Shown: positions 1 to 64,000 of the stretch, piece by piece
Layout of the letters: the number at the start of each line of letters is the position of its first letter
Position numbering within the stretch: position 1 is the first letter of the stretch
Source of the DNA: an uncultured archaeon
GTDB lineage: Archaea; Asgardarchaeota; Hermodarchaeia; Hermodarchaeales; Hermodarchaeaceae
Length of the DNA: 64,000 nucleotides
Direction of reading: 5' to 3'
NCBI GenBank assembly: GCA_964347045.1
Contig: CAYFXC010000001.1
Span: forward strand, 121,243 to 185,242
The notes under the pieces: model-generated
What the model saw: only the letters and a program-made list of their open reading frames with translations
Database searches by the model: none
What the model was told of the DNA's origin: nothing
Translations under genes and position numbers: made by a program

Positions 1-1027
1 TTGCTAGTGTTAAGGTAGCTAATGATAAAGTGATGAGCTGTTCAGTTAAAGGACCTCTTGCAACGACAAGGCGAGTCAGCGTGATTGGAGCATTCTGATC
101 AGTTGATGCAGCAAGTGTTCCATCATCTTGAAACACTGTTGGACGAGCTCTCATCTGGCGTCTTTCTAATAAACCCCCAATACTAACCAAGCTATAAAAC
201 GCATTCATTATTGCAGGTAAAAGTGCAATAATGGCCATGATTTCAAGGCGTCCCATTATCGCAACGGCACCAATAGATGCACCCACTAAGAGTGACCCCG
301 TATCTCCTGCAAAGACTTTAGCGGGGTTCCGATTGTAATAATAGTACGCAAGAAGGGCTCCAATCATAACACTGCTAAATAAAAGACCTAATCCTGCTTC
401 TGGAATCCCAATGCTCATCATAAATAATGATACAATCAAAAGTGCAACAAACATAATAAGCGTAGTCAGTGGCATCACACCGTTAAAGACATCAGACATG
501 TTCACCGCGTTTGATGTAATTGCTATGGCGAGGGGAATGAGAATCAAAGGATAAACAATTGTCAAGCGAGTTGCACCTAAAAAGGGTAAATATGGAGCAG
601 GAATATAGGTCGGCAGAAAGGGAGGAATTAGACTCAAAGAGATCAGGGTCCAAGTATAGAAGAGGATTGGAAGACAAGCCAACGCTGTTAGGAGGGGCTT
701 AACTTTTGGTCCAAGTGATTTCAAGTCATCAATTGCTCCAATTCCACCAGCAATAAGAAGAACTACAAGAAATATCAATATTCGGAAATCAAAAAATCCT
801 ATCCCAATTAATCCCGAGCCAAGAAACAGTACAAGACATGCCACAGTCACACCTAGGAGGATTCCCACCCCTCCCATTTCAGCGACTTCAGGTTTGTCTA
901 ATTTATGCACGTCAATTCCAACGATACCTCGTCGTTTCATGGATTTAATGATATATGGCATAATCAGGAACGTCACAATGAAAGCTACTAAAAGCCCTGT
1001 AAGTGCCAGATAAAGAATTAGCGTCAC
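1..1027 (-). CDS. Polyprenyl-phosphate HexNAc-1-phosphate transferase, MraY/WecA/AglH family. Partial: the 3' end runs off the window.
   Basis: The minus-strand frame is open from about 1027 (GTG; ATG alternative at about 958) to position 1 and was missed by the ORF track because it has no stop in the window. The translation is multi-TM and contains '...KVFAGDTGSLLVGASIGAV...' (the MraY/WecA VFxGDxGS motif) plus an N-terminal 'KPEVAEMGG' box. Confidence 0.7.
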   Translation of the reverse strand, partial: MTLILYLALTGLLVAFIVTFLIMPYIIKSMKRRGIVGIDVHKLDKPEVAEMGGVGILLGVTVACLVLFLGSGLIGIGFFDFRILIFLVVLLIAGGIGAIDDLKSLGPKVKPLLTALACLPILFYTWTLISLSLIPPFLPTYIPAPYLPFLGATRLTIVYPLILIPLAIAITSNAVNMSDVFNGVMPLTTLIMFVALLIVSLFMMSIGIPEAGLGLLFSSVMIGALLAYYYYNRNPAKVFAGDTGSLLVGASIGAVAIMGRLEIMAIIALLPAIMNAFYSLVSIGGLLERRQMRARPTVFQDDGTLAASTDQNAPITLTRLVVARGPLTEQLITLSLATLTLA

Positions 1028-1143
1028 TGTTCATTAGCCTCTGAGATTATTAAAGATTAATCTGAGTCCAATTCAACAGCTACTTAAAAAGTCATTTGTA
1101 CACTTCTCCAAAGGGGGGTAGAAATTAAATACAGCGTATCAAG

Positions 1144-3363
1144 ATGCAGTGTATCAAGGGAGGAAACTGTTTGCCAGAGCTTAATAGACTCGACCAAATA
1201 CCAGGTGTTGGACCACGCCTCATACAGAAACTAGTAGATGTGTTTGGATCAGAAGATGCAGCCCTAAACATTATAACTAATGCACAGATTGCCACACTTG
1301 CTGGTATTCCAGGAGTGGGAAAGAAAAAAGCTCTAGATATCGTACAAGAAGCTTACGCTCTCCGGGAAGGGATTAGTGCATTTGAGGTATTGAAAACCGA
1401 AGATATTCAAGAGATTTACAGAAGAATTCTAACAATTATTCAATCCTATGCAAATAGCCAATTTGCTAAAGACAAATTATCTCTCTACTATCCATTACCT
1501 TCAACAAAAATCGCCATTATAAATCAGCGTTTAAAATGGTTTCAACAAGCAGAGGAACTTGTGAAAAAGTGTTCCCAAAATCAACTCACTACCTTAGGAG
1601 CACTTCTTTCTAATGCTCGACCATTAAGACGCGGAACCAACCTTTCATTAGCAACTTGGAGGGTGATTCTAACTGATAACGATGCTGCATATCTACAAAT
1701 GAAGCAATACAGTGCTGACAAAACTTCCAGAATTATTCAACTAAAACCGGGTGAACAACTAGATGAGTATCTACAATCATACGATTATGTGATTGCATCA
1801 CTTGAAATGGGTGGCATTAGTAGAGCTGTGGAAAATGCGGCAAACCTTGATTTACTTAAAAGCGAATTTACAATGGCAGATGTTTCACCTGAATCGATAA
1901 TCTCTTTTTACGCCACCAACCATGAAACCATTTTGGCTATTTGTGCAGCTGCGGAAGCCATGGCTAAACTCCCGTCTACACCTGCCCTTCAAAGATTTAT
2001 TGAGAAAATTGATCTTACATCCCTCAATAACCTAGTGGAGATAGTTGGAAAAATTACGAGTTCAGGAGACATCTCTGTTGGCGCAGATGCTGAATATGAT
2101 CGTTTACGATCTGCATCACAGAAATTTGAAACAAAACTAAGTGAAACTGAAATTTGGGCCAATGATAAGATTCGTGATGAAATATCAAGTAGTCAGGTTG
2201 TGCTTGAAGGGGATCAAATAATCAACATTTTAGAAGCCACAACCTCTGAAGCTATTGGTGCAGAACAACTTCGCCAATATCTTCCACCTCAAGTTTTCGA
2301 AATTCTGGTTAATGCCTTACAGGAATCAGAAGATCAATTGGCAAAGACACTGCAACTTAAACGCAATGAACTCGAGTGGGTTGATGGTATCTTTTCACAG
2401 AGTGTTGCATTACCAATTCAGGCGAATCGCCAGCAAGCAAGTAACTTACAGAACAATCTACGAAAAGCGATGCATTCACGTGAACATAAATTAAAAACTG
2501 AAATTGCCATGAAACTAAGTAAATTCGAACACCCAATCAAGGATGCCGTACAAACATTATTAGATTTTGATGTTTTTCAAGCCCTAGGTCAATTTTCTCG
2601 AGACTATAAACTCTCAGTTCCTTTAATTAATCCTAACGGCGTAGGGATTGCGTTTCAAGAGGGTCGTAATATCTTCTTAACGCATCAGGCTATTGAAGAA
2701 AAGCTCGAAGTTGAACCTGTCTCATATGCGATTGGAGAAAACGGTTGGGCACCTGAAGCCACTAGAGGAGAACGGGTTGTCCTCCTTTCAGGAGCAAACA
2801 GTGGTGGAAAAAGTTGCCTACTTCAAAATGTCGTGCAAGTAGCAATTCTCGCTCAAATGGGAATGTTAGTACCAGCAGTAAAAGCGGAGGTTGGTATTTT
2901 CGATGAACTATATTATTATGCGAAAGCAACTGGAATGCTCTCTGCTGGGGCATTTGAATCTTCGTTGAACAATCTTGCAAATATCGTCCTTAGTGATGCA
3001 TCAAAACTTGCTTGCTTCGATGAATGGGAAGCAAGTACCGAACCCGGAGCCGCTGCAAAAGTAGTCGCTGCTGTTCTCGAACTCTTCTCAGAAAATCCTA
3101 ATTCCTGTGTAATTTTTGTCTCACATTTAGCCGGAGACATTACAAAATTAGCTCGCGTTCCGATACGCGTTGATGGTATCGAAGCTACAGGATTAGATCC
3201 AAAACTCAATTTAATAGTGAACCGCTCACCTCAATTCGGTAAAATCGCGAAATCAACACCTGAGCTCATTGTCGAAAGACTCTATCGATCTGCCAAAGAT
3301 CAAAAACAAAGAATCTTTCATCGCATCCTTGAACTCGTCAGAGGATCCGGTACTAGCAATTAA
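1144..3363 (+). CDS. MutS-family ATPase (archaeal MutS2-like) with N-terminal helix-hairpin-helix repeats
   Basis: N-terminal 'IPGVGPRLIQKL ... GIPGVGKKKALDI' HhH motifs. C-terminal MutS domain V: Walker A 'LLSGANSGGKSCLLQNV', then 'LAQMGMLVPA' and 'FDE...T'. No Smr domain visible. Confidence 0.7.
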   Translation: MQCIKGGNCLPELNRLDQIPGVGPRLIQKLVDVFGSEDAALNIITNAQIATLAGIPGVGKKKALDIVQEAYALREGISAFEVLKTEDIQEIYRRILTIIQSYANSQFAKDKLSLYYPLPSTKIAIINQRLKWFQQAEELVKKCSQNQLTTLGALLSNARPLRRGTNLSLATWRVILTDNDAAYLQMKQYSADKTSRIIQLKPGEQLDEYLQSYDYVIASLEMGGISRAVENAANLDLLKSEFTMADVSPESIISFYATNHETILAICAAAEAMAKLPSTPALQRFIEKIDLTSLNNLVEIVGKITSSGDISVGADAEYDRLRSASQKFETKLSETEIWANDKIRDEISSSQVVLEGDQIINILEATTSEAIGAEQLRQYLPPQVFEILVNALQESEDQLAKTLQLKRNELEWVDGIFSQSVALPIQANRQQASNLQNNLRKAMHSREHKLKTEIAMKLSKFEHPIKDAVQTLLDFDVFQALGQFSRDYKLSVPLINPNGVGIAFQEGRNIFLTHQAIEEKLEVEPVSYAIGENGWAPEATRGERVVLLSGANSGGKSCLLQNVVQVAILAQMGMLVPAVKAEVGIFDELYYYAKATGMLSAGAFESSLNNLANIVLSDASKLACFDEWEASTEPGAAAKVVAAVLELFSENPNSCVIFVSHLAGDITKLARVPIRVDGIEATGLDPKLNLIVNRSPQFGKIAKSTPELIVERLYRSAKDQKQRIFHRILELVRGSGTSN

Positions 3364-3865
3364 GAGACTTTAATCGATTTACTCCATCGATTTCATCAAT
3401 AAATTCAGCAATTATTTCAGGTACTAACGATTTCCAATCCTTATCTAAGAGCATCCTCCGGCGAATCTCACTACCAGAATGAGTTTTCTTTTTGAATGGT
3501 GAGATTTTTTCAACAGGGATATTCTTATTTGAAAAGAGGGCTGCACCGGTTTTTGAACCAGTGTAAACAATTCCAAAGGATGGCACATACCGTTTAACAT
3601 GATCTACCCAAAGAATGAAATTGTGCACATCTGGGACTGGAATTATCAAATATCTATTGCAAGGAACATCCAGTTCTTCAAGAACGAGTTGAATCATGGT
3701 AATGCGTTCTGCAGTAGTAAATGGGTTTTTGGGTGTAAATCCAGCTTGGGCACTTCCTATGGCAATAAACACATGCTCTTCCTGCGAAAGAATTTCTTTC
3801 AAAGCGTGTAAATGACCATTGTGGAATGGTTGAAATCTTCCAATGAAAAGGCCAGGCTGTCTCAT
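3353..3865 (-). CDS. nadM: Nicotinamide-nucleotide adenylyltransferase (archaeal NMNAT)
   Basis: 'GLFIGRFQPFHNGHLHAL' cytidylyltransferase H-x-G-H motif; about 170 aa, typical of archaeal NadM. Confidence 0.88.
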   Translation of the reverse strand: MRQPGLFIGRFQPFHNGHLHALKEILSQEEHVFIAIGSAQAGFTPKNPFTTAERITMIQLVLEELDVPCNRYLIIPVPDVHNFILWVDHVKRYVPSFGIVYTGSKTGAALFSNKNIPVEKISPFKKKTHSGSEIRRRMLLDKDWKSLVPEIIAEFIDEIDGVNRLKSLNC

Positions 3866-3880
3866 ATGTATTCACCAAGT

Positions 3881-4462
3881 TTAGCTGATAATTGCCTTTT
3901 GATTAATCGTCCCATCACTGTTAAATGGCACACCTTCAGCTCTTAGAATTCTTGCTTTCTCTTTAGTTCCAGTTGTAGTTCCACCCAATTTTCCCAATCT
4001 ACCATCGGAATGAATGACGCGATGGCATGGGATGGCCCATGGAACTGGATTAGTTCGCATGACTGACCCTACACCGCGAGGAGATGAGTTGCTTTGTTTT
4101 GATAAACCTCCATACGAAATTACTTTGCCTCGTGGAACCTGTAGTAAATATTTCGACACTGTTAGTCGAGCAGAAGACCAGTTTTTCAGTGAAATCTCGT
4201 CAAGAGAAAACGGTTGTCCATCACCTTGTAGAAGTTCTACGAGTCGAAATCCAATTTTTTGTGTTTTTGATGATAGGTTTGTTTCGTCAACCTCTTTAAA
4301 ACGTTGTAAACGAATGAGAGTGTCCTTTAGTCTCCTCTTTGCCTGTTTTATAGATTGCTCGGACGAAGTACAGGCAACAAGTGTTCCAGTTGTTGTTTCT
4401 AGCGCATATGCTATCCATCGGTTGGGTGTTACTTGTACTGTATCAATACTAATTGTGGTCAT
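3881..4462 (-). CDS. ogt: Methylated-DNA--protein-cysteine methyltransferase
   Basis: Active-site 'IPCHRVI' motif and C-terminal DNA-binding helix-turn-helix region 'GGTTTGTKEKARILRAEG'. Confidence 0.85.
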   Translation of the reverse strand: MTTISIDTVQVTPNRWIAYALETTTGTLVACTSSEQSIKQAKRRLKDTLIRLQRFKEVDETNLSSKTQKIGFRLVELLQGDGQPFSLDEISLKNWSSARLTVSKYLLQVPRGKVISYGGLSKQSNSSPRGVGSVMRTNPVPWAIPCHRVIHSDGRLGKLGGTTTGTKEKARILRAEGVPFNSDGTINQKAIIS

Positions 4463-4514
4463 TATGTAAGGACTTTAATTCAACCCTCTATAAAGAAATT
4501 CCAGTGACGAAAAA

Positions 4515-5582
4515 ATGGTTGTTGAAATTAATGGCTCTGTTTTGGAAGGGGGCGGCCAAATCCTTCGCTCAGCAATAGCGTTTGCTGCCGTTTTGGGTGA
4601 ACATGTAGTTGTCAACGAAATTCGTGCAAAGCGAAAAATACCAGGTCTTCGCCCACAGCATCTGCATGGAATATTGGCCATTAAAAATCTAACAAACGCC
4701 CAAGTAAAAGGAGCGCACGAAGGTTCAACTCGTATCGAATTTCTTCCTCTAAATCGTATAGGAGGTGATATTCATGTAAATATTGGCACTGCTGGTGCCA
4801 TTACTCTAGTTCTTCAAGCGGTCATGATTGTTGCTCCATTTTGTGAACGACCAGTCAAAGCAACATTAATTGGTGGAACAAATGTTGCTTGGAGCCCACC
4901 CATTGATTACCTCCAAGCGATTTTCCTTCCAAGACTCAAACAAATGGGATATGTTGGCTCATTAGAAACTACAAAACGAGGTTATTATCCCCGAGGAGGC
5001 GGTGAAGTGAACGCAGTCATATCTCCCGTCATAAGGTTAGTCCCTCTTACTTTAGGCGAAGTCAAGGAAACACCAATAATAACGGGGATATCTCATTGTG
5101 GATCACTTCCTCGACATGTCGCAGAACGACAAGCTAAAGCTGCAACCAATATTCTCGTTGAAAAGAAATATCCGGTCAAAAAAATCACAATTGAACATAG
5201 TGAAAACACCTTTTCTCCTGGGAGTGGAATTTCTCTCGCTGCTCAAAATAATGGAAATCGCATTCTCGGTGCAGATGCTTTAGGACGTCGCGGATTAAAG
5301 GCAGAAAAGGTAGGTGAAAACGCGGCCTTATCGCTTCTACAAGAATTAGCTACTTGTGCAGCTGTCGATCAATACCAAGCTGATATGCTCATTCCCTACC
5401 TCGCGCTCGCCAACGGAACCTCCTCAATCTATATAACAAATCTTACAATGCATACCATTACGAATATCCATGTAGTGGAGCAGTTTTTAAACATCAAATT
5501 TGACGTTGACGGAGAGTTAAATTCCCCTGCACGCATTTCAGTTAATGGGACTGGTTTTGAAAGATCTGTAGCTTCTCAGTAA
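4515..5582 (+). CDS. rtcA: RNA 3'-terminal phosphate cyclase
   Basis: 'INGSVLEGGGQILRSAIAFAAVLG' and 'RPQHLHG' RtcA signatures; 355 aa. Confidence 0.9.
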   Translation: MVVEINGSVLEGGGQILRSAIAFAAVLGEHVVVNEIRAKRKIPGLRPQHLHGILAIKNLTNAQVKGAHEGSTRIEFLPLNRIGGDIHVNIGTAGAITLVLQAVMIVAPFCERPVKATLIGGTNVAWSPPIDYLQAIFLPRLKQMGYVGSLETTKRGYYPRGGGEVNAVISPVIRLVPLTLGEVKETPIITGISHCGSLPRHVAERQAKAATNILVEKKYPVKKITIEHSENTFSPGSGISLAAQNNGNRILGADALGRRGLKAEKVGENAALSLLQELATCAAVDQYQADMLIPYLALANGTSSIYITNLTMHTITNIHVVEQFLNIKFDVDGELNSPARISVNGTGFERSVASQ

Positions 5583-6579
5583 TCTTCTTTGATGTCAAAA
5601 CGATGTCGTGAAAAACATAATCTACGCCTTCATGGGTTATTGCGCTGATAGCTGGAATTTCATCATTGTCAATCAAATTGCGAGCACGTTGCACCTCTTT
5701 CGGAGAAGCAATATCCAGCTTGTTAATAACTGGAAAGATTTCTACTTCTGAAAACGTTTTCCGTATTTCATTGAATAATGCCACTTGACTAGCAAGCTCA
5801 TAACCACAGGTCAAGGTTGGATCTATTAAGAAGATGATTATGTCCGCCAGGTATTGGATTGCGGCTATTGCCCGTTGCTCAATGGGATTTCTATCTTTCA
5901 TAGGACGGTCCAATAATCCTGGCACATCGAGGATTTGGCTTTCAGCTGAATTTATTTGAATGTGACCAACACTGATTTTTTTCGTTGTGAAGGGATATTC
6001 TGCAATCTCAGGGGTAGCCGAAGATAGAATTGCGACAAGCGAGCTTTTTCCCACATTAGGAAATCCTGCAATCACTATCACAGGAAGCTGTAAGTTAATA
6101 GATGGAAAACGTCGGTACTCTAAAGCGGCTTTTCGGATTAACATTAGGCGGGTATCTATTCTTCGCATTACAGACGATATACGTCCATAGGCGGCGATTC
6201 TTATATTTCGGGCTTCTGATGGAGTTGAAACTTTTCGTAGATTGCGGTTTGCATCTCCGATAATTCTTCGGATAATTCGGACCGCCGAAGTAACAGAGGC
6301 AAGTGCTTGGCGAATATCGTCAATGGTTACAACGGTGTCAGCTAGTGTACGATAGAAAGGAGGAATATTGTCGAAATTTGGGAACCGCTTGACGACTTCT
6401 TCGAGCCTAGTTGCGAGAATGTCATTTACCTTGTTTAGTTTAGCAATTTCTTTCTCTCGAGCTCGAATATGAGGACGTTTTTTTGATTTGGGAAGCGTTA
6501 CCTTTGAAGCTCTAGCGAAGGCAACATCAAGTAACTCTTTGGTATTTGGAATATATTTTAAGCCAGTAAATGGATTCAC
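5542..6579 (-). CDS. Nucleolar GTP-binding protein 1 (Nog1) family GTPase
   Basis: N-terminal Nog1 region, then G1 'GFPNVGKSS', 'DVPG' and 'NKLD'. Its 3' end overlaps the rtcA 3' end by about 41 nt (convergent). Confidence 0.8.
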   Translation of the reverse strand: MNPFTGLKYIPNTKELLDVAFARASKVTLPKSKKRPHIRAREKEIAKLNKVNDILATRLEEVVKRFPNFDNIPPFYRTLADTVVTIDDIRQALASVTSAVRIIRRIIGDANRNLRKVSTPSEARNIRIAAYGRISSVMRRIDTRLMLIRKAALEYRRFPSINLQLPVIVIAGFPNVGKSSLVAILSSATPEIAEYPFTTKKISVGHIQINSAESQILDVPGLLDRPMKDRNPIEQRAIAAIQYLADIIIFLIDPTLTCGYELASQVALFNEIRKTFSEVEIFPVINKLDIASPKEVQRARNLIDNDEIPAISAITHEGVDYVFHDIVLTSKKITEKLQIFQNQSH

Positions 6580-6660
6580 TTGTACTCACAACACTATTGG
6601 GAAGCAAGTCACAAAGATTTTTTAACTGCTTTCCTACGTTAGCAGGCAAGGGAATTAAAA

Positions 6661-7278
6661 ATGAGTGGCCAAAATGATTTAACGCCTTTCTTCGGTGCCG
6701 CCACCGTTGGAATCACATTCAGTAATGGTGTAGTTATAGGAGCAGAAAAACGGGTTCTATGGGGCTACACTGTGGTAAGCAAAACTGGAAAGAAAGTATT
6801 TCCAATCACGGATAACATCATTGTTGGTAGTGCTGGGGTAAGCGGAGACTATCAAATGCTTTCATCTTTCTTAACAGCTGAATCCAGTCTTTTCGAGTTG
6901 GAGAATAGAAGACCTATTACGGTAAATGCTGCAGCCCAACTCCTTTCCAATATTCTTTTTAGTCGCAAATACATGCCTTTCCTCACCCAGACACTAATAG
7001 GAGGAGTTGACGAGAAAGGTTCGCACCTGTTTAGTCTTGATCTTGCAGGTTCACTTATGGAAGAGAAATTCGCTGCGGTTGGTACTGCAACTTCTCTTGT
7101 GTTAGGGGTTCTTGAGGCCAATTATCATGAAAATTTATCAAAATCCGAAGCAATGGAACTTGCAGTTAAGGCAATCCGCTCTGCTACACGGCGAGATGCA
7201 ATGTCGGGTGACGGAATTGACCTTCTCGTTGTTACTTCGGATGGTTTGGAATCAAAACACATTCCACTCGCTGAATGA
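6661..7278 (+). CDS. psmB: Proteasome subunit beta (with propeptide)
   Basis: 'TTVGITFSNGVVIGAEKR' with a catalytic Thr after a short propeptide; Ntn-hydrolase fold length. Confidence 0.9.
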   Translation: MSGQNDLTPFFGAATVGITFSNGVVIGAEKRVLWGYTVVSKTGKKVFPITDNIIVGSAGVSGDYQMLSSFLTAESSLFELENRRPITVNAAAQLLSNILFSRKYMPFLTQTLIGGVDEKGSHLFSLDLAGSLMEEKFAAVGTATSLVLGVLEANYHENLSKSEAMELAVKAIRSATRRDAMSGDGIDLLVVTSDGLESKHIPLAE

Positions 7279-7289
7279 GGATATTTCCA

Positions 7290-8246
7290 TTATACTTTCT
7301 CTAGGAGTATCACGCGGCTTACAGAATCCTCTTTTGAAATAATATAGTCAGATTCATCAGCTAGTTCTTCAGCGAAATCTCGGATTTCTTTCATATTTGG
7401 CATATTCTCACGAGAAAGCCGTTGCATGCTGCCACCAACGTGCATAAAGGCTTTGCATTCAATGAAATCGGAACCTGCTCCATCAAGGATTTTTGCATAT
7501 TTGGATACACTGTGCATGTTGTGACCCATTACAAGAGTCATTCGTATTACACTAGGACAGGAGAAAGTAGACAGAAGGCCTAATGAATCCTGTAGCCTTT
7601 CCCAGGCTATAGGTACTAAAGGGCGACATAATTCTTGATGTGTTTTTTTATCTGGAGCAACAAATGAGATGTATAACTGTGTGGGTTCCTCAATTTGTTC
7701 AAGAACTTGTGGATTGGTACCGTTACTTACAAGATAGCTTGTCCAATTACGATGTTTACATTCTTCAATTAAATCTGAAAGTCGTTCATAACGTGTAGGT
7801 TCTCCCACCAGACTAATTGCCACGTGTTGTGGGTTTCGTGCCTCTTCATACATTTTCGGAAGAACTTTGGGATGGCAAATGGGATTATATCCATCGAGAA
7901 TCTTTCGCTGTTCAATAATGGCATTGTCTAAAATTTCTGAAGGTTCATCAGATACTTCTCTCTGCAAATGATTAGGAAAGCCTTCGTCCCCAGGCATAGT
8001 TCGCCAACAAAATTGACATGATTGGCTACATTGTAGCGTAGGAGAAAGTTGCATGCACCTATGAGTAACTATCGTTTCATAGAAAGTTTGTTTGTAACAT
8101 GGACGCTGCTGGGTCAAAGCCTTGTGAAGGTGATAACATTTCTTCAAAACACTATTTCTACCAATGAAACGATAACGTTGTCGACGGTAAATTTTAACTA
8201 AATCAGTAGAAACCACAAGACCAACCGTGGATTCAGCCAGAGCCAA
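7290..8246 (-). CDS. taw1: tRNA 4-demethylwyosine synthase (Taw1/TYW1), radical SAM
   Basis: 'CSQSCQFC' CxxxCxxC cluster plus downstream TYW1-like region. Confidence 0.78.
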   Translation of the reverse strand: MALAESTVGLVVSTDLVKIYRRQRYRFIGRNSVLKKCYHLHKALTQQRPCYKQTFYETIVTHRCMQLSPTLQCSQSCQFCWRTMPGDEGFPNHLQREVSDEPSEILDNAIIEQRKILDGYNPICHPKVLPKMYEEARNPQHVAISLVGEPTRYERLSDLIEECKHRNWTSYLVSNGTNPQVLEQIEEPTQLYISFVAPDKKTHQELCRPLVPIAWERLQDSLGLLSTFSCPSVIRMTLVMGHNMHSVSKYAKILDGAGSDFIECKAFMHVGGSMQRLSRENMPNMKEIRDFAEELADESDYIISKEDSVSRVILLEKV

Positions 8247-8297
8247 TCATTTAAGTATTCTGTTTTCACAGCACCCACACACGACCAAATTGTTCGC

Positions 8298-8942
8298 ATG
8301 GGGTCTTCCACCATGAGCCTTAAAAAAATTGGCGATGCAATCTATGCAAATCTAGCAGTTCAAAACAAATCTCGTGATCTTCTTATTGATGAGATGCATA
8401 AAGTGCTAAAAGTAACAAGGGAAGCAATTTCTGCTATACACCAGGATGAAATGAATAAGGCCGGAAAATCAATTGAAAAAGCCCAATCACTTTTGAAGGC
8501 AGCGCAAACTCATGTTGAAAAACTCAGTCAACTCCCTGTTATTGGATTAGTACACGATGCTGAAGGCGAAGTCGCTGAGGCTTCTTTATTTTACTCATTT
8601 CGCCGTAAAGAGAAGTTACCAGATCCCGAAAAAATTGGTGTAGGCGTCATCGGCTATCTCCAAGGGCTTGGAGATTTTGTCGGAGAGCTCCGAAGATATT
8701 CAATCGATTCCTTAATAAACGATAATCCTGATGAAGCAAAAAGAGCATTTAATCAAATGGAACAGGTTTATGCTACTTTAATGACATTCGATTTTCCTCA
8801 CGGCTTAACACCAGGGATTAGACGAAAAACAGATTTAGCTCGTGGGTTAATTGAACGAACTCGTGCTGATCTCAGTACAGCTGTTGAAAACCGTCGGTTA
8901 CTTGCAGGAATATTCTCTTTACAAAAATCGCTTGGAAAATAA
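8298..8942 (+). CDS. Translin-family protein
   Basis: C-terminal 'GYLQGLGDFVGELRRYSI' translin box; all-helical; about 214 aa. Confidence 0.6.
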   Translation: MGSSTMSLKKIGDAIYANLAVQNKSRDLLIDEMHKVLKVTREAISAIHQDEMNKAGKSIEKAQSLLKAAQTHVEKLSQLPVIGLVHDAEGEVAEASLFYSFRRKEKLPDPEKIGVGVIGYLQGLGDFVGELRRYSIDSLINDNPDEAKRAFNQMEQVYATLMTFDFPHGLTPGIRRKTDLARGLIERTRADLSTAVENRRLLAGIFSLQKSLGK

Positions 8943-9615
8943 AGGAGGGCTATCATCCCTGCCAAACAAGTTCTCTACTATAAGAGCCCGGCAAGTTCAA
9001 CAAAGTCTAGTTAAATGCCTTATTGAAGAAGATGCATTCCCTAATCCACCTCTTACGGTATGCGGTTTAGACGTCTCTTATTTTGATCAGACAGCCATTG
9101 GAGTCGCTGTCATACTTAGCTTTCCAGATCTAAATCTAATAGAACAAAAAATTGTGTATACCAAATCAACAGTTCCATATGTTCCCACATTCCTATCTTT
9201 CCGGGAATATCCCCCACTTTCGTTGGCTTATAATGCACTTTCAACTAAACCTGATCTTTGTTTTGTTGATGCACATGGTCGAGCACACCCCCGAAAACTT
9301 GGTGCGGCTAGTCATTTTGGCATTTTAAGAAATGTGCCCACAATAGGAGTGGCGAAAAGCTTACTGTGTGGAACCATCCAACTCAATACTAAACCGTTTG
9401 AAACAATAATTCTCGATGGTGAAGTACTTGGTGCAAGGCTATTTACAAGATACGGGTGCAACCCAATTTATGTCAGTGTTGGGCATCGAATATCATTAGC
9501 AACTGCTGTTGAAATGACCCAACAATGCGTTAGTAAGTATCGCCTTCCTGAACCCACGCGTCTTGCACACCGCATGGCAACTGAGGCACGACTTAAATTA
9601 AAAAATATGCGATGA
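8851..9615 (+). CDS. nfi: Endonuclease V
   Basis: 'GLDVSY', 'VPYVPTFLSFREYPPL', 'DAHGRAHPRKLGAASHFG' and 'PTIGVAKS' are all Nfi signatures. The start is uncertain: the only in-frame ATG/TTG starts overlap the translin ORF (8851 or about 8929), and no start exists after the translin stop. Confidence 0.8.
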   Translation: MNELVLISVQLLKTVGYLQEYSLYKNRLENKGGLSSLPNKFSTIRARQVQQSLVKCLIEEDAFPNPPLTVCGLDVSYFDQTAIGVAVILSFPDLNLIEQKIVYTKSTVPYVPTFLSFREYPPLSLAYNALSTKPDLCFVDAHGRAHPRKLGAASHFGILRNVPTIGVAKSLLCGTIQLNTKPFETIILDGEVLGARLFTRYGCNPIYVSVGHRISLATAVEMTQQCVSKYRLPEPTRLAHRMATEARLKLKNMR

Positions 9616-10310
9616 TACACTTGAAAGAACAGCTTTGGTTTACTCTTTTGGCATTGGCTCAACTTGGCGCTGTTTCTACCGATATTCGAACATCAACTTC
9701 ACGGCTAGCTCAGCTTCTACAGATTAGTCAACAAACAGCTTCACGAAGACTTTATGTCCTGGAAAGAAGGGGTTTCATTCGCCGGGTTCTTGATAATCGC
9801 GGACAACTAATTCGCCTAGAACCCAAGGGGATATCGAAATTAGCCAAAGTTCAGTCCATCCTAGAAATAGCTATAGCCAAAAAACGATATCGAAGTTTTA
9901 GAGGACGAGTCTTCACAGGGCTAGGTGAAGGCGCATACTATATCCGTTTAGAAGGCTACCGAAAACAATTCAGAAAAATGTTAGGTTACAATCCGTACCC
10001 CGGAACACTAAATATTCAACTATTAGCCGAAACAGACGTGGACGAATTTCAGCTGCTTAAAGCAACTGTTGGTATCAAAATCTTTGGATTCGTAACTGGG
10101 GATAGAAGTTTTGGACCAGTTATATGTTATCCTGCAACAGTAAATGGTGAACAAAAAGCTACTGTCTTGTTGATTGAACGCACTCACCATCATCCAAATG
10201 TCGTTGAAATCATTGCTCCTATTTGTCTTCGTGAAAAACTCGAAGTTTCGGATGATGATGTTGTCACTGTGAAATTCGATCTTTCTGTTTTGCAAAGGCC
10301 TTCTCAATAA
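9612..10310 (+). CDS. ribK: HTH-fused CTP-dependent riboflavin kinase (RbkR-like)
   Basis: N-terminal winged-helix domain; C-terminal archaeal RibK core 'LGYNPYPGTLNIQL ... ERTHHHPNVVEIIAP'. Confidence 0.75.
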   Translation: MIHLKEQLWFTLLALAQLGAVSTDIRTSTSRLAQLLQISQQTASRRLYVLERRGFIRRVLDNRGQLIRLEPKGISKLAKVQSILEIAIAKKRYRSFRGRVFTGLGEGAYYIRLEGYRKQFRKMLGYNPYPGTLNIQLLAETDVDEFQLLKATVGIKIFGFVTGDRSFGPVICYPATVNGEQKATVLLIERTHHHPNVVEIIAPICLREKLEVSDDDVVTVKFDLSVLQRPSQ

Positions 10311-10734
10311 TCCGGGTTGTGCTGTTCAGCTGAAATTCATCATACAATCTTTCTAACCGAATTACCTGAGTCGAAAATCCTTTTCCTTTTAATCGCTTCT
10401 GAATTTCATCTAATGAGAACTTTTGGTTAGGACCCAACATGAGAACATCTGGATTCAATTCTTCAATGATGCTTACAAAATCACGACCAGGGTTACCCAA
10501 AACTGCTTTTGAAACACCTTTCAAAGCTTCAACCATAAAGAGACGCTGTTTTTCGGGAACAATAGCAGGATGCCCTTTCGTATGGATTACATTTTCATCA
10601 CGAGCAATAACTACAATAACCTCACCTAGCTTTGCCGCCTCCATAATCAGAAAAACATGACCGGGGTGAAGAATATCGAAGGTTCCAGTAATAACAATTC
10701 GCTTTTTCGTCATCCTGTTTGCCTTTCTATACAT
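10264..10734 (-). CDS. ribL: FAD synthetase (archaeal FMN adenylyltransferase RibL)
   Basis: 'ITGTFDILHPGHVFLIMEAAKLG...VIARDE' cytidylyltransferase fold, close to MJ1179 RibL over its length. Its 3' end overlaps the ribK 3' end by about 47 nt. Confidence 0.85.
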   Translation of the reverse strand: MYRKANRMTKKRIVITGTFDILHPGHVFLIMEAAKLGEVIVVIARDENVIHTKGHPAIVPEKQRLFMVEALKGVSKAVLGNPGRDFVSIIEELNPDVLMLGPNQKFSLDEIQKRLKGKGFSTQVIRLERLYDEFQLNSTTRIIEKAFAKQKDRISQ

Positions 10735-10810
10735 GCAACTATAAAATCTTAGGGCTTGTCTCTTATGCAGAAAGTTTTAAAATCAGTGGTAGAAAAAAAT
10801 GCTCAATCAC

Positions 10811-10930
10811 GGGCTCGTAGCTTAGCCAGGCAGAGCGTCGGGCTCTTAATCCAATTGTATTGGAGACACCCGATTGTCGGGGGTTCGAAAGTATGCGAAT
10901 ATGTATCCGAAAATCCCCCCGAGCCCGCCA
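10811..10930 (+). tRNA. tRNA-Lys(CUU) with two introns (anticodon loop and T-loop)
   Basis: Acceptor GGGCTCG/CGAGCCC, G73, encoded CCA. D-arm GCTT-AGCCAGGCA-GAGC. Anticodon stem TCGGG/CCCGA with loop CTCTTA|A, interrupted by a 19-nt insert 'ATCCAATTGTATTGGAGAC' at 37/38. T-stem GGGGG/CCCCC with T-loop TTCGAAT, interrupted by a 24-nt insert (splice point ambiguous because of the repeated CGAA). The overlapping 80-aa ORF in the track is spurious. Confidence 0.75.
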
Positions 10931-10932
10931 TT

Positions 10933-11940
10933 TCATCTTTTACGAAAATGTTCATATCCCTTTGGTTCAATTACTCTCTCTTCTCCATTAATTCGTAAGA
11001 CTTTGTCAGGCTCTTCGACAATTTTACCAATAGGAGTAAGAGATCCACCTGCTTGTTGAATAATTTTCGATGCTTTTTCCAACTTTTGAGCAGGTAAGGT
11101 TACGATGAGTTCGAATTCTTCACCTCCGTAAAGTGCAAGATCAATCGGATCCAATTTGTTTGCTGCAGCAAACTTTTTACAAATTTCAGGAATTGGTAAG
11201 TTGTCTATTTCGACTCCAACGCGGCTAGCCGCGGCGAGTTCATGTAATGACCATGCCAACCCATCACTGCTGTCAATGGATGCAGACACAATTCCAGCAC
11301 GAGATAATGCTACTCCTTCTTTTATTCGCGCCTTAGGATGAAGTGCCTGTTCCCGAATCTGATCAACAAGCTTGGTAGGTTTCGAATGCCCCCGTAACAA
11401 AGCTTCAAACAAAGCCCCAGTATACCCGAAATCACCCGTGGTAGCAATCAAATCACCTGGTTTCGCTCCTTTCCTTCGAAGAATTTGATGTCGAGGTGCC
11501 TTACCTATTGCAGTACAATCAATCACGAGTTCCAAACATTGGTTTGTATCTCCACCCAGATAGTATGTTTCATGTTCACGAAAAACACAATTTAATCCTC
11601 CAACGAGAGCCGCCGCAAAATTCGTTGGGGTATCTGCGGGAAGACCCAAAGATACCATCACCCCTAACGGTGTTGCTCCTTTTGCCGCTAAATCACTTAG
11701 TCCCATCACCCCCGCTTTCCATGCAATTTCACTAGCTGTCATTCCTGGTAAAACATCCGTTGATTCTACGAGCATGTCACTGTTTACAACAAGAGCAACT
11801 CCATTCAAAGGAACAGCCACGGCATCTTCCATACCAGATAGAAGTGCTTCATCGTAAGGAGTAATCAAATCCTGAAACCAACGGATTAGTCCTCTTTCTC
11901 CAAGTTCGCGTAGTGTGGTATGTTTTTTTGACATGAACAA
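10933..11940 (-). CDS. thiL: Thiamine-monophosphate kinase (AIR-synthase-related family)
   Basis: PurM-like N- and C-domains, 'GEDAVAV' and 'GMEDAVA'-type motifs; about 335 aa. HypE/SelD family alternatives are not excluded. Confidence 0.65.
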   Translation of the reverse strand: MFMSKKHTTLRELGERGLIRWFQDLITPYDEALLSGMEDAVAVPLNGVALVVNSDMLVESTDVLPGMTASEIAWKAGVMGLSDLAAKGATPLGVMVSLGLPADTPTNFAAALVGGLNCVFREHETYYLGGDTNQCLELVIDCTAIGKAPRHQILRRKGAKPGDLIATTGDFGYTGALFEALLRGHSKPTKLVDQIREQALHPKARIKEGVALSRAGIVSASIDSSDGLAWSLHELAAASRVGVEIDNLPIPEICKKFAAANKLDPIDLALYGGEEFELIVTLPAQKLEKASKIIQQAGGSLTPIGKIVEEPDKVLRINGEERVIEPKGYEHFRKR

Positions 11941-12011
11941 TCCCTTCGCATTCTACTATTCACAACAGTGTCGAAATCTTTTTGGGTGTCCCTATTCAAC
12001 CCATGTACAGT

Positions 12012-12111
12012 GCCTCGGTAGCTCAGTGGTAGAGCGACAGCCTCGTAAATTCTGAAATCGTGTTGTCGAGTAAGCTGCTGGTCGCGGGTTCAATCCCCGC
12101 CCGAGGCTCCA
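12012..12111 (+). tRNA. tRNA-Thr(CGU), tentative, with a 25-nt anticodon-loop intron
   Basis: Acceptor GCCTCGG/CCGAGGC, U73, CCA. D-arm GCTC-AGTGGTA-GAGC. Anticodon loop CTCGTA|A with an intron after position 37; loop nt CTCG pair with intron CGAG, which is BHB-like. T-arm GCGGG-TTCAATC-CCCGC. The 27:43 pair would be A·C, so the isotype is tentative. Confidence 0.7.
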
Positions 12112-12120
12112 TTTTTTGAA
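12112..12120 (+). terminator. T-rich run immediately 3' of the tRNA (archaeal oligo-T terminator)
   Basis: 'ATTTTTTGA' directly after the CCA. Confidence 0.3.
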
Positions 12121-12567
12121 GTGCTTGTTAAGCTGGTTTCACGCGAGAATCTACGATTTCTTGGAATTTCAGATCTCCAGCCTGTTTCAAAAGCGTATCT
12201 AAATCCATGAAATTAATGTAAGATCAAAGGGGTCTACCTTGTGTTTTTTGAATAGCCGCCGATAAAAAGGATGATTCGGATAAATCTGGTAGCGGATAAA
12301 AGCGCGGAATTTTCGATTCTGCATAGCTTCAATTTATTCATAGCTTAGTGATTTCAGCTCATCGAAGGCTAGAAACCGTTTCATATTCAACACATAACAA
12401 GAGATACCATAATGACGAATTACAATGCCTGTTTTTTAATTGCAAAAAGCGTTTCGATGATTTAAAAGAAGCACCTGCATTCCCCTGTCTAAGTACAGAT
12501 AACTGTGCATTCTAAACAGGCATTATTCTGCAAGCTTATGAGAAAAAGAAATTTAGAGCGGAGTGAG

Positions 12568-12816
12568 CTAATCGACAAGGTCAATTAGTGCGACATCTTC
12601 GAATGTTCCCGAGGGTAATTTCCGTCTGATAGTAATTGGGAGAACTCGTTTTTGTAATTCCAATTCAGCTATTCGTATCGGATCGTGGAAATTCGAAGAA
12701 ATACGAGTAAGAATTGGGGCACCCATGGATATTTGAAGGGCACGAGCTCCCACTACTCGGGATTTTTCGTATCGGGTCATTCGTTTAGGACCGATTTCAG
12801 GTCCTTTCTTTGCCAC
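12568..12816 (-). CDS. rpoK: DNA-directed RNA polymerase subunit K (Rpb6/omega)
   Basis: 'MTRYEKSRVVGARALQISMGAP' Rpb6 signature; 82 aa. Confidence 0.85.
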   Translation of the reverse strand: MAKKGPEIGPKRMTRYEKSRVVGARALQISMGAPILTRISSNFHDPIRIAELELQKRVLPITIRRKLPSGTFEDVALIDLVD

Positions 12817-12843
12817 ATTTTCCGCCCCTTTTAGTATGCTTTC

Positions 12844-14469
12844 TTAGTCTTCAAAGTCTTCGCCGCCAGGGGGTCCGCCTGGACCACCGCCGCCTTCCAT
12901 GCCTTTTGAGGCTATTACATCATCAATACGAAGAAGCATTTGTGAGACTTCGCTTGCTGATTTAACGGCTTGACGCTTGACAATTAAAGGTTCCCAAACA
13001 TTAGCTTTTGCGAGATCGCCTACTTTACCCTTAAGCCCATCAACGCCGGCAGCGACCTCTGCCTTTTCATGACGCGCTTTAAGATCGGTAATGATATCAA
13101 TAGGATCAAGACCTGCATTTTCAGCTAAGGTCTTGGGAATTATTTCCATCGCTTCGGCAAAAGCAATGACAGCTAATTGTTCACGACCAGGAAAACGTTC
13201 TGCATACTCTAAAAGTTGCCCGGCGACATGGATTTCAGGTGAACCGCCACCTGCAACCACTCGTCCATCCTCAACAACGTTTCGAATTACACAAAGTGCA
13301 TCGTGTAAGGCTCGTTCAGCTTCATCGACGACAAGGTCAGTGCTTCCTCGAAGAAGAATACTAACCGCTTTCGGGTTCTTACATCCTTCAACAAAGATCA
13401 TTTTGTCATCGGCAATCTTTCGTTCTTCGAGAAGTTGAGCTGTTCCTAAATCTTTCTTTGAAAGATCATCAAGGTTTGAAATTAGTTTTCCACCTGTAGC
13501 ACGGGCTAGTTTCTCCATATCGCTTTCTTTAATTCTTCGAACAGCAACAATGCCTTCCTGTGCCATGAAGTGTTGAGCTACATCGTCAATGCCTTTTTGG
13601 CAAAGAACAACATTAGCACCAACTTTTTTGACCTTGGCAACCATTTCCCGCAACATTCGCTCTTCTTCATCAAGGAATGCTTGCATCTGGGATACTTCAC
13701 GAATATCAATTTTAGCTGTGAACTCAGTTTTTTCCACTTCAAACGCACTTTGAATAAGAGCAATTTTGGGGTTCTGTACAACTTTGGCCATTCCAGGATG
13801 AACGATTTCCTTATCGAGTACAATCCCTTCAATGAAGACGGTGTCGCGAATCGTACCACCTTGTTTCTTCTCAACCTTGACATTATCAATATCAGCCCGT
13901 TTAGTACCATCTATTGTATCAGTGATGCGTTGGATGGCAGTAACAGCTAAATCAGCTAAGAACTTCCGAAACTCAGATACGACCTTTGATTGCATGGACG
14001 TCATCGCGACCTTCTTGAGCATCGCATCGCTTGAATCATTCACAGCAATGGAATCTAAAACATCAAGAGCTTTCTCCGTCGCCTTTCGATATCCTTCCAC
14101 AATGACTGTGGGGTGAATCTTTTGGTCAATCAGCATTTCAGCTTGTTTAAGTAATTCACCAGCCAAAACGACAGCAGAAGTGGTTCCATCGCCCACTTCA
14201 TCATCTTGGGTCTTAGCTACTTCTACAATCATCTTAGCAGCAGGATGTTCAACATCGATTTCTTTTAGAATAGTAGCTCCATCATTAGTAATTGTAACAT
14301 CACCAAAGCTATCAACCAGCATTTTATCCTGTCCTTTTGGGCCAAGGGCTGTTCGAATAGCCTCTGCTATTGCTACGGCCGCCATTATGTTATTGTGTTG
14401 TGCATCGCGGCCACGTTCTCGCTTTGTACCTTCTTTAAGTAACAGTACGGGGGTTCCACCGAGTGCCAT
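12844..14469 (-). CDS. ths: Thermosome subunit (group II chaperonin)
   Basis: '[11 protein letters not shown]', '[15 protein letters not shown]', C-terminal GGM-like tail '[16 protein letters not shown]'; 541 aa. Confidence 0.95.
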
Positions 14470-14557
14470 GGTGGGTCACCTCTTTGAATAAAAGTAAGGA
14501 TGTTGCACTTTGCGCTTCAATATAAGCATTTCTCTAGTTCTTACCGAGATTTCTATA

Positions 14558-15709
14558 TTACAACTGGAGCCGCCCACCAAGTAAACCAATATTTCCAATG
14601 TGGGGTGGTTTACCAAGTTCACGTTTGACAGCATCATAACAACGTTGAGCCTGTTTTAATGGCGTAAAAGTCAAATCACGCATTAGATGGCGCGGATGAA
14701 ATATCAAAAGACTATACTCAATGCTCGGTTGATTGAGGTCTTTAAGAAATCGAGCTATCTGAGTCACTTCATATTCATCAATATAATGGGGAACAAGAAG
14801 GGTGGTTGCCATCAATGGAGGATAATCACGGTCGTCAAAACAAAGATTATCAGCAAGCATTGTAAAATTATCAAAACTCGCCTTTTTTGAATTACCACAG
14901 AGGGCCTGATATACTGAATCCGAATAAGCCTTTAAATCAAATTTAATAATTCCACCACTGTCCTCAGCTAACTTTCCCATCTTTTTTATTACGGCAGGTT
15001 TCCCTTGGCCATTCATTTCGAAACATTGTCGGAGTAACCGATTTTTAAAGCGTGTTTTACATGCTTCCATAACACGTATTGTAAACGGTAGTTGAGGTTC
15101 TGGTGAACCACCGAAATAACACACGCAAGATATCTTCGAATTTTGTTCAATAACATAAAGAAAATCATCTAATTCTACTGAACTTCCTTGATCAATTTTT
15201 TTATGGGATACATTTTGGCAAAACAAACAATCCAGACTACATCCATAGAAAAAGACTGCAAGATTTGAATAACCATATTCTGCCCGTGGTTTCTTTGCCC
15301 ATTTAGGATAACCTATTCCCGTTCCACCAGGACAGAAATATGATCCGCAACAATTTGTAATATGAGGGTCCAAATAATAGTGCATTAGTGCCCTAGTGGC
15401 CGAGACTTTTTGTTCAAAACGCCCTTTTTGATTACTTCGTAACCCACAGTAACCAAGAGCTCCAGGAGGAATTCGACATTGATTTGCACAGATCTTACAT
15501 CGAATCCCGTTTTTCATTTGAGGAATAGTTTCTGGTAATTCAAATAGATAAGAACGCCATTTATGGGCGTTCTGGACAATTTCTTTAATCTCATCAGGCG
15601 CGGATCGTATGCAAGATGCACATACAGGGAGAACTTCCGCTAAACCTGTTTTCTGCTGGCAAATAACACAACGGGTCATCGTCCTTTCAGATATAGAGCC
15701 AAAAGGCAA
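14558..15709 (-). CDS. Radical SAM enzyme of the AmmeMemoRadiSam system (PFL-activase-like), with N-terminal Cys-rich Zn-ribbon
   Basis: 'GCSLDCLFCQN' CxxxCxxC; N-terminal 'CVICQQ...CASC' and 'CKICANQC'. The MEMO1 and AMMECR1 partners are present elsewhere in the window. Confidence 0.6.
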   Translation of the reverse strand: MPFGSISERTMTRCVICQQKTGLAEVLPVCASCIRSAPDEIKEIVQNAHKWRSYLFELPETIPQMKNGIRCKICANQCRIPPGALGYCGLRSNQKGRFEQKVSATRALMHYYLDPHITNCCGSYFCPGGTGIGYPKWAKKPRAEYGYSNLAVFFYGCSLDCLFCQNVSHKKIDQGSSVELDDFLYVIEQNSKISCVCYFGGSPEPQLPFTIRVMEACKTRFKNRLLRQCFEMNGQGKPAVIKKMGKLAEDSGGIIKFDLKAYSDSVYQALCGNSKKASFDNFTMLADNLCFDDRDYPPLMATTLLVPHYIDEYEVTQIARFLKDLNQPSIEYSLLIFHPRHLMRDLTFTPLKQAQRCYDAVKRELGKPPHIGNIGLLGGRLQL

Positions 15710-15786
15710 AAGGGTTCCGTTGGTGTTGTCTAGTGGTGTAAGTATCTTTTTGTCTGATTACGTACCTAAAATATTGGCGAGAACAA
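15710..15786. promoter_or_regulatory. Divergent intergenic region (radical SAM gene / DNA ligase), presumed to hold two promoters
   Basis: 77-nt AT-rich spacer between divergent starts. Confidence 0.3.
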
Positions 15787-17562
15787 TTGCTGTATCGTGA
15801 GCTTTGTCTGTATTACAATCAGCTAGAAAACACCACCAAACGGCTAGAAATGATTGACATCCTAGCCAGCCTTCTAACGAAACTAGCTGACACGGTTAGC
15901 GCAGAAACTTTAGGACGAGTTGTTTATTTAACACAAGGTAAACTCTATCCCGATTGGACAGGACTACCCGAAATTGGGATAGCAGAAAAAATGGCTATTA
16001 ATGCAATTGCAATAGCCTTGGGGATAAGCAATAAACAGGTAATTAAAACTGTTAACGCAACCGGAGATATCGGAATCGCTTGTGAGCAATTGTTAAAAGC
16101 AAAACAGCAAACCGCGCTTTTCCAAAGACCTCTCTCTATCCAACATGTCTATGAATCCTTGGTTAAAATCGCATCAGCAAAAGGTTCAGGAAGTGCTGAT
16201 TTTAAAATCCGCACCTTAGCAGGCTTAATTAATGCTGCTGTCCCTCTTGAAGCACGATATTTACTTCGAACCGTTACCGGGAGTTTAAGACTAGGTATTG
16301 CAGAAATGACTGTCATCGACGCGCTTGCTTTAGCTTTTGCTGGTGGAAAACAATACCGGGACACAATAGAGCGTGCCTATAACATATCAAGTGATTTGGG
16401 ATATATCGCAGGGCTTATCGCATACGAGGGGTTTCAAAGTATAGAGAATGTAAAAGTTACAGTGGGAAAACCAATTCGCATGATGGCGGCTCAAAAACTT
16501 TCGACCCCAGATGAAATCATTGAAAAATTGGAAGGTAAACTTGCAAGTGAATGGAAGATCGATGGAGAGCGAATGCAGATTCATAAAGACCATGAAAAAG
16601 TAATAATATTTTCTCGACGGCTCGAACAAATTACATCTATGTATCCGGATATTGTTCGCATCGCAAAAACGAAACTAAAAGCGGAACAGTGTATTGTGGA
16701 AGGTGAGGCAGTAGCAGTCGATAAGAAAGACCCTCAGAAACTATTACCCTTCCAAGTTCTTATGCGGCGGCGACGAAAATATAAAATCGATGAAATGGTC
16801 AAACAAATTCCAATTGCAATATTCTTTTTTGACTGTTTATTTGAAAACGGCAATGACCTCACCCAGCAACCATATCTGCTTCGTCGAAACCAACTTGAGC
16901 AAATTGTTACCCCAAGTGAGAATGCACGTCTGGTTCCTGCACAAAGACACTCTACCACCTCTGAAATCAATTCCATGTTTCGCGAATCAATTGATCATGG
17001 TGGGGAAGGTCTAATCGTGAAATCCACAAGTTCAGATTCAATATATCGTGCAGGAGCTCGGAGTTGGCTTTGGGTGAAACTCAAAGAATCATATCAAGCT
17101 CAGGCAATAGGACCTATTGACCTTGTAGTTGTTGGAGCCTTCTGGGGTAGGGGTCGCCGTGCAAAGACTTATGGCGCCCTTCTGGCTGCTGTACGCGATG
17201 AGGAAAGTGGTGAATTCAAAACCGTGTGCAAGGTAGGATCTGGTTTCAGTGATGAAGAACTAGAACAATTACCCAAACGACTTGAACCACACTTACTTGG
17301 ACACAAGGATGCATTAGTTGATTCAAAAATGAAAGCTGACGTGTGGTTCAAACCAGCTTTAGTGTTTCAGGTAGTTGGTGATGAAATAACACGAAGCCCA
17401 ATACACACCTGTGCTTTTAACCAAGTTGCCCCAAATGAAGGATTAGCTATCCGCTTTCCTCGATTTGATGGCACTTGGCGAGACGACAAATCTCCTGAAG
17501 AGGCGACATCTACTGAGGATATCATCACAGCTTATGAGGCTCAGAAAAAAATCACAAAATAA
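15787..17562 (+). CDS. lig: ATP-dependent DNA ligase
   Basis: 'EWKIDGERMQIH' KxDG adenylation motif; OB and DBD domains; 591 aa; TTG start. Confidence 0.95.
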   Translation: MLYRELCLYYNQLENTTKRLEMIDILASLLTKLADTVSAETLGRVVYLTQGKLYPDWTGLPEIGIAEKMAINAIAIALGISNKQVIKTVNATGDIGIACEQLLKAKQQTALFQRPLSIQHVYESLVKIASAKGSGSADFKIRTLAGLINAAVPLEARYLLRTVTGSLRLGIAEMTVIDALALAFAGGKQYRDTIERAYNISSDLGYIAGLIAYEGFQSIENVKVTVGKPIRMMAAQKLSTPDEIIEKLEGKLASEWKIDGERMQIHKDHEKVIIFSRRLEQITSMYPDIVRIAKTKLKAEQCIVEGEAVAVDKKDPQKLLPFQVLMRRRRKYKIDEMVKQIPIAIFFFDCLFENGNDLTQQPYLLRRNQLEQIVTPSENARLVPAQRHSTTSEINSMFRESIDHGGEGLIVKSTSSDSIYRAGARSWLWVKLKESYQAQAIGPIDLVVVGAFWGRGRRAKTYGALLAAVRDEESGEFKTVCKVGSGFSDEELEQLPKRLEPHLLGHKDALVDSKMKADVWFKPALVFQVVGDEITRSPIHTCAFNQVAPNEGLAIRFPRFDGTWRDDKSPEEATSTEDIITAYEAQKKITK

Positions 17563-17569
17563 GCAGTAA

Positions 17570-17848
17570 TCACCTTAATGCAGCTAATACTGACTGTGAA
17601 TCCATTCCCTCAATGAGCAGAATCTTTGTTGATTTTTTTTCACCTGAAATGATTCGAATACAATGACGTGGAATTCTTAGCTTATTTGCTATGAGTTTTA
17701 TAACTTCGATGTTTGCTTGACTACGCGTTGGTGCTGCTTTTACATAAACACTGCAAACACTTTCTCCTTCAAGTAAAATTGCCTGCTTTTTCGAACGCGG
17801 CTTCACACGAATTCTTAGTAAGGTTCCCTTATTATGCGACTCTAACAT
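17570..17848 (-). CDS. DUF167 (YggU-like) family protein
   Basis: 'LLRIRVKPRSKKQAILLEGESV...VYVKAAPTRSQANIEVIKLIANKLRIP...IRIISGEKKSTKILLIEG'. The ORF track extends to 17959, but the likely start is the internal Met at about 17848. Confidence 0.55.
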   Translation of the reverse strand: MLESHNKGTLLRIRVKPRSKKQAILLEGESVCSVYVKAAPTRSQANIEVIKLIANKLRIPRHCIRIISGEKKSTKILLIEGMDSQSVLAALR

Positions 17849-17937
17849 AGCTATCTGCCAGAACCTTTTAGTAAGCGATTTCAAAAATGTCTTATTAAAC
17901 CATCTGTAATCTGGCAGTGAGAGGTGTAGGCACAAAA

Positions 17938-18309
17938 ATGTCTGATAATATTCAAGCATGGGTCAACTACATGCAACAAGTCGATAATACAATAATGGCT
18001 GTTTCTGTTGTTAGAAGTGATGGAACTGTGCTTTTCACGACACCAAACTGGACGGTCCCGGGGGCTGAAATCCTTTCAGCCATTCAGAGCAAACCTCCTA
18101 GTATAACGATTCAAGGGGTGAAGTATAGCACTATCCAAGCCACTGATCATCACCTAGTAGCCACTAATGTTCGTGGTCAAGGATCAATTGTTATCACTGC
18201 CGCGCGTGACAAGGGCTATGTTATAGCTTATGTTTCTCCTCAAGGCGATGTACAAGGCGCTTACATCGAAATTGCAAAAGCATCAGCCAATATCGGAGGA
18301 TTCATGTGA
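17938..18309 (+). CDS. Profilin-like protein (eukaryotic signature protein)
   Basis: 'WVNYMQQVDNTIMAVSVVRSDGTVLFTT...', '...VKYSTIQATD...', 'GQGSIVITAARDKGYVIAYV', 'GAYIEIAKASANIGGF'. These follow the profilin N-helix / DG.VWA / KY..I / C-helix pattern. The ORF track start at 17917 is probably over-extended. Confidence 0.7.
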   Translation: MSDNIQAWVNYMQQVDNTIMAVSVVRSDGTVLFTTPNWTVPGAEILSAIQSKPPSITIQGVKYSTIQATDHHLVATNVRGQGSIVITAARDKGYVIAYVSPQGDVQGAYIEIAKASANIGGFM

Positions 18310-18375
18310 TAACCCCCTCAACTTTCTCTGTATATCCACTTAAAATCACAGGACAATTAACACTATGTACGGGGA

Positions 18376-18822
18376 GTGTGTATTTCCATCAATCCGTCTT
18401 CGCGTTCAAAAAAACCTTCTCCAAAACCGCAAGGAAACGATGAAACACAAAATGAACAATGGATGCTAGATCTTCGGCGAAAACGAGATCTTCAGATAAC
18501 GGGCAAGCCGAAACCTACGCAAAATCGAAACCTCGAAGGGTTGAAACAGATTCTTCTCTCCGAAGGCTTCAAAATTCGTGGTAATCGAATGGTCATCCAA
18601 CGAGAAGAGGCAACCTTCGAAGTCGATTTAAAAATGGGGCACGTATACGCTTTGAAAGAAGGCAAAGAGCCTCTTGTTCTATGTGTTACACTTGAATCAA
18701 CTCCTTGGGCTAATATTGATGATCTCTCAGATTTTGATTTGTTCATTCTTTCAGTTATCTACCTTCTAGCCCGTGAGCCTTTACCTCAAAGCATCACTGG
18801 ACAAATTACCAACGAATCTTGA
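18376..18822 (+). CDS. Hypothetical protein downstream of profilin
   Basis: No recognisable motif. The likely true start is internal ('MLDLRRKRDLQ', about 18463). Same strand as profilin, 66 nt downstream. Confidence 0.35.
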   Translation: MCISINPSSRSKKPSPKPQGNDETQNEQWMLDLRRKRDLQITGKPKPTQNRNLEGLKQILLSEGFKIRGNRMVIQREEATFEVDLKMGHVYALKEGKEPLVLCVTLESTPWANIDDLSDFDLFILSVIYLLAREPLPQSITGQITNES

Positions 18823-18933
18823 GCGTCTGTTTTTAATAGGTACTATATACTTTTCATCCAAAAAAAGCAAGAAACGCGGAAACACTTATAGCCATGAAAT
18901 ATTGAATCGGCAATCCCCGTGGAGGGATACTTT

Positions 18934-19938
18934 ATGGCTGTAAAAGTTGCCATCAATGGTCTTGGCCGAATCGGTCGAAACTTCCTTCGTGGAGTCATCC
19001 ACGCCAAAGACGTTGAACTCGTTGCTGCCAACGATTTAGGCGATTCTCAAATTTTGTCCCATCTCTTGCGTTATGACTCAATATATGGACGATACAACGG
19101 TTCAATCGAAACTGCCAAAGAAGAACTAATCGTCGATAATCACTCGATTAAACTATTCCAAGAACGAGATCCTTCGAAGCTCCCATGGAAACAATTGGGT
19201 ATTGATATCGCTATCGAAGCCACTGGTGTTTTTCGGGATCGCGACAAAGCCGCTTTACACCTTCAAGCGGGTGCACAAAAAGTCATCATCTCAGCACCTG
19301 GAAAAGGCGAGGATGCTATGTTTGTCCTAGGGGTCAATGACAATACCTATGATCCAACCAAACACCATATCATCTCAAATGCGTCCTGTACAACAAACTG
19401 TTTCGCTCCAATTATCAAAGTTCTACTCGAAAATTTTGGGATTAAGCATGGCTTCATGTCAACCATCCACGGTTACACATTAGGCCAAAATCTTCTTGAT
19501 GCTATCCACAAGGATTATAGACGCGCTCGTGCCGCCGCCCTAAACATCATTCCCACTACTACTGGAGCAGCGAATGCGATAATTCGTCTCTTTCCACAAC
19601 TCAAAGGCAAAATGGCTGCCATGTCCTATCGTATACCAGTTCCCGACGGCTCAATAATTGATCTTAGCGTTGAACTTGAAAAATCAACTACAAAAGATGA
19701 AATAAACCAGATTTTCCGTAAAGCTGCCAATACCCACCTTAAAGGAATTCTACAATATAATGAAGACCCAATCGTATCAACCGACATCATTGGAAATACT
19801 CATTCTTCAATTTTTGATAGTGATCTTACGGCGATTCTTGACAACAACTTCGCCCATGTTGTTTCTTGGTATGATAACGAAGCGGGATTCAGTACACGAT
19901 TAATTGAGCTAACTCAACTGGTAGCCTCTAAATTATAA
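18934..19938 (+). CDS. gap: Glyceraldehyde-3-phosphate dehydrogenase, type I (bacterial/eukaryotic type)
   Basis: 'VKVAINGLGRIGRN' and 'ISNASCTTNCFAP' (catalytic Cys) are GapA-type signatures, not the archaeal type II. Confidence 0.9.
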   Translation: MAVKVAINGLGRIGRNFLRGVIHAKDVELVAANDLGDSQILSHLLRYDSIYGRYNGSIETAKEELIVDNHSIKLFQERDPSKLPWKQLGIDIAIEATGVFRDRDKAALHLQAGAQKVIISAPGKGEDAMFVLGVNDNTYDPTKHHIISNASCTTNCFAPIIKVLLENFGIKHGFMSTIHGYTLGQNLLDAIHKDYRRARAAALNIIPTTTGAANAIIRLFPQLKGKMAAMSYRIPVPDGSIIDLSVELEKSTTKDEINQIFRKAANTHLKGILQYNEDPIVSTDIIGNTHSSIFDSDLTAILDNNFAHVVSWYDNEAGFSTRLIELTQLVASKL

Positions 19939-19999
19939 GAAAGAAAAAGAACCATGGGGTCTACGTAATGTAGTCCCCATGATGCTACTAGGAGCTTCG

Positions 20000-20377
20000 T
20001 TACTCTGTATTGGGTTCAGAGAGAAGCTGGATAAGGAGTTGCCCGCCAAATGAAAGACAGACTGTGTTTCTTCCATTTTTTGTTGAGCTTTTCTTTAGCA
20101 GACCGGCTTTTTTGAGAACATTCAAGTTAAATTTGGTTGTACTGAGCGGCAGCTGCCATTTGCGTGCTAAATAGTCTGCAAGAGCGGTCGGAGAGAGGTT
20201 CGGATGATAACGAAGCGCTTGCTGTGTCGCAAATAACAGGAATCGTTGCTTATCAGTTAGCCGTGTCTTGGCAAGCTGAGCGAAAGTCGAAGCTAGATGC
20301 TGTAAAAAATGCTCTTGAAGCTGCGTTAAACTCAAATCATCAAAGAAGCTGTCTTTCATGGAGGATTTCGCAGCCAA
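20000..20377 (-). CDS. Small HTH DNA-binding protein, family uncertain
   Basis: Predicted helix-turn-helix 'LSTTKFNLNVLKKAGLL'; 125 aa. Confidence 0.35.
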   Translation of the reverse strand: MAAKSSMKDSFFDDLSLTQLQEHFLQHLASTFAQLAKTRLTDKQRFLLFATQQALRYHPNLSPTALADYLARKWQLPLSTTKFNLNVLKKAGLLKKSSTKNGRNTVCLSFGGQLLIQLLSEPNTE

Positions 20378-20536
20378 CCCCGTCTTGACTAGTTGTCATG
20401 CATAACACCTCCAAACTCATAAGGATTCGAGTGAAATCCAAGAGGGATTTACTGCGTATAAAGTTTTGGTCAAGAAAAATTGTTGGATTTACTTGCGTTT
20501 GACTTACTGAACCTCATTTAGTTTGAAATTAAATGG

Positions 20537-22051
20537 TTAATTCCATTCTTGTGGAACTCTATACTCAAAGCGGGGAATTCGTTCCGAGTCCGATAGCATC
20601 TTCAACATTTCTCTTCCATTCACCAAGTCGTAGGGAGTGACAATTCCACCAATTTGTAAAACACTGCCAATTCTTCGATTTGCACCTGTTAAATCTTCCA
20701 AATCACGGAACAATGCAGATTTATTACCTGCCGTTGAACCTGATGGAACACCAAGAAGTGCAAGGGTTAGAAGAACGGTTGGCCAACCTGTTAGATGTTG
20801 CATCGCTGTAAAAGCCTGAGACTCTTCAACTTCAGAATCATCGTGGAGCGCAAGGATTTCAACTTTAGCGGGCTGGTCTATTGCTGCTGATTGAACCCAA
20901 ACTCTAAGTAATGCCATATCAGGAAATCCAGCCACTTCGGGGTCATTTATTCTAGCTTTCCACTTTTGGAGTAAATTTTCAAGGGTTTCTTCCTTTTTCA
21001 ATCGACTCCAAGTTTGATAATGTGGAATAAATCGTAAGGTTTTATATTCCAAGTTTTTCACTTTAGAGCGGTAAAGGTCATCAAAGCACATTCGCGAGGT
21101 TCCATCGGCGGTTGGTCTTGCTTGAAATCCCTTTAAGTAGAAATTTCCCTTGGATTCTTCAATGAACTTTTCCTGTACACGATTCTTGAGAATACTTTGA
21201 ATCTCAACTGATTTCACAAGAAATGGCATCACACCAAATGGAATTGGAGCGAGATCAGAATCCTCCCAGAATTCTTTTTGGGAAAATGTAGTCGGTGTTA
21301 TTAGAACTCCATCTCGAATTCCATATGCAACATTTTCATATTCGTATAAAAGACCTTCAACTGAAAATGTTGGACCATAATGGAGGTTTCCGCCCTTTGT
21401 AGTATGTTGGGGTAGCCCTCCTACTCGCATTTGAAGAGAATGTATCATTTCATTTGGGGTAGCTTTAACAGCTAGCTCATACAAACTTGCGGCAATGATA
21501 TTAGCTAATCCTGGTGCAAGACCACTTTCGTGAACAATTCGCGAACCACTTTCTTGTTTTATAATTAATGATTCCATAACACGCTGTTCTTTGACTGATG
21601 AAACTCCTTGTCCAAGATCGATATAATCAATACCTAACTCGATCGCCAAAGGGACGTAGATCTTATGAGCAAAATACGTAGCTGTATTTATTATGATACG
21701 AGGCTGCAGTTTGCTTATTGGTCCTCTCATGATTGAGATAATTTTTCTTACTCGCTCTGGTTGCACTTGAACCTCTTTCATGATTTTTGTCAATTTGGAA
21801 TAATTGACTGAAGATTCAATTGTGCGGAGCCTTTGAATTTTGGCATTGGTAAAACCATTTTCAAGCTCTTGTACACACCTTTGTTCTGCAACTTTATTAG
21901 GATCATAAACCCAAAGTTCAAATTGTTCATTTTGCCGTTTTTGCTCTAGGCGAAGCATTCGACTGATTCCGCGCCCCATTTGTCCACAGCCGATTATTAG
22001 AACACGTGGTTGTGCCATTTTAGACAACTTCATTTTCTGGTTTAATTTCAT
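20537..22051 (-). CDS. Saccharopine dehydrogenase-family NAD(P)-binding oxidoreductase
   Basis: N-terminal Rossmann 'RVLIIGCGQMGRGI' followed by a Sacchrp_dh-like region; 504 aa. Confidence 0.5.
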   Translation of the reverse strand: MKLNQKMKLSKMAQPRVLIIGCGQMGRGISRMLRLEQKRQNEQFELWVYDPNKVAEQRCVQELENGFTNAKIQRLRTIESSVNYSKLTKIMKEVQVQPERVRKIISIMRGPISKLQPRIIINTATYFAHKIYVPLAIELGIDYIDLGQGVSSVKEQRVMESLIIKQESGSRIVHESGLAPGLANIIAASLYELAVKATPNEMIHSLQMRVGGLPQHTTKGGNLHYGPTFSVEGLLYEYENVAYGIRDGVLITPTTFSQKEFWEDSDLAPIPFGVMPFLVKSVEIQSILKNRVQEKFIEESKGNFYLKGFQARPTADGTSRMCFDDLYRSKVKNLEYKTLRFIPHYQTWSRLKKEETLENLLQKWKARINDPEVAGFPDMALLRVWVQSAAIDQPAKVEILALHDDSEVEESQAFTAMQHLTGWPTVLLTLALLGVPSGSTAGNKSALFRDLEDLTGANRRIGSVLQIGGIVTPYDLVNGREMLKMLSDSERIPRFEYRVPQEWN

Positions 22052-22511
22052 TTCTATAAAAAATACAAATTAGTATTACTTTGGTCAAAAAAATTGCCCA
22101 TTTTGTTCATTTTGAAGATTAACAACAGATATTCTAACTCATACGAATACAATGTTTATTGTAAAATCTGGAAAAAGGTATTATGACAATTTAGCTATTA
22201 GATACAGAACTGATAGGGACCCGAGTTTTGCCTAGGTTGGTGATTACCGTTTCTAGTTTCTTGAAAGCAATCTTCCAAGCTTTCTCAAAATAGTTTCTGG
22301 CTTCATTCCATGCTTCAGAACCCCTATCCAAATGAATAATGTCGTAAGAATAGTAATAAACAAGCCCCAGAGAAGAAACAGCAGAATCGGTAAAAACCAA
22401 GTTGCAGCTAATTTTTCGTTGAGTTCAAGCAATAGAATCAATCGAAATCCGACTAGTAAGATATTATCTAATAAAAAAGGAATGAAAAAAGATTCCTAAA
22501 AAGAGTGAATT

Positions 22512-23075
22512 TTAGGATTCTTCTTTCTTATCTTTTAGCATCACCCAGCCTAAGTATACTAGTCCGCCAATGCAAACAGGTAATAAGGCCCACAGAAATG
22601 CTGCTATCCATGTGAATATCCAATCATTGAGTGGCCATGTTTGAAAGGTAAGGTTCCACCGACCAGTAAACCACACAATGACTAGCCATATCAATGAAAC
22701 GAAACCCGAAAAACCACCGCTGCCACCAGTTTCTGCACCGCGTCGCGGCCCTTCGTATTCTTTTCGTTCTTCTTCTGGAAGTTTTCTATACCATAGAAAA
22801 ATTGTTATCACGGCTATCGGAATTGCCCAACTTGCCACAAAGGCAAGTTCCCATATTATCACAGTTATACAAAATATGAATACAATACCAACGGTCCATA
22901 ATCCAAGTGTCACCGGCACAAAACCTAGTATTTGTGCATCTACTGCTACCTTGAGAAATACCAAAAATGCCACAATTATGGCTACCACGAGATAAACAGC
23001 CATCACTATCGTCATTTTCCAATGTCTTTGTAGAAACTTTTTCATTCGCGCTTCGCTTTGTTCATCAGTTTCCAT
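22512..23075 (-). CDS. Integral membrane protein (hypothetical)
   Basis: Four to five predicted TM helices; central 'GGSGGFSGF' loop. Confidence 0.5.
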   Translation of the reverse strand: METDEQSEARMKKFLQRHWKMTIVMAVYLVVAIIVAFLVFLKVAVDAQILGFVPVTLGLWTVGIVFIFCITVIIWELAFVASWAIPIAVITIFLWYRKLPEEERKEYEGPRRGAETGGSGGFSGFVSLIWLVIVWFTGRWNLTFQTWPLNDWIFTWIAAFLWALLPVCIGGLVYLGWVMLKDKKEES

Positions 23076-23253
23076 AACTTCAGGCTCCTAAAATTGATTA
23101 GGTCTGATTACATTCATTGTCTCTTTACTTAAAATTAATCATATTTATAAGAAAAACACTTCATCAGGATTTCTTTTTACTCAACTCCGCTTCAGTAGTA
23201 GCTGATAATCCTTTTATTCGAATTTCTTTGAAAACTCTATAGGTGAATTGCTC

Positions 23254-23427
23254 TTGAAAGATTTCGACTTTGAATATGTTTGTGTACAAGTAAACCATCA
23301 TAGGAACATTGCTAAGACAATATCCGAATATCAGAAAGAAGGATGGAGGCTTCATACCTATCAAGCAACAGGCGATCCAAACTGGGTCAACCATTACCTA
23401 CTTTTCCAACGAGAAATATCTTGGTAA
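23254..23427 (+). CDS. Small DUF4177-like protein (TTG start; missed by the ORF track)
   Basis: Translation '(M)KDFDFEYVCVQVNHHRNIAKTISEYQKEGWRLHTYQATGDPNWVNHYLLFQREISW' matches the E-Y ... EGW-L ... F-R pattern of DUF4177 small proteins. It overlaps the listed 77-aa ORF 23309..23542 in another frame. Confidence 0.4.
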   Translation: MKDFDFEYVCVQVNHHRNIAKTISEYQKEGWRLHTYQATGDPNWVNHYLLFQREISW

Positions 23428-23541
23428 GGTAAAAAAGGGTGAATTGCTTTCCTACACTTCACCTTCGGTATTGTCACAAAACGTTATTATAACGGATGGA
23501 AGCGTTATGGAATTTGATATCATCACTGGGGACGACGATTA

Positions 23542-24726
23542 ATGGTATATCTTGTTGGTGAAGCCCTCGTAGGTAAAGGAAACGAAATTGCTCATATAGA
23601 CCTCATCATAGGCGAAAAATCGGGACCAGTTGGAACGGCCTTTGCTCATGGAATGACCAATGTGTCTCATGGTCATTCGCCATTGTTAGCAGTAATTCGA
23701 CCGAATCTGCCACCTAAACCGCATACACTCATTATCCCCAAAGTTACTGTGAAAGATATGGGTGATGCAGAGAAAATCTTTGGTCCGGCACAAGCAGCAG
23801 TAGCGAAAGCCGTGGCTGACGCTTTAGAAGAGGGAATAATTCCAAAGGCAAAAGCGGATGAATGGGTAGTCATTTGTAGCGTGTTCATTCACCCCGACGC
23901 AAAAGATTACCGAAGGATTTATCATTATAATTATGCTGCGACCAAGCTGTCGATTCAGCGTGCCCTTTCCAATTATCCCCCGGTGGACAAAATCATGTAT
24001 GACAAAGATCGAGCAACCCACCCAATCATGGGTTTTCGAGTACCGCGATTATGGCGACCACCGTATTTACAAATTGCATTGGATATTCCAAGCCTTGATA
24101 AGACAAAGAAGATTATCACAGCCTTACCACGAAGCGATAACATCATTTTAGAGGCGGGGACCACCCTCATCAAACGCTACGGCACTGCAGTGCTCAGTGA
24201 CATCCGTGAAGTAGCGAAAGACAAATTCCTTGTTGCTGATCTCAAAACACTAGATGTAGGAAAGGTTGAAGTCGATTTAGCCTTTGATGAATCCGCCGAT
24301 GCAGTTGTCGTCGCAGGATTGGCTTCAGTGGATACAATTGATCAATTCATCTATGAAACCAACCGGCTTGGGATTTATTCCTTTGTTGATATGATGAACG
24401 TAGAAGACCCCATTGTAAAGCTCCAGAGTCTGAAAATGCCACCCAATGTCGTTATTATGCATCGGGGAATTGACACAGAGGGTCGTGCAGACCATAAATG
24501 GGCCGTCGTAAAGGCTATAAAAACGGCATTCAAAGGCAAACGATTACTAATATCCGTGGCTGGAGGTATACGTCCAGACAATATTGATGCCGCCCTTAAA
24601 GCTAAAGCCGATATCATCGTTGTTGGACGATATATTACGCAATCTCGAGACGTTGAAAGATCAACTCGGGAATTCCTCACACAGATGCAAGGAGATATCG
24701 ACTTGTTTAGGGTCCACACCGAGTAG
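23542..24726 (+). CDS. fae-hps: Bifunctional formaldehyde-activating enzyme / 3-hexulose-6-phosphate synthase (Fae-Hps)
   Basis: N-terminal '[24 protein letters not shown]' (Fae); C-terminal OMP-decarboxylase-like '[11 protein letters not shown] ... ISVAGGIR' (HPS). Confidence 0.85.
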
Positions 24727-24764
24727 ATCTTTTGAAATAAAGTGAAAAGAATTAGGCGAGTTCT

Positions 24765-26099
24765 CTATTTTTTCCAACATTTTTTTCTTATGTTATAGTA
24801 GATTTTCCATTTGGGATAGGAAAGACCATATTCATCAAAAATTGTTTCAGCGATTTCTCCGCATGATTTCCCCTTGTTCAAAAGGTTCAATATTATCGTA
24901 GAAACACCATCAGGTATTGGTTGTCTTATATTCGTAGCTCTTAACTTAATCATCTCACCAACCTTTTCTGCCTTAACCTGGCGTCCGGAGGCATGCAAGA
25001 AAAAAGGCAAAGTTATGGCCTTAAGGAGGCTTTCTGCATTAACAATAACTACTTCGATTTCGTTTCCGCGCGATATTATTCCGAATTTTTTCAATAGCTT
25101 CATAACAAGATGTTTATTTGGTCCGCAGGCATTGCCTAGAACTTGTGATTGGGTACTCGCATAACCATCACCATCATTAATACTCTGTAGAAACATTAAA
25201 CGGACTTCATAGGGAGCATCGATTAGCCAGTCAGCTCTAATAGGGTCGTAAGTAGTCAGTTTCTTTGGTCCCATGCTAAGGCAGCTTCGCATTATCCAAG
25301 TAATCAATGGAGAGACCCCAGAAACACACAAATATTCTAATTCAGATTCAGAATAGCTGAAAGAGATTCCAAGTTGAGAAAGATAGAAGCAAGTAGCTTC
25401 GATTACCTGTTTACTCCATTTATACGATTTCGAAAGGCGGAGAGTTATTCCTGTTGATGCATGGCTATTATTCGGTTTACTTGCGTCACTTACCATCATT
25501 CCTAAAACATAAGCAAAGGCTTGTTCTTTACTTGTGACGCCAAATTGTTCACAAAAATAGTGTCTTTCTTCTGTGATTATTGGTGTCAGCAGATCAAGAA
25601 CTTTACAAATTTGGTTCCAATTAGTAATTTTTACAGGAACCTGTATGAAATTAGTAGGTTCAAAACCGTGTCCAGCTTTCAATGTTCTTGGTAACCATTT
25701 ATGTCCAGGTTCAACTTCTTCAGTGGGTATTTGCCGGGCAAGGTTGACTAAATCAGGCCTTATCTTGTTTAGTAACCATTTTCTCACAAACCCACGATCT
25801 TTCCCGATTTCTTTAGCAATATCTGCAATATTTCCTCCCTCTTTGAATAGTTCAATTGCATGAAAGTATTTTTCAACTTGAGTGAGACGATGTTGATAAC
25901 CGAATAGCCCAGTTAACTCCTGGAAATGATAATAGGATTTTAGACGACCCATAAGGTCATTAATAGAGCAAATACCATTATTTTCCCGATTTATCTCAGT
26001 AATTTTAGCAAGAGCTTCGGTCTTAGAAAAGGCATTTTCAAGGAGTTGGTATAAGCGAGGTCGACGAGCCTTCTTTATATAAGCCGTTATAAGAACCAA
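24765..26099 (-). CDS. Double-LAGLIDADG-like (homing-endonuclease-like) protein with N-terminal HTH
   Basis: Two LAGLIDADG-like blocks about 105 aa apart: 'FAYVLGMMVSDASK' and 'LMFLQSINDGDGYAS'. HTH 'NIADIAKEIGKDRGFVRKWL'. The annotated 'M' is a TTG, and the reading frame stays open a further ~94 codons upstream with no start codon. Confidence 0.5.
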   Translation of the reverse strand: MVLITAYIKKARRPRLYQLLENAFSKTEALAKITEINRENNGICSINDLMGRLKSYYHFQELTGLFGYQHRLTQVEKYFHAIELFKEGGNIADIAKEIGKDRGFVRKWLLNKIRPDLVNLARQIPTEEVEPGHKWLPRTLKAGHGFEPTNFIQVPVKITNWNQICKVLDLLTPIITEERHYFCEQFGVTSKEQAFAYVLGMMVSDASKPNNSHASTGITLRLSKSYKWSKQVIEATCFYLSQLGISFSYSESELEYLCVSGVSPLITWIMRSCLSMGPKKLTTYDPIRADWLIDAPYEVRLMFLQSINDGDGYASTQSQVLGNACGPNKHLVMKLLKKFGIISRGNEIEVVIVNAESLLKAITLPFFLHASGRQVKAEKVGEMIKLRATNIRQPIPDGVSTIILNLLNKGKSCGEIAETIFDEYGLSYPKWKIYYNIRKKCWKK

Positions 26100-26381
26100 T
26101 TGAGCCTCAAGAGACCTAGTTCTACAGGTTTTCCGGGCAAGATTAGTTAAGTACCCAAATCTCAGATGTTTTTTATTTCTTAGCTTTTTTACGAGGTCGA
26201 AATGCAGCTCAGCATTTTCAAGTAACCTATGAAACCGTCGATTACGTTTGATACCGGGGTATTCACTGTCAATAATAAGGTGAAGGTGTTCTTTTTCCTT
26301 AATACCAAATTCACCAATACGAGGATGCCAGATCTTAACATTAGCTGAAATTCTGTTTGTCCCTTCTTTGAAGTACTATCA
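26100..26381 (-). pseudogene. Start-less in-frame remnant with an HuH (IS200/IS605 TnpA-like) motif
   Basis: About 94 stop-free codons with no ATG/GTG/TTG, contiguous with the LAGLIDADG-like ORF. Contains 'EKEHLHLIIDSEYP' (cf. TnpA 'DHIHMLLEIPP') and 'HLRFGYLTNLARK' (cf. 'FWCRGYYVDTVGK'). Confidence 0.3.
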
Positions 26382-26426
26382 GTTATTCATTTTTAAACTA
26401 AAGAACTCCACGACCCAGGATTATTA

Positions 26427-26939
26427 TTAGAATTTGTATTCAACTTCTATTTCGTGGAGAGAAATCTCTGGTGGGAGCCAGCTTCTAAGATGCTGTTCGA
26501 GCATTTCCGCGAGGAGTACTCCCGGTTCAGCCAATGATTGGTGCCGAATTTCCATCTTGATGTGGAGTGTGCCATACAGAAGGTGGAGGTGGAAACTTAA
26601 GTCCGCAAACAGTATACTGCTACTAGGGTCGCCCCATATTGGGTCAGCTTCCGGGAATTCGCGGTTCGGTCGGTTACACCCAAACGTAGTGATTGCACTG
26701 CGACCCATGGCGTTTTCAGAGGCAGAAACTCTATACGGTTCATTTAGATCGTAGATGATTGGCACAAGCTTCTGTTCGCTAGCCCACAAGCGCATGATGT
26801 CGGCGACTTCTTGATAGATTCGTTCGAAGTGTGGGGGGAGCTTATCGAACTGCTTGACTTTCACCATGCCATTTCCACTCATCACATAGATGGTGGTTCT
26901 CTTTGAAAAATCTGACCATAACGAATTTAATAGACTCAA
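26427..26939 (-). CDS. Hypothetical protein (GC-richer than its surroundings), ends in a TAATAATAA triple stop
   Basis: 170-aa ORF, no motif recognised with confidence (one 'FHLHLLY' HuH-like string). Composition by eye is about 50% GC, against about 40% nearby. Confidence 0.35.
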   Translation of the reverse strand: MSLLNSLWSDFSKRTTIYVMSGNGMVKVKQFDKLPPHFERIYQEVADIMRLWASEQKLVPIIYDLNEPYRVSASENAMGRSAITTFGCNRPNREFPEADPIWGDPSSSILFADLSFHLHLLYGTLHIKMEIRHQSLAEPGVLLAEMLEQHLRSWLPPEISLHEIEVEYKF

Positions 26940-27230
26940 ATCACGATATGTTGGTGCAGCTATCGTTGTAGTCGTAGTGCTGTCGTGGTTCTGCTTGTCA
27001 AACGTCGAGAATAGGATCTTACTAACGAGAACCGCCTTGACTCGGAGAATGAGTAACTGAATTAGTGCTTATTGAAGAGTATCTATGACATGCACCGAAG
27101 GTAACGCTACCTATTGGAGTTTGCTCAGTTTCTGCGGATACTTCTGTTGAATAGAAAAATTCAAGAACCTACACAAACCTAACAAACCTAAGCAATTATT
27201 TATGAAAATTGCTGGGAGTGTATTCCTAAG

Positions 27231-27530
27231 ATGCCTTCGGGTATCAAACGACTCGTTCTCGATGTTCTCAAACCACACATGCCGAACCTTGTTGAAATAG
27301 CAACATTGGTCGGAAAAATAGATGGCGTCGTTGGTGTTAACGTCGCCCTTGTCGAAGTCGACTCTGCTACGGAGTCAATAAAAGTAACTGTTGAAGGCGA
27401 TAACCTCGAATTTGAAGAGGTTAGATGTGCCCTCGAAGCCTGTGGCGCTTCCGTTCACTCAATTGATCAAGTAGTTGCCGGACGTACAGTTGTGGAAGAG
27501 GTAAAAACCCATATGGAAAACCGCGGTTAG
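27231..27530 (+). CDS. Conserved archaeal small protein (DUF211/COG1888-like)
   Basis: 'IKRLVLDVLKPHMPNLVEIATLV...GVNVALVEVDSATESIKVTVEGDNLEFEEV...GASVHSIDQVVAGR' pattern; 99 aa. Confidence 0.5.
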   Translation: MPSGIKRLVLDVLKPHMPNLVEIATLVGKIDGVVGVNVALVEVDSATESIKVTVEGDNLEFEEVRCALEACGASVHSIDQVVAGRTVVEEVKTHMENRG

Positions 27531-28237
27531 ATTCCTAACACCCACTTAGAATTCTCAATCAATGCTTCTACATGAGGTGCTAAAAGCTCGTAAAGCGAAT
27601 TATAAAACACTCTTGGAAGAATCTGTAGAACATTAAAAATCCGATTCAATAGACCACTCATAACCGGTTCTAAAAGTTCAGGACGGCTACTAATTTGCGA
27701 GGTTAAAACTGCGTCAATAGCAGCTTCTTCGGCTAATCCATCAATTAGGCGATAGATTGGTCCTGATCTTTCAAGAAAATATGGAAGACCCCGTTCGTCA
27801 TAAAGGACAATAATATTTAGTTTTTCGACAACACGTTTTGCATACCAGTCTATGCTCGAATCCTTAGCTGAAAACGATTCATGAAAAAGAGGTTCGGCTG
27901 GTCGTCGTTTTGTGATCTTTGATGATTCGGCTGAAAAGTAACTCCGAGGAACAAGATTGGGGTATGTGTTGGGATGTCGGAATGCTATGTAAGTGACTGC
28001 AGCAAAGAGTGCTTCCGGTTCGCGACCAATTTCTTGAGTTCCAAGATGGCTCGCTAGAATGCGAAGCGATGGAAGAATTAAATCCTGACGAACCTTCTTT
28101 GAAGTAAACAAACGGTATGCTTGTTTTAGGTATACTGATGGTGTCTTCAGATCAGTTCGTACGGTTCCTTCTACTCTGATCTTTGACGCCAAATCCATTT
28201 GTCTCCGCAGGAAATTACTACCCCATGTATGAGACAT
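27527..28237 (-). CDS. Hypothetical protein with a TFIIB/cyclin-like repeat
   Basis: 'DLILPSLRILASHLGTQEIGREPEALFAAVTYIAFRH' resembles a TFIIB-core/cyclin-box repeat (...ASKLGL...RSP.SIAAAAIYIA.R). No Zn-ribbon is present. The likely start is the internal 'MDLASKI'. Confidence 0.3.
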   Translation of the reverse strand: MSHTWGSNFLRRQMDLASKIRVEGTVRTDLKTPSVYLKQAYRLFTSKKVRQDLILPSLRILASHLGTQEIGREPEALFAAVTYIAFRHPNTYPNLVPRSYFSAESSKITKRRPAEPLFHESFSAKDSSIDWYAKRVVEKLNIIVLYDERGLPYFLERSGPIYRLIDGLAEEAAIDAVLTSQISSRPELLEPVMSGLLNRIFNVLQILPRVFYNSLYELLAPHVEALIENSKWVLGI

Positions 28238-28293
28238 AGGTCCTAAATATATTTTAGGCGAGGCTCATGTTCAAGCTTGATGTTCACCTTTCT

Positions 28294-28671
28294 CTACGTA
28301 ATGTGGCCTGCTTCTTCAAGGTATTGCTTTTCTTCTGGTGTAAGGTGTGTTTGTACAAATTCTATACCTTTTTCCGTCATTGAAACTTGTGCCATCGTAT
28401 TAGTCTTTGAAAATATGGTTACAAATCCTCTTTCTTTTAATCTTTGAAGCACAGCAAAGACAATTTGGTTCAATTCCTTATCAGTGACATTTGGTTTTCC
28501 GTTAGGGCGTTGAAATTCCGGAATGTGTTTTAGAACATGACGTAGAGATGCCAGCGTACGTCGCCTTGTTTCATGGGGGTTGGAATAGAGCCAGAGAATG
28601 AGTACATAATCTATTACTTCGCCTGAATGCTGGCGATGCAATTGACGGGCAAGATAGTAAACGGCGGGCAA
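28294..28671 (-). CDS. Small winged-helix protein (hypothetical)
   Basis: 'IVFAVLQRLKERGFVTIF' wing-helix-like; 125 aa. Confidence 0.35.
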   Translation of the reverse strand: MPAVYYLARQLHRQHSGEVIDYVLILWLYSNPHETRRRTLASLRHVLKHIPEFQRPNGKPNVTDKELNQIVFAVLQRLKERGFVTIFSKTNTMAQVSMTEKGIEFVQTHLTPEEKQYLEEAGHIT

Positions 28672-28725
28672 TATCTTCGCTTTATGTTAGTTGAATAATT
28701 GTTTAAAAGTTACCAAACGTCCTGT

Positions 28726-29466
28726 TTAATCCCCTGTCCATTGGTAGGTTCCTTTTGAAGTCTTGATGATATAGCCTTGGCTTCTTAGCAGATTCAATGC
28801 TTCTTCTATTCCCGCACTGGGTCCCACTATGTCTTCAAGTCGTTTGATCAGTTCTTTGTGGCTAAGGGAAATTTGTGCATCACGTAGAATAGTTCCAATT
28901 ATGCGTGCTAGTTTTGTAGGGCTGGCTTTTCTAAGTTGTTTATCGATTGATGTATTTTCATCCATTACTAACCTGACTTGCCAAGGTTTAGGTAAAATGA
29001 GATGACCAGTTCGAATGAGGGTTTCAATTTGCTGTGTAGCCCAATCCCAAGGGATTCCAGCTTTAAGGCACTCTTGTTCTAAAACCTGTAAATCAAGAGG
29101 GCTTGTTTGGGCATGTTCATGTAGAATCCGCTCTAATTCTTGGTGTCGGGTCGAAGCTGTTTTTATTCTTTGCTTCGAATCCTGCAGGTGTTCTAAATTT
29201 ATTTTTTTATCTGGAATTAGATTGTGGATTTTATCTCGTGATTTCTCCATTGCTTCTATGAATTCCTTATGATGTTTTCCTGTTTGATAGAGTTTTACTC
29301 GGGTTCTCGCGGTATTTGCATCCTCTACAAACACTGCACTTAATGGGTTAATTTTGAAAATTCGTTGGCAATATACACATAATCGCGTCTTTTGGCGAGT
29401 GGGAGCATATGTGTAACGTCCACATCTTGGGCATCGAATTATGTAAAATCCTTCCCGTGACATCAA
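28726..29466 (-). CDS. Zn-ribbon + tandem winged-helix protein (hypothetical)
   Basis: N-terminal 'CPRCGRYTYAPTRQKTRLCVYCQRIF' C4 ribbon. Two C-terminal winged-helix-like units ('LDLQVLEQECLKAGIPWDWATQQIETLIRTGHLIL' and 'ISLSHKELIKRLEDIVGPSAGIEEALNLLRSQGYIIKTSKGTYQW'). Confidence 0.4.
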   Translation of the reverse strand: MMSREGFYIIRCPRCGRYTYAPTRQKTRLCVYCQRIFKINPLSAVFVEDANTARTRVKLYQTGKHHKEFIEAMEKSRDKIHNLIPDKKINLEHLQDSKQRIKTASTRHQELERILHEHAQTSPLDLQVLEQECLKAGIPWDWATQQIETLIRTGHLILPKPWQVRLVMDENTSIDKQLRKASPTKLARIIGTILRDAQISLSHKELIKRLEDIVGPSAGIEEALNLLRSQGYIIKTSKGTYQWTGD

Positions 29467-29506
29467 GACAACCAGCGCCGTAAGCCTAATTAGCCTTTCG
29501 TGTTAA

Positions 29507-29845
29507 ATGTCCTCAATTGGGAACACTCATATGAGTTTTGGATTAGATCAGTATTTTAAAAAGAAAAAGCCTACCAAGAAAAATGAGACTGAACCTAAAG
29601 AAGAAGAGGTCATAGAAATATTAGAAACTGGTTCGTCAGAAACTCGAAATTGGCCTTTAATTTTAGAAGAGACTGTTAAATCCATGGTACTCTATCCCCA
29701 TCTACTTGATTATACACGAACCAATATATTTCCCAAACGTCCCCAAATAACTGCTGAAGAGCTTGCAATTCAACTTCGAGTTCCTTTGGGGGTTGCAATT
29801 GTTCTTCTTGACAAGCTTCATAGTGAGATTCAGGAAACGAAATAA
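29507..29845 (+). CDS. Small hypothetical protein with C-terminal winged-helix-like segment
   Basis: 'ITAEELAIQLRVPLGVAIVLLDKL'; Lys/Glu-rich N-terminus; 112 aa. Confidence 0.3.
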   Translation: MSSIGNTHMSFGLDQYFKKKKPTKKNETEPKEEEVIEILETGSSETRNWPLILEETVKSMVLYPHLLDYTRTNIFPKRPQITAEELAIQLRVPLGVAIVLLDKLHSEIQETK

Positions 29846-29852
29846 CGCAGTC

Positions 29853-30668
29853 TCATGTTAGTGGTTCAGCCGATTGATAGAGATAGAGAAAATATATTTT
29901 GGCTAATTCTCCTAATTCAGTGTGGCTTGTCCAGATAGCTAGCGATTCAGCTGGTTGTGCTGTTAGCATGATAATTGCTTGCTTTTCATCAATAATAGCG
30001 CCGCCACCGTAGATTTCTTTTCGTTTCCGTCCCTCGCCAACTGCAAAGATTAGTCGTTTAACTTTGTCTGTTAATGTCTGTTCAGATACAAGGATTTGGA
30101 TTTTAACTCCGCGGTCACGAAGGTGTAACAGTGTCGGGCTAATGAACTCGATGTCTTCTTCGTTAATAATCCCCCAAGAAAGAAGAACGCTTCGTTCTGC
30201 TTGTCCAAGTGCAACATTCAACTTTGCTCGGACATTATTTGATCCATGGAGAATGTGGACTTCTGGAGCAGAGATTTTCGTTTTTTCATCAAACAAAGGT
30301 TGTAGATTCTCAATGACCCTTTGTTCCCATTCCGCTAGACGATCTTGAGCTGAGAGAACCGCTGCCTTGGATGTTTCGCGAGGGCTTTTTGGAACATATC
30401 GTTTAGGGCGTCCCTGCTCAATGGTTATCCATCCTCCTTTATCAAGAGCTGCTAATACATCGTAAACACGGCTAAACGGAATCCGAGAATGTGAACTCAC
30501 TTCACTTGCAGTTAGAGCTCCATTTCTAACCAAAGAGATATACACCCGAGCTTCGTAACTACTCAACCCTAAGTTTCGGAGTGCTCGCATTGTTCCTTCA
30601 TCTATGCGCTCACCCATTTCAATCACACTCCGACAGCACATAACCTGCGAAAAAACCTTTTTGGTCAC
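29853..30668 (-). CDS. trmB: TrmB-family transcriptional regulator
   Basis: 'LRNLGLSSYEARVYISLVRNGALTASEVSSHSRIPFSRVYDVLAALDKGGW' TrmB N-terminal wHTH; C-terminal sugar-binding-like domain. Confidence 0.75.
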   Translation of the reverse strand: MTKKVFSQVMCCRSVIEMGERIDEGTMRALRNLGLSSYEARVYISLVRNGALTASEVSSHSRIPFSRVYDVLAALDKGGWITIEQGRPKRYVPKSPRETSKAAVLSAQDRLAEWEQRVIENLQPLFDEKTKISAPEVHILHGSNNVRAKLNVALGQAERSVLLSWGIINEEDIEFISPTLLHLRDRGVKIQILVSEQTLTDKVKRLIFAVGEGRKRKEIYGGGAIIDEKQAIIMLTAQPAESLAIWTSHTELGELAKIYFLYLYQSAEPLT

Positions 30669-30671
30669 CGA

Positions 30672-31619
30672 GTGAAATGTACTATGGGTGACACAATGGG
30701 ATTTATACGGCAGCCTGTTGCGATCGGCTTTTATCCACCGGAGAAAGTGGCTCTTGAAGAATCAATTAAAACCGCTTTTGCTGACCCACATGGAGCGGGA
30801 CAGATTCCTTCTATTAATCCGAAGCGCATAAAGAATTTAATTGCGGGTGTAGCTCCTCATGCGGGCTTCATCTACTCAGGACCCATCGCTTCGCATTTAT
30901 ACAAAGCCAGTGCGGAGGATGGATTTCCTGAGACATTCCTACTAATTGGTGCAAAACATAGGCTGTTGCAGTTCCCAGGTGCGGCTTTAATGGTTGAGGG
31001 GGCTTGGGAAACGCCTCTCGGAAAATGCAATATTGACTCCCCTTTTGCCAAACTTTTATTAAAGCAAAGTCAAGATTCTGGGACAAATTGCATAATCGAA
31101 AGTACTGAAGCCCACATGGGCGAGCATTCAATTGAAGTTCAATTGCCTTTTCTCCAGTTTTTAGGGAAAAATCACGATTTTCGAATTGTTCCCTTAGTAA
31201 TTTCTTCTTCAAAATATTCCGTTTGCGAGAAAGTGGGAAATACAATTGCTGATGCGGTTCAAAAAAGTAAACGAGATGTGTTTATTATTGCTAGTACGGA
31301 CTTCACTCATTATGGTAAATACTTTTACGATTATGCTCCTGTTGGAAGTGGTCCTGTCGAAAAAATAATCAAATGGATTCATGAAACAGATGGTGACCTA
31401 ATAAGCAAAATTGAGCAATTAAACGGTAAAGCTCTCTTGGACACCGTGGTGAAAGAAAATCGAACTATGTGTGGGGCAAGTGCCGTAGCCACAACAATTG
31501 CAGCAGCAACACATCTTGGTGCAACAAATGGGACATGCCTAAAGTACGCAACAAGTTATGATATTCGCGGGAGTTCAGAAGCAATAGTTGGCTATGCTTC
31601 AATTACCTTAAATCGTTAA
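30672..31619 (+). CDS. MEMO1-family protein (AmmeMemoRadiSam system protein B)
   Basis: 'RQPVAIGFYP' and 'APHAGFIYSGPIASHLY'. Confidence 0.8.
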   Translation: MKCTMGDTMGFIRQPVAIGFYPPEKVALEESIKTAFADPHGAGQIPSINPKRIKNLIAGVAPHAGFIYSGPIASHLYKASAEDGFPETFLLIGAKHRLLQFPGAALMVEGAWETPLGKCNIDSPFAKLLLKQSQDSGTNCIIESTEAHMGEHSIEVQLPFLQFLGKNHDFRIVPLVISSSKYSVCEKVGNTIADAVQKSKRDVFIIASTDFTHYGKYFYDYAPVGSGPVEKIIKWIHETDGDLISKIEQLNGKALLDTVVKENRTMCGASAVATTIAAATHLGATNGTCLKYATSYDIRGSSEAIVGYASITLNR

Positions 31620-32218
31620 GTAGTAATTGTCTTCTTTGGCGCATTTTTACCCATTTCTAGAGCTGAAATGTTCATTTCGTGATACCGATTAGGTAGAATA
31701 TCCCTAATTGTAGTAATTACCGTTTCTTCTTTGATAGGAAGTAACTTCAAACCAATAGCCGCACCAATAAGCACTATATTCATTGTCAGAATTCCACCTG
31801 CTTCTTGGGCAAATTTGGCTGCATCAAAGGTTATGACCTTGGCGAACTTCGCTAAATTCTGTAAAATTGTTTCATCGCTAGGATATTCTGCACGACCAAG
31901 AAGTACTGCTGTTGGAGTAATTCGATACTGTCCAACAATAATGGTTCCTGAAGGCATTACTCGATTTACGTTACGAAGGGCTTCAATGGGTTCGATGCTT
32001 AAGAGTAAATCCGCTTTACCCGTAGGAATAATTGGGCCATGAACGTTTTCTCCAATTCTGATGCTGCATTTCACAGCCCCGAGGCGTTGAGACATACCGT
32101 GAATTTCCCCCAATCTGACATTCAGCCCTTCATTAAGTGCTGCGGATGCTAAAATTCGTGCTGCAGTAATAACGCCTGTTCCGCCCACTCCTGTAAACAT
32201 AATATTAAACTCTTTCAT
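31616..32218 (-). CDS. iorB: Indolepyruvate ferredoxin oxidoreductase subunit beta
   Basis: 'IMFTGVGGTGVITAARIL' POR-gamma/IorB fold; 200 aa; overlaps iorA by 14 nt. Confidence 0.8.
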   Translation of the reverse strand: MKEFNIMFTGVGGTGVITAARILASAALNEGLNVRLGEIHGMSQRLGAVKCSIRIGENVHGPIIPTGKADLLLSIEPIEALRNVNRVMPSGTIIVGQYRITPTAVLLGRAEYPSDETILQNLAKFAKVITFDAAKFAQEAGGILTMNIVLIGAAIGLKLLPIKEETVITTIRDILPNRYHEMNISALEMGKNAPKKTITT

Positions 32219-34097
32219 TAGCCTCTACCTCACGGATCGCCTTGTAGGGACAAATCTCGGCACAGACTCCACATCCTGAACAAAGCTCTGCATCAATAGC
32301 AGAGTGTTCACCAGTCCAGATAGCCGCAGCACAACCTAGTTTATCTATGCATACTCGGCAGCCTTGACAAGTTTCAGGATCAACCTCGTAGGGGATAATT
32401 GGTTCATTATCACGACGCTTCCTTGCTCTTTCTAGGAGTTGACAAGGGCTTCGTGAGATAATCACCGCTGGTCCATCAAAGGCAACCGCTTCTCGAATTA
32501 CACGAATCGATTCTTTGACTTTTAAGGGATCAATAACTTTAACAAATTCAATTCCAACGCCTCGTGCCACTTCTTCAATTTTGATTTGTGCGGCTTGAAC
32601 GCCCATTCCGGTTAGTCCTGTTCCTGGGTGAGGCTGGTGTCCTGTCATTGCAGTTGTATGGTTATCCAATACAATGATTTTCACAGGATGCTGGTTATAT
32701 ACTGCATTAACTAGTCCAGGAATCCCCGAATGGAAAAACGTTGAATCACCAATCGCTCCAACAATTGGTTTGTCTAAAACAGCAGTTAGTCCACACGCAG
32801 TTCCGATACTTGACCCCATGCAAAGCAATAGATCAGCCATTTCTAGGGGAGGTTGTATTGCCAATGTATAGCACCCAATATCTGTGGGGTATATCCCCTT
32901 TCGTGCTGTGGCGACTGCGACTTCATAAAAGGTTGCGCGGTGCGAGCAACCTGCGCAAAGTATGGGAGGTCGGGGAGGAACCTCCAAATGAACTTCAGAA
33001 AATTTGTTATCAATTTGCTCGAAACTTGGTGGAATCTCTTTTTCTAATGCTTTTGCAATACCCTCGATTACTTTTCTTGGTGAAAATTCACCTATTTCAG
33101 AGAAGTACTCCTGGCTCTTTCCTAAAATAGGTGTCATAATTCCCTTTTCTTGTGCAAAAGCACGAGCGTGATTCTCAAGATAAGGCTTTAATTCTTCAAT
33201 GACGATGACTTTTTCCTTCGATTTTATGAATTTCTGTATCTTTTTCTTTGGAAGTGGGTAAGTCATTCCAACTTTGAAAACGGCTGCTTTCAATTGTAAT
33301 GCTTCAAGAGCTTCCATCACATAATTGAAACTCACACCCGAAGTGAGAATACCGAGTTTACCTTTTCCAAAGATTTTGTTCCACTCGCTATTCTCTGAAA
33401 TTTCAGTAGCCTGTTTTACCTTTTCAACTAAAATTGGGTGACGTTTTCTAGCTACAGAAGGAACGGGCACAAATCGAAATGGGTCGCGTTCAAAGTTCGG
33501 GTTCTTTCGTGGCTGGCGAATAGGACCTAACTCAACTCCTGATCGTGTATGGCTTACACGTGTTGTAATTCGTAGTAATACTGGTTGTTCTAATTTTTCT
33601 GATAATTCAAAAGCTGCAACTGTCATGTCTTTTGCCTCTTGGGGATCTGCAGGCTCAAGCATTGTTGTATCGCCTAACATAGCGTACAACCGATTATCTT
33701 GTTCATTTTGAGAACTCCAACAACCTGGGTCGTCTGCAGAGACAATTACAAGTCCTGCTCGAACGCCAATGTAATTTAGTGTCATAAAGGCATCCGAAGC
33801 AACATTCAGACCTACATGTTTCATAATCACGAGAGCTCGAGCATTAGCCACTGCTGCTGCACCTGCCACCTCCATTGCGACTTTTTCATTCGTGCAGTAT
33901 TCAAAGTAATAATCACCTTTTTTGACTGCTTGAAATAATCTGTCAGCAATCTCTGATGAAGGGGTACCAGGATATGTTGCAGCAAGTTCTAATCCGGCTT
34001 CAATCGCACCGCGTGCAATTGCCTCGTTCCCAAGAAGCAGAATACGTCTACCAGCCGCACCCTTTGTAAGAATCTCAGCCATGTCCATTGAATTCAC
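32205..34097 (-). CDS. iorA: Indolepyruvate ferredoxin oxidoreductase subunit alpha
   Basis: TPP-binding regions, and two C-terminal 4Fe-4S motifs 'CQGCRVCIDKLGC' and 'CSGCGVCAEICP'; 630 aa. Confidence 0.85.
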   Translation of the reverse strand: MNSMDMAEILTKGAAGRRILLLGNEAIARGAIEAGLELAATYPGTPSSEIADRLFQAVKKGDYYFEYCTNEKVAMEVAGAAAVANARALVIMKHVGLNVASDAFMTLNYIGVRAGLVIVSADDPGCWSSQNEQDNRLYAMLGDTTMLEPADPQEAKDMTVAAFELSEKLEQPVLLRITTRVSHTRSGVELGPIRQPRKNPNFERDPFRFVPVPSVARKRHPILVEKVKQATEISENSEWNKIFGKGKLGILTSGVSFNYVMEALEALQLKAAVFKVGMTYPLPKKKIQKFIKSKEKVIVIEELKPYLENHARAFAQEKGIMTPILGKSQEYFSEIGEFSPRKVIEGIAKALEKEIPPSFEQIDNKFSEVHLEVPPRPPILCAGCSHRATFYEVAVATARKGIYPTDIGCYTLAIQPPLEMADLLLCMGSSIGTACGLTAVLDKPIVGAIGDSTFFHSGIPGLVNAVYNQHPVKIIVLDNHTTAMTGHQPHPGTGLTGMGVQAAQIKIEEVARGVGIEFVKVIDPLKVKESIRVIREAVAFDGPAVIISRSPCQLLERARKRRDNEPIIPYEVDPETCQGCRVCIDKLGCAAAIWTGEHSAIDAELCSGCGVCAEICPYKAIREVEANERV

Positions 34098-34176
34098 CGT
34101 TTTGCCAAATCGTTTAAACGGGGTTGCAATACACTATTTTACAGTTTGTGATTTATAGTAAAGTGGGTGGCGTCCA

Positions 34177-34569
34177 GTGGACCAATGGCGAGTAACTCTT
34201 CAAGCAAAAGAACATGTTCTACATGATGTACTCAATAAAACAGGAGCTTTAATGATCCGTCCAAGATATATCAATGAGTTACGAGCAATATCACAAATTC
34301 ATAGGGTGCCATTTCAGGTAAAGTCGCCCGAAGGAATAAACAAACTTCCTTCGAGCTATTTTGTTGTTGAACTAATAAGCCCTGATAATCAGATGCCACC
34401 AGTTACTGGTCTTTTTGAATATTCGTATGGAGCGATTCGGCTTGTAGCATTAGATAATGAAGGGCTTACAAAGAGAAGTGGTGATGAGATGGTTGCCTTT
34501 TTCGAAGCGCCTCTTCAACAAAAAACTGGAATTACCATTCGGATATATGAAGCTAAAAATAACTTCTAA
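34177..34569 (+). CDS. Hypothetical protein
   Basis: 130 aa, no recognisable motif. Confidence 0.3.
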   Translation: MDQWRVTLQAKEHVLHDVLNKTGALMIRPRYINELRAISQIHRVPFQVKSPEGINKLPSSYFVVELISPDNQMPPVTGLFEYSYGAIRLVALDNEGLTKRSGDEMVAFFEAPLQQKTGITIRIYEAKNNF

Positions 34570-35996
34570 TCTCGCATTGTTTTAGCAAATGGTTGAATAG
34601 CTCTAAGAAGTATCCATAGAGCTTGTTTACCAATCTTTGTAGCCCCCTCTCTAGTCACATCAATAATCTGTAATTTCGGAGAGATTTGATTTTTTGAAAA
34701 ATAGAAACGAAGCGCTTGCTCTGCATTCGAGAACGGTCTTAAGATTTCAACATAATAACGCCCATTTTTTAAAAACGCATCAGGATGTTTTTCAAAAAAT
34801 TCGTTTACACCTTTGACGTGATCCTGAGAGGGTCCCACTCTGATGTAAGATTGGCTAAGCTCTACATTCGCAATATGAAGAGCCACGGCAAAAACATCTT
34901 CTTGAAAAAGTTCCTCAAAAGTCACCGATCCAAATCGAGGCTCACCAGTAGGTTCCTGTTTCATGAACCTTGAAAGCTTTGAAAAATAACGGTATAGTTT
35001 ATCACGGGTTTTTGTATAGTGCCAACCCGTTTGGTCTTGAAACTCGACTACAAAATAATTGGGTTCCAATTGGTTCAATTCAGCTATTGATAACTGGGGG
35101 ACTGGTTTTCTCTCAAAATATCTTTTAGAGGGATTTTGAAGGAATTGACGTGCATTATAGGTTGTGAAAAGATAAGCTCGTTTAGAGATACTCGACGCGA
35201 TATTACGACTAGGATCTGTTGGATCTGAGATAATTAAGAAATCGCGAGAAAATTTTTGCCTTAATAAATCAGAGGCACGATTAAAGAAATCCAGCGGTTC
35301 CGGTTTATCTTGGGACAAAAATTCCAATGTTGACTCAAGCGTTTGCTTGTGGAAGATTAACATTTCAGTACTGAAACCAGTGAAACCACTACGTCCTATT
35401 GGACTCGAATCTCCGTAAACAAACGTTGATTGCAAGAAGGCTTTTAGAAGTCGAACATCATCGCGTTGGGCATCAGTAAGGTTTTCTGTTACAAAGTTAG
35501 AGTGATGTGGCGTTCGGTCGACTGCGGTGATGGGGCCATTTTCAAAGATATATTCTTTGGTTAAATCGAAGCAAAAAACAACATCAACCTTATAATCATC
35601 TATTTTAGCAATAACATATGGATGCTCGGCATACGCTACTTGAAAATTCTCAGATCCTGCGCGTTTTACCGCGCCAACAGCTACATCCTTTACCATTTTT
35701 CTTAGGAACCGCTGAATGAATGGCTTTCTAGCTTTTTCATCCTTCATTGATTCTGGTAATATGGAAACAGGTAACCCAATGAAAACATCTAACTCTTTCC
35801 AATTTCGAAGCTGTGTTTGTTTTCGTCCAGAAGAGCCTTCTAATTCGATAAAGGCGGCATCAATTTTTTTCTCTTCTAATTCTATTTGAATAGCGTTGTA
35901 CACTTTTTTGAAAACAGCTGCTGCTTCTTTCACATCGGACTGGGTTGGACGGATATTTTTTAGACTTTGAGCGCGAATTTTGTTAAGTATAGACAT
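34566..35996 (-). CDS. cca: CCA-adding enzyme (archaeal class I tRNA nucleotidyltransferase)
   Basis: 'AYAEHPYVIAKIDDYKVDVVFCFD', 'AVDRTPHHSNFV', 'VRLLKAFLQSTFVYGDS' match archaeal CCA-adding enzymes. Confidence 0.88.
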   Translation of the reverse strand: MSILNKIRAQSLKNIRPTQSDVKEAAAVFKKVYNAIQIELEEKKIDAAFIELEGSSGRKQTQLRNWKELDVFIGLPVSILPESMKDEKARKPFIQRFLRKMVKDVAVGAVKRAGSENFQVAYAEHPYVIAKIDDYKVDVVFCFDLTKEYIFENGPITAVDRTPHHSNFVTENLTDAQRDDVRLLKAFLQSTFVYGDSSPIGRSGFTGFSTEMLIFHKQTLESTLEFLSQDKPEPLDFFNRASDLLRQKFSRDFLIISDPTDPSRNIASSISKRAYLFTTYNARQFLQNPSKRYFERKPVPQLSIAELNQLEPNYFVVEFQDQTGWHYTKTRDKLYRYFSKLSRFMKQEPTGEPRFGSVTFEELFQEDVFAVALHIANVELSQSYIRVGPSQDHVKGVNEFFEKHPDAFLKNGRYYVEILRPFSNAEQALRFYFSKNQISPKLQIIDVTREGATKIGKQALWILLRAIQPFAKTMRD

Positions 35997-36065
35997 CTAA
36001 TGAATTCATGGCGACTAGGCTTTTAAGTCATGAAGCATATGCCCTAAACGGAGGACCCTATCCAT

Positions 36066-36518
36066 ATGGTAGATGAAGTGGATTTACAGATTCTCCAAGT
36101 TCTTCAATCAAACTCAAGAATATCGTTCTCCGAGCTGGGTCGTAGTGTCGGTCTAAGTGCCACTGCTGCACGGAACAGAATTAATAGTTTAGTCTCACGA
36201 GGAATAATAACAAAGCTTGGAGCTGAATTAGATTGGGGAAAAATTGGATGGCCTATCCAATCCCTTTTGCTCATCCGCACTGAGCACGGCAAAGCTGAAG
36301 CGGTAACAAAACAACTTCATAAAATCCCCCAGATTCTGTCCATTACAAAAACCGCTGGAAATGTTGATTTAGTAGTTCGATTACTTGCAGGCGGTATTTC
36401 TGATTTTACCACGATCTTACACAAATCATTATCCAAAATTCCTGGGATCACCAGCATAAACACCTTAATGGTACTCGATGAAGTGAATAATGCTCCTCCT
36501 CTCCCTTCTGAAATATAA
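36066..36518 (+). CDS. lrp: Lrp/AsnC-family transcriptional regulator
   Basis: N-terminal HTH 'ISFSELGRSVGLSATAARNRINSLVSRGII' plus a RAM domain. Confidence 0.85.
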   Translation: MVDEVDLQILQVLQSNSRISFSELGRSVGLSATAARNRINSLVSRGIITKLGAELDWGKIGWPIQSLLLIRTEHGKAEAVTKQLHKIPQILSITKTAGNVDLVVRLLAGGISDFTTILHKSLSKIPGITSINTLMVLDEVNNAPPLPSEI

Positions 36519-36522
36519 TAAT

Positions 36523-37227
36523 CTAGAACTTGCGTTCTACGATTTTACCCTTGGGCATTGTTTCTGAGAAAATTTGCGCTTGGAATTTCAAAATTTTTAC
36601 ATCTGAATCCAGAAAACAATCAGGTGGTAATCCCGCTTTTTGACAACAACCTTGTAAAAATTCTTCAGCCTTCCAACCTTGTTCTGGAGCCACTTGTGGG
36701 AGAAGAAGTCCACGATGCCACCCTTTCCCTTGAACAATTACTCCATCTCTACCAACATTAATCTGCTCATGAAGATCCAATCTATTCTCAACAATAATCT
36801 CCTCGGGTAAGGTAAGGACACTGACTTCCACAAGGATTGATTCGAGTTCATCAACCTGCACTGGAGGAAATCGAGGATCATCGAGAGCCGAACTTAATGC
36901 CGCTTGACGAGTCGCTTCCAGAAGTGGTATTGGTTTATGGTGACTGTTTGGTCCCGGTTGTAAATGACCAATGCAACCTCGCAACCGCCATTTTGGCTCT
37001 TCAAGGGAATGACTTGCTTTCAACGTTACAAATACACCACGACGTTCTAGCAAAGTTTCAGAAGGGTGTTCAGGAAAGGCTAGTTTTTTCTTATCATGGA
37101 GAAATCTCTCGATTGTTTGTCGAGCAAATTGGGTGAGAGTAATTCCATCTTTAAGTGATAATAGTTTGGACATTCGTTCGTCTCCTAAATGCTCATGATT
37201 TTTTGTCTGGCATAAAATGATTTGCAA
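36523..37227 (-). CDS. AMMECR1-domain protein (AmmeMemoRadiSam system protein A)
   Basis: 'RGVFVTLK...LRGCIGHLQP' AMMECR1 core. Probable true start at the internal Met, about 37173. Confidence 0.8.
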   Translation of the reverse strand: MQIILCQTKNHEHLGDERMSKLLSLKDGITLTQFARQTIERFLHDKKKLAFPEHPSETLLERRGVFVTLKASHSLEEPKWRLRGCIGHLQPGPNSHHKPIPLLEATRQAALSSALDDPRFPPVQVDELESILVEVSVLTLPEEIIVENRLDLHEQINVGRDGVIVQGKGWHRGLLLPQVAPEQGWKAEEFLQGCCQKAGLPPDCFLDSDVKILKFQAQIFSETMPKGKIVERKF

Positions 37228-38002
37228 CTAAATTCACAAGATTCCGCCTTATGAGGATGTTTTCCATAGTTGTCTTTTTCATTACAGGCAAAAGGTGTTG
37301 GTGCTCTCGGAGAAGTAATTCTGCAGCTTTCCCAACTTCCATGTCAGGTGTTGTTGTCAACTCCGTAGTGGTTAATATGTTTGACACAAGGAAATCTCGT
37401 AAACGTGTACTTTGGTATTTCGCTGGGGTTTCTCGACGAAAGGCTGCAAAGCCAAGTGCTAGCCGTTTCTTTGTAACCAATCCAATAATCTTTCCTTCGT
37501 CAAAAACAGGTAGTCCTGGCATTTTTTCAGCTAAGAGCAATTGCCTAGCATGAACTACACGATCAGTGAGACGAACACTAATCGGTTTTTCTAAATGCAG
37601 ATCGCGAACATAGTGGTTGTCTATATCTAAACATTGGCGTACAAAATGTGTATTAGTAATTATCCCTACAATTTCTTCATCTTTCACAACGGGTAAAGCG
37701 CGCTCTTGACGTTGAAGGAGTAATTTTGCAGCCTCAAAAATATCTGTTGATGGTTGAACGGTTTGGGGATTTAATTCCATAACTGAACTAGCGTAAATGC
37801 TAGCTGGCGATAATTTTCCAGCACGAGCTGAACCTAATCGGTCAACAAGATCCAGTTCTGTAATTAATCCCATTAAGCGATTACCATCCGTTACAGGAAT
37901 TGCAGAGATACCCATCTTTGCCATGATATCTAAAACGACAGGTATTGCTTGGTCTTTATCGATGGTCTTTACTGGACTAGCCATGATTTTCTGTACTTGC
38001 AC
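37193..38002 (-). CDS. CBS-domain protein (tandem CBS pairs)
   Basis: Four repeats of the 'VMASPVKTI...IPVTDGNRLMGLITELDL' type. Confidence 0.8.
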   Translation of the reverse strand: MQVQKIMASPVKTIDKDQAIPVVLDIMAKMGISAIPVTDGNRLMGLITELDLVDRLGSARAGKLSPASIYASSVMELNPQTVQPSTDIFEAAKLLLQRQERALPVVKDEEIVGIITNTHFVRQCLDIDNHYVRDLHLEKPISVRLTDRVVHARQLLLAEKMPGLPVFDEGKIIGLVTKKRLALGFAAFRRETPAKYQSTRLRDFLVSNILTTTELTTTPDMEVGKAAELLLREHQHLLPVMKKTTMENILIRRNLVNLVANHFMPDKKS

Positions 38003-38088
38003 CTACCTCACCTCGATATACATTATTTGCTAATTGACTTCAAAATACTTTGGCTCTTACCTCTCCGCTTGTCAAAATAAATTATTAA

Positions 38089-40095
38089 TTACTTTACAAA
38101 ATCGACAGAACCTGGTGGTAATACCGCAATGATTTCATCAACGCTCAAGACATGAACCTGCTTTTTTAGTTCTTCTGAAACTTGGTCAGCAAATTGCTTG
38201 CGTATCTGCTTTGCAGCATCTGAAACTTTTATTTTTCCTGGAATAAGCAACGCATAAATCTTAGTTTTCAACTTAATTGCTTCTTCAGGTCCTGCAATGA
38301 TAATCGGAAATCCCTCTTCAACAATCAATCCTAATGCTATACGCACAGGCGCATTACGAACATAGTTTCTTTCACCTCTCACCATAACAGCTCCTTTTGG
38401 AAGAAATTCTCCTGATGGTGCGCTCAACGAAACTTGATCACTATTTACCCAATAAGTATCTGCGGCACTCCACCCCGCCTTCCATGCACGCGAATAACTT
38501 ACAGCAAATGTTGCTATTTCGAGCAGCTCTTGGTCAGTAACCTCTTGGCCCTCCGTTTTTGCTACTACGACAGGAGCGCCAGCGAAATCAGCGTGGAAAA
38601 ACAAATCCAGTTCTTCAAGATATTTACGGATTAATTGCTGATTACTGCTAGCATCGCGGCCTCCTAACACCAACATGTCATTCGAAGTTCGAAACCACCG
38701 AAATTTCTCAAACCATCGCTTTTTTCGACGGGTAACAAGTTTCTCAGACTCCATTAGAATTAACTCATCATCTCTTTTTTCTAGTAGTTTGGCGATCTTG
38801 GTGTCTGTGTCTTTTATAGCAATTAACGCGCCTTTCACCTTTTTTTCTAGCTGTTTGCTTCGTTGAAATAATTGGTTCGCATTATCTGTCGCTGATAATC
38901 GAACATCTAAGGTTAACATCAATTTATCCAACTTAATATGGACACGCCCTGCATGCTGATCAATTTTTAAAAAAATCATAGCAGCTGGAATTTCTTTTCG
39001 TTTACCTTCTTCAAGGCGATTAGTAATTTCGTTCCAAGATAGACCTTGTTGGCGCGCATCTTGGATAGTTGAGAGAAGCTCTCCGACAACATCGAGATAT
39101 TGATAAATTGCATTGGCAGCCTCGCGACTTTGTGCTGCACGGGTTTGCATAGTGTCCAGATGTTCTTTCTGCTGTTCTCGTAAACGATGAAGTTTTGCGA
39201 GATTACTTTGATATTTGTCCTCAACCTCATCAATGGCTGCTTCCTCTATTCGTGTCGAATAGAAGCTATCCAGCGCCTCGTTGAATGTTGAAAATTTCTT
39301 CACTGTTGCATCGGGGTAAAGGGAACTTTTTGTGGGAATTACCCTAAAGGGGTCTTCATTTTCATTGAGAATAATCTGAGGGCTCAGTGGTTCCTTTTCA
39401 AGAGTTTGAAAATACTTCAGCAAACCCTTATGAAGCTTTTTTTTCTGATTGGTGGAGAGCTCCGAGGCTATGAATGTAGGTTTCAGGTTCACAGTCGCAA
39501 GTATTTCTTCTGCGGTCGTTCCACTCATGTTCAAGTTTCGTGCAATTGTTCGAATCAACTCATGAGTTGATTCATCAAGAATTTTGATTAGGCTCTCCAA
39601 AGAAACTTCGCGGGGGTCTACAGCTCTTAGTGGTGGGAACTTAAACGGTGCTCCCCGAACGATATCACGATCTCTCATTCGTCGAAACGTCATAGCTGAA
39701 ACAATTCTATTCTTCGGGTCAAGTAGAATAGCATTTCCACCACCAAATAGTTCTATCACTAAGGTAAATTGCTTCTCAGGAGGTCCAGCTCGAAGATATA
39801 CTACCCGATCAAAATCGTGTTGTTGAATATCCGTCACTTTATGATTGCGTAGTTGTTTTCTTAAAGCCTTACAAAAAGCTCGGAGTTTGGCTCCTCGCTC
39901 ATAGGAAAATGACGTAAGATGCATCCGTTTTCCTGGCTCAATTAATAGCCAAATCTTATTTGGTGAATCAGAACTGAATTTAAAAAGCAATGTACCGTTA
40001 AGTTGATAAACATTCAGAATCCATCTCCCGATTAATATATCCTTGATTTCACGTAACATGACTAATATATCGGAAGCTGACATTCCAGAACTCAC
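38089..40095 (-). CDS. NFACT-family protein (Rqc2/Tae2/FbpA homologue)
   Basis: NFACT-N, coiled coil, and DUF814 'MLVLGGRDASSNQQLIRKY...LFFHADFAGAPVVV'. Confidence 0.8.
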   Translation of the reverse strand: MSSGMSASDILVMLREIKDILIGRWILNVYQLNGTLLFKFSSDSPNKIWLLIEPGKRMHLTSFSYERGAKLRAFCKALRKQLRNHKVTDIQQHDFDRVVYLRAGPPEKQFTLVIELFGGGNAILLDPKNRIVSAMTFRRMRDRDIVRGAPFKFPPLRAVDPREVSLESLIKILDESTHELIRTIARNLNMSGTTAEEILATVNLKPTFIASELSTNQKKKLHKGLLKYFQTLEKEPLSPQIILNENEDPFRVIPTKSSLYPDATVKKFSTFNEALDSFYSTRIEEAAIDEVEDKYQSNLAKLHRLREQQKEHLDTMQTRAAQSREAANAIYQYLDVVGELLSTIQDARQQGLSWNEITNRLEEGKRKEIPAAMIFLKIDQHAGRVHIKLDKLMLTLDVRLSATDNANQLFQRSKQLEKKVKGALIAIKDTDTKIAKLLEKRDDELILMESEKLVTRRKKRWFEKFRWFRTSNDMLVLGGRDASSNQQLIRKYLEELDLFFHADFAGAPVVVAKTEGQEVTDQELLEIATFAVSYSRAWKAGWSAADTYWVNSDQVSLSAPSGEFLPKGAVMVRGERNYVRNAPVRIALGLIVEEGFPIIIAGPEEAIKLKTKIYALLIPGKIKVSDAAKQIRKQFADQVSEELKKQVHVLSVDEIIAVLPPGSVDFVK

Positions 40096-40107
40096 GGAGG
40101 TTCACCT

Positions 40108-40464
40108 TTGTCTAAGAAATCGTTACCTGAAGAATCATTGCCATGGAATCAACTTTGGCGTCATCGAGTTACTCCTGAAGATTTAATCTACTTCACAAGA
40201 CTTATCTTCGCACTTATTTCAGCAGCAATTGCCTTAGCCTTTAACCTTTCGGGTCCCCTCGGCCTGGTGGGATTTATTCTAGGGATAGTTTTAGTTGTTG
40301 TATCTTACTTCATTCCAATCTATGTCCTAGGCGTTAATCCTCAAGAAGTGGGGGGGAACGCTAAAGGACTTATGAAGGGATTAGGCACGGGAGTTCTAAT
40401 TTTCATTGTAATTTGGTTCGCAGTGTTTAATTTCGTTTACTATTACTCGGCTTTGCCTCCCTGA
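40108..40464 (+). CDS. Small two-TM membrane protein
   Basis: Hydrophobic helices 'LIFALISAAIALAFNL' and 'VLIFIVIWFAVFNFVYY'. Confidence 0.4.
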   Translation: MSKKSLPEESLPWNQLWRHRVTPEDLIYFTRLIFALISAAIALAFNLSGPLGLVGFILGIVLVVVSYFIPIYVLGVNPQEVGGNAKGLMKGLGTGVLIFIVIWFAVFNFVYYYSALPP

Positions 40465-40568
40465 ATTCCATTAAGGATTTCGCTTAAAAACCGTTCAATC
40501 TTTGAGGAAACCTTAATAGGTAACCTTCCCTATTTTCGTTTTAGACATTTTTTCATCGAGGGAGTTTA

Positions 40569-41096
40569 GTGAAACTTGATGATAAGGATCTGCATATTCT
40601 CTCATTGCTCCATAAGGATGGACGAGCGAAGTATACACAAATCGCAAGAACATTATCGAAAGCGATGAATCAAAACATCCCGGATACAACAATTTTGTTC
40701 CGAATTAGGAAACTTCAACAAGCCGGGGTGATTAAACGATTTACAGTGAGCATTGATCAAGAGATGCTTGGGTATACCGTCTCTGGTGTAATGTTTATTG
40801 AAATTGGTGGCCATATCCTTCGCGATATTACGATAGAACACACTCAGAAAATTAAGACAGAACTTGAAAGCCGATCTAATGTCATTTTTCTTGCATTGAA
40901 TGAGACTGAAACTGGCATTTTTGCATTTATTCTCGGTAAACAGACAACGGATCTTGAAGAGATTTTCAACAAATTAAAAGACAACCCCGATGTTGTTGAT
41001 GCGAGATTGTGGTTTCTGAAGCAACCAACGAAGGGTGATAGCCTAATAGGAACGAGCTTACCTATCACCGAAAAGGAGGAAAATGATGATGTCTGA
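40569..41096 (+). CDS. Lrp/AsnC-family transcriptional regulator
   Basis: 'LDDKDLHILSLLHKDGRAKYTQIARTL' HTH plus RAM domain; overlaps the next gene by 14 nt. Confidence 0.8.
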   Translation: MKLDDKDLHILSLLHKDGRAKYTQIARTLSKAMNQNIPDTTILFRIRKLQQAGVIKRFTVSIDQEMLGYTVSGVMFIEIGGHILRDITIEHTQKIKTELESRSNVIFLALNETETGIFAFILGKQTTDLEEIFNKLKDNPDVVDARLWFLKQPTKGDSLIGTSLPITEKEENDDV

Positions 41097-41826
41097 GACA
41101 TCTGAACGAGTTAAGACGGGAATTCCTGGGTTAGACGGGATTCTTCATGGAGGGTTTATACCTGGAAGCAATGTGCTTGTCTCTGGTGGGGCAGGTACAG
41201 GAAAAACTATCTTTTGTATGCAATTTATCTATTCAGGAGCGATGAAATACGGTGACAACGGTGTGTTTGTCACTTTAGAAGAGCGACCAAAGGAGTTGCG
41301 TCATGAAGCATCGCGTTTTGGATGGAATTTTGAAAAATTGCAAGAAGAAGAAAAACTCATCATCGTTGATGCAGCTTCTAGTAAAGCTGGATTACCGACA
41401 ACAGAGCCTCATGCAATACGCACGGGGCTTGATATCAATGCTCTTGCACAGGAAATCTATCGTGTCACAAAACGAATAAATGCGCGACGTATTGTCATTG
41501 ATTCTGTATCCGGTCTTGGCATACGCTTTGAAGGAATAGCCGCAGTACGAAATGCCATATTCAAACTATCGAGCTTATTACGTGAACTTGGAGCAACATC
41601 AATTATGACTTCGGAGGTAGCCGAAGGGTCAACTGGGTTTAGCCGGTATGGAGTAGAGGAATTTATCGCTCAAGGGCTGGTCATTCTTTCACTCACTGAA
41701 CAAGATCGTGAACTTCGACGAAGTCTTGTGGTTCGCAAGATGCGTCAAACTGGTCACAGTCTAAAACGATTTCCCTTTGAAATTAGCAGTTCTGGGCTAG
41801 TCGTCATGCCTGGTGGCGAACTTTAA
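41083..41826 (+). CDS. KaiC-like RecA-superfamily ATPase (single domain)
   Basis: 'TGIPGLDGILHGGFIPGSNVLVSGGAGTGKTIFCMQFI' KaiC/RadA fold. Confidence 0.8.
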   Translation: MMMSETSERVKTGIPGLDGILHGGFIPGSNVLVSGGAGTGKTIFCMQFIYSGAMKYGDNGVFVTLEERPKELRHEASRFGWNFEKLQEEEKLIIVDAASSKAGLPTTEPHAIRTGLDINALAQEIYRVTKRINARRIVIDSVSGLGIRFEGIAAVRNAIFKLSSLLRELGATSIMTSEVAEGSTGFSRYGVEEFIAQGLVILSLTEQDRELRRSLVVRKMRQTGHSLKRFPFEISSSGLVVMPGGEL

Positions 41827-41839
41827 ATCTTAGCGGAAT

Positions 41840-42421
41840 TTACTGCAACAATCCTATTAGTATTAACAAGAGCATGTAAATGATGAACAAATAGACAATC
41901 AGGGGAACATCAACCTCTTTCCATTCATTACTTTGTGATGGTAGAATAACTAAGGTTCTAGTTAACCAATAGAATTTCTTTTCTGGCTTTTGCATAGGAT
42001 CTTGATTTTTTGAGTTTCTTTTCCAGACTAATAGGTTTCCTAACAGAAGCCTCAGGCTATGAAATCCCACCAATAAGAACGCCCCAATTAACACCGTGAC
42101 TGGTGCAAGTGCTAGCCAAAGTGGTTCTAATTTTATCCAGGGATAGATCAACGAGATTAAAAGAACTGCTTTCCCATCCGCACCGCCAAGAACTCCTAGT
42201 TGGAATCCACCTATAACTAGAACAAATACTAACAACACTTGCAAACTATACAAAAACCACAGCCCTACAATTACTACACGAAAAAGGGTGAGAGGCAGAA
42301 CAAATATTCCAACTATCCAAACCCCATTGGACACTTCTTTTCTCTGATAGTCTCTAATTGCTGCGTACAGCAAAAGAAGAAAGATGAAGACTGTTGTTAC
42401 AATTCCGAGTAGAATGTCCAC
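41840..42421 (-). CDS. A24-family prepilin/prearchaellin peptidase-like membrane protein
   Basis: Multi-TM with 'AAIRDYQRKEV' and 'LGGADGKAVLLI', candidates for the two catalytic Asp boxes. Confidence 0.5.
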   Translation of the reverse strand: MDILLGIVTTVFIFLLLLYAAIRDYQRKEVSNGVWIVGIFVLPLTLFRVVIVGLWFLYSLQVLLVFVLVIGGFQLGVLGGADGKAVLLISLIYPWIKLEPLWLALAPVTVLIGAFLLVGFHSLRLLLGNLLVWKRNSKNQDPMQKPEKKFYWLTRTLVILPSQSNEWKEVDVPLIVYLFIIYMLLLILIGLLQ

Positions 42422-42481
42422 TAAATACCCTCAAGTATACAATTACTTATTCACCTTATAGAGTCCACAGAAATTAATGGA

Positions 42482-42742
42482 TTATTCAGCGGTGATGCTT
42501 CTTCGTAGAAACCGAAAATAGAAGTAGAAACCTAAGAGAATTAGCGCGACTATTTGAGCCACTAAACCTATTGTGAGTAAGAGCAGTCCTCCACCAACTA
42601 CTCCTGAGGCTTTACCAATAAATACGACCCCGATACCGCTAAATAAGAGAATAAAAATAAAAACTGCCTCAATAAGAGTCCCAAAACGGCTGAGTAATGT
42701 TCGAATACGCGAACTATCAGTTGACAAGTTTTTTAACACCAT
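42482..42742 (-). CDS. Small membrane protein (hypothetical)
   Basis: 86 aa with two TM segments. Confidence 0.3.
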   Translation of the reverse strand: MVLKNLSTDSSRIRTLLSRFGTLIEAVFIFILLFSGIGVVFIGKASGVVGGGLLLLTIGLVAQIVALILLGFYFYFRFLRRSITAE

Positions 42743-42854
42743 ATATTCGGGAATTTATTTTTTAATTGGAGGAGTTGAGCAGTATTCAGATTAGCATATA
42801 AATGTACGCCAAGCGGCTAGACATTGTTCGGTTCTAGACAAGGCTACTTGAGGA

Positions 42855-43136
42855 TTACTTCACGGCATTAATTATGACTTGTTTAACAGCAGGTTCGCAT
42901 ACCTTACGAACACCATGCTCGCCTGGTTCATAGTGACTTTTGATAAGTCCTGCTTGTTCAAGAATTTTAACCTGTGCGCTGATATTTGCTTCAGTCTGTT
43001 TAAGCGCTTTCGCGATTCGGCTGACATCCATACTCTTGTCACGAAGAAGAGAAATGATGTTCCACCTTGTTCTACTGGAGAGCGCCTTAGCCACACGCGG
43101 CACTTCTTCATCGGGTACTTCAAATCGTTCATTCAA
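42855..43136 (-). CDS. ArsR-family transcriptional regulator
   Basis: 'SSRTRWNIISLLRDKSMDVSRIAKALKQTEANISAQVKILEQAGLI'. Confidence 0.8.
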   Translation of the reverse strand: MNERFEVPDEEVPRVAKALSSRTRWNIISLLRDKSMDVSRIAKALKQTEANISAQVKILEQAGLIKSHYEPGEHGVRKVCEPAVKQVIINAVK

Positions 43137-43332
43137 TTTTATGGACTCCCGCCACAGCAGTACGATGAAACAGTAGGCAATTCATCGGCTCTCCCTAATA
43201 TACGTTTCCCAATTTAATTAAGCGGAGAGCTATCTAAACATCTAATCACCAAATGGAAGCGTTCTTCATTAGATTCGGATGCGAATGATAGAGGCTCGTT
43301 AAAGTCGCCTGATAATTGAATCTTTAATCTGG

Positions 43333-44286
43333 TTGGATGTGCCCAATAGTTTTTTTCGGCACCAAATAATATTTAAAGTGATCAATGTGCATCGTCTAGC
43401 CAAAATTCTACCTGAAATTCAACCCGAAGAAATTCAAGTTCTTCAAACGCTCGAAGAAACAGCTCACCGTTTTGAATACGTTCCACTCGATGAGGTCAAA
43501 AAACGAACCGACATTGATGCTGAAGATGTTTTATTTCTTCTGGGGCAACTAAATAAGAAAGGTTTAGTCCAAAGGAAAAAAGAACGCTATCTTGGCTATC
43601 GAATATCTCAAACAGGTTATGACGCTTTAGCACTCTATGATTTAGCCTTGAATGATGTCATTCTGTCCTTAGGACAACCTTATGGTGTCGGCAAAGAAGC
43701 GACGGTATATCGTGCTCTTGATGCAGAAAATAAAGAAGTTGCTGTTAAATTCCTCCGGTGGGGTCGAACAAGTTTTCGACGAGTTAGACGGCTTCGCACG
43801 TTGAAAGATGAGCCATTATACTCATGGATGGATTTCAGTAAGCGCGCGGCAAGCCGTGAGTTCACCGCGCTGCGAATATTGCAAAAGGTAGGAGGTAAAG
43901 TTCCTCATCCAAAGGAAGTCAACCGACATGTTATTGTGATGTCAAAAATGTCTGGTGAACTTTTGTTGCACCTACTTGAATTAAGAAAGCCAGAAAAAGT
44001 ATTTGAACAGATTATCCAACAAGTTCAGCTTGCATATCAAAAAGCAGAATTGATTCATGGCGACCTTAGTGAATACAATGTGTTTGTTGATGACAAGGAG
44101 CAAATTACTCTCTTTGATTGGCCGCAATGGCAGCCTTTAACACATCCCAATGCTTTATGGTTGCTGAAACGCGACATCACAAACGTTACAACGTTCTTTC
44201 AACGCAGATTCCGTATCCTAAGCGATGTTGACGAAATTCTGGCAAGAGTAACAGCTAGTCCAAAAGGGAAGAAAAAGAATGTCTGA
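43333..44286 (+). CDS. rio2: RIO-type serine/threonine kinase Rio2 (N-terminal wHTH)
   Basis: 'GKEATVYRA', 'HGDLSEYNVFV', 'LFDWPQW'. The likely start is the GTG near 43387 ('VHRLAKILPEIQPEEIQVL'). Confidence 0.85.
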   Translation: MDVPNSFFRHQIIFKVINVHRLAKILPEIQPEEIQVLQTLEETAHRFEYVPLDEVKKRTDIDAEDVLFLLGQLNKKGLVQRKKERYLGYRISQTGYDALALYDLALNDVILSLGQPYGVGKEATVYRALDAENKEVAVKFLRWGRTSFRRVRRLRTLKDEPLYSWMDFSKRAASREFTALRILQKVGGKVPHPKEVNRHVIVMSKMSGELLLHLLELRKPEKVFEQIIQQVQLAYQKAELIHGDLSEYNVFVDDKEQITLFDWPQWQPLTHPNALWLLKRDITNVTTFFQRRFRILSDVDEILARVTASPKGKKKNV

Positions 44287-46351
44287 GACGACCACACCAT
44301 TGATTATTGGCTTTGATATTCTTCCACAAAAGTCTCCATCAGCTCTAAAATCACTTCGATACGCTATGGCAATTTTAAAAGGAGAGACCATTGAAACGCG
44401 TGATTCAATTCGACGAACAGAGTTACTGAAGAATGTTCGTCAAATTAAACCTGACATTCTTGCGACTGATAATTTACTTGAGTTGGCTTCCACTGAGAAG
44501 GGAGTAATAGATTTTCTTTCAAAGGTTCCCTCAAAAACTCGGGTCATACAGGTTACCGGGTCTCCGGTTTATGGTATGACATCAATAACGAAATTGGCGA
44601 AAAGACATGGACTGCGGATTAAAAGACATCCCACTCCGATTGAAACAGCAACACTACTCACACAGTTAGCTGCCCTAGGTGTCGGTACAGAAATTTCAGC
44701 AATAGCACGGGAAACGCGAATTTCGGTGTCGAGAGCCCGTAATGTTGGACCAGGTGGTTTTTCGCAAGCGCGATTTCAAAGGCGAATGCATGGAGCTATT
44801 CAACAGGTTGCTCGTAGTATTATAGAAAAAATTACAAAAGCTCAAATGGACTTTGATCAATATGAGACGCGAACATCTTATGGTTGGTCACGATGTTTGA
44901 TACATGTTTATGATTCATTTGATAATCTGACTAAGATTGTAAAATCAGAAATTAATCGAGTTGCAGGTGTTGCAGTTCGAATTTCTCCAGTGAAGCATCG
45001 TACGATTTTGTATCTCCAAAGTAAGGATAAAAAAGATCAGATCAGTCCACGTAGATTATTAGTCGTTGGTGTTGATGCAGGAACAACGGTTGGGATAGCA
45101 ATTTCAGATGTCGCAGGACGAGTAATTGCCATTCATAGTGGGCGTGGCTTGTCCAGGGGAGATGTGATACGGTATCTCGTTGATTATGGAAAACCCGTTC
45201 TGATTGTTGCAGATGTTTCTCCCGCACCTAGCTTTATTGAAAAACTAAGTACATCACTTCAAACTCCACTCTTTGTGCCTGAGAAATTATTGTCAGTTGC
45301 TGAAAAACGACAGTTGGTAAAATCATTTACTAACGATTCTGGTGTGCAACATCAAAACTCACATCAGCGAGACGCCTTAGCGGCTATAGCGAATGTATTT
45401 CATGTCTATGATCGAAAATTGAATCTTCTACGAAATCGACTTGCTGAAAGTGAAAAACAACACAACGTATCAGAGGCCTTAAAGGTCGTTCTTCAGGGCG
45501 GTTCGGTTCATGATGCCATTGACCAATCCCTAATCTTTGAAGGTACTATGAAAATTGAATCCCAACCTGCTGAACCATTAAAAGCAACAGAAAAATCATC
45601 CACTAATGAAAATCTACAGGAATATATTAACCGGTTGAGACGCCAAGTTGAATCGCTCAAACGTCAACTGGAATTTGAAAAAAATAAATTTCTTCATAGC
45701 CAGGAATCATTAAACCAACTGTGGAAAGATTATCAGAAAACTAAACGACAACTGAATCGAGTATTAAATATCGAACAACGTGAGAAACGTCGTGATGAAC
45801 ATATTAGAAGAAAAAATGAGGAGATCACACGCCTTCAGAAGACACTCAAGAAAGCCAATGAGAAGATTGAAACCGCGGAACATACGATTTCAAACCTAAA
45901 ATTGATGCGGCAACTTGAAACCCGTGGAGAAGTTCAGCCCATTCTCGTACTTCACCATTTTTCGCAAGAAGAAATAAGACGAATAAAAACACGCTATTCA
46001 AAGAAAAAAGCAAAAATCGTTCTGATTCAAGACCCAAGTGGTGGAGGAAGCTCAACAGCAGAGCATCTAATTCAAAATGGCGTTCAAATCATCATTACGA
46101 AAGGAACTATGTCGCATTTAGCGCTCAACCAATTTACCTCTGCGCATATTCCTGTGATTGAAGCGAAAAAACTGCGCATAACAATGGTTGATGAATTTGC
46201 AGTTGTTAATGTTCAGCAGTTGGATGAAGAAATCAGGAAATGGCAGGAAAGGCATAAAGTCGCTGAACGCGAAGCGGCAGCAGATTCCTTAGAACGTCTT
46301 ATTGAGGAATATCGCCAAGAAAGGCGGAGTGAAGAATCCGAACGAAAATAA
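44279..46351 (+). CDS. DUF460/COG2433-like archaeal protein with an RNase-H-like (YqgF-like) domain and a long coiled coil
   Basis: 'LLVVGVDAGTTVGIAISDVAGRVIAIHSG ... VLIVADVSPAP'; central Gln/Lys/Glu-rich coiled coil; 8-nt overlap with rio2. Confidence 0.5.
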   Translation: MSETTTPLIIGFDILPQKSPSALKSLRYAMAILKGETIETRDSIRRTELLKNVRQIKPDILATDNLLELASTEKGVIDFLSKVPSKTRVIQVTGSPVYGMTSITKLAKRHGLRIKRHPTPIETATLLTQLAALGVGTEISAIARETRISVSRARNVGPGGFSQARFQRRMHGAIQQVARSIIEKITKAQMDFDQYETRTSYGWSRCLIHVYDSFDNLTKIVKSEINRVAGVAVRISPVKHRTILYLQSKDKKDQISPRRLLVVGVDAGTTVGIAISDVAGRVIAIHSGRGLSRGDVIRYLVDYGKPVLIVADVSPAPSFIEKLSTSLQTPLFVPEKLLSVAEKRQLVKSFTNDSGVQHQNSHQRDALAAIANVFHVYDRKLNLLRNRLAESEKQHNVSEALKVVLQGGSVHDAIDQSLIFEGTMKIESQPAEPLKATEKSSTNENLQEYINRLRRQVESLKRQLEFEKNKFLHSQESLNQLWKDYQKTKRQLNRVLNIEQREKRRDEHIRRKNEEITRLQKTLKKANEKIETAEHTISNLKLMRQLETRGEVQPILVLHHFSQEEIRRIKTRYSKKKAKIVLIQDPSGGGSSTAEHLIQNGVQIIITKGTMSHLALNQFTSAHIPVIEAKKLRITMVDEFAVVNVQQLDEEIRKWQERHKVAEREAAADSLERLIEEYRQERRSEESERK

Positions 46352-46382
46352 CATTCTTCTGAGTATGTCGCCTTTTTTCGTT

Positions 46383-46643
46383 CTATTCTTTATTTTCCCA
46401 AATAATCTGTGTGAGATCGGGTTTAATATAGAGTATGTTATTCCCCCGAATTAAGACCTCACCAAATTTCGCAGTTGGGTTTCCTTCCATGAGTTCCTCG
46501 GCCCCTTCAAGAACAAGGTTCATATACACATCTATCTCCTTAAGGCGACCACGGTATTCCGTTCCATCTTTGAGTTTAATCAAAACAAGATTAGTAATCG
46601 CTTTTTGTAAGATTTTTATTGGCTGGTTCTCCACGGGTTTCAA
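46383..46643 (-). CDS. Sm-like archaeal protein (LSm)
   Basis: 'VLIKLKDGTEYRGRLKEIDVYMNLVLEGAEE...GEVLIRGNNILYI' Sm1/Sm2 motifs. Confidence 0.85.
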   Translation of the reverse strand: MKPVENQPIKILQKAITNLVLIKLKDGTEYRGRLKEIDVYMNLVLEGAEELMEGNPTAKFGEVLIRGNNILYIKPDLTQIIWENKE

Positions 46644-46727
46644 CCTCGAAAGTATCTCTGCTAATTGTAAAATGCCACTTAAAGCTAACGGTCAGATAAA
46701 AAGCTAGGAGAAGTTAAATAGCAAGTT

Positions 46728-47261
46728 TCATGACAGCTGGATAACTAGACCGTCATCTTCATCTGCGAGATTTTCAAATTTTTTTATAATATTATATCTT
46801 GTATTAAGATTTGCTTCAAGTTCATGAAGAGGAAATTTCTTTGAAAGGCTGGTTACAGCTAACATACCATCTTTATGCAATATGCGGATGAGTTCAACTA
46901 GCCCCTGGTGAATATCTGCCAGGTTTTGAATCACTGTAATGCAAACCACAGTGGGGACACAAAAGTCTCGAAATGGCAAAGCTTCAGCAAAGGCACATAC
47001 CAAAGAAACAAATTCCCTTTTTTGTTCTAAGTCATTGATCTGCTCTGATGCAACTCGCAGCATCTCAATCGCTCCGTCAACACCAACAATTGGTAAAAAA
47101 TCAACTAAAGAAGCTAATCCAATTCCGGTTCCTACTCCTACATCAATAATTGGACCTTTACATAGAAATGGCGTAATCGCTTGATATTTTACCTTTTGAA
47201 TTCGACGATATCGTAGATTGTATATTGGTGCTGATTCGTCATATAATCGAATTTTTCGCAC
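46728..47261 (-). CDS. Class I SAM-dependent methyltransferase
   Basis: 'IIDVGVGTGIGLASL' motif I. Confidence 0.7.
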   Translation of the reverse strand: MRKIRLYDESAPIYNLRYRRIQKVKYQAITPFLCKGPIIDVGVGTGIGLASLVDFLPIVGVDGAIEMLRVASEQINDLEQKREFVSLVCAFAEALPFRDFCVPTVVCITVIQNLADIHQGLVELIRILHKDGMLAVTSLSKKFPLHELEANLNTRYNIIKKFENLADEDDGLVIQLS

Positions 47262-47301
47262 AATTTCTACCTACGAGTGAATACTTATTTAGAATTATGG
47301 G

Positions 47302-48126
47302 GTGACATCGACAGGAAAGAAATTGCCTGACCATAAGTTTTCGATGAGTGACAAAATTTGGCTTCTCCAATCCCCAACACTCAAAACAGCGTACGCTGTA
47401 CTTGAAGATGCAATTTCTCAGAAACGATTTATCCAAATAATCGGTAGTTGCTTTGTTGAATATCAAGGACGGGCACGATCAGTTCTTACTGAAGGAGAAC
47501 GTCTAATTCTGCTGAAACGTGATGGAACAATTCTGGTTCACAAAGAGAGTGGTGTTGAACCAGTTAACTGGCAGCCACCTGGCGCAACAATTAAAGTGTT
47601 TTTCGAAGATGATGCCCTTTTTCTATTTGCAAATCGCGCTAAACCCCGTGAAACGGTTCGTATCGAATTCTCTTCTCTCACGATGGTGAGTGCAAGCCTT
47701 GTTGACGATCCTGGCGAATTCAGTATGTACTTGACGGAGGCTGAAATGCAGCAAGTTCTAAGCGCTCATCCTGAACTGATTGAACCGGGTCTTCGAACAA
47801 TCAGTAGAGAACGACAGGTTGTACCAGGATTCATCGACATATTTGCACGTGATAGTGAAGGTCGGTTGGTAATCATCGAAGTTAAACGGCGTCGAGCCAA
47901 CAGTGACGCCGTGCATCAACTTCATGGTTATATTAAGAGTTTTCAAACCGATGAATCAACCAAACTCCGAGGCATTCTCGTTGCGCCAAGTCTTACTAAA
48001 GGCACCCAAACGTTACTCGAACAACTCAAGCTAGAATATCGGAAAATTGAGCCACAACAATGCGCAATTTATCTTCATCAAACAAGCTCGCGCAAGCTAA
48101 CTGATTTTCTATCGGATATAGATTAA
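47302..48126 (+). CDS. nucS: Endonuclease NucS (EndoMS, mismatch-specific)
   Basis: C-terminal RecB-like 'GFIDIFARDSEGRLVIIEVKRR' and the N-terminal NucS dimerisation domain. Confidence 0.85.
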   Translation: MTSTGKKLPDHKFSMSDKIWLLQSPTLKTAYAVLEDAISQKRFIQIIGSCFVEYQGRARSVLTEGERLILLKRDGTILVHKESGVEPVNWQPPGATIKVFFEDDALFLFANRAKPRETVRIEFSSLTMVSASLVDDPGEFSMYLTEAEMQQVLSAHPELIEPGLRTISRERQVVPGFIDIFARDSEGRLVIIEVKRRRANSDAVHQLHGYIKSFQTDESTKLRGILVAPSLTKGTQTLLEQLKLEYRKIEPQQCAIYLHQTSSRKLTDFLSDID

Positions 48127-48134
48127 CAGTTAGG

Positions 48135-48650
48135 CTAACTAATACACGACCATGCTATTTGTCGGAAAGCATCTGTGACACCTTGCCCCTCCTTAGCACT
48201 GGTTTCGAAATATCCCCATCCAAGCTGCTGAGCATAAGCCATACCCTCCTCGGTTGTGGCTTGCCGTTGATCCACCAAATCCACTTTGTTTGCTAATAAA
48301 ACAGTGGGCACAGTACCAGTTACCTGCGAGACCTCTGAAAACCATTCAGGAATAGCTTCAAACGTTCGACGGCGCGTAACATCATAGACTAAAATTACAC
48401 CAGCGGCACCACGATAAAAGACAGGACGTACTGAACTGAAATGCGGTTGTCCAGCCAGGTCCCATAACTGTAACCGTACTAATGTATCACCGAAATTCAA
48501 CTCTTTCACTGCGAACGAAGTACCCACAGTCATGATGTAGGATTCTCGAAAGTGCCCTTCGGTGTAGCGTATAATGAGACTTGTCTTCCCAACTGCACCA
48601 TCACCGACGACACAGACTTTGAGTACGTATTGGCGTTGTTGCATACTCAT
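48135..48650 (-). CDS. Ras-superfamily small GTPase (Rab/Ras-like)
   Basis: G1 'GDGAVGKTSL', G3 'WDLAGQ', G4 'NKVDL', G5 'ETSAK'; 171 aa. Confidence 0.85.
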   Translation of the reverse strand: MSMQQRQYVLKVCVVGDGAVGKTSLIIRYTEGHFRESYIMTVGTSFAVKELNFGDTLVRLQLWDLAGQPHFSSVRPVFYRGAAGVILVYDVTRRRTFEAIPEWFSEVSQVTGTVPTVLLANKVDLVDQRQATTEEGMAYAQQLGWGYFETSAKEGQGVTDAFRQIAWSCIS

Positions 48651-48800
48651 GTAGCTTGCTCCTTATGAGGGCTCGGTTTGTCTGACTTTCGTTTGTGAAC
48701 ATATATTGGTTTCGTTTACCATGGGCTTTTAGGCTTAGGTAATTAATTTCGCCCAATGATTTTTATCCTGCTGAAGGTTGTTAGGGCAGGCTAGGAACTT
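48651..48800. promoter_or_regulatory. Divergent intergenic region (small GTPase / ileS), AT-rich with a TATA-like 'ATTTTTATCC' about 45 nt upstream of ileS
   Basis: 150-nt spacer between divergent starts. Confidence 0.3.
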
Positions 48801-51791
48801 ATGGAGTGTATACTTACAATGCCTGTTTCAGAGCTTCCCAAAAAATTTGATCTTCCCTCCTTAGAAGAGGAGGTGCTAAAATTCTGGCAAAAACATCGCG
48901 TGTATGAGCAAGTAACTGAACTGCTTCTTAATCGTCCTATCTTCAAGTTTTTGGATGGTCCTCCCTACACTACTGGCGCGATTCATTTGGGTACTGCATG
49001 GAACAAAATTATGAAGGACTTGGTCCTACGGTATCGTCGGATGCAGGGGTTTCGCGTAATCGATACTCCTGGGTTTGATATGCACGGATTACCAATTGAG
49101 GTTCATGTTGAAAAAGAACTCGGCATAAAATCAAAGCTGGAAATTGAAACGAAAATTGGCGTTGATAAATTTATTTCACGGTGCCAAGAGTTTGCTCTTT
49201 CTAATTTGGGAATTATGACAGAACAATTCCAAAGGTTAGGTGTCTGGATGGACTGGAATCGTCCTTATCGAACGATTGATAACCCATATATTGAAGGTAC
49301 ATGGTATTTGATGAAACGAGCCCATGAACGGGGATTCTTGTATCGTGGATTGCGTTCGATTGATTGTTGTGTTCGCTGCGAAACAGCTCTAGCGAAACGT
49401 GAACACGAGTACCGGACAATTGTAGATTATTCGATTTGGGTCAAGTTTCCGGTTATTGATCGACCAAACGAGTTCATTGTTATTTGGACTACAACACCTT
49501 GGACATTACCTGCTAATATGGCCGTAATGGTGAATCCAGAGTTTGATTATGTTCGCGTTCGTGTTGAAAACGAAGTATGGATTTTGGCGAAAGGATTAGC
49601 AAATATCATTTTACAAGGGCTATTAAACAAGCCTTATGAAGTCATAGAAGTGGTCAATGGATCGAAACTTCTTGGTCTCCGATATGAACATCCTTTGGTA
49701 GAAGAAGTCCCTCGCCAAGCTGAACTCCACAAAGATTCAAAGAAAGTTCATTCCGTGGTTTTAAGTGATGAATATGTTACTTTAGAACAGGGTACAGGTC
49801 TTGTTCATATGGCACCAGGACATGGTCCCCAAGATTTCGAAGTAGGTGAAAGGGAAGGAATACCAATTTTTTGTCCGGTAACATTTTCTGGAACTTTTTC
49901 TGAAGATGGTGGAAAATACGCCGGGATGAAAGTTCAAAAGGTAAGTGAAGTTGTTCTTGAGGATCTACGTAGGAAGGATTTGTTAGTTCATCAAGATACT
50001 ATTGAGCACGAATATGCTCATTGTTGGCGATGTAATAGCCCGTTAGTCTTTCTTGCTACTGATCAATGGTTCCTACGCGTTAGTGATCTTAGGAATGATA
50101 TTATCAAAAAGAACGAGGATGTTCGGTGGGTTCCGGATTGGGCTGGTCATACATGGTTTAGAAATTGGGTACAAAATCTTCGTGACTGGTGTATCTCACG
50201 TCAGCGTTACTGGGGTGCCCCTCTTCCCATATGGACCTGTGATAAATGTGATGAAATAGAAGTGATTGGGAGCATTGAAGAATTAAATGAAAAAACTGGC
50301 AAGGTTTTCGAGAACCTTCATAGGCCATGGGTTGATGAAGCGAATTGGACTTGCATGAAATGTGGAGGTAAAATGTCGAGAGTTCGCGATGTTCTTGATG
50401 TTTGGTTAGACAGTGGTGTTGCTCCTTGGGCAACACGATGGGCGACTTTTGGCACTAAAGATTTTGATAATTGGGAAACGGCTGAATTTGTTATTGAAGG
50501 CAAAGATCAAATCAGCAATTGGTTCAACACCCTCTTCAATTCGACCATGTTAGTTGCAGACCGAGAACCGTACAAAAATGTGTATATGCATGGATTTACG
50601 AGTGACGAACAAGGTCGGCCTATGTCCAAATCTAAGGGCGTTGGAGTTCTTCCAGAGGAGATAGTGGAAAAAGTTGGAGCAGAGACTCTTCGGATTTATA
50701 GTATCAAAAGCACTGGTCCTGGCGAGGATATGCATTTTCTCTGGAAAGATGTTGAAGATACTCGGCGTGTTCTTTTGATTTTATGGAATGTATACGTTTT
50801 TGCATCAACATTCATGAAAGCAGCGAATTTTGATCCAAAATTACACAAAATGGAGCCCAAAAATCTTCAGTATGAGGATCGCTGGATTCTTTCTCAGTTA
50901 ACCTCGCTCATTAAACAAGTCACCGAACGACTAGATAAATATGAATTACCATACGTGCCTCGTTTAATGGAAGACTTTGTTGTAAAAGATCTTAGTCGGT
51001 GGTATATCAAACTCATTCGGCCTCGAACTTGGGTTAGTTCTCAGGATGAAACAAAGATTCAAGCATTTACAACACTTTATAATGTGTTACGCACTCTTTT
51101 GGCAGTCTTAGCTCCAGTTTTACCTTTCCTAACTGAAAAAATGTATCAGGCTCTCATTCGTTCGGTCGAACCTGATGCTCCGATTAGTGTTCATATGCTT
51201 CCTTGGCCTTCTGTGGATGAGCATCTTATAGATTCTGAATTAAGCCAAGAAATGGAGTGGGTATCTGAAATCGTTGAGTCAGTACAATATGTTCGGCAGG
51301 AAGCAGGTATTAAACTTCGATGGCCCTGTCAAAGATTGATTATTGTTCCATTGAAGAAGGAATTTCAACTAGATCACTTCAGCGACGTTGTCGCTAGCCA
51401 AGCAAATGTAAAAACCGTTGAGATTCTTAAAAAAATCAAGGGTGAATCTTTACTAGAAAAGGAGCTGGCCTTTGCTACGATTTATCTCGATATTTCAGAG
51501 ACTCCTGAACTTCGTGCGGAACGCCTTGCACGAGATTTGATTCGTCAAATTCAATCTACACGGAAAAAAGAGGGTTTACATGTTACACAGCGTATCAAAC
51601 TTCATGTGGCAACTAAATCACCGGAACTACGATCGGCAATAGAAAATACTTCTGAGTCTATATCCGCAAAAGTGGGGGCTTCGGTGTTAAATATCTATGA
51701 AAATTTACCAATTATGAAGGGCGCTGCCAAGGGCAAGGTAAAATTCGCTGATGGTGAAATCCAATTTGCATTTCTTGTGCAAGATGAATAG
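48801..51791 (+). CDS. ileS: Isoleucyl-tRNA synthetase
   Basis: 'LDGPPYTTGAIHLGTAWNK', 'WCISRQRYWGAPLP', 'PMSKSKG' (KMSKS), Zn-binding 'CWRC...C..C'; 996 aa. Confidence 0.9.
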   Translation: MECILTMPVSELPKKFDLPSLEEEVLKFWQKHRVYEQVTELLLNRPIFKFLDGPPYTTGAIHLGTAWNKIMKDLVLRYRRMQGFRVIDTPGFDMHGLPIEVHVEKELGIKSKLEIETKIGVDKFISRCQEFALSNLGIMTEQFQRLGVWMDWNRPYRTIDNPYIEGTWYLMKRAHERGFLYRGLRSIDCCVRCETALAKREHEYRTIVDYSIWVKFPVIDRPNEFIVIWTTTPWTLPANMAVMVNPEFDYVRVRVENEVWILAKGLANIILQGLLNKPYEVIEVVNGSKLLGLRYEHPLVEEVPRQAELHKDSKKVHSVVLSDEYVTLEQGTGLVHMAPGHGPQDFEVGEREGIPIFCPVTFSGTFSEDGGKYAGMKVQKVSEVVLEDLRRKDLLVHQDTIEHEYAHCWRCNSPLVFLATDQWFLRVSDLRNDIIKKNEDVRWVPDWAGHTWFRNWVQNLRDWCISRQRYWGAPLPIWTCDKCDEIEVIGSIEELNEKTGKVFENLHRPWVDEANWTCMKCGGKMSRVRDVLDVWLDSGVAPWATRWATFGTKDFDNWETAEFVIEGKDQISNWFNTLFNSTMLVADREPYKNVYMHGFTSDEQGRPMSKSKGVGVLPEEIVEKVGAETLRIYSIKSTGPGEDMHFLWKDVEDTRRVLLILWNVYVFASTFMKAANFDPKLHKMEPKNLQYEDRWILSQLTSLIKQVTERLDKYELPYVPRLMEDFVVKDLSRWYIKLIRPRTWVSSQDETKIQAFTTLYNVLRTLLAVLAPVLPFLTEKMYQALIRSVEPDAPISVHMLPWPSVDEHLIDSELSQEMEWVSEIVESVQYVRQEAGIKLRWPCQRLIIVPLKKEFQLDHFSDVVASQANVKTVEILKKIKGESLLEKELAFATIYLDISETPELRAERLARDLIRQIQSTRKKEGLHVTQRIKLHVATKSPELRSAIENTSESISAKVGASVLNIYENLPIMKGAAKGKVKFADGEIQFAFLVQDE

Positions 51792-51837
51792 GTGTGCCAA
51801 CACATTTAAGCCACAATAAATATCACTCACTCGATAC

Positions 51838-51983
51838 GGGCACGTGGCTTAGCCTGATGGAGCGCCGAACTATCGTGCATTTAGCGCGAAGTGTGTATGC
51901 CTTATATGGTGTCGCTCTGAACATTCGTTTGCGAAGCCTAGGTTAGCCGGAGGTCGCGGGTTTGAATCCCGCCGTGCCCACCA
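51838..51983 (+). tRNA. tRNA with about 70 nt of intervening sequence (at least two inserts); isotype unresolved
   Basis: Acceptor GGGCACG/CGTGCCC, A73, CCA. D-arm GCTT-AGCCTGATG-GAGC. 5' anticodon stem CCGAA. 3' region TTCG[22 nt]G-AGGTC-GCGGG-TTTGAAT-CCCGC. D-loop A19 and T-loop U56 co-vary. The candidate loop CTGAACA would give GAA, but position 37 would be C, so this is not called. Confidence 0.55.
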
Positions 51984-51986
51984 TCT

Positions 51987-53525
51987 TCATTTAGTTCTTC
52001 CTTTCTTTTCAAATTTCTTAGTCATAGTTTCAAAATCTTCTCCAAAAGCCGTTTCTTTAGTTGTTCGTTTTCGGACCTGAATGAAAACTGGAAACCGAGT
52101 AGCCTGGCCAACTACTAATGCTTCTCCAACACTAAGGCTTGAAATAGACGTCAAAGTTGCTTTTGTGATTTTTTCTGATGTAGCTCTAATGTGATCTAAG
52201 TCATAGGGGTTAGTAATTCTAAGAAATATGTTAGATCCACATTGTGAGAGAACTGTGGTTGAGAGTCGAACTGGTCGTTGTGAAATAATACACAAAGAGA
52301 GGTTATATTTACGACCTTCTCGGGCAATAGTTTCAATTATTCCCTTTGAAAAAGCTAGGGCACGGCGTGCTTCAGGACAGAATTGATGAGATTCCTCGAG
52401 AAACACAATTGTAGGAGGTATTTCCTCATCTCGTCTCAAGTCGAATAAATGTCTAAGAACAGCATCGACAATGATTTGCTTCTTTTGAAGACTCACCGTT
52501 TCACTCATATCAAGTATAACTCCATGGCCAGATTTCATTAACTTCTTCCATTCTGGTGTCGAAGTCTTTCCGAAGAGATTGAGACTTTGGAGATTATCTA
52601 ACCATCCCAATAGTGCTTCACGCGTTCGAGTGTTTATCGAAGGATCCTTTTCTAGCGCTTCAATCAAATCTCCTAAATCATAGGGTCTTCCTTTTCGAAC
52701 ACTACGTAGTGTTCGAATAATACGTGTCAGTTCACGAACCTGGATTGTTCCCATATCTGGAGAATATATCGCAAAGGATTTTGCACTCATTCGTGGTGTT
52801 GCTATCTCAACTAGAGGGCTCCGAATTACTACGAGGCGTTTTTCAATGTTTTTTCCTTTGATTTCTTGAGTGTCTGCAAACCCTGTGTATTCACCATGAA
52901 CGTCAATTACAAGTAATGCTGGACGCCCTTGAGCCACTCTTCTTGATAAGAGTTCTTCGAGCATAACAGAAGCGGCATAACTTTTTCCAGCTCCACTCAT
53001 TGCCAAGAGTGCAACGTGCTTTTGATACATTTTTGTCAAATCAAAAGTCGCAGGAATATTATGAAATAGTAAATGACCAAGCTCAATTCCCTCTTCAGCA
53101 AATCCAAGAAAACGTGACAAAATTTTTGGGTCTGGTGAAGAAACAATAGCGCCTGGCGAGGGAGGATACGTAATTCGGTGAATCTGCCCATTATCAAAAA
53201 TCCCTAAAGGATTTGCTTCGGCTAACACGTATTCCCATCGGTCAATAGGAAAAATCGCTCCAAAGGGTCTTCCTGACCGTGTAAATTCATGTACGGCGTC
53301 AACTTGCGAAAAATAGCGGTTCGTCTTGAATACATGCTCAACATGAGCGATGACTAATCCTTCTTCAGTTTCAACAGAAACGTATTGTCCTACGTGAACG
53401 GGTATCTCATTCTTAGTGTTTTGTTCATCACGTTTTCCAATGACAAAGGAAATCTTTTCTGTTGACGGGCTATCTTCAGTGCATACAACAGTTCCAAGCG
53501 ATTCAGAGTTCATTTGAGTCTTCAC
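51987..53525 (-). CDS. herA: HerA-family ATPase (FtsK/HerA, DUF87)
   Basis: Walker A 'LAMSGAGKSYAAS'; 'LVIDVHGEY'; 512 aa; immediately downstream of nurA. Confidence 0.75.
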   Translation of the reverse strand: MKTQMNSESLGTVVCTEDSPSTEKISFVIGKRDEQNTKNEIPVHVGQYVSVETEEGLVIAHVEHVFKTNRYFSQVDAVHEFTRSGRPFGAIFPIDRWEYVLAEANPLGIFDNGQIHRITYPPSPGAIVSSPDPKILSRFLGFAEEGIELGHLLFHNIPATFDLTKMYQKHVALLAMSGAGKSYAASVMLEELLSRRVAQGRPALLVIDVHGEYTGFADTQEIKGKNIEKRLVVIRSPLVEIATPRMSAKSFAIYSPDMGTIQVRELTRIIRTLRSVRKGRPYDLGDLIEALEKDPSINTRTREALLGWLDNLQSLNLFGKTSTPEWKKLMKSGHGVILDMSETVSLQKKQIIVDAVLRHLFDLRRDEEIPPTIVFLEESHQFCPEARRALAFSKGIIETIAREGRKYNLSLCIISQRPVRLSTTVLSQCGSNIFLRITNPYDLDHIRATSEKITKATLTSISSLSVGEALVVGQATRFPVFIQVRKRTTKETAFGEDFETMTKKFEKKGRTK

Positions 53526-53533
53526 CTTTAATT

Positions 53534-54712
53534 TTAATGAAATGGCATCCTTTCACGGCGGAGTTTTAATACACTCTGGGGATATCCTAGCCGATTGGCT
53601 AATTGTGTAAAAAGAAAATCAAGATCATGTTCAATTAACCGGGCTTGAGAGTCAGCATCGATTAGCACAGTAGGAAGCGCAAAGCCCTCATTATTTGAAG
53701 ACATTGGAAATAACATCGCGCTAACTTTCTCAACAATTCGAATTGGGTCATAAGCTCCAGTGAGAATTTCAATTCGTAAAGGATAATCAAACTTGGCCGT
53801 TCGGAGATAAATACAAACAATATTTTTGCTAGTCTGTATGCTCTCGTCGCCGGATTCAAGTGAATCATCGATATTTAATTCGTTTAATCGGAGAATTGGC
53901 GAACGTTCTCCCACGTCTAGGATTCTGAAAAATAAATCTGTGTCGTAACTGGTTCGCAAAATCGATCGATAATCCATCTGTAACAACGGTTTCAACGCGG
54001 GATATTTATTTATCAAATGTGGAAGAATTTCACCTAGAATCTTAATGAACCGTTGACTTCGACTATCTTTCACAACACCAGCAAGAAGCGTCCCAGTTTC
54101 TTGAGCTTTTTTATAGAGCTCTTCATACAGCTTTGAAATCAGTTGAAACTTGGTTGAAAACATTGACTGACTTGGTGGGCGGTCACTTAAATGTGGACTC
54201 AGAGAGCCGTCTAGTAAAAGGAGCTCTACTGGATGGTGATCTTGGACACGGATTGCCAATTCAAGTTCTGACTTGAGTCGTTCAAGGGAAGCGCTTACGT
54301 CTGCTTCGCGCCAAGAGATGGGATTGAATTCTGCTTTTACGGTTGGGGGCGTTGTTTTTTCAGGGAAATAGATTGCTGCTACTCGGTTTGATGGAGTATA
54401 TTCAAAAATAGTGGCACAAGCTCGAGTAATTACTAGCTCGATACCTCGTAGGGTTTTTTTGAGTAATCCTCCATCAACTCCACCTACACGAAGTCCGGTT
54501 AAATCTATAGGCTTCACTGAATTGGCTAATTGATTATCAACAAGATAGTTTTGGGCTAGTGGTAGGTTCTGATGAAGATTTAGCTTGTTTCGTTCACTTC
54601 GAAGAATTGAAGCAAAGGTATTTCTTTTCTTTTCATAGGCTTGAATTTGCTCAGCGATTTTCTGAATTGCTTTATCTAGCGGCCAAAGCTCCTGAACTGA
54701 TTTCATATACAT
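53534..54712 (-). CDS. nurA: NurA 5'-3' nuclease
   Basis: 'GLRVGGVDGGLL' (NurA DGS-type motif) plus an RNase-H-like fold; paired with herA. Confidence 0.7.
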   Translation of the reverse strand: MYMKSVQELWPLDKAIQKIAEQIQAYEKKRNTFASILRSERNKLNLHQNLPLAQNYLVDNQLANSVKPIDLTGLRVGGVDGGLLKKTLRGIELVITRACATIFEYTPSNRVAAIYFPEKTTPPTVKAEFNPISWREADVSASLERLKSELELAIRVQDHHPVELLLLDGSLSPHLSDRPPSQSMFSTKFQLISKLYEELYKKAQETGTLLAGVVKDSRSQRFIKILGEILPHLINKYPALKPLLQMDYRSILRTSYDTDLFFRILDVGERSPILRLNELNIDDSLESGDESIQTSKNIVCIYLRTAKFDYPLRIEILTGAYDPIRIVEKVSAMLFPMSSNNEGFALPTVLIDADSQARLIEHDLDFLFTQLANRLGYPQSVLKLRRERMPFH

Positions 54713-54790
54713 TATCCCCGTCTAAATATTCTCATTTAGACTTATCAGAGTCTAAAATTAAATCATGGTAACACACTAAAAACACCACCA

Positions 54791-55357
54791 ATGTCTATTG
54801 TTGTTCCCTCTATCCAGAAAGCTAGAATTCTGCTTAATGAATCTGTATCAGATCTAAATATACGAAAACATTGTGAAGCCACTCGAGAAAAAGCGCTTCA
54901 AATCGCAATAATGGTTTCAGTAAAAAAACAAATCAACTTTCAATTAATAGAGGTCAGTGCATTGCTTCACGACATTGGACGAGCGCGCGTCCATGATGTA
55001 ACACATGGGTATGTTGGTGGGAAGATTTTACAGCACCATTTGTATCCTTGGAGCGTTGTTAGGATCGTGGAAAGACACGTTTTGGGTGGATTTTCAGATA
55101 TTGAAGCTGATATGGTTGGGCTTCCGAAACGTGATTTTGTACCTCAAACATGGGAAGAAAAGATTGTGTGTGTTGCCGATAAATTGGGAGTATTCGAATG
55201 GGCAGGAATTCGCCAACCACTAGGATGGTTAGCAGAGGTGAATGATCGCTTTGCTAGGCTTTCTAAAAGGTATGGGCTGGTTGAACCTTTCAAAGCTTCA
55301 ATGAAACGTGCAAGGCGCTTTACTGAGGAATTGGCAGCTCTTGCCATATTAGACTGA
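54791..55357 (+). CDS. HD-domain metal-dependent phosphohydrolase
   Basis: 'SALLHDIGRARVHD' HD motif; 188 aa. Confidence 0.75.
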   Translation: MSIVVPSIQKARILLNESVSDLNIRKHCEATREKALQIAIMVSVKKQINFQLIEVSALLHDIGRARVHDVTHGYVGGKILQHHLYPWSVVRIVERHVLGGFSDIEADMVGLPKRDFVPQTWEEKIVCVADKLGVFEWAGIRQPLGWLAEVNDRFARLSKRYGLVEPFKASMKRARRFTEELAALAILD

Positions 55358-55361
55358 AAAG

Positions 55362-56150
55362 TTAGGGAAAAAGAATCATTGACAACATTGGTGGATAAAT
55401 CAGCAACGCGCAAAGAAAAATTATCACAGCTGTAAGAAGTGGAACTGTAACATTGTCAAAACCTGCTGGACTAACTCCTTCAATTAAAGTTGCCGTTAAA
55501 GCACAAATCAGACCAAGAATGGCTATCTGCACTAAATTGAAAATTGGAAACCCACCTGTGGAATAAAAGTCTAAAACAACCCAACAAATCCATGCTCCTA
55601 CAAATGATGCAAAAAATACAGCTATGGACCCCTCAAGGCTTCTGGTTGATTTGCCAACCATATATTGATGCCTACCATATCTTGCTCCAATGATGGGGGC
55701 AATCCCATCACCTAGATACATTGCCGCGAGTGCCATCGCCGCCAAGACAAAGAATGGAGTTAGAATGGGGATTAGTGTGAAGGTCGAGACGAGGATTGTA
55801 ATTGAAATGGCGTAAAGAAATGGCCCCCAAATATGTCCTGAGAGATAGTCTTCCTCTCGTGCCATTACTTCAAACATAGTTTTGAGACTCTTTATAGGAC
55901 TTTTTGGTGAGGCAAGTAAAATAAGAATAACAAAGGAAAATGCCACAATTATTGCCGCCCAAGAATGTGTATAAAAAGGAACTGTAAACACTGAGAAACC
56001 AGCGAATAGATGAATAAATTTACGCGTCATGGCTGGTGGATAATTTCGCCAGCGGCGCAAGCCTTCTCCGATAACCAGAACTGCGATAACCCAAATGAAG
56101 GCAATTGCTAAAACTATTAAATCAATTGGGGTAGGAAACGGTTGTTGCAT
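55362..56150 (-). CDS. Polyprenol/dolichol kinase-like membrane protein (CTP-dependent kinase family)
   Basis: Multi-TM with 'YLGDGIAPIIGARYG', resembling the GDGxAxxxGxxxG box of DolK/phytol-kinase proteins. Alternative CDP-alcohol transferase assignments are not excluded. Confidence 0.45.
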   Translation of the reverse strand: MQQPFPTPIDLIVLAIAFIWVIAVLVIGEGLRRWRNYPPAMTRKFIHLFAGFSVFTVPFYTHSWAAIIVAFSFVILILLASPKSPIKSLKTMFEVMAREEDYLSGHIWGPFLYAISITILVSTFTLIPILTPFFVLAAMALAAMYLGDGIAPIIGARYGRHQYMVGKSTRSLEGSIAVFFASFVGAWICWVVLDFYSTGGFPIFNLVQIAILGLICALTATLIEGVSPAGFDNVTVPLLTAVIIFLCALLIYPPMLSMILFP

Positions 56151-56993
56151 GTAAAACCACCTGGTTTATCGCCTCGCGTCTTATACTTCCATCTATTTAT
56201 AGTCCGTGTGAGTCATCAAAGATGCTTTAAGGTGAGAGGTGTTTCTATGGTTATAATGGACCAAGATACACGTGAAGACTTACTCCGAAGTATTGCTGGC
56301 GAAATCACGCTAGCTGAGAATCCAGGAAAGGTAATGCGTAAATGGCGCGAACAGTTTAGCGTAGCTCAACGTGAATTGGCGCTTCATCTTGAGATTTCTC
56401 CTTCAGTGATTAGTGACTACGAAAGTGGACGAAGGAAATCACCTCGCGTCGAAACAATTCGAAAATTTGCTGAAAGCCTAGTAGCGATTGATGAAAGCCG
56501 GGGAGGTCAAATCGTCAAAGCTTTCATCCGGTTACTTGGACGGGATATCCCCTCTGATATTCTCTTAGATATTCGAGAATTTCCTGCCGCAATTCCTGCT
56601 AAACTCCTAATAGATCATCTTGAATGCAAAACCATAGTTCAGGACATCATTCAAGATCGTGAAATCTTTGGTTATACGACAATTGATAGTCTTCGTGCGA
56701 TTCTTCAACTTACACCGGAACAAATGATCAAACTTTATGGGGCTACCCCGCATCGTGCCGCGATTTTTACACGTGTTAGTACAGGGCGATCACCAATGGT
56801 TGCTATTCGAACATCGCAAATGGGATTAGGTTCTGCGGTTCGTCCTTCAGTTGTCATTCTTCATGGGCCCAAAAAGGTGGATTCTGTTGCTTGTAAAATT
56901 GCCGAAGTTGAAAAAATTCCGTTGTATTTATCCCTAATAAAAGAAGCCTATGATCTTATTCGAAGACTAAGAAACTTTAAGCCAGAGGTGTAA
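56142..56993 (+). CDS. XRE-type HTH domain transcriptional regulator (COG1395-like)
   Basis: 'FSVAQRELALHLEISPSVISDYESGRRKSP' plus a C-terminal domain. The likely start is the internal 'MVIMDQDT' at about 56248. Confidence 0.65.
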   Translation: MLHVKPPGLSPRVLYFHLFIVRVSHQRCFKVRGVSMVIMDQDTREDLLRSIAGEITLAENPGKVMRKWREQFSVAQRELALHLEISPSVISDYESGRRKSPRVETIRKFAESLVAIDESRGGQIVKAFIRLLGRDIPSDILLDIREFPAAIPAKLLIDHLECKTIVQDIIQDREIFGYTTIDSLRAILQLTPEQMIKLYGATPHRAAIFTRVSTGRSPMVAIRTSQMGLGSAVRPSVVILHGPKKVDSVACKIAEVEKIPLYLSLIKEAYDLIRRLRNFKPEV

Positions 56994-57000
56994 AACACAA

Positions 57001-57768
57001 TTGCACGCTCTCTATTTTGTTGGCACAGCTGGCTCTGGAAAATCAACCCTTACACATAATTTTGCGCGTTGGCTGGGAGATGCGAAACTAAGTGTAGGTA
57101 CAATAAATTTAGATCCTGGGGTTTTACAGCTACCTTATGGACCTGATATTGATGTTCGAGATTTCGTTTCTCTTCAAGGAATTATGGAAAAATACAATCT
57201 AGGTCCAAATGGCGGATTGATTGCATCAATAGACCTAATAAGTTCTCATCTTGAAACAATTCAAGAAGAAATTAAAGATCTTGGCGTTGATTTTCTCCTC
57301 TTTGATACTCCAGGGCAAATCGAGCTATTTGCATTCCGAGAGACAGGACCCATAATTGTTTCCAGCCTTGCTGAAGAGAGCCGAATGCTAATCTATTTAG
57401 TTGACGCAGCCTTGGGAAAAACTCCTGCAGGATTGATTTCTTCGCTCTTGCTTTCGGCATCAGTTTTAGTACGATTCAATTTACCACACCTTAACGTCCT
57501 CTCAAGGGCTGATCTACTCAATGAGCACGATATGGAACAATTGACCGACTGGCTTGATGACCCAACTCAGCTCATTTACTCCCTTCAAGAATCGCGTAAT
57601 GAATTACAAGCCGAATTATCCGGCGAATTGGTAAATGCTATTCACAAGATCTTTTCGGGTCTTGATGTAGTACCCGTGTCTGCATTGAATATGGAAAACC
57701 TAGACTTGTTATTCTCTCATGTTTCAAACACTTTAGTCGGGGGAGAAGGCTTTGAGACGTTTAGATAA
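57001..57768 (+). CDS. GPN-loop GTPase
   Basis: 'VGTAGSGKSTL' P-loop and the eponymous 'LGPNGG' motif. Confidence 0.9.
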   Translation: MHALYFVGTAGSGKSTLTHNFARWLGDAKLSVGTINLDPGVLQLPYGPDIDVRDFVSLQGIMEKYNLGPNGGLIASIDLISSHLETIQEEIKDLGVDFLLFDTPGQIELFAFRETGPIIVSSLAEESRMLIYLVDAALGKTPAGLISSLLLSASVLVRFNLPHLNVLSRADLLNEHDMEQLTDWLDDPTQLIYSLQESRNELQAELSGELVNAIHKIFSGLDVVPVSALNMENLDLLFSHVSNTLVGGEGFETFR

Positions 57769-57810
57769 CTTTGTTTTACTAAAAGATTTTAACTTGGCTA
57801 ATCTTGTTGT

Positions 57811-58545
57811 ATGAAGCACTCGGTGAACTCTATGCCTAAAGTCAATGATATTATTTCAATGGCGCGTTCCGAAAAGCGTACCTATCTACTGGAACATGAA
57901 TCCAAGACAATAATGAAAATTTACAAACTTCCAGTAATGCAGTTTACGGTGGCTGAAACAGAAGACGAAGCAGTAAAGGCGGCGGATACGATTGGCTATC
58001 CTGTGGTTTTGAAAATTCTAAGCCCCGATGTGATTCACAAAAGTGATGTTGGTGGCGTGATAATTAATGTCAAAGATGCTGATGAAGTTCGAGAGGGTTT
58101 CAAGACTATAGTTGCCAACGTTAAGAAACATAAGGAAAATGTACAAATTCGTGGAATATTTGTTGAAGAGTTTGCCCCGAAAGGGGTCGAGGTTATCATA
58201 GGAGCAATAAAAGATCCTCAATTTGGTCCCGCACTCATGTTCGGATTGGGTGGCATTTTTGTTGAAGTACTTAAGGATGTGAGTTTCCGAGTAGCTCCGA
58301 TTACAAGTTACGATGCTCAGGAGATGATTCAAGAAATCAAGGGTTATCCTATTCTAACAGGAATTCGAGGGCAGGAAGCCCGTGACATAAAAGCGTTGGC
58401 TAATATTTTGCTTCAGGTCTCTAAGTTAGTAACAGATTATCCAGTTATTAACCAACTCGATTTGAATCCTGTCTTTTCTTATCCAAAAGGTGCAAAATGT
58501 GTCGATGCACGGATAATTTTGGAAGAATCTAATGAATCTGAATAG
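57811..58545 (+). CDS. ATP-grasp protein, acetyl-CoA synthetase (ADP-forming) beta-subunit-like
   Basis: 'KIYKLPVMQFTVAETEDEAVKAADTIGYPVVLKILSPDVIHKSDVGGV' ATP-grasp_5 pattern; 244 aa. Confidence 0.7.
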   Translation: MKHSVNSMPKVNDIISMARSEKRTYLLEHESKTIMKIYKLPVMQFTVAETEDEAVKAADTIGYPVVLKILSPDVIHKSDVGGVIINVKDADEVREGFKTIVANVKKHKENVQIRGIFVEEFAPKGVEVIIGAIKDPQFGPALMFGLGGIFVEVLKDVSFRVAPITSYDAQEMIQEIKGYPILTGIRGQEARDIKALANILLQVSKLVTDYPVINQLDLNPVFSYPKGAKCVDARIILEESNESE

Positions 58546-58673
58546 ATTCATATTCTTTTATCAAGGATTTGCCTAGGAGGTGTTAGTGCTCCGTTAGTTT
58601 TAAAAATCCCTCTTGCATACTCCCTCTCACTTTAAAAAATCGCATTAGACGTTTTCTTGTATAAGGTGGTATA

Positions 58674-59543
58674 GTGGCCGAGGACGCGGTTCTGCAGCTT
58701 GCCGAAATTAACCGGCTCGCGACTTCATTGCGTGAGAAGCGTGATGAGCTAAATACTGAAGCTCAACAGCTAGTTAAAGAAAGGGATAAACTCAATGCAC
58801 AGGTTGCTGAGTGGCTCTCAAAGGCTCGTGAGCATCGTGAGAAACGTGATGAGTATAATCAGAAAGTCGCCGAATTCAAAGTTAAACGAGACGAAATCTA
58901 TACGAAATTAAAAAGCAAAGTAGATGAGCGTCAGGACAATGAAGATGAGGTAGAAGGAATTCAGAAGAAGACTTCGGCGCCATCACATGTTCTTCGCCGA
59001 AAAATTCGAGAACTCGATTGGTCTCTACAAACGCAAGTTTTAGATTTAAAACGTGAGCGGGAAATTATCGAAAACATTTCAGAACTTGAAGCGGAACTAA
59101 GAGTTGCAGAAGAGGCTGTAACAAAAAGAAAAGAAAGTGCAAAGGCGCGAACAGAAATTGAGGACTTACGATTGCTAATGAATGCGCACCATAATTCTGT
59201 TCTTGAGTTTGCAAGACTTTCTCAAGAAGAGAACCAGTATATGATTGAAGCATATGCAGAGGTGGATGCACTTCGAAAACGGGCAGATGAAGCACATCGC
59301 AAATATTTAGAAACTCGACGTGAAGCTGATGAGACTCATCGACGATTTCTAGAAGCTAGACAAGAAAATACTCGCCTGAGAAAAGAACTAGGAGAAATCC
59401 GCATTCGAAGGCGTGTGGAGAAAATCCAGGAAATCGGGGAACGACTTGAAGAGAAAGCGTCTGTGGCTCTTGAGAAGCATAAACGTGGGGAACGTTTGAC
59501 TATGGAAGAATTCTCTCTTCTCATGAAGCGTGGATTGCTTTAG
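58674..59543 (+). CDS. Coiled-coil protein (hypothetical)
   Basis: Continuous Glu/Arg/Lys heptad-rich sequence; 289 aa; non-ATG start. Confidence 0.4.
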   Translation: MAEDAVLQLAEINRLATSLREKRDELNTEAQQLVKERDKLNAQVAEWLSKAREHREKRDEYNQKVAEFKVKRDEIYTKLKSKVDERQDNEDEVEGIQKKTSAPSHVLRRKIRELDWSLQTQVLDLKREREIIENISELEAELRVAEEAVTKRKESAKARTEIEDLRLLMNAHHNSVLEFARLSQEENQYMIEAYAEVDALRKRADEAHRKYLETRREADETHRRFLEARQENTRLRKELGEIRIRRRVEKIQEIGERLEEKASVALEKHKRGERLTMEEFSLLMKRGLL

Positions 59544-59549
59544 AAAATC

Positions 59550-59969
59550 TCAACTAGCGATTGGAAGAATTATGTCTGCGGCGTTTTGTAAACCTCTATT
59601 TATCTTAGCCGCAGTATATAACAAAATCACTTCTTTTCCAAGTTCCCTCGCGCGACTTAATAGTGGTAAAAGGTTTTCATTTTCGGTTGTAAGGGCAATC
59701 GTTGTGATTTTTTCATTATAAATGAACTCCATTGCCTCTAAAGCAAAATGGATATCGAGGTCATCGTGGACGATAACCGGAACGAATCCTTCCTCAGCAA
59801 TAATTTTGGAATACTCAACAGCTTGATGTTGTAAAATGACTACCTTTCCAACCTTTATGTCGCCAATTTCTTCTAGGAGTGGTCGAAGTTTGGGTAAAAT
59901 TCCTGAAAGATCTGAGGAAACGCCGCTGTCAACCAATAACGCTACAGCGTTCTTCTTTTTTCGCCTCAT
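59550..59969 (-). CDS. NYN/LabA-like domain protein
   Basis: 'VALLVDSGV', 'HDDLDIHFALEAMEF', 'TTIALTTENENLLPLLSRARELGKEVILL' follow the NYN layout. The usual acidic 'SGDSDF' box is replaced by 'TTENEN'. Confidence 0.5.
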   Translation of the reverse strand: MRRKKKNAVALLVDSGVSSDLSGILPKLRPLLEEIGDIKVGKVVILQHQAVEYSKIIAEEGFVPVIVHDDLDIHFALEAMEFIYNEKITTIALTTENENLLPLLSRARELGKEVILLYTAAKINRGLQNAADIILPIAS

Positions 59970-59980
59970 TTCAGCTTCTC

Positions 59981-60772
59981 CTAGTTTCCAAACCGACGGT
60001 CTCTCTGTTGGTAGGTTCGTAGCGCACGCCAGAAATCAATTTTCCTAATCTCCGGCCAAAAAACATCTGCGAAATATAATTCAGAGTAAGCGGATTGCCA
60101 AAGTAAGAATCCGGACAACCTTTCCTCTCCCGAGGTTCGAATGATAAGTTCAGGATCAGCAATACCTGCGGTGTAGAGGTGTTTTTCAATTGTAGCATCT
60201 GTGATCTCGGATGGATTAAGTGTTCCTTTTTGAACTTTTTTGGCTATGCTTTTAACGGCGTCTACAATCTCTGTACGGCCGCCGTATCCAATTGCCACGT
60301 TTAGGTTAAAATTATCATAGTCAGCTGTTGCGTTCTCCGCTTCTTGAATTGCATTAAGCACACTAGTTGGGAGTAGAGTTAGTTGACCAATGGCACGAAC
60401 TTTAACTTTGTGACGATGGACGACTTCTGATCGAGCTACAGTTTCAAATCTTTCTTGGGCTAAAGCCATGATATGTTGAACCTCTTCTTCTTTTCTGGTA
60501 AAATTCTCCGTGGAAAAGACGTAAATGGTTACAACTTTTACTCCGGCTTCAAAGCACCAGTCGAGAACTTCATCGATACGTTGAGCACCAACCGAATGTC
60601 CGAAGGTACTGTCTTGGTTCTGCTGTTTTGCAAATCGCCGATTTCCATCTAGAATAATACCTACATGCATGGGCATTGGGTTATCCTTGATTTGGCGCCA
60701 AAGATACCACGAGTATAGATGATAGATCGGTCCTACAAGGTTTGTCACTGATAAGTCTCCGGATAGAGCCAA
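59981..60772 (-). CDS. uppS: cis-Prenyltransferase (undecaprenyl/dolichyl diphosphate synthase)
   Basis: 'HVGIILDGNRRFAK' and 'IRTSGEERLSGFLLWQSAYSELYF'. Confidence 0.9.
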   Translation of the reverse strand: MALSGDLSVTNLVGPIYHLYSWYLWRQIKDNPMPMHVGIILDGNRRFAKQQNQDSTFGHSVGAQRIDEVLDWCFEAGVKVVTIYVFSTENFTRKEEEVQHIMALAQERFETVARSEVVHRHKVKVRAIGQLTLLPTSVLNAIQEAENATADYDNFNLNVAIGYGGRTEIVDAVKSIAKKVQKGTLNPSEITDATIEKHLYTAGIADPELIIRTSGEERLSGFLLWQSAYSELYFADVFWPEIRKIDFWRALRTYQQRDRRFGN

Positions 60773-60817
60773 ATGCTCTAGGTATTTAACCTTTGTTTTT
60801 AAGAATTTTCGAAGTAA

Positions 60818-61201
60818 TTATCGGATCAACTTTTTGGCGATTTTCTTTGCCGCCCGTTCCATATTAATAAAAACTAATCCGAGACCAGCAAGAGATTCAG
60901 TATTGGTGCTCACCATTAACACTGAATCCGATCCAACTGCAACCATAATAACTGCTCCAGATCCTCCTTGAGCATAAACTTGGTGTAAGGCGCCTTTCTC
61001 TAAATCTGATGCTGCTCTTTCTCCAACGGTTAGTAAAGCTGCACTCATTGCTGCTAAAAGGGTTTCATCGTATTCTTCTGGAAGTTTGGCTGCAATGGGT
61101 AGTCCATCAATACCAACGACGACAGCGGCTTCTATTTCTTCAACTGTCTCTGTTAAGCTCTCCAAAATTTTTTCAATTTCTGGGGAACTTGATATCATCA
61201 A
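60818..61201 (-). CDS. Roadblock/LC7 (MglB-like) domain protein
   Basis: 'AAVVVGIDGLPIAA...' alpha-beta-beta-alpha-beta-beta fold pattern; 127 aa. Confidence 0.8.
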   Translation of the reverse strand: MMISSSPEIEKILESLTETVEEIEAAVVVGIDGLPIAAKLPEEYDETLLAAMSAALLTVGERAASDLEKGALHQVYAQGGSGAVIMVAVGSDSVLMVSTNTESLAGLGLVFINMERAAKKIAKKLIR

Positions 61202-61208
61202 TTTTAGT

Positions 61209-61796
61209 CTAACTCGCGGATGCTTTTGCAGAGGTTTTAGGATACAAATGATACATCAAAATATCACGAGTTACTTGGCGAAACGCACGTTTAACATTTT
61301 CACCTGTAAGGGCACAGGTTGTGAAATTTGGGGCGTTCCCTAACCCCAATTTAGCCAACATGATGTCTTTTTTCATAGCATTTTGTAAATCTTGTTTGTT
61401 CAACATTACTACAAGACTGATGGAATGTCCGAGGTCCTCACTCACAAACGATCGAAGCTCTGCCATGCTCTCAATATTTGCGTCCATTTGATCAGGTGAC
61501 GAGTCTGCAACAAAAATAATTCCATCAACACCGCTTAAGATAACCTTTCGTTGACCCCTGTGTCGACGCTGACCAGCAACAGTGTAAACATCAAATACTA
61601 CCTGGGCTGTTGCCTGCATTGGTGTATAATCAAAAAATAGTGTTCGTCCAGTGTGATCCGCAACCGAAGTGAATCCGCCTTTATTTAGCCCCTCAACGTG
61701 ATCGTAAATCCAACGTAGTGCTGTTGTTTTACCAGATAACGAAGGTCCCCAGAAGACGATTTTAAAATGTATTCTTCCCTGCGTGTCTTTCTTCAA
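61209..61796 (-). CDS. MglA-like small GTPase
   Basis: G1 'GPSLSGKTT'. G3 is 'TVAGQ' (Asp replaced by Thr, as in MglA 'TVPGQ'). G4 'NKQD'; 195 aa. Flanked on both sides by roadblock genes. Confidence 0.78.
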   Translation of the reverse strand: MKKDTQGRIHFKIVFWGPSLSGKTTALRWIYDHVEGLNKGGFTSVADHTGRTLFFDYTPMQATAQVVFDVYTVAGQRRHRGQRKVILSGVDGIIFVADSSPDQMDANIESMAELRSFVSEDLGHSISLVVMLNKQDLQNAMKKDIMLAKLGLGNAPNFTTCALTGENVKRAFRQVTRDILMYHLYPKTSAKASAS

Positions 61797-61842
61797 AGTA
61801 GGACGGCTCCTTTGTGTTCGCGTTGCTTCTATCCCGTCCCCA

Positions 61843-62313
61843 CTAACCCTTCTCGAGTTCTCCCAATGCAGCTTTAAGCTCTTCCCGCTCAGCGTCGGTC
61901 TTCCCTGCTGCTACAGCAGGCTTTTCAGCCATAAACTCATCAAGAACTTTCGCTAGCTCAGCAGCGGCCTTCATCATGGTTAAGCGTATCATTCCAATAT
62001 TTACTTCCTTATCAGTAATTACACACAATACGCCTTTTCCTGCACCGGCTGCAAAAATTTTACCATCACCAAACTCTGATGTCACGATTGTTAAATCACC
62101 GACATCTAAACTCTTCCCTTGTTCTTCACTAGCACAAAACACGGCACTCGCTATTGCGCCAATGCCATCTACATCCACTGGATAATATGAGAACTTAGAG
62201 ACGTGAGCGATGGTTAGTCCTGTTCTATCGACGAGGATGGTCTTCTTGATTCCTGGTTCGGATTTGATGACATCGGAGAGGATTTCATCAAATTGCCGTA
62301 CGGTTATGGACAC
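61843..62313 (-). CDS. Roadblock/LC7 (MglB-like) domain protein
   Basis: 'ILVDRTGLTIAHV...GVLCVITDKEVNIGMIRL'; 156 aa. Confidence 0.8.
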   Translation of the reverse strand: MSITVRQFDEILSDVIKSEPGIKKTILVDRTGLTIAHVSKFSYYPVDVDGIGAIASAVFCASEEQGKSLDVGDLTIVTSEFGDGKIFAAGAGKGVLCVITDKEVNIGMIRLTMMKAAAELAKVLDEFMAEKPAVAAGKTDAEREELKAALGELEKG

Positions 62314-62394
62314 GGTTTATCCCTTTCCATGGGGCTAGCTTGGCTTTATCTTCGGGAGATGACTTTTAATTCTTGTGTGGAGAACGTGGGAGTC

Positions 62395-62694
62395 TCATCC
62401 TCTCATGACGATGAGAATGTAGTCTTCTTCAGGGGCTACCATGACTTCTCCTTTGGGTGTTGAGATGGTAAGGAAGTTCATGCCGCCTTCTCCTAGTTCA
62501 TCAACAACACGTTTGGCTTTGCCTACCAGCGATGTGACAAGTGCTGCAATAACCTCAGTTGTTTCAGCACTTAGATTGGAGCTAATTGGTAGACCTTCCA
62601 TATTTGTAATAATGACGCCACGAACTCCTTCATGGGCGCCAAGGCGTTTGAGTGAGTCTTTTAGTGCTTTTCCGCCGATCATTGTACTCCACAC
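62395..62694 (-). CDS. Roadblock/LC7 (MglB-like) domain protein
   Basis: '[16 protein letters not shown] ... [24 protein letters not shown]'; 99 aa. Confidence 0.8.
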
Positions 62695-62848
62695 TCTCTA
62701 GCCACTGACTAGTGGTCTCTTATAGATGTTATAAAAGTTCCCTCTTGTTCGGAGATAATGTAGAAGTTTTGAAAAAAACTATTGCTTCCGTCTTTCTGAC
62801 GGACAGTTTTTAAACATTGACACCAAATCCTTTCTATCGCAACCATTA

Positions 62849-63247
62849 TTGCCATGTTCACTGGCGATGGGTGTGGCTTTCATGCTCGGAAAGAAAGAAG
62901 TTGAACAGATTCTTGCAGACATCATGGATACTATTCCTGAACTTGAGGGGATCATCGCAGCCTCTCAGAGTGGGAAGGTAATTGCAGGACAGACCTTGCG
63001 AGATATGGACCATAGTGCAATCACTTCAAGCGTTGTTGCCCTCTTAAAAGAAACAAAGACGGTAAACAAGGCTGTCGATCAAGGCCCTGTGCAATCTATC
63101 TATTTGGAAACAGACAAAGGTTATACTGTGGCCGTTACTGCTTCAAAAACACTGGTTGTTGCCATCGCCGGAAGGGATGCGGCTCCCAGTTTGGGTCTTA
63201 TAATCAGGAGCCTAAGATCAGCAGTTGATAAGATTGGAAAAAGCTAG
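62849..63247 (+). CDS. Roadblock/LC7 (MglB-like) domain protein
   Basis: 'LEGIIAASQSGKVIAG ... IYLETDKGYTVAVTASKTLVVAIAG'; 132 aa; divergent from the other three. Confidence 0.75.
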   Translation: MPCSLAMGVAFMLGKKEVEQILADIMDTIPELEGIIAASQSGKVIAGQTLRDMDHSAITSSVVALLKETKTVNKAVDQGPVQSIYLETDKGYTVAVTASKTLVVAIAGRDAAPSLGLIIRSLRSAVDKIGKS

Positions 63248-63605
63248 TAAAACTTTTTTTGGTTCTAGCTATCCTCCAAGTTTCGTTCTTTTTCCAATCT
63301 AAAGTCGGCGATCGTTTCTAGGTGGAGTTGTTTCTGGGCACGTCAGAGAAAACTGTGAACAACTTCGCCTTGAAGTTTGGAGTTTCCTACTTTATTCCAT
63401 CGACTCGTACCAGTTGAGCCGAAGGCTATACTTGTCGTTCCGATGGTGTTACCAGTCATAGGAGTTTATTGCTATTTGAAAACAAACTAGAACCTATTCA
63501 ATAGCATATCAACGAATTTTTTAAGTTCCATAATTCATTTCCATTCTGTAGTACCAAGATTTTAACTGGGTTAAAGATAAAAGGAAGAGAGTAGGCGTTT
63601 TTCTC

Positions 63606-64000
63606 GTGGCTTATTTACGTCAAATTTCAATTCAAGGGTTTAAAAGTTTCAGTCCAAAAAAAACCACTATTGATCTAAGTAGGGGTTTTACTGCAATCGT
63701 TGGTGAAAATGGCTGTGGTAAAAGCAACATTTTGGATGCTGTTTGCTTTGTACTTGGTCGTTTGAGTAGCAAATCTTTGCGTGCTGAGAATTTTGCTTCA
63801 TTGCTATTTAATGGTGGTTCTGGTAATTCTCCCGCAAAATTGTGCCGTGTTAGTCTCGTTTTTGATAATACTGATCGCCAATTTCCCATTGATGCAAATG
63901 AAATAACAATAAGTCGAGAAGTCGATGAAACTGGAATTAGTGCATATCGAATAGGTGGCAAACGGGTTACGCGTACCGAAATGATTGATACAATAGCAGT
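63606..64000 (+). CDS. smc: SMC chromosome segregation ATPase, N-terminal fragment (runs off the window)
   Basis: GTG start. 'ISIQGFKSFSPKKTTIDLSRGFTAIVGENGCGKSNILDAVCFVLG' is the SMC N-terminal Walker A region. Missed by the ORF track because there is no stop in the window; the listed antisense 109-aa ORF is spurious. Confidence 0.85.
   Translation, partial: MAYLRQISIQGFKSFSPKKTTIDLSRGFTAIVGENGCGKSNILDAVCFVLGRLSSKSLRAENFASLLFNGGSGNSPAKLCRVSLVFDNTDRQFPIDANEITISREVDETGISAYRIGGKRVTRTEMIDTIA

Follow-up and report, generated by a model that had tools for sequence, protein, structure and literature searches.

The spacer between a bifunctional Fae-Hps gene and a DUF211 gene in an uncultured Asgard archaeon (Hermodarchaeaceae) is occupied by what is probably a free-standing gene of the predicted homing-endonuclease type, in an early stage of decay and with a foreign gene inserted beside it. 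Asgard archaea are the closest prokaryotic relatives of eukaryotes; almost all known LAGLIDADG homing endonucleases come from introns and inteins. The segment lies in a stretch of 64,000 nucleotides (the window), and its features are collected in Table 1. The original prediction had suggested here either a decayed or domesticated mobile element, in part IS200-like and in part homing-endonuclease-like, or a recently acquired island. The non-syntenic insertion, the homing-endonuclease-type gene and the loss of its start have stood up to analysis; the IS200-like part has not.

Table 1. Coordinates of the inserted segment, its parts and its flanks. Positions are those of the window, except in the last row, where they refer to contig L035.
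Feature	Position	Strand	Remarks
Fae-Hps, bifunctional gene (host flank)	23542..24726	+	NF009833, E 1e-177
DUF211 gene (host flank)	27231..27530	+	PF02680, E 7.5e-33
Whole inserted segment	24726..27138	.	2,413 bp versus 58 nt in empty L031; LAGLIDADG gene plus nested insertion
Open reading frame	24765..26375	-	536 codons plus stop; Asgard family of ~530-aa LAGLIDADG + HTH proteins
444-aa version	24765..26099	-	first available start TTG 26099-26097; public record P0001
Start-less stretch	26100..26375	-	conserved N-terminal domain, IW.P.I...LH.II..EYPGIKRNP...DAE.HL
Internal helix-turn-helix	25776..25838	-	residues 180-200; helices 183-190, 194-201 (AF2)
Double LAGLIDADG nuclease core (predicted)	25011..25529	-	residues 283-455
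LAGLIDADG motif 1	25476-25517	-	FAYVLGMMVSDASK, residues 287-300, D297 (..MMVSDAS)
LAGLIDADG motif 2	25155-25196	-	MFLQSINDGDGYAS, residues 394-407, D403 (..INDGDG)
C-terminal three-helix HTH	24771..24911	-	residues 489-535; helices 489-500, 505-516, 522-535 (AF2)
Damaged 5′ end	26358..26390	-	alignments with L001
TATA-like motif	26393..26408	-	GAGTTCTTTAGTTTAA; conserved, precedes both the L001 and the window copy
Nested insertion, ~730 bp	26412..27141	.	GC 0.46; edges uncertain by about 30 nt
Small conserved gene	26427..26882	-	151 aa from ATG (MSGNGMVKVKQ...); GC3 0.536
Empty L035 spacer	2890-2935		GTACTTATGCTGA joined to AACAATAGATAG; junction around position 2913

The predicted LAGLIDADG protein and its family

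Modelling shows the predicted protein as a single-chain, two-motif LAGLIDADG core with both catalytic Asp residues, flanked by an N-terminal helical/HTH module and a C-terminal HTH. No stop or frameshift interrupts the 536 codons, and the composition of the frame (GC 0.378, GC3 0.31) is typical of host genes. The two LAGLIDADG-like blocks that had been proposed, about 105 aa apart, are real; D297 and D403 are separated by 106 residues and are kept in 149 of 151 and 150 of 152 family representatives, respectively. In the AF2 model of the 536-aa protein (pLDDT 90.8, pTM 0.81), helices at residues 283–295 and 389–403 are each followed by a β-β-α-β-β-α succession. Foldseek matches in the PDB include PI-SceI, the TliVMA intein endonuclease, E-DreI, I-DmoI, I-SceI and WhiA; I-DmoI, E-DreI, I-SceI and PI-SceI are matched with a probability of 1.00, and I-DmoI with a TM-score of 0.6–0.69 to the target. 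Pfam LAGLIDADG_3 scores just under threshold with the window protein (21.3 bits against a cut-off of 22.5, E 3.3e-4); it matches 14 of 17 family members at E≤0.01, with long members at 28–36 bits. A PDB sequence search with the family profile returned nothing significant, that is, no detectable similarity to solved enzymes.

Residues 1–280 are modelled as mostly helical (pLDDT 89.6), and a PDB fold search with this N-terminal helical/HTH module of about 280 residues gave a best match of E 1.6. The HTH of the original prediction corresponds to an HTH_23 match at residues 172–201 (E 0.0027), which recurs in 12 of 17 family members. The C-terminal HTH weakly resembles the PAI HTH of Sleeping Beauty.

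Homologues of 525–560 aa cover 97–99% of the 536-codon frame, and a profile search yielded at least 432 family clusters (50% identity). Those members that are named all belong to Asgard archaea (Hermodarchaeota/Promethearchaeota, plus Thorarchaeota), and a search of the literature on LAGLIDADG proteins in Asgard lineages found no description of this family. To all appearances, the family is large, unannotated and made up of stand-alone LAGLIDADG proteins of these archaea, in which a new N-terminal module is combined with HTH arrays that vary. Its forms range from short ones of 409–440 aa, which begin near profile position 110–128, up to about 1,500 aa with long HTH arrays.

Each genome has two to four paralogues, one locus apiece, that are 37–45% identical to each other, with within-genome paralogues all at most 51% identical; orthologues sharing a locus are 70–78% identical. 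One locus per paralogue, together with this level of orthologue identity, fits site-specific elements and not transposons. No near-identical family copies were found within genomes, and no family relative was found on viral contigs (IMG/VR). Since the GC3 is moreover host-like, nothing here shows recent mobility of the window copy. A viral origin was rejected, there being no IMG/VR relative and no PHROG match. Broken family copies are present in several genomes. The orthologue P0002 has an ATG start and is 78% identical to the window frame; dN/dS against the orthologue is 0.27 for the whole gene, 0.38 for the N-terminal stretch and 0.21 for the rest of the protein. The value of 0.27 points to purifying selection for most of the gene's history.

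Loss of the start codon

The first ATG, GTG or TTG in frame is the TTG at 26099–26097, with GAGG 5 nt upstream, so that the 92 codons before it (residues 1–92) are start-less. The original prediction had recognised a TTG as the only start of the LAGLIDADG-like ORF and had described an open extension upstream of it that lacks ATG, GTG and TTG; the extension indeed reaches 26375, and its length is 92 codons, not 94. It had also called a chance open stretch of this kind improbable, in agreement with P of about 0.002 for a stop-free 92-codon run at local composition. TGA TAG precede the 536-codon frame in phase. Within the N-terminal domain encoded by the stretch, W16, P18, I20, I25, L31, Y39, A55, H58 and L61 are invariant across the family.

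Alignment with the closest relative (L001) places two lesions at the 5′ end. The ATG of the orthologue aligns to ACT/CTG in the window (26383–26380) and has been substituted, and its GTG (codon 8) has lost the T by a 1-nt deletion between 26362 and 26361. The first eight codons are frame-shifted relative to the orthologue, and the main frame at the damaged end reads ATG AAT AAC TGA TAG. All ten further full-length copies that were inspected have a canonical ATG, GTG or TTG just before the IW.P motif. The window sequence at the 5′ lesions is also that of L002, a Logan assembly made independently, with the proviso that both assemblies could derive from the same reads. That TGA TAG is recoded or read through was ruled out; the L001 alignment shows a frameshift, not a continuous frame, and stop recoding is also contradicted by neighbouring genes that end in TAG and TAA.

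As far as the alignments go, they show the window copy at a stage of decay in which neither the orthologue ATG nor the nearby GTG survives and the 536 codons that are left remain intact. Such a copy would yield either no product or a 444-aa form without the N-terminal domain. A TTG-started product might be functional, because the family has short forms (about 410–440 aa). For annotation, this means that the public 444-aa ‘hypothetical protein’ would be a 5′-damaged copy of a 536-aa gene.

The insertion site and the nested GC-rich segment

That the segment might be absent from relatives, as the original prediction implied, is borne out by nine related contigs in which Fae-Hps is directly followed by DUF211, with an empty spacer of 85–149 nt. 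As judged from these contigs and the occupied ones, the insertion site in the Fae-Hps/DUF211 spacer is polymorphic among relatives. In L031, the empty-site counterpart is the 58 nt at 4783–4840, and the flanks are 75% identical to those of the window at the Fae-Hps end and 87% on the DUF211 side. The window and L001 carry the present paralogue in the spacer on the minus strand; L030, L034 and L028 carry a 41%-identical paralogue in the same spacer on the plus strand, that is, in the opposite orientation. The L028 paralogue is decayed, having acquired a frameshift and lost an internal piece. Much of the same pattern as with homing could also come from ancient paralogues that were lost differentially.

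The sharpest view of a boundary is obtained from the empty L035 and the occupied L030, which meet at a single base and define a clean insert of 1,695 bp; no target duplication was found at this junction. The L030 insert begins GTTCTTTAACTTAA, and the same TATA-like motif here marks the extreme 5′ end of the insertion. The edges of the window-type element can be set only to about 20–30 nt, because the spacers diverge quickly. Searches for terminal inverted or direct repeats gave chance-level matches only, the inverted repeats being short, 74–92% complementary and in no case at the boundaries; the terminal inverted repeats or hairpins that might have been expected there did not appear in any convincing form.

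Residence in an intron or intein was rejected; the gene is intergenic and is not embedded in the reading frame of a host protein, Rfam gave no match at E≤0.1 in 20000–32000, and no tRNA, rRNA or intron RNA was found near the segment. Nor did PADLOC give a meaningful match to a defence system, the small gene reaching no better than E 0.02 and a neighbouring gene E 0.009 (LmuC).

The segment consists of two nested insertions of different composition, namely a host-like LAGLIDADG gene and a compositionally foreign piece of ~730 bp. Where the window has the latter, just upstream of the TATA-like motif of the LAGLIDADG gene, L001 has 23 nt. The 170-aa ORF that had been described upstream and in the same frame as the LAGLIDADG ORF (26427–26939, minus strand) does end in TAATAATAA, and it is richer in GC than its surroundings, as had been estimated by eye. 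Its GC is 0.47, where the window averages 0.41 (sd 0.024), which ranks it among the top 0.8% of stretches of the same length; with a GC3 of 0.52 it also stands first among 60 window ORFs (mean 0.33, sd 0.045). The TTG-started 170-aa form is an over-extension; homologues of the small gene begin MSGSG or MSGCG. These homologues are 52–58% identical and are located in an unrelated context. The rise in GC leaves out the LAGLIDADG ORF, and the idea of a single GC-rich island can therefore not be kept.

Competing explanations and known systems

If the gene is, or was, a homing endonuclease gene, the enzyme would cut the empty spacer of a genome without the gene, and recombinational repair from the occupied allele would then copy the gene into the cut spacer. 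Once the site is occupied, selection would be relaxed and the gene would decay. The most substantial competitor is a domesticated host protein, in which the family would comprise old paralogous DNA-binding factors, or site-specific nucleases that serve the host, built like WhiA or yeast HO on a LAGLIDADG scaffold, inherited vertically with losses and not selfish. We regard this as unlikely, although several properties would be in keeping with it: the dN/dS of 0.27 and the host-like GC3, the deep, star-like paralogues (37–45%) that each sit at a conserved locus with orthologues at 70–78%, the Foldseek match to WhiA chain 8dy9_I, the extensive HTH arrays of the long forms, and the absence of the family from IMG/VR. 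A host role is harder to reconcile with a gene that is dispensable, its site being empty in nine close relatives, and with two 41%-identical paralogues that use the same spacer in opposite orientations. Clean insert boundaries and recurrent decay (L028, fragments in several genomes, the window) also speak against it, as does the almost universal presence of both catalytic Asp residues, which WhiA is generally known to have lost. It is, in addition, quite improbable that the window gene is intact and functional, whether from a non-canonical start (e.g. ATT, codon 9), from the TTG at 26099 as a working 444-aa form, or with 5′ lesions that are assembly errors. The 536 uninterrupted codons, the GAGG 5 nt before the TTG, the 409–440-aa short forms elsewhere in the family and an N-terminal dN/dS of 0.38, still <1, would allow for it. 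The canonical start before the N-terminal domain in all ten other full-length copies, the loss of two candidate starts along with a frameshift, and the agreement of two assemblies on the 5′ sequence argue for damage; the TTG moreover falls inside a predicted helix (89–100), and dN/dS is higher in the N-terminus than in the rest (0.21).

The earlier composite, a remnant of an IS200/IS605-type HuH transposase fused to a homing-endonuclease-like gene as a decayed insertion sequence, is so improbable that it can be dropped. It drew on the HuH-like string EKEHLHLIIDSEYP and on FGYLTNLARK, to which a weak likeness of the HTH to transposase HTH domains may be added. Over its whole length, the start-less stretch instead aligns with the N-terminal part of homologues from the LAGLIDADG family, and neither Pfam nor NCBIfam gave a Y1_Tnp match at E≤1. 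Both strings are chance resemblances. The HuH His residues and the Tyr are not conserved: H30 is His in 12 of 81 and H32 in 22 of 81 representatives, and Y75 is E or D in 64 of 94. The model is helical, with no HuH protein among the PDB fold matches (best E 1.6), and there are no terminal hairpins or repeats beyond chance, no target duplication and no identical copies. Profiles, family conservation and fold all refute the remnant; with IS200/IS605 TnpA the window protein shares only a chance H-x-H string and a Tyr, lacking the profile match, the conserved HuH/Tyr, the HuH fold and the subterminal hairpins.

Among known proteins, the monomeric LAGLIDADG enzymes (I-DmoI, I-SceI, I-Tsp061I, and the endonuclease domains of PI-SceI and TliVMA) have the same pseudo-dimeric double α-β-β-α-β-β-α core, again with two LAGLIDADG helices about 106 residues apart and a catalytic Asp ending each motif; SDA in motif 1 resembles GDA of I-SceI. 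As in the homing cycle, the window gene is an insertion polymorphism that decays. Unlike the intron and intein enzymes, it sits by itself in a spacer between genes on the chromosome of a cellular archaeon, and its protein is about 3 times larger than these enzymes, with the N-terminal module of ~280 residues and an extra C-terminal HTH. WhiA, a bacterial regulator on a degenerate LAGLIDADG scaffold, is known to lack the catalytic acidic residues and to be conserved across its host clade. Its LAGLIDADG double domain is likewise followed by an HTH at the C-terminus (Foldseek 8dy9_I, E 7e-5), but the window family keeps both Asp, close relatives differ in whether they carry the gene, and no WhiA Pfam match occurs in the window protein. 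The seg and mob genes of T-even phages are free-standing genes for GIY-YIG or HNH enzymes and undergo ‘intronless homing’. They likewise stand alone between conserved genes, are variably present and combine nuclease and HTH parts in a modular fashion; the window gene differs in being LAGLIDADG, in residing on an Asgard chromosome and in having no viral copies that could be found.

If active, enzymes of this kind would offer both a means of tracing gene flow and recombination hot spots in Asgard genomes and a mechanism behind them, as well as a source of new long-site nucleases. A broader, speculative reading, which we consider doubtful, is that the Asgard-wide family consists of site-specific selfish gene drives at spacers by housekeeping genes, whose breaks would create recombination hot spots that capture foreign cargo. 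Such cargo might include the GC-rich 151-aa gene, an AbiE-like module and the variable genes that lie on the opposite side of Fae-Hps.

A LAGLIDADG-type gene whose frame has lost its start

The window DNA is archaeal. The names attached to homologues and related loci are Hermodarchaeota/Promethearchaeota (Asgard archaea), and the independent Logan assembly L002 shows no difference over the whole region. The TTG-started ORF of the original prediction is present as claimed and encodes 444 aa, and its frame indeed continues upstream without a single ATG, GTG or TTG; the extension, open up to 26375, comprises 92 codons rather than the roughly 94 proposed. In-frame ATG AAT AAC TGA TAG precedes it. 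A chance origin had rightly been thought improbable: from composition alone, a stop-free run of this length has P of about 0.002. Five nucleotides upstream of TTG 26099 lies a Shine–Dalgarno-like GAGG (26100–26112, minus strand), a context that is missing in the orthologue and may be the reason for the gene callers' choice of this TTG.

Features of the window around the Fae-Hps/DUF211 spacer
Feature	Position	Strand	Remark
Saccharopine-dehydrogenase-like gene	20537-22051		variable interval
Membrane protein gene	22512-23075		variable interval
Bifunctional Fae-Hps gene	23542-24726	+	one flank; NF009833, E 1e-177
LAGLIDADG ORF	24765-26099	-	444 aa, TTG start
Two LAGLIDADG motifs			residues 287-300 and 394-407 of the 536-aa frame
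170-aa ORF	26427-26939	-	upstream of the LAGLIDADG ORF, same frame; ends TAATAATAA
DUF211 gene	27231-27530	+	other flank

Database searches with the entire 536-codon frame return proteins of 525–560 aa that span 97–99% of it; P0002 is 78% identical to the window protein, the remaining matches about 40%. In the alignment, the family N-terminus reads IW.P.I ... LH.II..EYPGIKRNP ... DAE.HL, and the start-less stretch is, judged by this alignment, the conserved N-terminus of this family. The proposal that it holds an HuH remnant, with an HuH-like string and FGYLTNLARK recalling IS200/IS605 TnpA, is refuted. Pfam and NCBIfam profiles give no Y1_Tnp match to the window protein; the 'HLH' histidines are His in only 12/81 and 22/81 family representatives, the Tyr of 'FGY' is mainly replaced by Glu/Asp, and the fold is not HuH.

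The AlphaFold2 model built on the family alignment (pLDDT 90.8, pTM 0.81) retrieves exclusively LAGLIDADG enzymes from the PDB with Foldseek, namely PI-SceI, the TliVMA intein endonuclease, E-DreI, I-DmoI, I-SceI, I-Tsp061I and WhiA, all with probability 1.00 (E-DreI and I-DmoI: TM 0.6–0.69 on target). The window protein scores 21.3 bits with Pfam LAGLIDADG_3, slightly below the 22.5-bit threshold; 14 of 17 family members match. Both catalytic aspartates are retained; D297 is Asp in 149/151 and D403 in 150/152 family representatives. The N-terminal 280 residues, modelled alone (pLDDT 89.6), are largely helical, with an HTH at 172–201; apart from 32–34-residue HTH pieces, they have no fold match in the PDB (best E 1.6). 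A three-helix HTH forms the C-terminal end. The two LAGLIDADG-like blocks and HTH noted originally are thus real, and the gene encodes a stand-alone LAGLIDADG-type nuclease with intact catalytic residues.

Occupied and empty spacers

A metagenome scan with Fae-Hps yielded nine contigs in which Fae-Hps (89–95% identical) is followed directly by DUF211 after a spacer of 85–149 nt. As the original prediction allowed, the segment is absent from these relatives: 2,413 bp of the window (24726–27138) stand where L031 has 58 nt. In L030 and L034 the same spacer is occupied by a different paralogue, of the P0007 type, which shares 41% identity with the window protein and has the opposite orientation with respect to the flanks. 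Aligned with occupied L030, empty L035 gives two blocks joined at one base, defining a 1,695-bp insert without target duplication in the alignment. This insert starts with GTTCTTTAACTTAA; its TATA-like motif also occurs just upstream of the window (26408–26393) and L001 copies. The spacer thus carries an insertion polymorphism. The P0007-type paralogue has an internal deletion and a frameshift in L028 (Ca. Hermodarchaeum yapensis), and fragments of it are present in several genomes; L085 keeps just the 3' end of the element and is therefore a loss allele. In a third lineage (L005–L008, L019) another paralogue lies upstream of Fae-Hps and the spacer is empty.

The region that borders Fae-Hps on its far side (20378–23541) likewise varies among relatives. 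It is a spacer of only about 475 nt in L031 (3126–3598) and L033, holds a 4.7-kb module, seemingly AbiEi/AbiEii-like by eye from ORF translations, in L028 (1988–6625) and L034, and contains a third LAGLIDADG paralogue in L005 (7728–9656). In L036, a Fae-Hps gene that belongs with the L028/L035 host clade (91% nt identity) is paired with a DUF211-upstream spacer of the window/L031 type; comparison of L036 1266–1411 with L035 2842–2961 suggests a recombination breakpoint within this spacer. Beyond DUF211, a 125-aa gene (28294–28671, minus strand) matches PADLOC LmuC weakly (E 0.009), probably without significance.

In the GTDB genome scan, copies occur solely in Hermodarchaeota/Promethearchaeota MAGs, 2–4 per genome, plus one weak Thorarchaeota match. 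Searching exhaustively with the family profile collected 432 clusters, of which 206 reach E≤1e-30; among the matches listed, 57/164 proteins exceed 600 aa, their additional N-terminal parts being HTH arrays. Named members are called 'hypothetical protein', one of them from Thorarchaeota. No copies were found in IMG/VR, no PHROG or PADLOC match for the family, and no paper on it in literature searches. Six long members (P0025, P0035, P0056, P0066, P0073, P0075; 1,000–1,543 aa) carry the module of about 525 aa at their C-terminus, behind a stretch of several hundred residues in which HTH motifs recur. In L022 (Hermodarchaeota MAG YT2_032) two members lie tail to tail, 7932–9596 (+) and 9611–10852 (−), the second a 413-aa form without the N-terminal domain.

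Loss of the start codon, selection and descent

The closest relative, L001 (a 2.5-kb contig of GCA_016840185.1; DNA 84% identical over window 24051–26411), holds an intact orthologue beginning ATG AAA AGT ... GTG ACA AAC. Its ATG faces ACT or CTG in the window (26383–26380, varying with the alignment), and the T of the codon-8 GTG is missing between 26362 and 26361, so the codons between the lost ATG and the GTG are out of frame. In each of the ten further full-length copies examined, the IW.P motif is preceded, at a distance of a few codons, by ATG, GTG or TTG. Decay is recurrent, and the window copy, having lost its start, is probably inactive or N-terminally truncated. Between the window and L001 copies, dN/dS is 0.27 for the whole gene, 0.38 for the N-terminal 84 codons and 0.21 for the remainder (Fae-Hps, 0.056). 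These values indicate past purifying selection on the gene, and the start was lost so recently that further lesions have not built up.

Selection of this kind, together with host-like composition and deep paralogy, favours the main rival explanation, a domesticated paralogue family with vertical inheritance and differential loss. Same-genome paralogues are 37–51% and same-locus orthologues 70–78% identical; no near-identical copies occur among those compared, and the family is therefore not transposon-like. What speaks against domestication is that close relatives have empty sites, that one spacer is occupied in both orientations, that the junction is clean and that decay has recurred. The gene probably moves by homing: an empty spacer would be cut, and repair from an occupied allele would copy the gene in. 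The original idea of a decayed mobile element was right in kind, but wrong in its IS200 part and in assuming a single GC-rich island.

A nested GC-rich insertion

Only the 170-aa ORF bears out the GC-richer composition: its GC of 0.47 is in the top 0.8% among windows of equal size and its GC3 of 0.52 the maximum of 60 ORFs (mean 0.33, sd 0.045), whereas the LAGLIDADG ORF (GC 0.378, GC3 0.31) is not GC-rich. Window 26412–27141 is missing from L001 (23 nt there), and every other relative of the locus lacks it too; a foreign insertion is nested in the segment, a few bases upstream of the TATA-like motif of the LAGLIDADG gene. To judge by its homologues (52–58% identical, C-terminus strongly conserved), the GC-rich ORF is a real gene, and since these start MSGSG/MSGCG its length in the window is 151 aa. 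P0023, the placeable homologue, has an unrelated neighbourhood, with a HEAT-repeat protein on one side and FKBP on the other. A GC3 of 0.54 points to a recent foreign origin of the small gene, and the reading frame that it has in common with the LAGLIDADG gene is mere coincidence. Divergent from it, inside the same insertion, is a 56-aa ORF (26890–27060, plus strand) with the hydrophobic run GAAIVVVVVLSWFCL, which may be a chance ORF.

Follow-up and report, generated by a model that had tools for sequence, protein, structure and literature searches.

The 64,000-nt stretch of DNA analysed here (the window) belongs to a Hermodarchaeota-group Asgard archaeon, and four of its consecutive genes represent, at this locus, a conserved module found so far in Asgard archaea only. 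The module, of which g246 is the anchor gene, joins a TFIIB-type cyclin repeat protein (g236) to a zinc-ribbon and tandem-winged-helix scaffold (g246) and includes two further small genes, g125 and g112. Its small proteins, in which no enzymatic domain was recognised, are assembled from elements characteristic of transcription and replication factors. Eukaryotes arose from an archaeal host whose nearest known relatives are the Asgard archaea, and the module bears on the route by which one archaeal apparatus for transcription and replication became the multi-factor systems of eukaryotes. No published description of the module was found. The linkage of these genes is a new result, and it defines four to six specific proteins for study.

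General features of the four genes

The four ORFs lie in a row at positions 27527–29845 and, as the initial annotation had noted, are without annotation, giving no Pfam or NCBIfam match above threshold. Their sequences mark them all as genuine conserved genes, since dozens of homologues were found at 50–87% identity, together with distant ones at 25–32%. They diverge at rates resembling those of their housekeeping neighbours: identities to the L003 counterparts are 75% for g236, 66% for g125, 58% for g246 and 68% for g112, and in the same comparison 76% for DNA ligase, 77% for GAPDH and 58% for the CCA-adding enzyme. Judged from sequence conservation, the module is under purifying selection. 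The genes had been described as alternating in orientation; however, g246, g125 and g236 are all on the minus strand (246, 125 and 236 aa, with intergenic gaps of 54 and 56 nt), and g112 alone is divergent. The products of this trio are basic (pI 9.0–9.6). Nor could the winged-helix segments that the four proteins had been thought to share be detected: profile-profile comparison of the families with hhalign gave probabilities of 1% or less, and a winged helix is seen in a model for g246 only.

The zinc-ribbon and tandem winged-helix protein g246

The ORF of g246, the family alignment and the AlphaFold2 model (mean pLDDT 79) define a 245-aa protein encoded at 28726–29463 on the minus strand. 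Its probable true start is the ATG at 29463; the mechanically called ORF reaches a TTG at 29466 (246 aa). An identical 245-aa protein is recorded in GCA_012974985.1. The architecture first proposed for the 246-aa protein, an N-terminal C4 zinc ribbon followed by two winged helices, was upheld by the invariant cysteines and by the model. The invariant residues in the family alignment are C11, C14, C29, C32, W139, W141, P160 and W161.

The zinc ribbon (29326–29448, minus strand; residues 6–46, beta strands in the model) is of the DUF1922 type, and the protein has the arrangement of that domain, with CxxC...CxxC cysteines, strands within residues 6–46 and then a helix at 49–60. PF09082 (DUF1922) is matched by 38 of 38 family members; the window protein scores 26.2 bits against a cut-off of 30, and orthologues and distant relatives reach 30.0–37.6 bits. 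The g246 profile matched PDB 1gh9 (MTH1184) with E=0.011. In both proteins a CxxC...CxxC zinc ribbon at the N-terminus leads into a helix, but MTH1184 is a stand-alone 71-residue chain in 1gh9, whereas in g246 the domain heads a protein with two winged helices. DUF1922 is a domain of unknown function, and no mention of it was found in the literature searched. Directly after the zinc ribbon comes a basic helical hairpin (29224–29319, minus strand; residues 49–80) with helices at 49–60 and 65–80 (pLDDT about 85–89) and a conserved VKLYQTGKHH...AVEKSR motif in the family alignment. The ribbon and hairpin segment has a pI of 9.9.

Winged helix 1 (WH1; 28969–29157, minus strand; residues 103–165), delimited by model and alignment, is composed of helices 103–118, 125–134 and 139–151 and a strand at 162–165. 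It is near-neutral (pI 6.0) and carries invariant Trp residues. Winged helix 2 (WH2; 28738–28920, minus strand; residues 182–242) is basic and of the Rpa2/RPA32-C and MCM-C type, being nearest, by profile and by structure, to the C-terminal winged helices of archaeal Rpa2 and MCM. The g246 profile matched the Pyrococcus abyssi Rpa2 winged helix with E=2e-4, and an Rpa2 winged helix was also the top Foldseek match (E=4.5e-3), with an rmsd of 2.1 Å and a target TM-score of 0.80 for 9f2a_C. Sub-threshold Pfam matches to WHD_MCM8 (33 of 38 members), MCM4_WHD, MCM_C, MCM_WH_arc, RPA_C, Hop2 and Mnd1 winged helices recur in the family. The best-classed winged helix of g246 thus resembles replication proteins rather than TFE, TFIIE or Rpc34, an observation that speaks against a role in transcription.

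These similarities raise the question of whether the module acts as an adaptor in the replisome or in DNA repair. WH2 would then be a docking site for primase, polymerase or helicase, like its P. abyssi Rpa2 counterpart, and g236 would be Orc6-like, Orc6 being the other known use of the TFIIB fold outside transcription. The Stn1 tandem winged helices among the fold matches of g246, and the position of the module about 7 kb from PriS and GINS51 in L007, are consistent with this. We nevertheless regard it as unlikely. Every supporting Pfam match is below its cut-off (for RPA_C, MCM_C and MCM_WH_arc the closest approach in the family is 20.3 against 22.6 bits, for RPA_C in the L007 homologue), and both the OB fold of RPA32 and the AAA+ domain of MCM are missing from g246. 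The likeness of WH2 to Rpa2 and MCM may be nothing beyond a common winged-helix subtype. No Orc6, Cdt1 or ORC chain was found in the 50 best fold matches of the g246 or g236 models, the lone exception to this lack of licensing factors being the Mcm4 chain of the MCM-loading complex 5v8f (E=0.055, for g246). Furthermore, no replication gene recurs beside the module across lineages, and g236 matches TFB and TFIIB rather than Orc6.

In having two winged helices in series with a flexible linker, g246 is similar to a number of tandem winged-helix scaffolds, namely the C-termini of SelB and Stn1, cullin WH-A/B, the Nse1, Nse3 and ScpB kite proteins, TFIIE-beta/Rpc34 and ESCRT-II. Several of them are weak fold matches of g246 (E=0.01–0.2), none specific, and the DUF1922 zinc ribbon at the N-terminus is found in g246 and in none of these scaffolds. 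The likeness to TFIIE and Rpc34 suggested earlier for g246 proved to go no further than the generic winged-helix fold (E of about 0.05 or higher): the matches of that class were a single winged helix of mouse Rpc34 (2dk8, E=0.13) and one chain of 7nvr, a pre-initiation complex (E=0.046), and TFIIE-alpha, TFIIE-beta and Rpc34 domains gave no Pfam match in g246 or its 38 relatives.

Tandem winged helices are also the building block of Vps22, Vps25 and Vps36, and one of 38 g246 relatives gave a sub-threshold EAP30 match (E=3e-4). An ESCRT-II-like membrane-remodelling complex, to which these proteins had provisionally been compared, is nonetheless extremely improbable. The assignment finds no signal in Pfam, in fold matches or in any neighbourhood: EAP30 (PF04157) and Vps25 match none of the window proteins, Vps25 matches 0 of 38 relatives, and the 50 best PDB matches of g246 in Foldseek include no ESCRT-II chain. 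Vps4, ESCRT-III and ubiquitin-system genes, proposed as possible neighbours, and Vps28 are missing from the gene-called neighbourhoods of every lineage, and a zinc ribbon with a TFIIB-type partner is unlike ESCRT-II.

The TFIIB-type cyclin repeat protein g236

The third minus-strand gene, g236 (27527–28237), is annotated as encoding 236 aa and was delimited by its ORF, family alignment and AlphaFold2 model (pLDDT 86, pTM 0.80). The start is possibly the ATG at 28198, giving 223 aa, from which residues are numbered here. In the model, the protein has a cyclin-type fold and not a winged helix. Residues 18–126 (27821–28147, minus strand) form a TFIIB-type cyclin repeat of five helices, including a terminal helix-turn-helix and an AAALYIA.R helix. 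The extended g236 profile aligned on the first repeat of the human TFIIB core (E=0.003–0.008), P. woesei TFB (E=0.02) and cyclin B1 (E=0.1). The Pfam TFIIB repeat (PF00382) was matched below threshold in 12 of 30 members (best E=0.034) and in 4 of 27 in the extended set. Nearly every Foldseek match of the model is a TFB, TFIIB, Brf or cyclin chain, and all are weak (E of at least 3.5e-3). Matches of g236 to natural proteins, by sequence as well as by structure, all fall in these four groups. As an observation against a role in transcription, the likeness of g236 to TFIIB is weak, with a best sequence E of 0.003 over one repeat.

The C-terminal half (27539–27811, minus strand; residues 130–220) is modelled with pLDDT above 90 as a beta-hairpin (130–133 and 139–142) and three long helices (147–170, 176–190 and 196–220). 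It may be a second lobe that has diverged or a second repeat that has degenerated. Two PF00382 repeats at cut-off were not found in g236, the TFIIB profile match spanning one repeat, and full-length Foldseek alignment on the two-repeat TFB core gave low TM-scores (0.33–0.36). The initial view of g236 as a TFIIB/cyclin-like repeat protein therefore stands for one repeat and for the missing zinc ribbon, but not for the divergent second half. Alignment and model reveal no Cys cluster and a disordered N-terminus, and TF_Zn_Ribbon is matched by no family member. The working parts of TFB, the zinc ribbon, B-reader and B-linker, are missing from g236, and the g236 family has an invariant RHP..(Y/F)PN motif of its own.

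A search of 1.8 billion representatives with the g236 profile gave 28 matches at E<=0.001, one of which (P0185) is a repetitive false positive. Every family match with an organism name is labelled Asgard, and no TFB was reached at that threshold. The description of these proteins as eukaryote-like is apt only at the level of fold: the g236 search, made for that family alone, yielded no eukaryotic homologues.

The small proteins g125 and g112

Directly downstream of g246, g125 (28294–28671, minus strand) is an ORF of 125 aa whose product is probably one winged helix plus a helix at the C-terminus. Its family comprises 66 clusters and has an invariant LWLY.NP motif. The winged-helix matches are all sub-threshold (DUF6293_C in 6 of 27 members, eS10 and MarR), and in the PDB the g125 profile comes closest to the winged helix of eS10 (E=0.28). 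As for a MarR/PadR/HTH_27 signature, the family gave HTH_27 in 1 of 27 members (E=0.027) and a MarR PDB chain at E=0.56.

On the other side of g246, g112 (29531–29845, plus strand) is divergently oriented; its ORF and orthologue alignment indicate that translation probably begins with the ATG at 29531, giving the 104 aa under which the protein is annotated, whereas the mechanically called ORF starts at 29507 (112 aa). Behind a Lys/Glu-rich N-terminal tail, the C-terminal part of the protein resembles a three-helix HTH. In L028 a g112 homologue (E=3e-13) is located downstream of the homologue of g236, and in L007 and L046 others lie close to the module. The 67 nt that separate the divergent g246 and g112 (29464–29530) presumably carry a bidirectional promoter; the sigma-70-type scan made of them does not apply to archaea.

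With g112 as an eS25-like protein, g125 as an eS10-like protein and the winged helices of g246 binding RNA as in SelB, the module could be a ribosome- or RNA-associated set. The g112 profile has a single PDB match, eS25 (E=0.13), and the Lys-rich tails of the two are similar, eS10 tops the PDB matches of g125, the SelB tandem winged helices are among the fold matches of g246 (E=0.015), and the modules of L007 and L008 are directly upstream of the L22-S3-L29 ribosomal protein operon. However, none of these E-values is significant, and only one lineage has the module beside ribosomal genes. Ribosomal_S25 matches neither g112 nor 11 scanned homologues at E<=1, and S10_plectin misses the window g125 and matches 1 of 27 family members (E=0.071). 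In our reading of the alignment, g112 ends before the wing and is without the eS25 wing strands; the hhalign probability is below 1%. The chance that the set serves the ribosome is slim.

Conservation of the linkage

Linkage was counted over 35 distinct g246 loci besides the window. At all 31 of the 31 loci with room for g125, the two genes are adjacent. Among the 23 well-flanked loci (at least 2.5 kb on both sides of g246), g236 is present in 18, a DUF211 gene in 19, g112 in 17 and a coiled-coil gene in 11. The last, the fifth linked gene, encodes a protein of 170–190 aa in many lineages and is missing from this window. At least five gene orders (the Hermod type; L006, L038 and L039; L005 of the Ranarchaeia; L007 and L046; L028) hold the module together across several Asgard lineages while its surroundings differ. 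The module genes are separated by gaps of 15–18 nt in L007 and overlap in L046. No enzymatic domain was recognised in the module proteins (g125, g112 and the coiled-coil protein being judged from sequence), and defence or phage families gave no matches.

The DUF211 (arCOG04140) gene of the window (27231–27530, plus strand; PF02680, E=7.5e-33) is convergent with g236, with a 4-nt overlap, and is a clear member of the family represented by PDB 2X3D and 3BPD. The family adjoins the module in Hermod-type, Baldr-type and L007/L046-type loci. DUF211/arCOG04140 is pan-archaeal and of unknown function (PMC9425974, PMC6393860). Neither of these papers mentions that it is linked to the Asgard module, and the protein is tied here to a specific partner set for the first time.

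Synteny of this kind could also be kept by small, independent MarR/PadR/ArsR-like winged-helix regulators that form no complex and regulate near or distant genes. The weak MarR, HTH_27 and DUF6293_C matches of g125 point in this direction, as do the Fur, Zur and SarZ winged helices among the fold matches of g246, a TrmB regulator that adjoins the module at Hermod-type loci, the solo occurrence of g236 in several lineages and the reported linkage of DUF211 to ArsR regulators in Thermococcales (PMC9425974). Yet without functional coupling it is hard to explain why g246 and g125 are invariably adjacent and why four to six genes have stayed together through at least five rearrangements in different Asgard classes, and overlaps or 15-nt spacing suggest co-translation. 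Neither a ligand-binding nor a sensor domain was found in the module proteins, and the multi-domain scaffold g246 is unlike one-domain repressors. We thus consider independent regulators distinctly unlikely, and the searches did not return generic MarR/PadR regulators for all four proteins, the outcome that the initial annotation had set against its own reading. Were the proteins ordinary regulators, names and boundaries would still be available for four or five families without a Pfam or NCBIfam model match.

Possible function of the module

It appears possible, though short of probable, that the module encodes a hetero-oligomeric complex acting on DNA, with an accessory or alternative part in transcription initiation, or in regulation at the RNA polymerase or promoter, as its likeliest role. 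The tight and sometimes overlapping spacing suggests that the proteins are made together and belong to one hetero-oligomeric complex, the formation of which we infer from gene linkage alone; DNA binding and a role in transcription we likewise infer. Eukaryotic pre-initiation complexes repeatedly pair a TFIIB-like cyclin domain with winged-helix subunits, and a transcription role of the module would mirror this pairing. As a separate observation against such a role, no subunit has a significant family assignment tying it to transcription.

In the transcription complex proposed here, g246 would act as scaffold: the basic zinc ribbon and hairpin and the basic WH2 may bind nucleic acid or dock on the polymerase, by analogy with the zinc ribbons of TFB and TFIIS and with Rpa2-type winged helices, and WH1, near-neutral and Trp-rich, may bind a partner subunit. 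A TFB-core-like surface for contact with DNA or protein would be supplied by g236, and the coiled-coil subunit would dimerise the assembly.

A more specific version, which we consider improbable, is that the module supplies Asgard archaea with an alternative basal factor of their own, an initiation factor resembling a "split" TFB. The g246 zinc ribbon and the next two helices would then replace the TFB ribbon, B-reader and B-linker, the g236 cyclin repeat would replace the TFB core, and the tandem winged helices would make TFE/Rpc34-like contacts. Such a split TFB would be a sub-complex associated with the polymerase and would prefigure the specialised pairings of TFIIB and winged-helix proteins in eukaryotic Pol I and Pol III. 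In a replication version of the same idea, the module would provide an Orc6-like and Cdt1-like licensing pair.

Within the proposed complex, g236 is perhaps no obligate subunit, because it is missing beside the module at Baldr-type loci and occurs solo in other lineages. The solo homologues form operon-like pairs with other small putative DNA-binding proteins: in our reading of the sequences, the small gene upstream of solo g236 in L029 and L052 looks like a ribbon-helix-helix protein, and the gene divergent from it in L050 looks like a winged helix.

Locus organization and gene content

The window sequence matched contig JABAOH010046144.1 of NCBI assembly GCA_012974985.1. Four ORFs, named here by their length in amino acids, follow one another in the order g236 (27527-28237, minus strand), g125 (28294-28671, minus), g246 (28726-29466, minus) and g112 (29507-29845, plus). 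The first three are co-directional, separated by spacers of 54 and 56 nt, and only g112 is divergent. The genes do not alternate in orientation, contrary to the initial annotation. Judging by family alignments and the source annotation, the true starts of g246 and g112 are probably the ATG codons at 29463 (245 aa) and 29531 (104 aa), respectively, and that of g236 is possibly the ATG at 28198 (223 aa).

None of the four ORFs showed an above-threshold match in Pfam or NCBIfam. All four are real genes. Many homologues were found at 50–87% identity and some at 25–32%, and the divergence of the four genes between genomes is similar to that of the adjoining DNA ligase, GAPDH and CCA-adding enzyme genes. 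Close relatives of the window's genes carry the labels Hermodarchaeota, Thorarchaeota or “Promethearchaeota”, which are all Asgard groups. Near the DNA ligase and GAPDH genes, the window also encodes a homologue of profilin, a known Asgard eukaryotic-signature protein (17917-18309, plus strand; Pfam E = 2e-5, 25.1 bits against a cut-off of 25 bits), which fits the Asgard origin of the window. Profile–profile comparison with hhalign detected no relationship among the families of g236, g125, g246 and g112, and the idea that they are paralogues with a common winged helix was dropped on this result. PADLOC and PHROGs returned nothing meaningful, and the BFVD viral structure database gave only weak TFIIB-like fold matches; an anti-phage defence function or viral origin was likewise abandoned.

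A TFIIB-type cyclin repeat protein

The structure model of g236 was confident (pLDDT 86, pTM 0.80) and consists of five helices at residues 18-126, a beta-hairpin and three long helices. Nearly all Foldseek matches against the PDB were TFB, TFIIB, Brf1, Brf2 or cyclins, all weak (top match 1d3u_B, E = 3.5e-3; TM-scores 0.33–0.36), and the BFVD search agreed, with weak TFIIB-like matches from giant viruses and a rudivirus. At the sequence level, 12 of the 30 family members gave a sub-threshold match to the Pfam TFIIB repeat. A profile extended with distant relatives matched the human TFIIB core (E = 0.003–0.008), Pyrococcus woesei TFB (E = 0.02) and cyclin B1 (E = 0.1), and the alignment covers a complete repeat, with the AAALYIA.R helix. 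Although the fold is alike, g236 is not a TFB: searching 1.8 billion representative proteins with the family profile yielded only 28 matches at E ≤ 0.001, with no TFB among them. One of the 28 (protein P0185) is a repetitive false positive, and the named matches were all Asgard (Helarchaeales, “Asgard group”, Promethearchaeota). Therefore, g236 represents a small family that, judged by its named members, is confined to Asgard archaea; its proteins combine a single TFIIB-type cyclin repeat with a second lobe that is divergent, and they lack a zinc ribbon.

One family member, protein P0174 (JGI contig, 1138 nt), is extended at its N-terminus by about 130 aa that include hydrophobic, membrane-like stretches; this could be a genuine fusion, or the start codon may have been called wrongly. 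The g236 orthologue of one MAG comes as two separate ORFs (129 and 97 aa; L021:7244-8059), owing to a frameshift, a pseudogene or an error in the assembly.

A zinc ribbon protein with tandem winged helices

For g246, the architecture proposed in the initial annotation, an N-terminal C4 zinc ribbon followed by two winged helices, was confirmed by invariant cysteines (C11, C14, C29 and C32 in 38 aligned homologues) and by an AlphaFold2 model (pLDDT 79). The model shows, in order, zinc-ribbon strands (residues 6-46), a helical hairpin (49-80), a disordered linker, a first winged helix (WH1, 103-165), a second linker and a second winged helix (WH2, 182-242). A Trp/Pro-rich motif (W139, W141, P160, W161) is also kept in the 38 homologues. 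The zinc ribbon is of DUF1922 type, scoring 26 bits in the window protein (cut-off 30), whereas relatives reach 30–38 bits. MTH1184, a DUF1922 protein of known structure (1gh9), matched at E = 0.011.

WH2 is closest to the winged helix of Pyrococcus abyssi Rpa2 (profile E = 2e-4), which was also the top Foldseek match, and many sub-threshold matches to the winged helices of MCM, MCM8, MCM4 and RPA_C pointed in the same direction. Because WH2 is of Rpa2/MCM type, a replisome or repair adaptor is the main rival to the transcription-type role considered below for the module, and we regard it as somewhat unlikely. Fold matches of the whole model were weak, generic tandem winged helices (SelB, Stn1, cullins, UFL1, Nse1, ScpB and Rpc34). 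ESCRT-II, which had been suggested from this architecture, was not among the 50 best of them, and the suggestion was dropped after Pfam, fold-search and gene-neighbourhood tests were all negative; we consider it extremely improbable that the module is ESCRT-II.

The small proteins g125 and g112

In the g125 family, the motif LWLY.NP is invariant and the sequence pattern suggests a recognition helix with a wing after it; all matches were weak (DUF6293_C, eS10 and MarR). By its sequence, g112 appears to comprise a Lys/Glu-rich tail and then a three-helix HTH. Its sole PDB match was eS25 (E = 0.13), whose wing it lacks; the hhalign probability for this pair was below 1%, and Pfam Ribosomal_S25 did not match g112. 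The PDB match of g125 to eS10 had E = 0.28, and S10_plectin was matched by one of 27 family members (E = 0.071). The assignments of g112 as S25e and g125 as eS10 were therefore dropped. In two loci (L007/L008), the L22 ribosomal operon follows immediately downstream of the module genes; a ribosome- or RNA-associated module is nevertheless, in our judgement, very unlikely.

Conserved linkage in changing surroundings

Besides the window, 35 distinct loci with a g246 homologue were gathered from look-ups of encoding contigs, a single scan of GTDB genomes and a single scan of JGI metagenomes. The g125 gene is directly downstream of g246 in all 31 loci with room for it. Of the 23 loci flanked by at least 2.5 kb both upstream and downstream, 18 contain g236, 19 the DUF211 gene (27231..27530, plus strand, in the window), 17 g112 and 11 a member of a fifth family. 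This family has proteins of 170–190 aa that begin with a coiled coil and have a conserved domain at the C-terminus (L006:7400-7939, L005:4969-5511, L007:7477-7986, L024:5336-5878 and L028:6215-6790). It has no Pfam match and only generic coiled-coil matches in the PDB, and no copy was found anywhere in the window.

In the Hermod type, g112 is divergent from g246-g125-g236 and DUF211 is convergent. A deeper Hermod-like lineage (L006, L038, L039) has the coiled-coil gene between g125 and g236, and in Ranarchaeia (L005) g236 and the coiled-coil gene are divergent from g246-g125. In L007/L046, a g112-like gene is divergent from DUF211-ferredoxin-coiled coil-g236-g246-g125, with module genes overlapping or 15–18 nt apart, and in L028 g125-g246-ferredoxin is divergent from coiled coil-g236-g112-like. 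In the Baldr type, which is without g236, DUF211 and the coiled-coil gene adjoin g246-g125. The surrounding genes change completely between lineages while the module genes stay together. This persistence through many rearrangements argues for functional coupling, and it is unlikely that the genes are independent regulators.

The ferredoxin is small (71–85 aa, two [4Fe-4S] motifs; L007:7210-7425, L028:5750-6007, L046:1622-1837). Two non-Hermod lineages carry its gene inside the module: in one it separates DUF211 from the coiled-coil gene, in the other it is just upstream of g246. Baldr-type loci encode a protein of 221–223 aa beside DUF211 (L024:4125-4796, minus strand, and equivalents in L025-L027; 90–92% identity among the four loci). 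It was considered as a divergent g236 and dropped, with no HMM match even at E = 10 and a sequence that looks unrelated; to our reading, its IVIETKVDVD motif is reminiscent of PD-(D/E)XK nucleases.

Solo g236 homologues occur in other Asgard lineages beside small genes that read as ribbon-helix-helix-like or winged-helix-like. In L029 (6772-7014) and L052 (2263-2469), a gene of 68–80 aa precedes the homologue, overlapping or abutting it, and by eye its product resembles a ribbon-helix-helix protein whose tail is a coiled coil. Both loci also have an adjacent gene for an archaemetzincin (Peptidase_M54).

Possible function of the module

The proteins g236, g125 and g246 are basic, and none of the module proteins contains a recognisable enzymatic domain. 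The data show the domain anatomy, the phyletic restriction and the gene linkage, and each step from there toward function is one that we infer; most economically, the module proteins would form a hetero-oligomeric, DNA-associated complex. Among the possible functions, a transcription-type role is tentatively favoured, because the TFIIB-type repeat is the only fold of the module with a narrow functional range, because pre-initiation complexes repeatedly combine a TFIIB-like domain and winged-helix subunits, and because solo g236 genes pair with other small putative DNA-binding proteins. The literature searched contained no mention of DUF1922 and no description of these genes, and DUF211 appears there only in lists of conserved “dark matter” of archaea (PMC9425974, PMC6393860). 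Made of known folds, the module itself appears to be undescribed.

Other observations in the window

Between the DUF211 and Fae-Hps genes, which are adjacent in relatives L003 and L006, two ORFs (24765-26939) were found in this genome only. The first (444 aa) showed weak LAGLIDADG_3 and HTH_23 matches and has partial relatives in L014, L017 and L036; the second (170 aa) had no match. The pair looks like an inserted segment of about 2.9 kb that may be mobile. Finally, a 130-aa ORF without a Pfam match (34177-34569, plus strand), located between indolepyruvate oxidoreductase genes and the CCA-adding enzyme gene, is conserved at 60% identity in L003 and 53% in L006.

Follow-up and report, generated by a model that had tools for sequence, protein, structure and literature searches.

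Asgard archaea encode dozens of small GTPases together with roadblock and longin proteins, which are thought to foreshadow the regulation of membranes and the cytoskeleton in eukaryotes. Rag proteins carry a C-terminal roadblock domain, and in dynein LC7 and LAMTOR4/5 a groove accepts a partner helix; to our knowledge, dynein is absent from archaea. According to a recent structural study, genome layout does not allow Asgard GTPases to be paired with their regulators, since in general the genes do not form operons (PMC10933270).

MglA GTPases of Group 1 are recognised by a TVxGQ motif without the G3 Asp and by an Arg adjoining the G2 Thr (Wuichet & Sogaard-Andersen 2014, PMC4316618). The same 2014 survey recorded at most two roadblocks per MglA, and described the GTPases of conservons as having GTPGQ and no Arg finger (PMC4316618), in both of which the GTPase studied here differs. 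Multi-roadblock regulation of a single GTPase has precedents in MglB/RomY/MglC (PMC9481161) and in Ragulator (PMC10933270); for M. xanthus, PMC9481161 describes roadblock dimers which bind each other, tuning and localising GAP activity on MglA.

In the literature searched, which covered Liu et al. 2021 in its preprint form, we found no description of an Asgard cluster containing one MglA and four roadblock genes. What is described there is limited to pairs of MglA and MglB, roadblock expansions of a generic kind and an operon of another type, with Rab and DENN. The cluster described here is a clear exception to the usual Asgard arrangement, with one GTPase and four specific, conserved candidate roadblock partners in most Asgard classes, and as such it provides a defined five-protein set for reconstitution: a rare matched set of a GTPase and putative regulators which is testable in the closest archaeal relatives of eukaryotes.

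Results

Organisation of the cluster

We analysed a 64-kb stretch of DNA (the window) from a Hermodarchaeota-like Asgard archaeon. The first-pass annotation had placed one GTPase gene and four roadblock genes within positions 60818-63247, one roadblock being divergent and the other three sharing the strand of the GTPase; all five open reading frames (ORFs) were found there, and their coordinates give the same strand layout. The minus strand carries RB_A (60818-61201; longest ORF 127 aa), a full-length roadblock lying 7 nt 3' of the GTPase stop; the MglA-family GTPase (61209-61796; 195 aa); RB_B (61843-62313; 156 aa), an MglB-like full-length roadblock directly upstream of the GTPase; and RB_C (62395-62694; longest ORF 99 aa), a short LC7 or 'RBLC7'-type roadblock which would head the minus-strand operon. 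RB_D (62849-63247; longest ORF 132 aa), another full-length roadblock, is divergently transcribed from the plus strand, and 7 nt past its stop a plus-strand run of seven T residues (63254-63260) likely acts as an archaeal oligo-T terminator. The cluster is flanked by UppS and SMC genes.

All four small ORFs exceeded the curated gathering cut-off (23 bits) of the Pfam roadblock profile Robl_LC7 (PF03259), with 53.2 bits for RB_A (2.5e-14), 40.9 for RB_B (1.7e-10), 73.3 for RB_C (1.4e-20) and 28.4 for RB_D (1.3e-6). The window contains 171 ORFs with a length of 60 aa or more, of which these four alone matched roadblock profiles and just one matched an MglA profile strongly. The same genes recur in the same order in dozens of species-level genomes, and their grouping is far beyond chance. 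The roadblock sizes originally given, 99 to 156 aa, hold for the longest ORFs; conserved upstream sequence and public gene calls indicate that the true starts are probably ATG 62682 for RB_C (95 aa), ATG 62867 for RB_D (126 aa) and ATG 61198 for RB_A (126 aa), which would change the range to approximately 95 to 156 aa. A conserved GGAG precedes ATG 62682.

Between RB_C and RB_D lies a putative divergent promoter region (62695-62848, no strand assigned). Alignment of eight Hermod-type loci revealed TATA-like and palindrome blocks which were invariant amid variable surroundings: a TATA-like TTTTATAA (minus-strand reading) at 62729-62736 for the RB_C operon, a TATA-like TTTTTAAA at 62807-62814 for RB_D and, from 62702 to 62715, a conserved palindrome CCACTGACTAGTGG that separates the RB_C start from the TATA box. 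By analogy with archaeal promoter architecture, these blocks are candidate promoter/operator elements. We infer co-transcription, in which RB_C, RB_B, MglA and RB_A, probably together with UppS, would form one minus-strand transcription unit, and RB_D would be expressed from a divergent promoter shared with the RB_C operon.

The UppS-type cis-prenyltransferase (59981-60772, minus strand; 263 aa; Pfam Prenyltransf 2.4e-82) follows RB_A on the strand they share, at a distance of 45 nt. The two genes were adjacent in 44 loci, where the median distance between them was 66 nt, making UppS a conserved neighbour which is possibly co-transcribed with the cluster. This functional or syntenic extension of the cluster to UppS had previously been missed.

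The GTPase belongs to the MglA family

The GTPase is a member of the MglA family, Group 1 type, and not an Arf or Rag. Its translation contains the normal P-loop (GPSLSGKT), the TVAGQ in G3 and the NKQD in G4 that had been reported for it. The G3 box thus lacks the canonical Asp and keeps the catalytic Gln, with Ala where bacteria have Pro. GR51T52 aligns with ER53T of T. thermophilus MglA, and across 63 Asgard orthologs T52 and the G3 residues T72, A74, G75 and Q76 are invariant and R51 is nearly so. The four roadblock genes all lie at most two genes from the GTPase, the Group 1 criterion being a roadblock/MglB gene within four genes.

Searching the PDB with phmmer, the best solved relative was T. 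thermophilus MglA (E = 3.9e-34), with M. xanthus MglA at approximately 4e-32 and the best Arf match at 4.3e-11; identity to these two MglA proteins was 35-42%. For the AlphaFold (AF2) model (pLDDT 88.7), Foldseek ranks 1-14 were all MglA (TM 0.76-0.90). Membership of some unrelated family, which the first-pass annotation had named as a refuting outcome, does not agree with this grouping by both sequence and fold. Arf, Rag and SR-beta identities were rejected, as MglA was at least 20 orders of magnitude ahead in the sequence and fold searches of solved structures; Arf was ranked first by Pfam because Pfam has no MglA model, and Gtr1_RagA matched weakly (3e-5). The protein is single-domain, lacks a C-terminal roadblock domain and is encoded by the only GTPase gene in the cluster.

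RB_B is MglB-like and RB_C resembles dynein LC7

RB_B is MglB-like by sequence and fold but is no MglB equivalog: it matched the NCBIfam MglB model NF052242 at 8.3e-7 with 29.2 bits, short of the equivalog cut-off of 200. In Pfam it also matched MAPKK1_Int (6.7e-7). Its top PDB sequence match was T. thermophilus MglB (3.1e-6), and the top Foldseek match of its model was MglB 3t1r (3.9e-10, TM 0.67/0.78), with LAMTOR2 and Asgard roadblocks close behind. Identity to T. thermophilus MglB was 19-20%, too weak for its key interface residues A68/A72 to be placed on RB_B by hand. The structure model predicts a helix at residues 140-155 preceded by a low-confidence linker (131-138), and in the ortholog alignment the C-terminal motif EEELKAALxELEK is conserved after a linker of variable length. 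RB_B is the best conserved member of the cluster, with 60-76% identity across Asgard classes; in a direct comparison it reached 62-76% versus 55-63% for MglA. The earlier annotation had not picked out an MglB-like member among the roadblocks, nor the dynein-LC7-like character of RB_C.

We class RB_C, as judged by its sequence, as a short roadblock of the dynein-LC7 type ('RBLC7'), with DYNLRB as its closest counterpart. Its PDB matches were led by Odin-RBLC7 (7f8f, 3.5e-29), to which it is approximately 65% identical, and included eukaryotic dynein light chain roadblocks (4e-18 to 1e-15); identity to human DYNLRB1 was 40%. The match to Pfam LAMTOR5 was weak (2.5e-5). Alignment with the paralogs places the end of RB_C just past the last strand, without a C-terminal helix, and it should therefore expose a groove for an effector or adaptor helix.

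RB_A and RB_D are both generic full-length roadblocks. The PDB matches of RB_A were a Thor roadblock (7f8m, 4e-18), MK-D1 Roadblock3 (9jue, 1.4e-14) and Streptomyces CvnB5 (6e-9). Thor-RB (7F8M) was considered as a solved ortholog of RB_A and rejected as a paralog, being 45% identical to the RB_A of the Thor cluster itself. RB_D, which also matched MAPKK1_Int/LAMTOR3 in Pfam, had 9jq8 (5.8e-15) and CvnB5 (3LEQ, 7.6e-7) as PDB matches and is the least conserved member, with orthologs 25-41% identical across classes. The solved relatives Odin-RBLC7, Thor-RB and the MK-D1 roadblocks are homodimers on their own, and higher assemblies are thereby neither supported nor excluded.

These matches bear on the Ragulator-like scaffold suggested by the first-pass annotation. 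In a strict form of this idea, two roadblock heterodimers, stacked as a fixed, obligate hetero-oligomer, would anchor MglA at a membrane as GEF or GAP and would represent an archaeal forerunner of Ragulator/EGO. Four distinct roadblocks around one GTPase, one of them short and LAMTOR4/5-like, are consistent with such a scaffold, as are the matches of RB_C to LAMTOR5 (2.5e-5) and of RB_B and RB_D to MAPKK1_Int/LAMTOR3, the presence of LAMTOR2 among the best structural matches of RB_B and the conservation of the set across classes. However, the GTPase consists of a single, MglA-type domain and lacks the roadblock that Rag/Gtr proteins have at the C-terminus; no wrapping and anchoring subunit of the LAMTOR1/Ego1 kind was found in the cluster or the window, and there is no further ORF inside the cluster. 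The composition is three long roadblocks and one short, not two and two, no membrane anchor was seen in the translations of the five sequences, the nearest solved relatives are homodimeric and several lineages are reduced to one or two roadblocks. We therefore find no support for classing the cluster as a Ragulator, and consider a scaffold of this kind improbable.

Age of the paralogs and conservation of gene order

The four roadblocks share 22-26% mutual identity and are old, distinct paralogs. Together with the cross-phylum orthologs of each, this low identity led us to reject recent tandem duplication. Positional orthologs of each paralog were found in Hermod, Thor, Baldr, Jord/Frey, Atabey and Hod, and the gene order D'-C-B-MglA-A-UppS occurs in Hermod, Thor, Baldr, Jord/Frey, Atabey and some Hod genomes. 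Of 80 species-level loci, 27 have D'(S)CBGAU in full, most of the others being cut by contig ends or representing reduced forms. The divergent placement of RB_D recurs in Hermod, Thor, Baldr and Jord/Frey, and also at one Hod locus. Gaps were short, with a median of 13 nt between MglA and RB_A (53 loci) and 17 nt between RB_C and RB_B. This conservation of order across Asgard classes supports the set acting together.

Heimdall and Odin have an eroded form of the cluster, and in Loki/Hel its genes are dispersed. RB_B is an orphan adjoining MCM in Lokiarchaeia/Helarchaeia, still 70% identical, and Odin-like and Hod loci have just one or two roadblocks adjoining MglA, which indicates that the four roadblocks are not obligatorily linked. 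Lineage-specific break-up has produced B-G only, C-G only and G..A forms, and many Thor loci have up to 3 kb of unrelated genes between RB_B and MglA.

It is possible, although we think it rather unlikely, that only RB_B regulates MglA and that RB_A, RB_C and RB_D serve other Rab-, Rag- or Arf-like or non-GTPase partners, so that regulation would be paralog-specific, not exerted by one complex, and co-location would reflect ancestral tandem duplication and shared regulation. This agrees with the lineage-dependent break-up, the 70% identity of the orphan RB_B and the self-sufficient homodimers among solved relatives. A Ras/Rab-type GTPase is encoded at 48135-48650, merely 12 kb from the cluster in the same window, and Asgard genomes have very many roadblock and GTPase paralogs (bioRxiv 10.1101/2020.10.19.343400). 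Against independent action, each paralog has kept its slot and orientation around MglA in at least six Asgard classes despite the 22-26% identity, and RB_A is almost translationally coupled to MglA by its median gap of 13 nt. Since Asgard GTPase genes elsewhere do not, as a rule, share operons with roadblock genes (PMC10933270), the persistence of this cluster calls for a reason.

It should also be noted that the flanking SMC, UppS, NYN and GPN-loop GTPase genes are likewise syntenic across lineages, and inherited synteny, as opposed to function, may therefore account for some of the conserved order. Taken to its extreme, the clustering would be functionally meaningless, left over from local duplications in a region which is rich in housekeeping genes and rearranges slowly. 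We regard this as very improbable, because the paralogs diverged long ago (22-26%) and yet each is under purifying selection, with up to 76% identity across classes; the genes are tightly spaced in a common orientation, the promoter-like blocks are conserved and MglA-MglB is a well-documented functional pairing (PMC4316618).

A Sec23/24-like gene in Thorarchaeota

In Thorarchaeota a Sec23/24-like gene is found inside the cluster, between RB_D and RB_C and on the operon strand; the 64-kb window contains no such gene. A reciprocal metagenome scan found the linkage of Sec23/24 and cluster only in Thor-type contigs, and neither roadblock nor MglA genes adjoined two distant Sec23-like genes (33% identical), both of them on short contigs. 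The link is therefore lineage-specific and represents one evolutionary event. It supplies a concrete candidate GTPase partner for archaeal Sec23/24 homologs.

In PMC11914678, Asgard Sec23-like proteins did not bind an Asgard Arf in a nucleotide-dependent manner. One joint reading would make the module a relic of an ancestral Asgard GTPase-roadblock platform, which pre-dates and is related to dynein-LC7 and Ragulator-type platforms and was hard-wired to a Sec23/24-like protein in Thorarchaeota. The cognate GTPase of a proto-COPII inner-coat protein would then be an MglA-type switch with roadblocks and not an Arf/Sar-like GTPase which, if true, would explain why nucleotide-dependent Arf binding was not seen. 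We consider this joint reading improbable and offer it as speculation.

Discussion

We interpret the observed family identities, catalytic motifs, folds of the GTPase and RB_B, antiquity of the paralogs and gene order across Asgard classes as an Asgard MglA/MglB-type GTPase switch module enlarged to four roadblock subunits, and judge the chances of this to be slightly better than even. MglA would be a cytosolic, single-domain switch which itself supplies the arginine finger (R51) and the catalytic glutamine (Q76), and RB_B, encoded just upstream as in bacterial mglBA, would be the MglB counterpart. The RB_B dimer would most likely be the platform which takes up MglA-GTP and brings R51 and Q76 into place for hydrolysis (GAP activity), and its tethered, conserved C-terminal helix would most likely add a further contact, allosteric in nature, like that of M. 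xanthus MglB. RB_A, RB_C and RB_D would most likely form separate, anciently diverged dimers stacking on or competing with the RB_B platform, and these accessory roadblocks would tune, localise or couple the switch, comparable to MglC/RomY on MglB or the stacked LAMTOR dimers of Ragulator. We infer the physical interactions, GAP activity, stoichiometry and cellular role of the module, the last probably being spatial control at a membrane or the cytoskeleton.

With this cluster it can be tested directly whether archaea already had platforms built from several roadblocks, like those of Ragulator or MglB/MglC. If the roadblocks act independently, what we describe is a conserved mglBA-like pair with neighbouring paralogs, which is a useful annotation but an unsurprising one.

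Comparison with known systems

Among eukaryotic systems, Ragulator-Rag and yeast EGO have several roadblocks, including short ones without the C-terminal helix, which make up a platform for a small GTPase, as would be the case here, and the fold of RB_B resembles LAMTOR2. They have a Rag heterodimer with roadblock C-terminal domains, whereas the GTPase here is single-domain and MglA-type, and in place of the two long and two short roadblocks of Ragulator this cluster has three long ones (127, 156 and 132 aa) and a single short one of 95-99 aa. RB_C is a short roadblock like DYNLRB and Odin-RBLC7 (7F8F, Tran et al. 2024), and by analogy probably has an open groove for a partner helix as in Odin-RBLC7 (PMC10933270). 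RB_C would head an MglA operon, a setting on which the structural paper (PMC10933270) does not remark.

Two other operons also combine small GTPases with roadblock proteins. The actinobacterial conservons (CvnA-D; Group 2 MglA and CvnB) are similarly operons of an MglA-family GTPase with one or more roadblocks, but their sensor kinase and DUF742 protein are absent here. The Asgard LAMTOR1-like/Rab-like GTPase/DENN operon (Liu et al. 2021 preprint) is also a conserved neighbourhood of a roadblock-superfamily gene and a small GTPase; its GTPase is Rab-like as opposed to MglA, its partners are DENN and LAMTOR1-like proteins and it has only one roadblock-type gene.

The bacterial MglA/MglB switch of T. 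thermophilus and M. xanthus shares with this locus the GTPase fold, a G3 box without Asp, an Arg finger adjoining the G2 Thr and a roadblock gene directly upstream of the GTPase gene, as in mglB-mglA; in its model, RB_B also has a predicted MglB-like C-terminal helix and flexible linker. The differences are the Asgard host, four roadblock paralogs versus one, TVAGQ versus TVPGQ and the distance of RB_B from bacterial MglB in sequence (E 3e-6). Near the cluster there are no genes for RomR/RomX, Frz or motility, and no RomY- or RomR-like gene was seen. The M. xanthus MglB-MglC-RomY/RomR module is alike in having more than one roadblock-fold protein on one MglA, which here would be a proposal based on genes. 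The partners of the M. xanthus module are scattered in the genome and specific to myxobacteria, whereas those described here are clustered and conserved across the phylum.

Composition of the roadblock/GTPase cluster

The ORF listing of window positions 56-64 kb gave a five-gene layout (60818-63247) in which a small GTPase gene, here named MglA (61209-61796, minus strand, 195 aa), lies among the roadblock/LC7 genes RB_A (60818-61201, minus strand, 127 aa), RB_B (61843-62313, minus strand, 156 aa), RB_C (62395-62694, minus strand, 99 aa) and RB_D (62849-63247, plus strand, 132 aa). In the Roadblock/LC7 HMM search which the first-pass annotation had proposed, all four small ORFs (4/4) scored above the curated Pfam cut-off. 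Among the 171 ORFs of ≥ 60 aa in the whole window, these were the only matches to the roadblock profile, and the GTPase was the only strong match to the MglA profile. The ORF list and Pfam therefore bear out the earlier description of four small roadblock ORFs around one GTPase, three on its strand and one divergent. Judging by public gene calls and by conserved sequence upstream, the true products are probably slightly shorter: 95 aa for RB_C (ATG at 62682), 126 aa for RB_D (ATG at 62867) and 126 aa for RB_A. The cluster is bordered on one side by a UppS-type cis-prenyltransferase gene (59981-60772, minus strand) and on the other by the start (~63606) of an SMC gene (63606-64000, plus strand). 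GC content was uniform across the window (40-43%), giving no hint of a foreign island, and copies of the GTPase with 92-96% identity were found in MAGs labelled Hermodarchaeota. Together with an exact match to the GTPase sequence in a metagenome assembly, these copies place the window in the Hermod lineage of the Asgard archaea.

The gaps along the minus strand are 81 nt (RB_C to RB_B), 46 nt (RB_B to MglA), 7 nt (MglA to RB_A) and 45 nt (RB_A to UppS). We aligned the 154 nt intergenic region between RB_C and RB_D over eight Hermod-type genomes and found three invariant elements: a TATA-like box in the RB_C direction (62729-62736, read on the minus strand), a TATA-like box in the RB_D direction (62807-62814, plus strand) and the palindrome CCACTGACTAGTGG (62702-62715), which lies between the RB_C TATA box and GGAG/ATG and is surrounded by sequence that varies among the same eight genomes. 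This palindrome may be an operator or a 5′-UTR hairpin. A T7 run (63254-63260) was read after RB_D. Judged from sequence, these signals and gaps fit a putative minus-strand operon C-B-MglA-A(-UppS) and a divergent RB_D unit.

Identity of the GTPase

The GTPase translation contains GPSLSGKT, TVAGQ and NKQD, in line with the normal P-loop, TVAGQ and NKQD noted previously. When its sequence was compared to all solved structures, the best match was Thermus thermophilus MglA (3.9e−34), with Myxococcus xanthus MglA at ~ 4e−32 and the best Arf at 4.3e−11. An AlphaFold2 model produced from 63 orthologs (pLDDT 88.7) gave only MglA at Foldseek ranks 1-14 (TM 0.76-0.90, 34-42% identity), with Arf and Rab at least 5 orders of magnitude behind. 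As both searches favoured MglA, an Arf or Rag identity was rejected; Arf tops the Pfam ranking because Pfam contains no MglA model. According to Wuichet and Sogaard-Andersen (PMC4316618), the hallmarks of Group 1 MglA are a G3 without Asp and an Arg adjoining the G2 Thr. The GTPase has an Asp-less G3 (TVAGQ vs TVPGQ) and an Arg next to the G2 threonine (GR51T52), in a G1-G2 region which aligns to T. thermophilus MglA without gaps. Within the Asgard orthologs T52 and the catalytic Q76 are invariant and the Arg finger R51 is nearly invariant. In these features the GTPase resembles bacterial Group 1 MglA and differs from Group 4 of the Euryarchaeota, where the motif is GTPGQ and the Arg finger is absent. 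Sequence and predicted structure thus both identify it as MglA, neither Arf nor Rag, supporting the MglA-like call of the first-pass annotation.

A second small GTPase of the Ras/Rab type (48135-48650, minus strand, 171 aa; Pfam Ras 1.6e−51) has no roadblock neighbour in the window, as is typical of the expanded GTPases of Asgard archaea.

Comparison of the four roadblock proteins

The four roadblocks share only 22-26% mutual identity and are different, old paralogs. The best solved relatives of RB_B were T. thermophilus MglB (3e−6) and M. xanthus MglB (1.4e−4), and the top structural match to its model was MglB (3t1r), with LAMTOR2 and MK-D1 Roadblock3 close behind. RB_B adjoins the GTPase on its upstream side, like mglB, which is found directly upstream of mglA in the bacterial mglBA operon. 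It is also the best-conserved protein in the cluster: its orthologs in different Asgard classes are 62-76% identical, vs 55-63% for MglA. At its C-terminus, past a linker whose length varies, is a conserved motif (EEELKAALxELEK) predicted to be a helix. The arrangement recalls M. xanthus MglB, whose tethered C-terminal helix has been discussed for archaeal pairs (PMC13408092). Sequence and model comparisons both point to RB_B as the MglB-like member of the set.

RB_C, a short roadblock, lacks the C-terminal helix. It shares ~ 65% identity with Odin-RBLC7 (7F8F; E 3.5e−29), is strikingly similar to the dynein light chain roadblock of eukaryotes (4e−18 to 1e−15) and is 40% identical to what we take to be the sequence of human DYNLRB1. 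RB_A and RB_D are generic full-length roadblocks; relatives of RB_A include solved Thor and MK-D1 roadblocks and Streptomyces CvnB5, and those of RB_D include CvnB5 and 9JQ8, whose title reads simply “Roadblock/LC7 domain protein”. Thor-RB (7F8M) was considered as an ortholog of RB_A and rejected, being a paralog.

Conservation of gene order across Asgard lineages

We compared 80 loci from species-level genomes, each holding a relative of the GTPase (G), and classed their ORFs by family profiles from the window proteins (A, B and C for RB_A, RB_B and RB_C, D′ for divergent RB_D, S for a Sec23/24-like gene and U for UppS). The order D′-S-C-B-G-A-U was found in 18 loci, D′-C-B-G-A-U in 9, B-G-A in 8 and G alone in 13, the last being a second paralog in Thor-type genomes; the remainder mostly had the same order ended by a contig edge, or reduced forms. 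The full order was present in Hermod, Thor, Baldr, Jord/Frey and one Hod genome. D is absent from the Atabey form. The arrangement is B-G-x-A in most Hodarchaeales, C-G with U-A nearby in Heimdall and only B-G in the Odin-like contig (n = 1). Median gaps were 13 nt (G-A), 17 nt (C-B), 66 nt (A-U, in 44 loci) and 164 nt (B-G, reaching 3 kb in Thor).

Positional orthology spanning at least six classes is hard to reconcile with clustering as meaningless synteny. Part of the order may be plain inherited synteny, since SMC, an NYN-domain gene (59550-59969, minus strand) and a GPN-loop GTPase gene (PF03029; 57001-57768, plus strand) are also syntenic in several lineages; together with UppS they remain close to the GTPase gene in distant lineages of the Asgard archaea (L001, L104 and L105). 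The adjacency of UppS and RB_A may likewise reflect co-transcription or plain synteny.

Orthologs of RB_B with ~ 70% identity to the window protein were found as orphans, with no MglA nearby, in L106 and L107 (Hel/Loki-labelled), where genes for MCM and a cytidylyltransferase-like protein flank them, and in L108 (Hel-labelled). The most conserved roadblock therefore persists unlinked in Lokiarchaeia, consistent with a published remark that the GTPases of MK-D1 generally lie outside operons with roadblocks (PMC10933270).

The second Thor-type MglA paralog (48-51% identical; L065-L072, L074, L075, L078-L080 and L082) has a longer frame upstream of the GTPase domain (268-370 aa as longest ORFs), either a real extension or a start-codon artefact. 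No roadblock gene adjoins it; only in L078 is there a roadblock ORF, on the other strand at a distance of ~ 1.4 kb. In two Hodarchaeales loci (L048 and L052) RB_B is immediately preceded by an archaeal prepilin-peptidase-like gene (Peptidase_A24/Arc_PepC_II), and RB_A is immediately followed by a gene for a TPR protein; this recalls the bacterial link between MglA and type IV pili, though it may be coincidence. Elsewhere in the window, genes for a HerA-like helicase (DUF87/HerA_C) and a NurA nuclease lie side by side (51987-54712, minus strand) and form an ordinary archaeal DNA end-resection operon. A gene for a 289 aa highly charged coiled-coil protein (DUF7121; 58674-59543, plus strand), also found in the orthologous contig L001, lies between ATP-grasp and NYN genes.

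A Sec23/24-like gene in Thor loci

A gene for a Sec23/24-like protein of 540-560 aa separates RB_D from RB_C, on the same strand as the operon, in all 27 Thor-type genome loci covering the position, including L012:1070-2701, L015:3058-4722, L017:2896-4530, L023:1078-2706, L084:6001-7626 and L105:2834-4519. The placement was the same in 6 of 8 Thor-type metagenome contigs; in the other 2 the gene was near the contig end. Pfam scores were 1e−12 (Sec23_trunk), 6e−7 (beta-sandwich) and 2.5e−3 (zinc finger). No linkage to the cluster was seen for two distant Sec23-like genes, both on short contigs. The insertion is a single lineage-specific event, and we found no published mention of it. Asgard Sec23-like proteins were recently reported not to bind an Asgard Arf in a nucleotide-dependent manner (PMC11914678); the linkage suggests, as a lead only, the MglA-type GTPase as an alternative candidate partner of archaeal Sec23/24 homologs.

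Proposed function and comparison with known systems

The best-supported reading is an MglA/MglB-type switch, in which an RB_B dimer would be the GAP platform for MglA, MglA would supply its own Arg finger and Gln, and the C-terminal helix of RB_B would form a second, allosteric contact. RB_A, RB_C and RB_D would be accessory roadblock dimers which modulate, localise or couple the switch. RB_C would offer an open groove in which the helix of a partner could sit, a view put forward for RBLC7, dynein LC7 and LAMTOR4/5 (PMC10933270). We consider it probable that RB_B pairs with MglA as its GAP. That all four roadblocks act on this one GTPase is a more tentative proposal, somewhat short of an even chance, and RB_B alone may instead serve MglA while RB_A, RB_C and RB_D serve other partners. 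Read as a true obligate hetero-oligomer, the Ragulator-like scaffold offered by the first-pass annotation fails on three defining features: the GTPase is not Rag-type, there is no LAMTOR1 in the cluster and the roadblock composition is not two-plus-two.

Outside the neighbourhood tables in the supplement of Liu et al. 2021, our literature search found no paper on this conserved cluster of one GTPase and four roadblocks, or on which genes belong to it. MglA-MglB coupling and 1:2 systems have already been described (PMC4316618), as have Asgard roadblock expansions, solved Asgard roadblocks and MK-D1 “MglA bacterial-like GTPases” (PMC10933270), a Thor MglA/MglB pair modelled by AF3 (PMC13408092) and a different Asgard operon, LAMTOR1-like/Rab-like/DENN (bioRxiv 10.1101/2020.10.19.343400). 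For an MglA/MglB-type switch with accessory roadblocks, there is precedent for several roadblock proteins on one MglA in MglB with RomY and MglC (PMC9481161), and Ragulator is a second precedent for accessory roadblock dimers around a GTPase.
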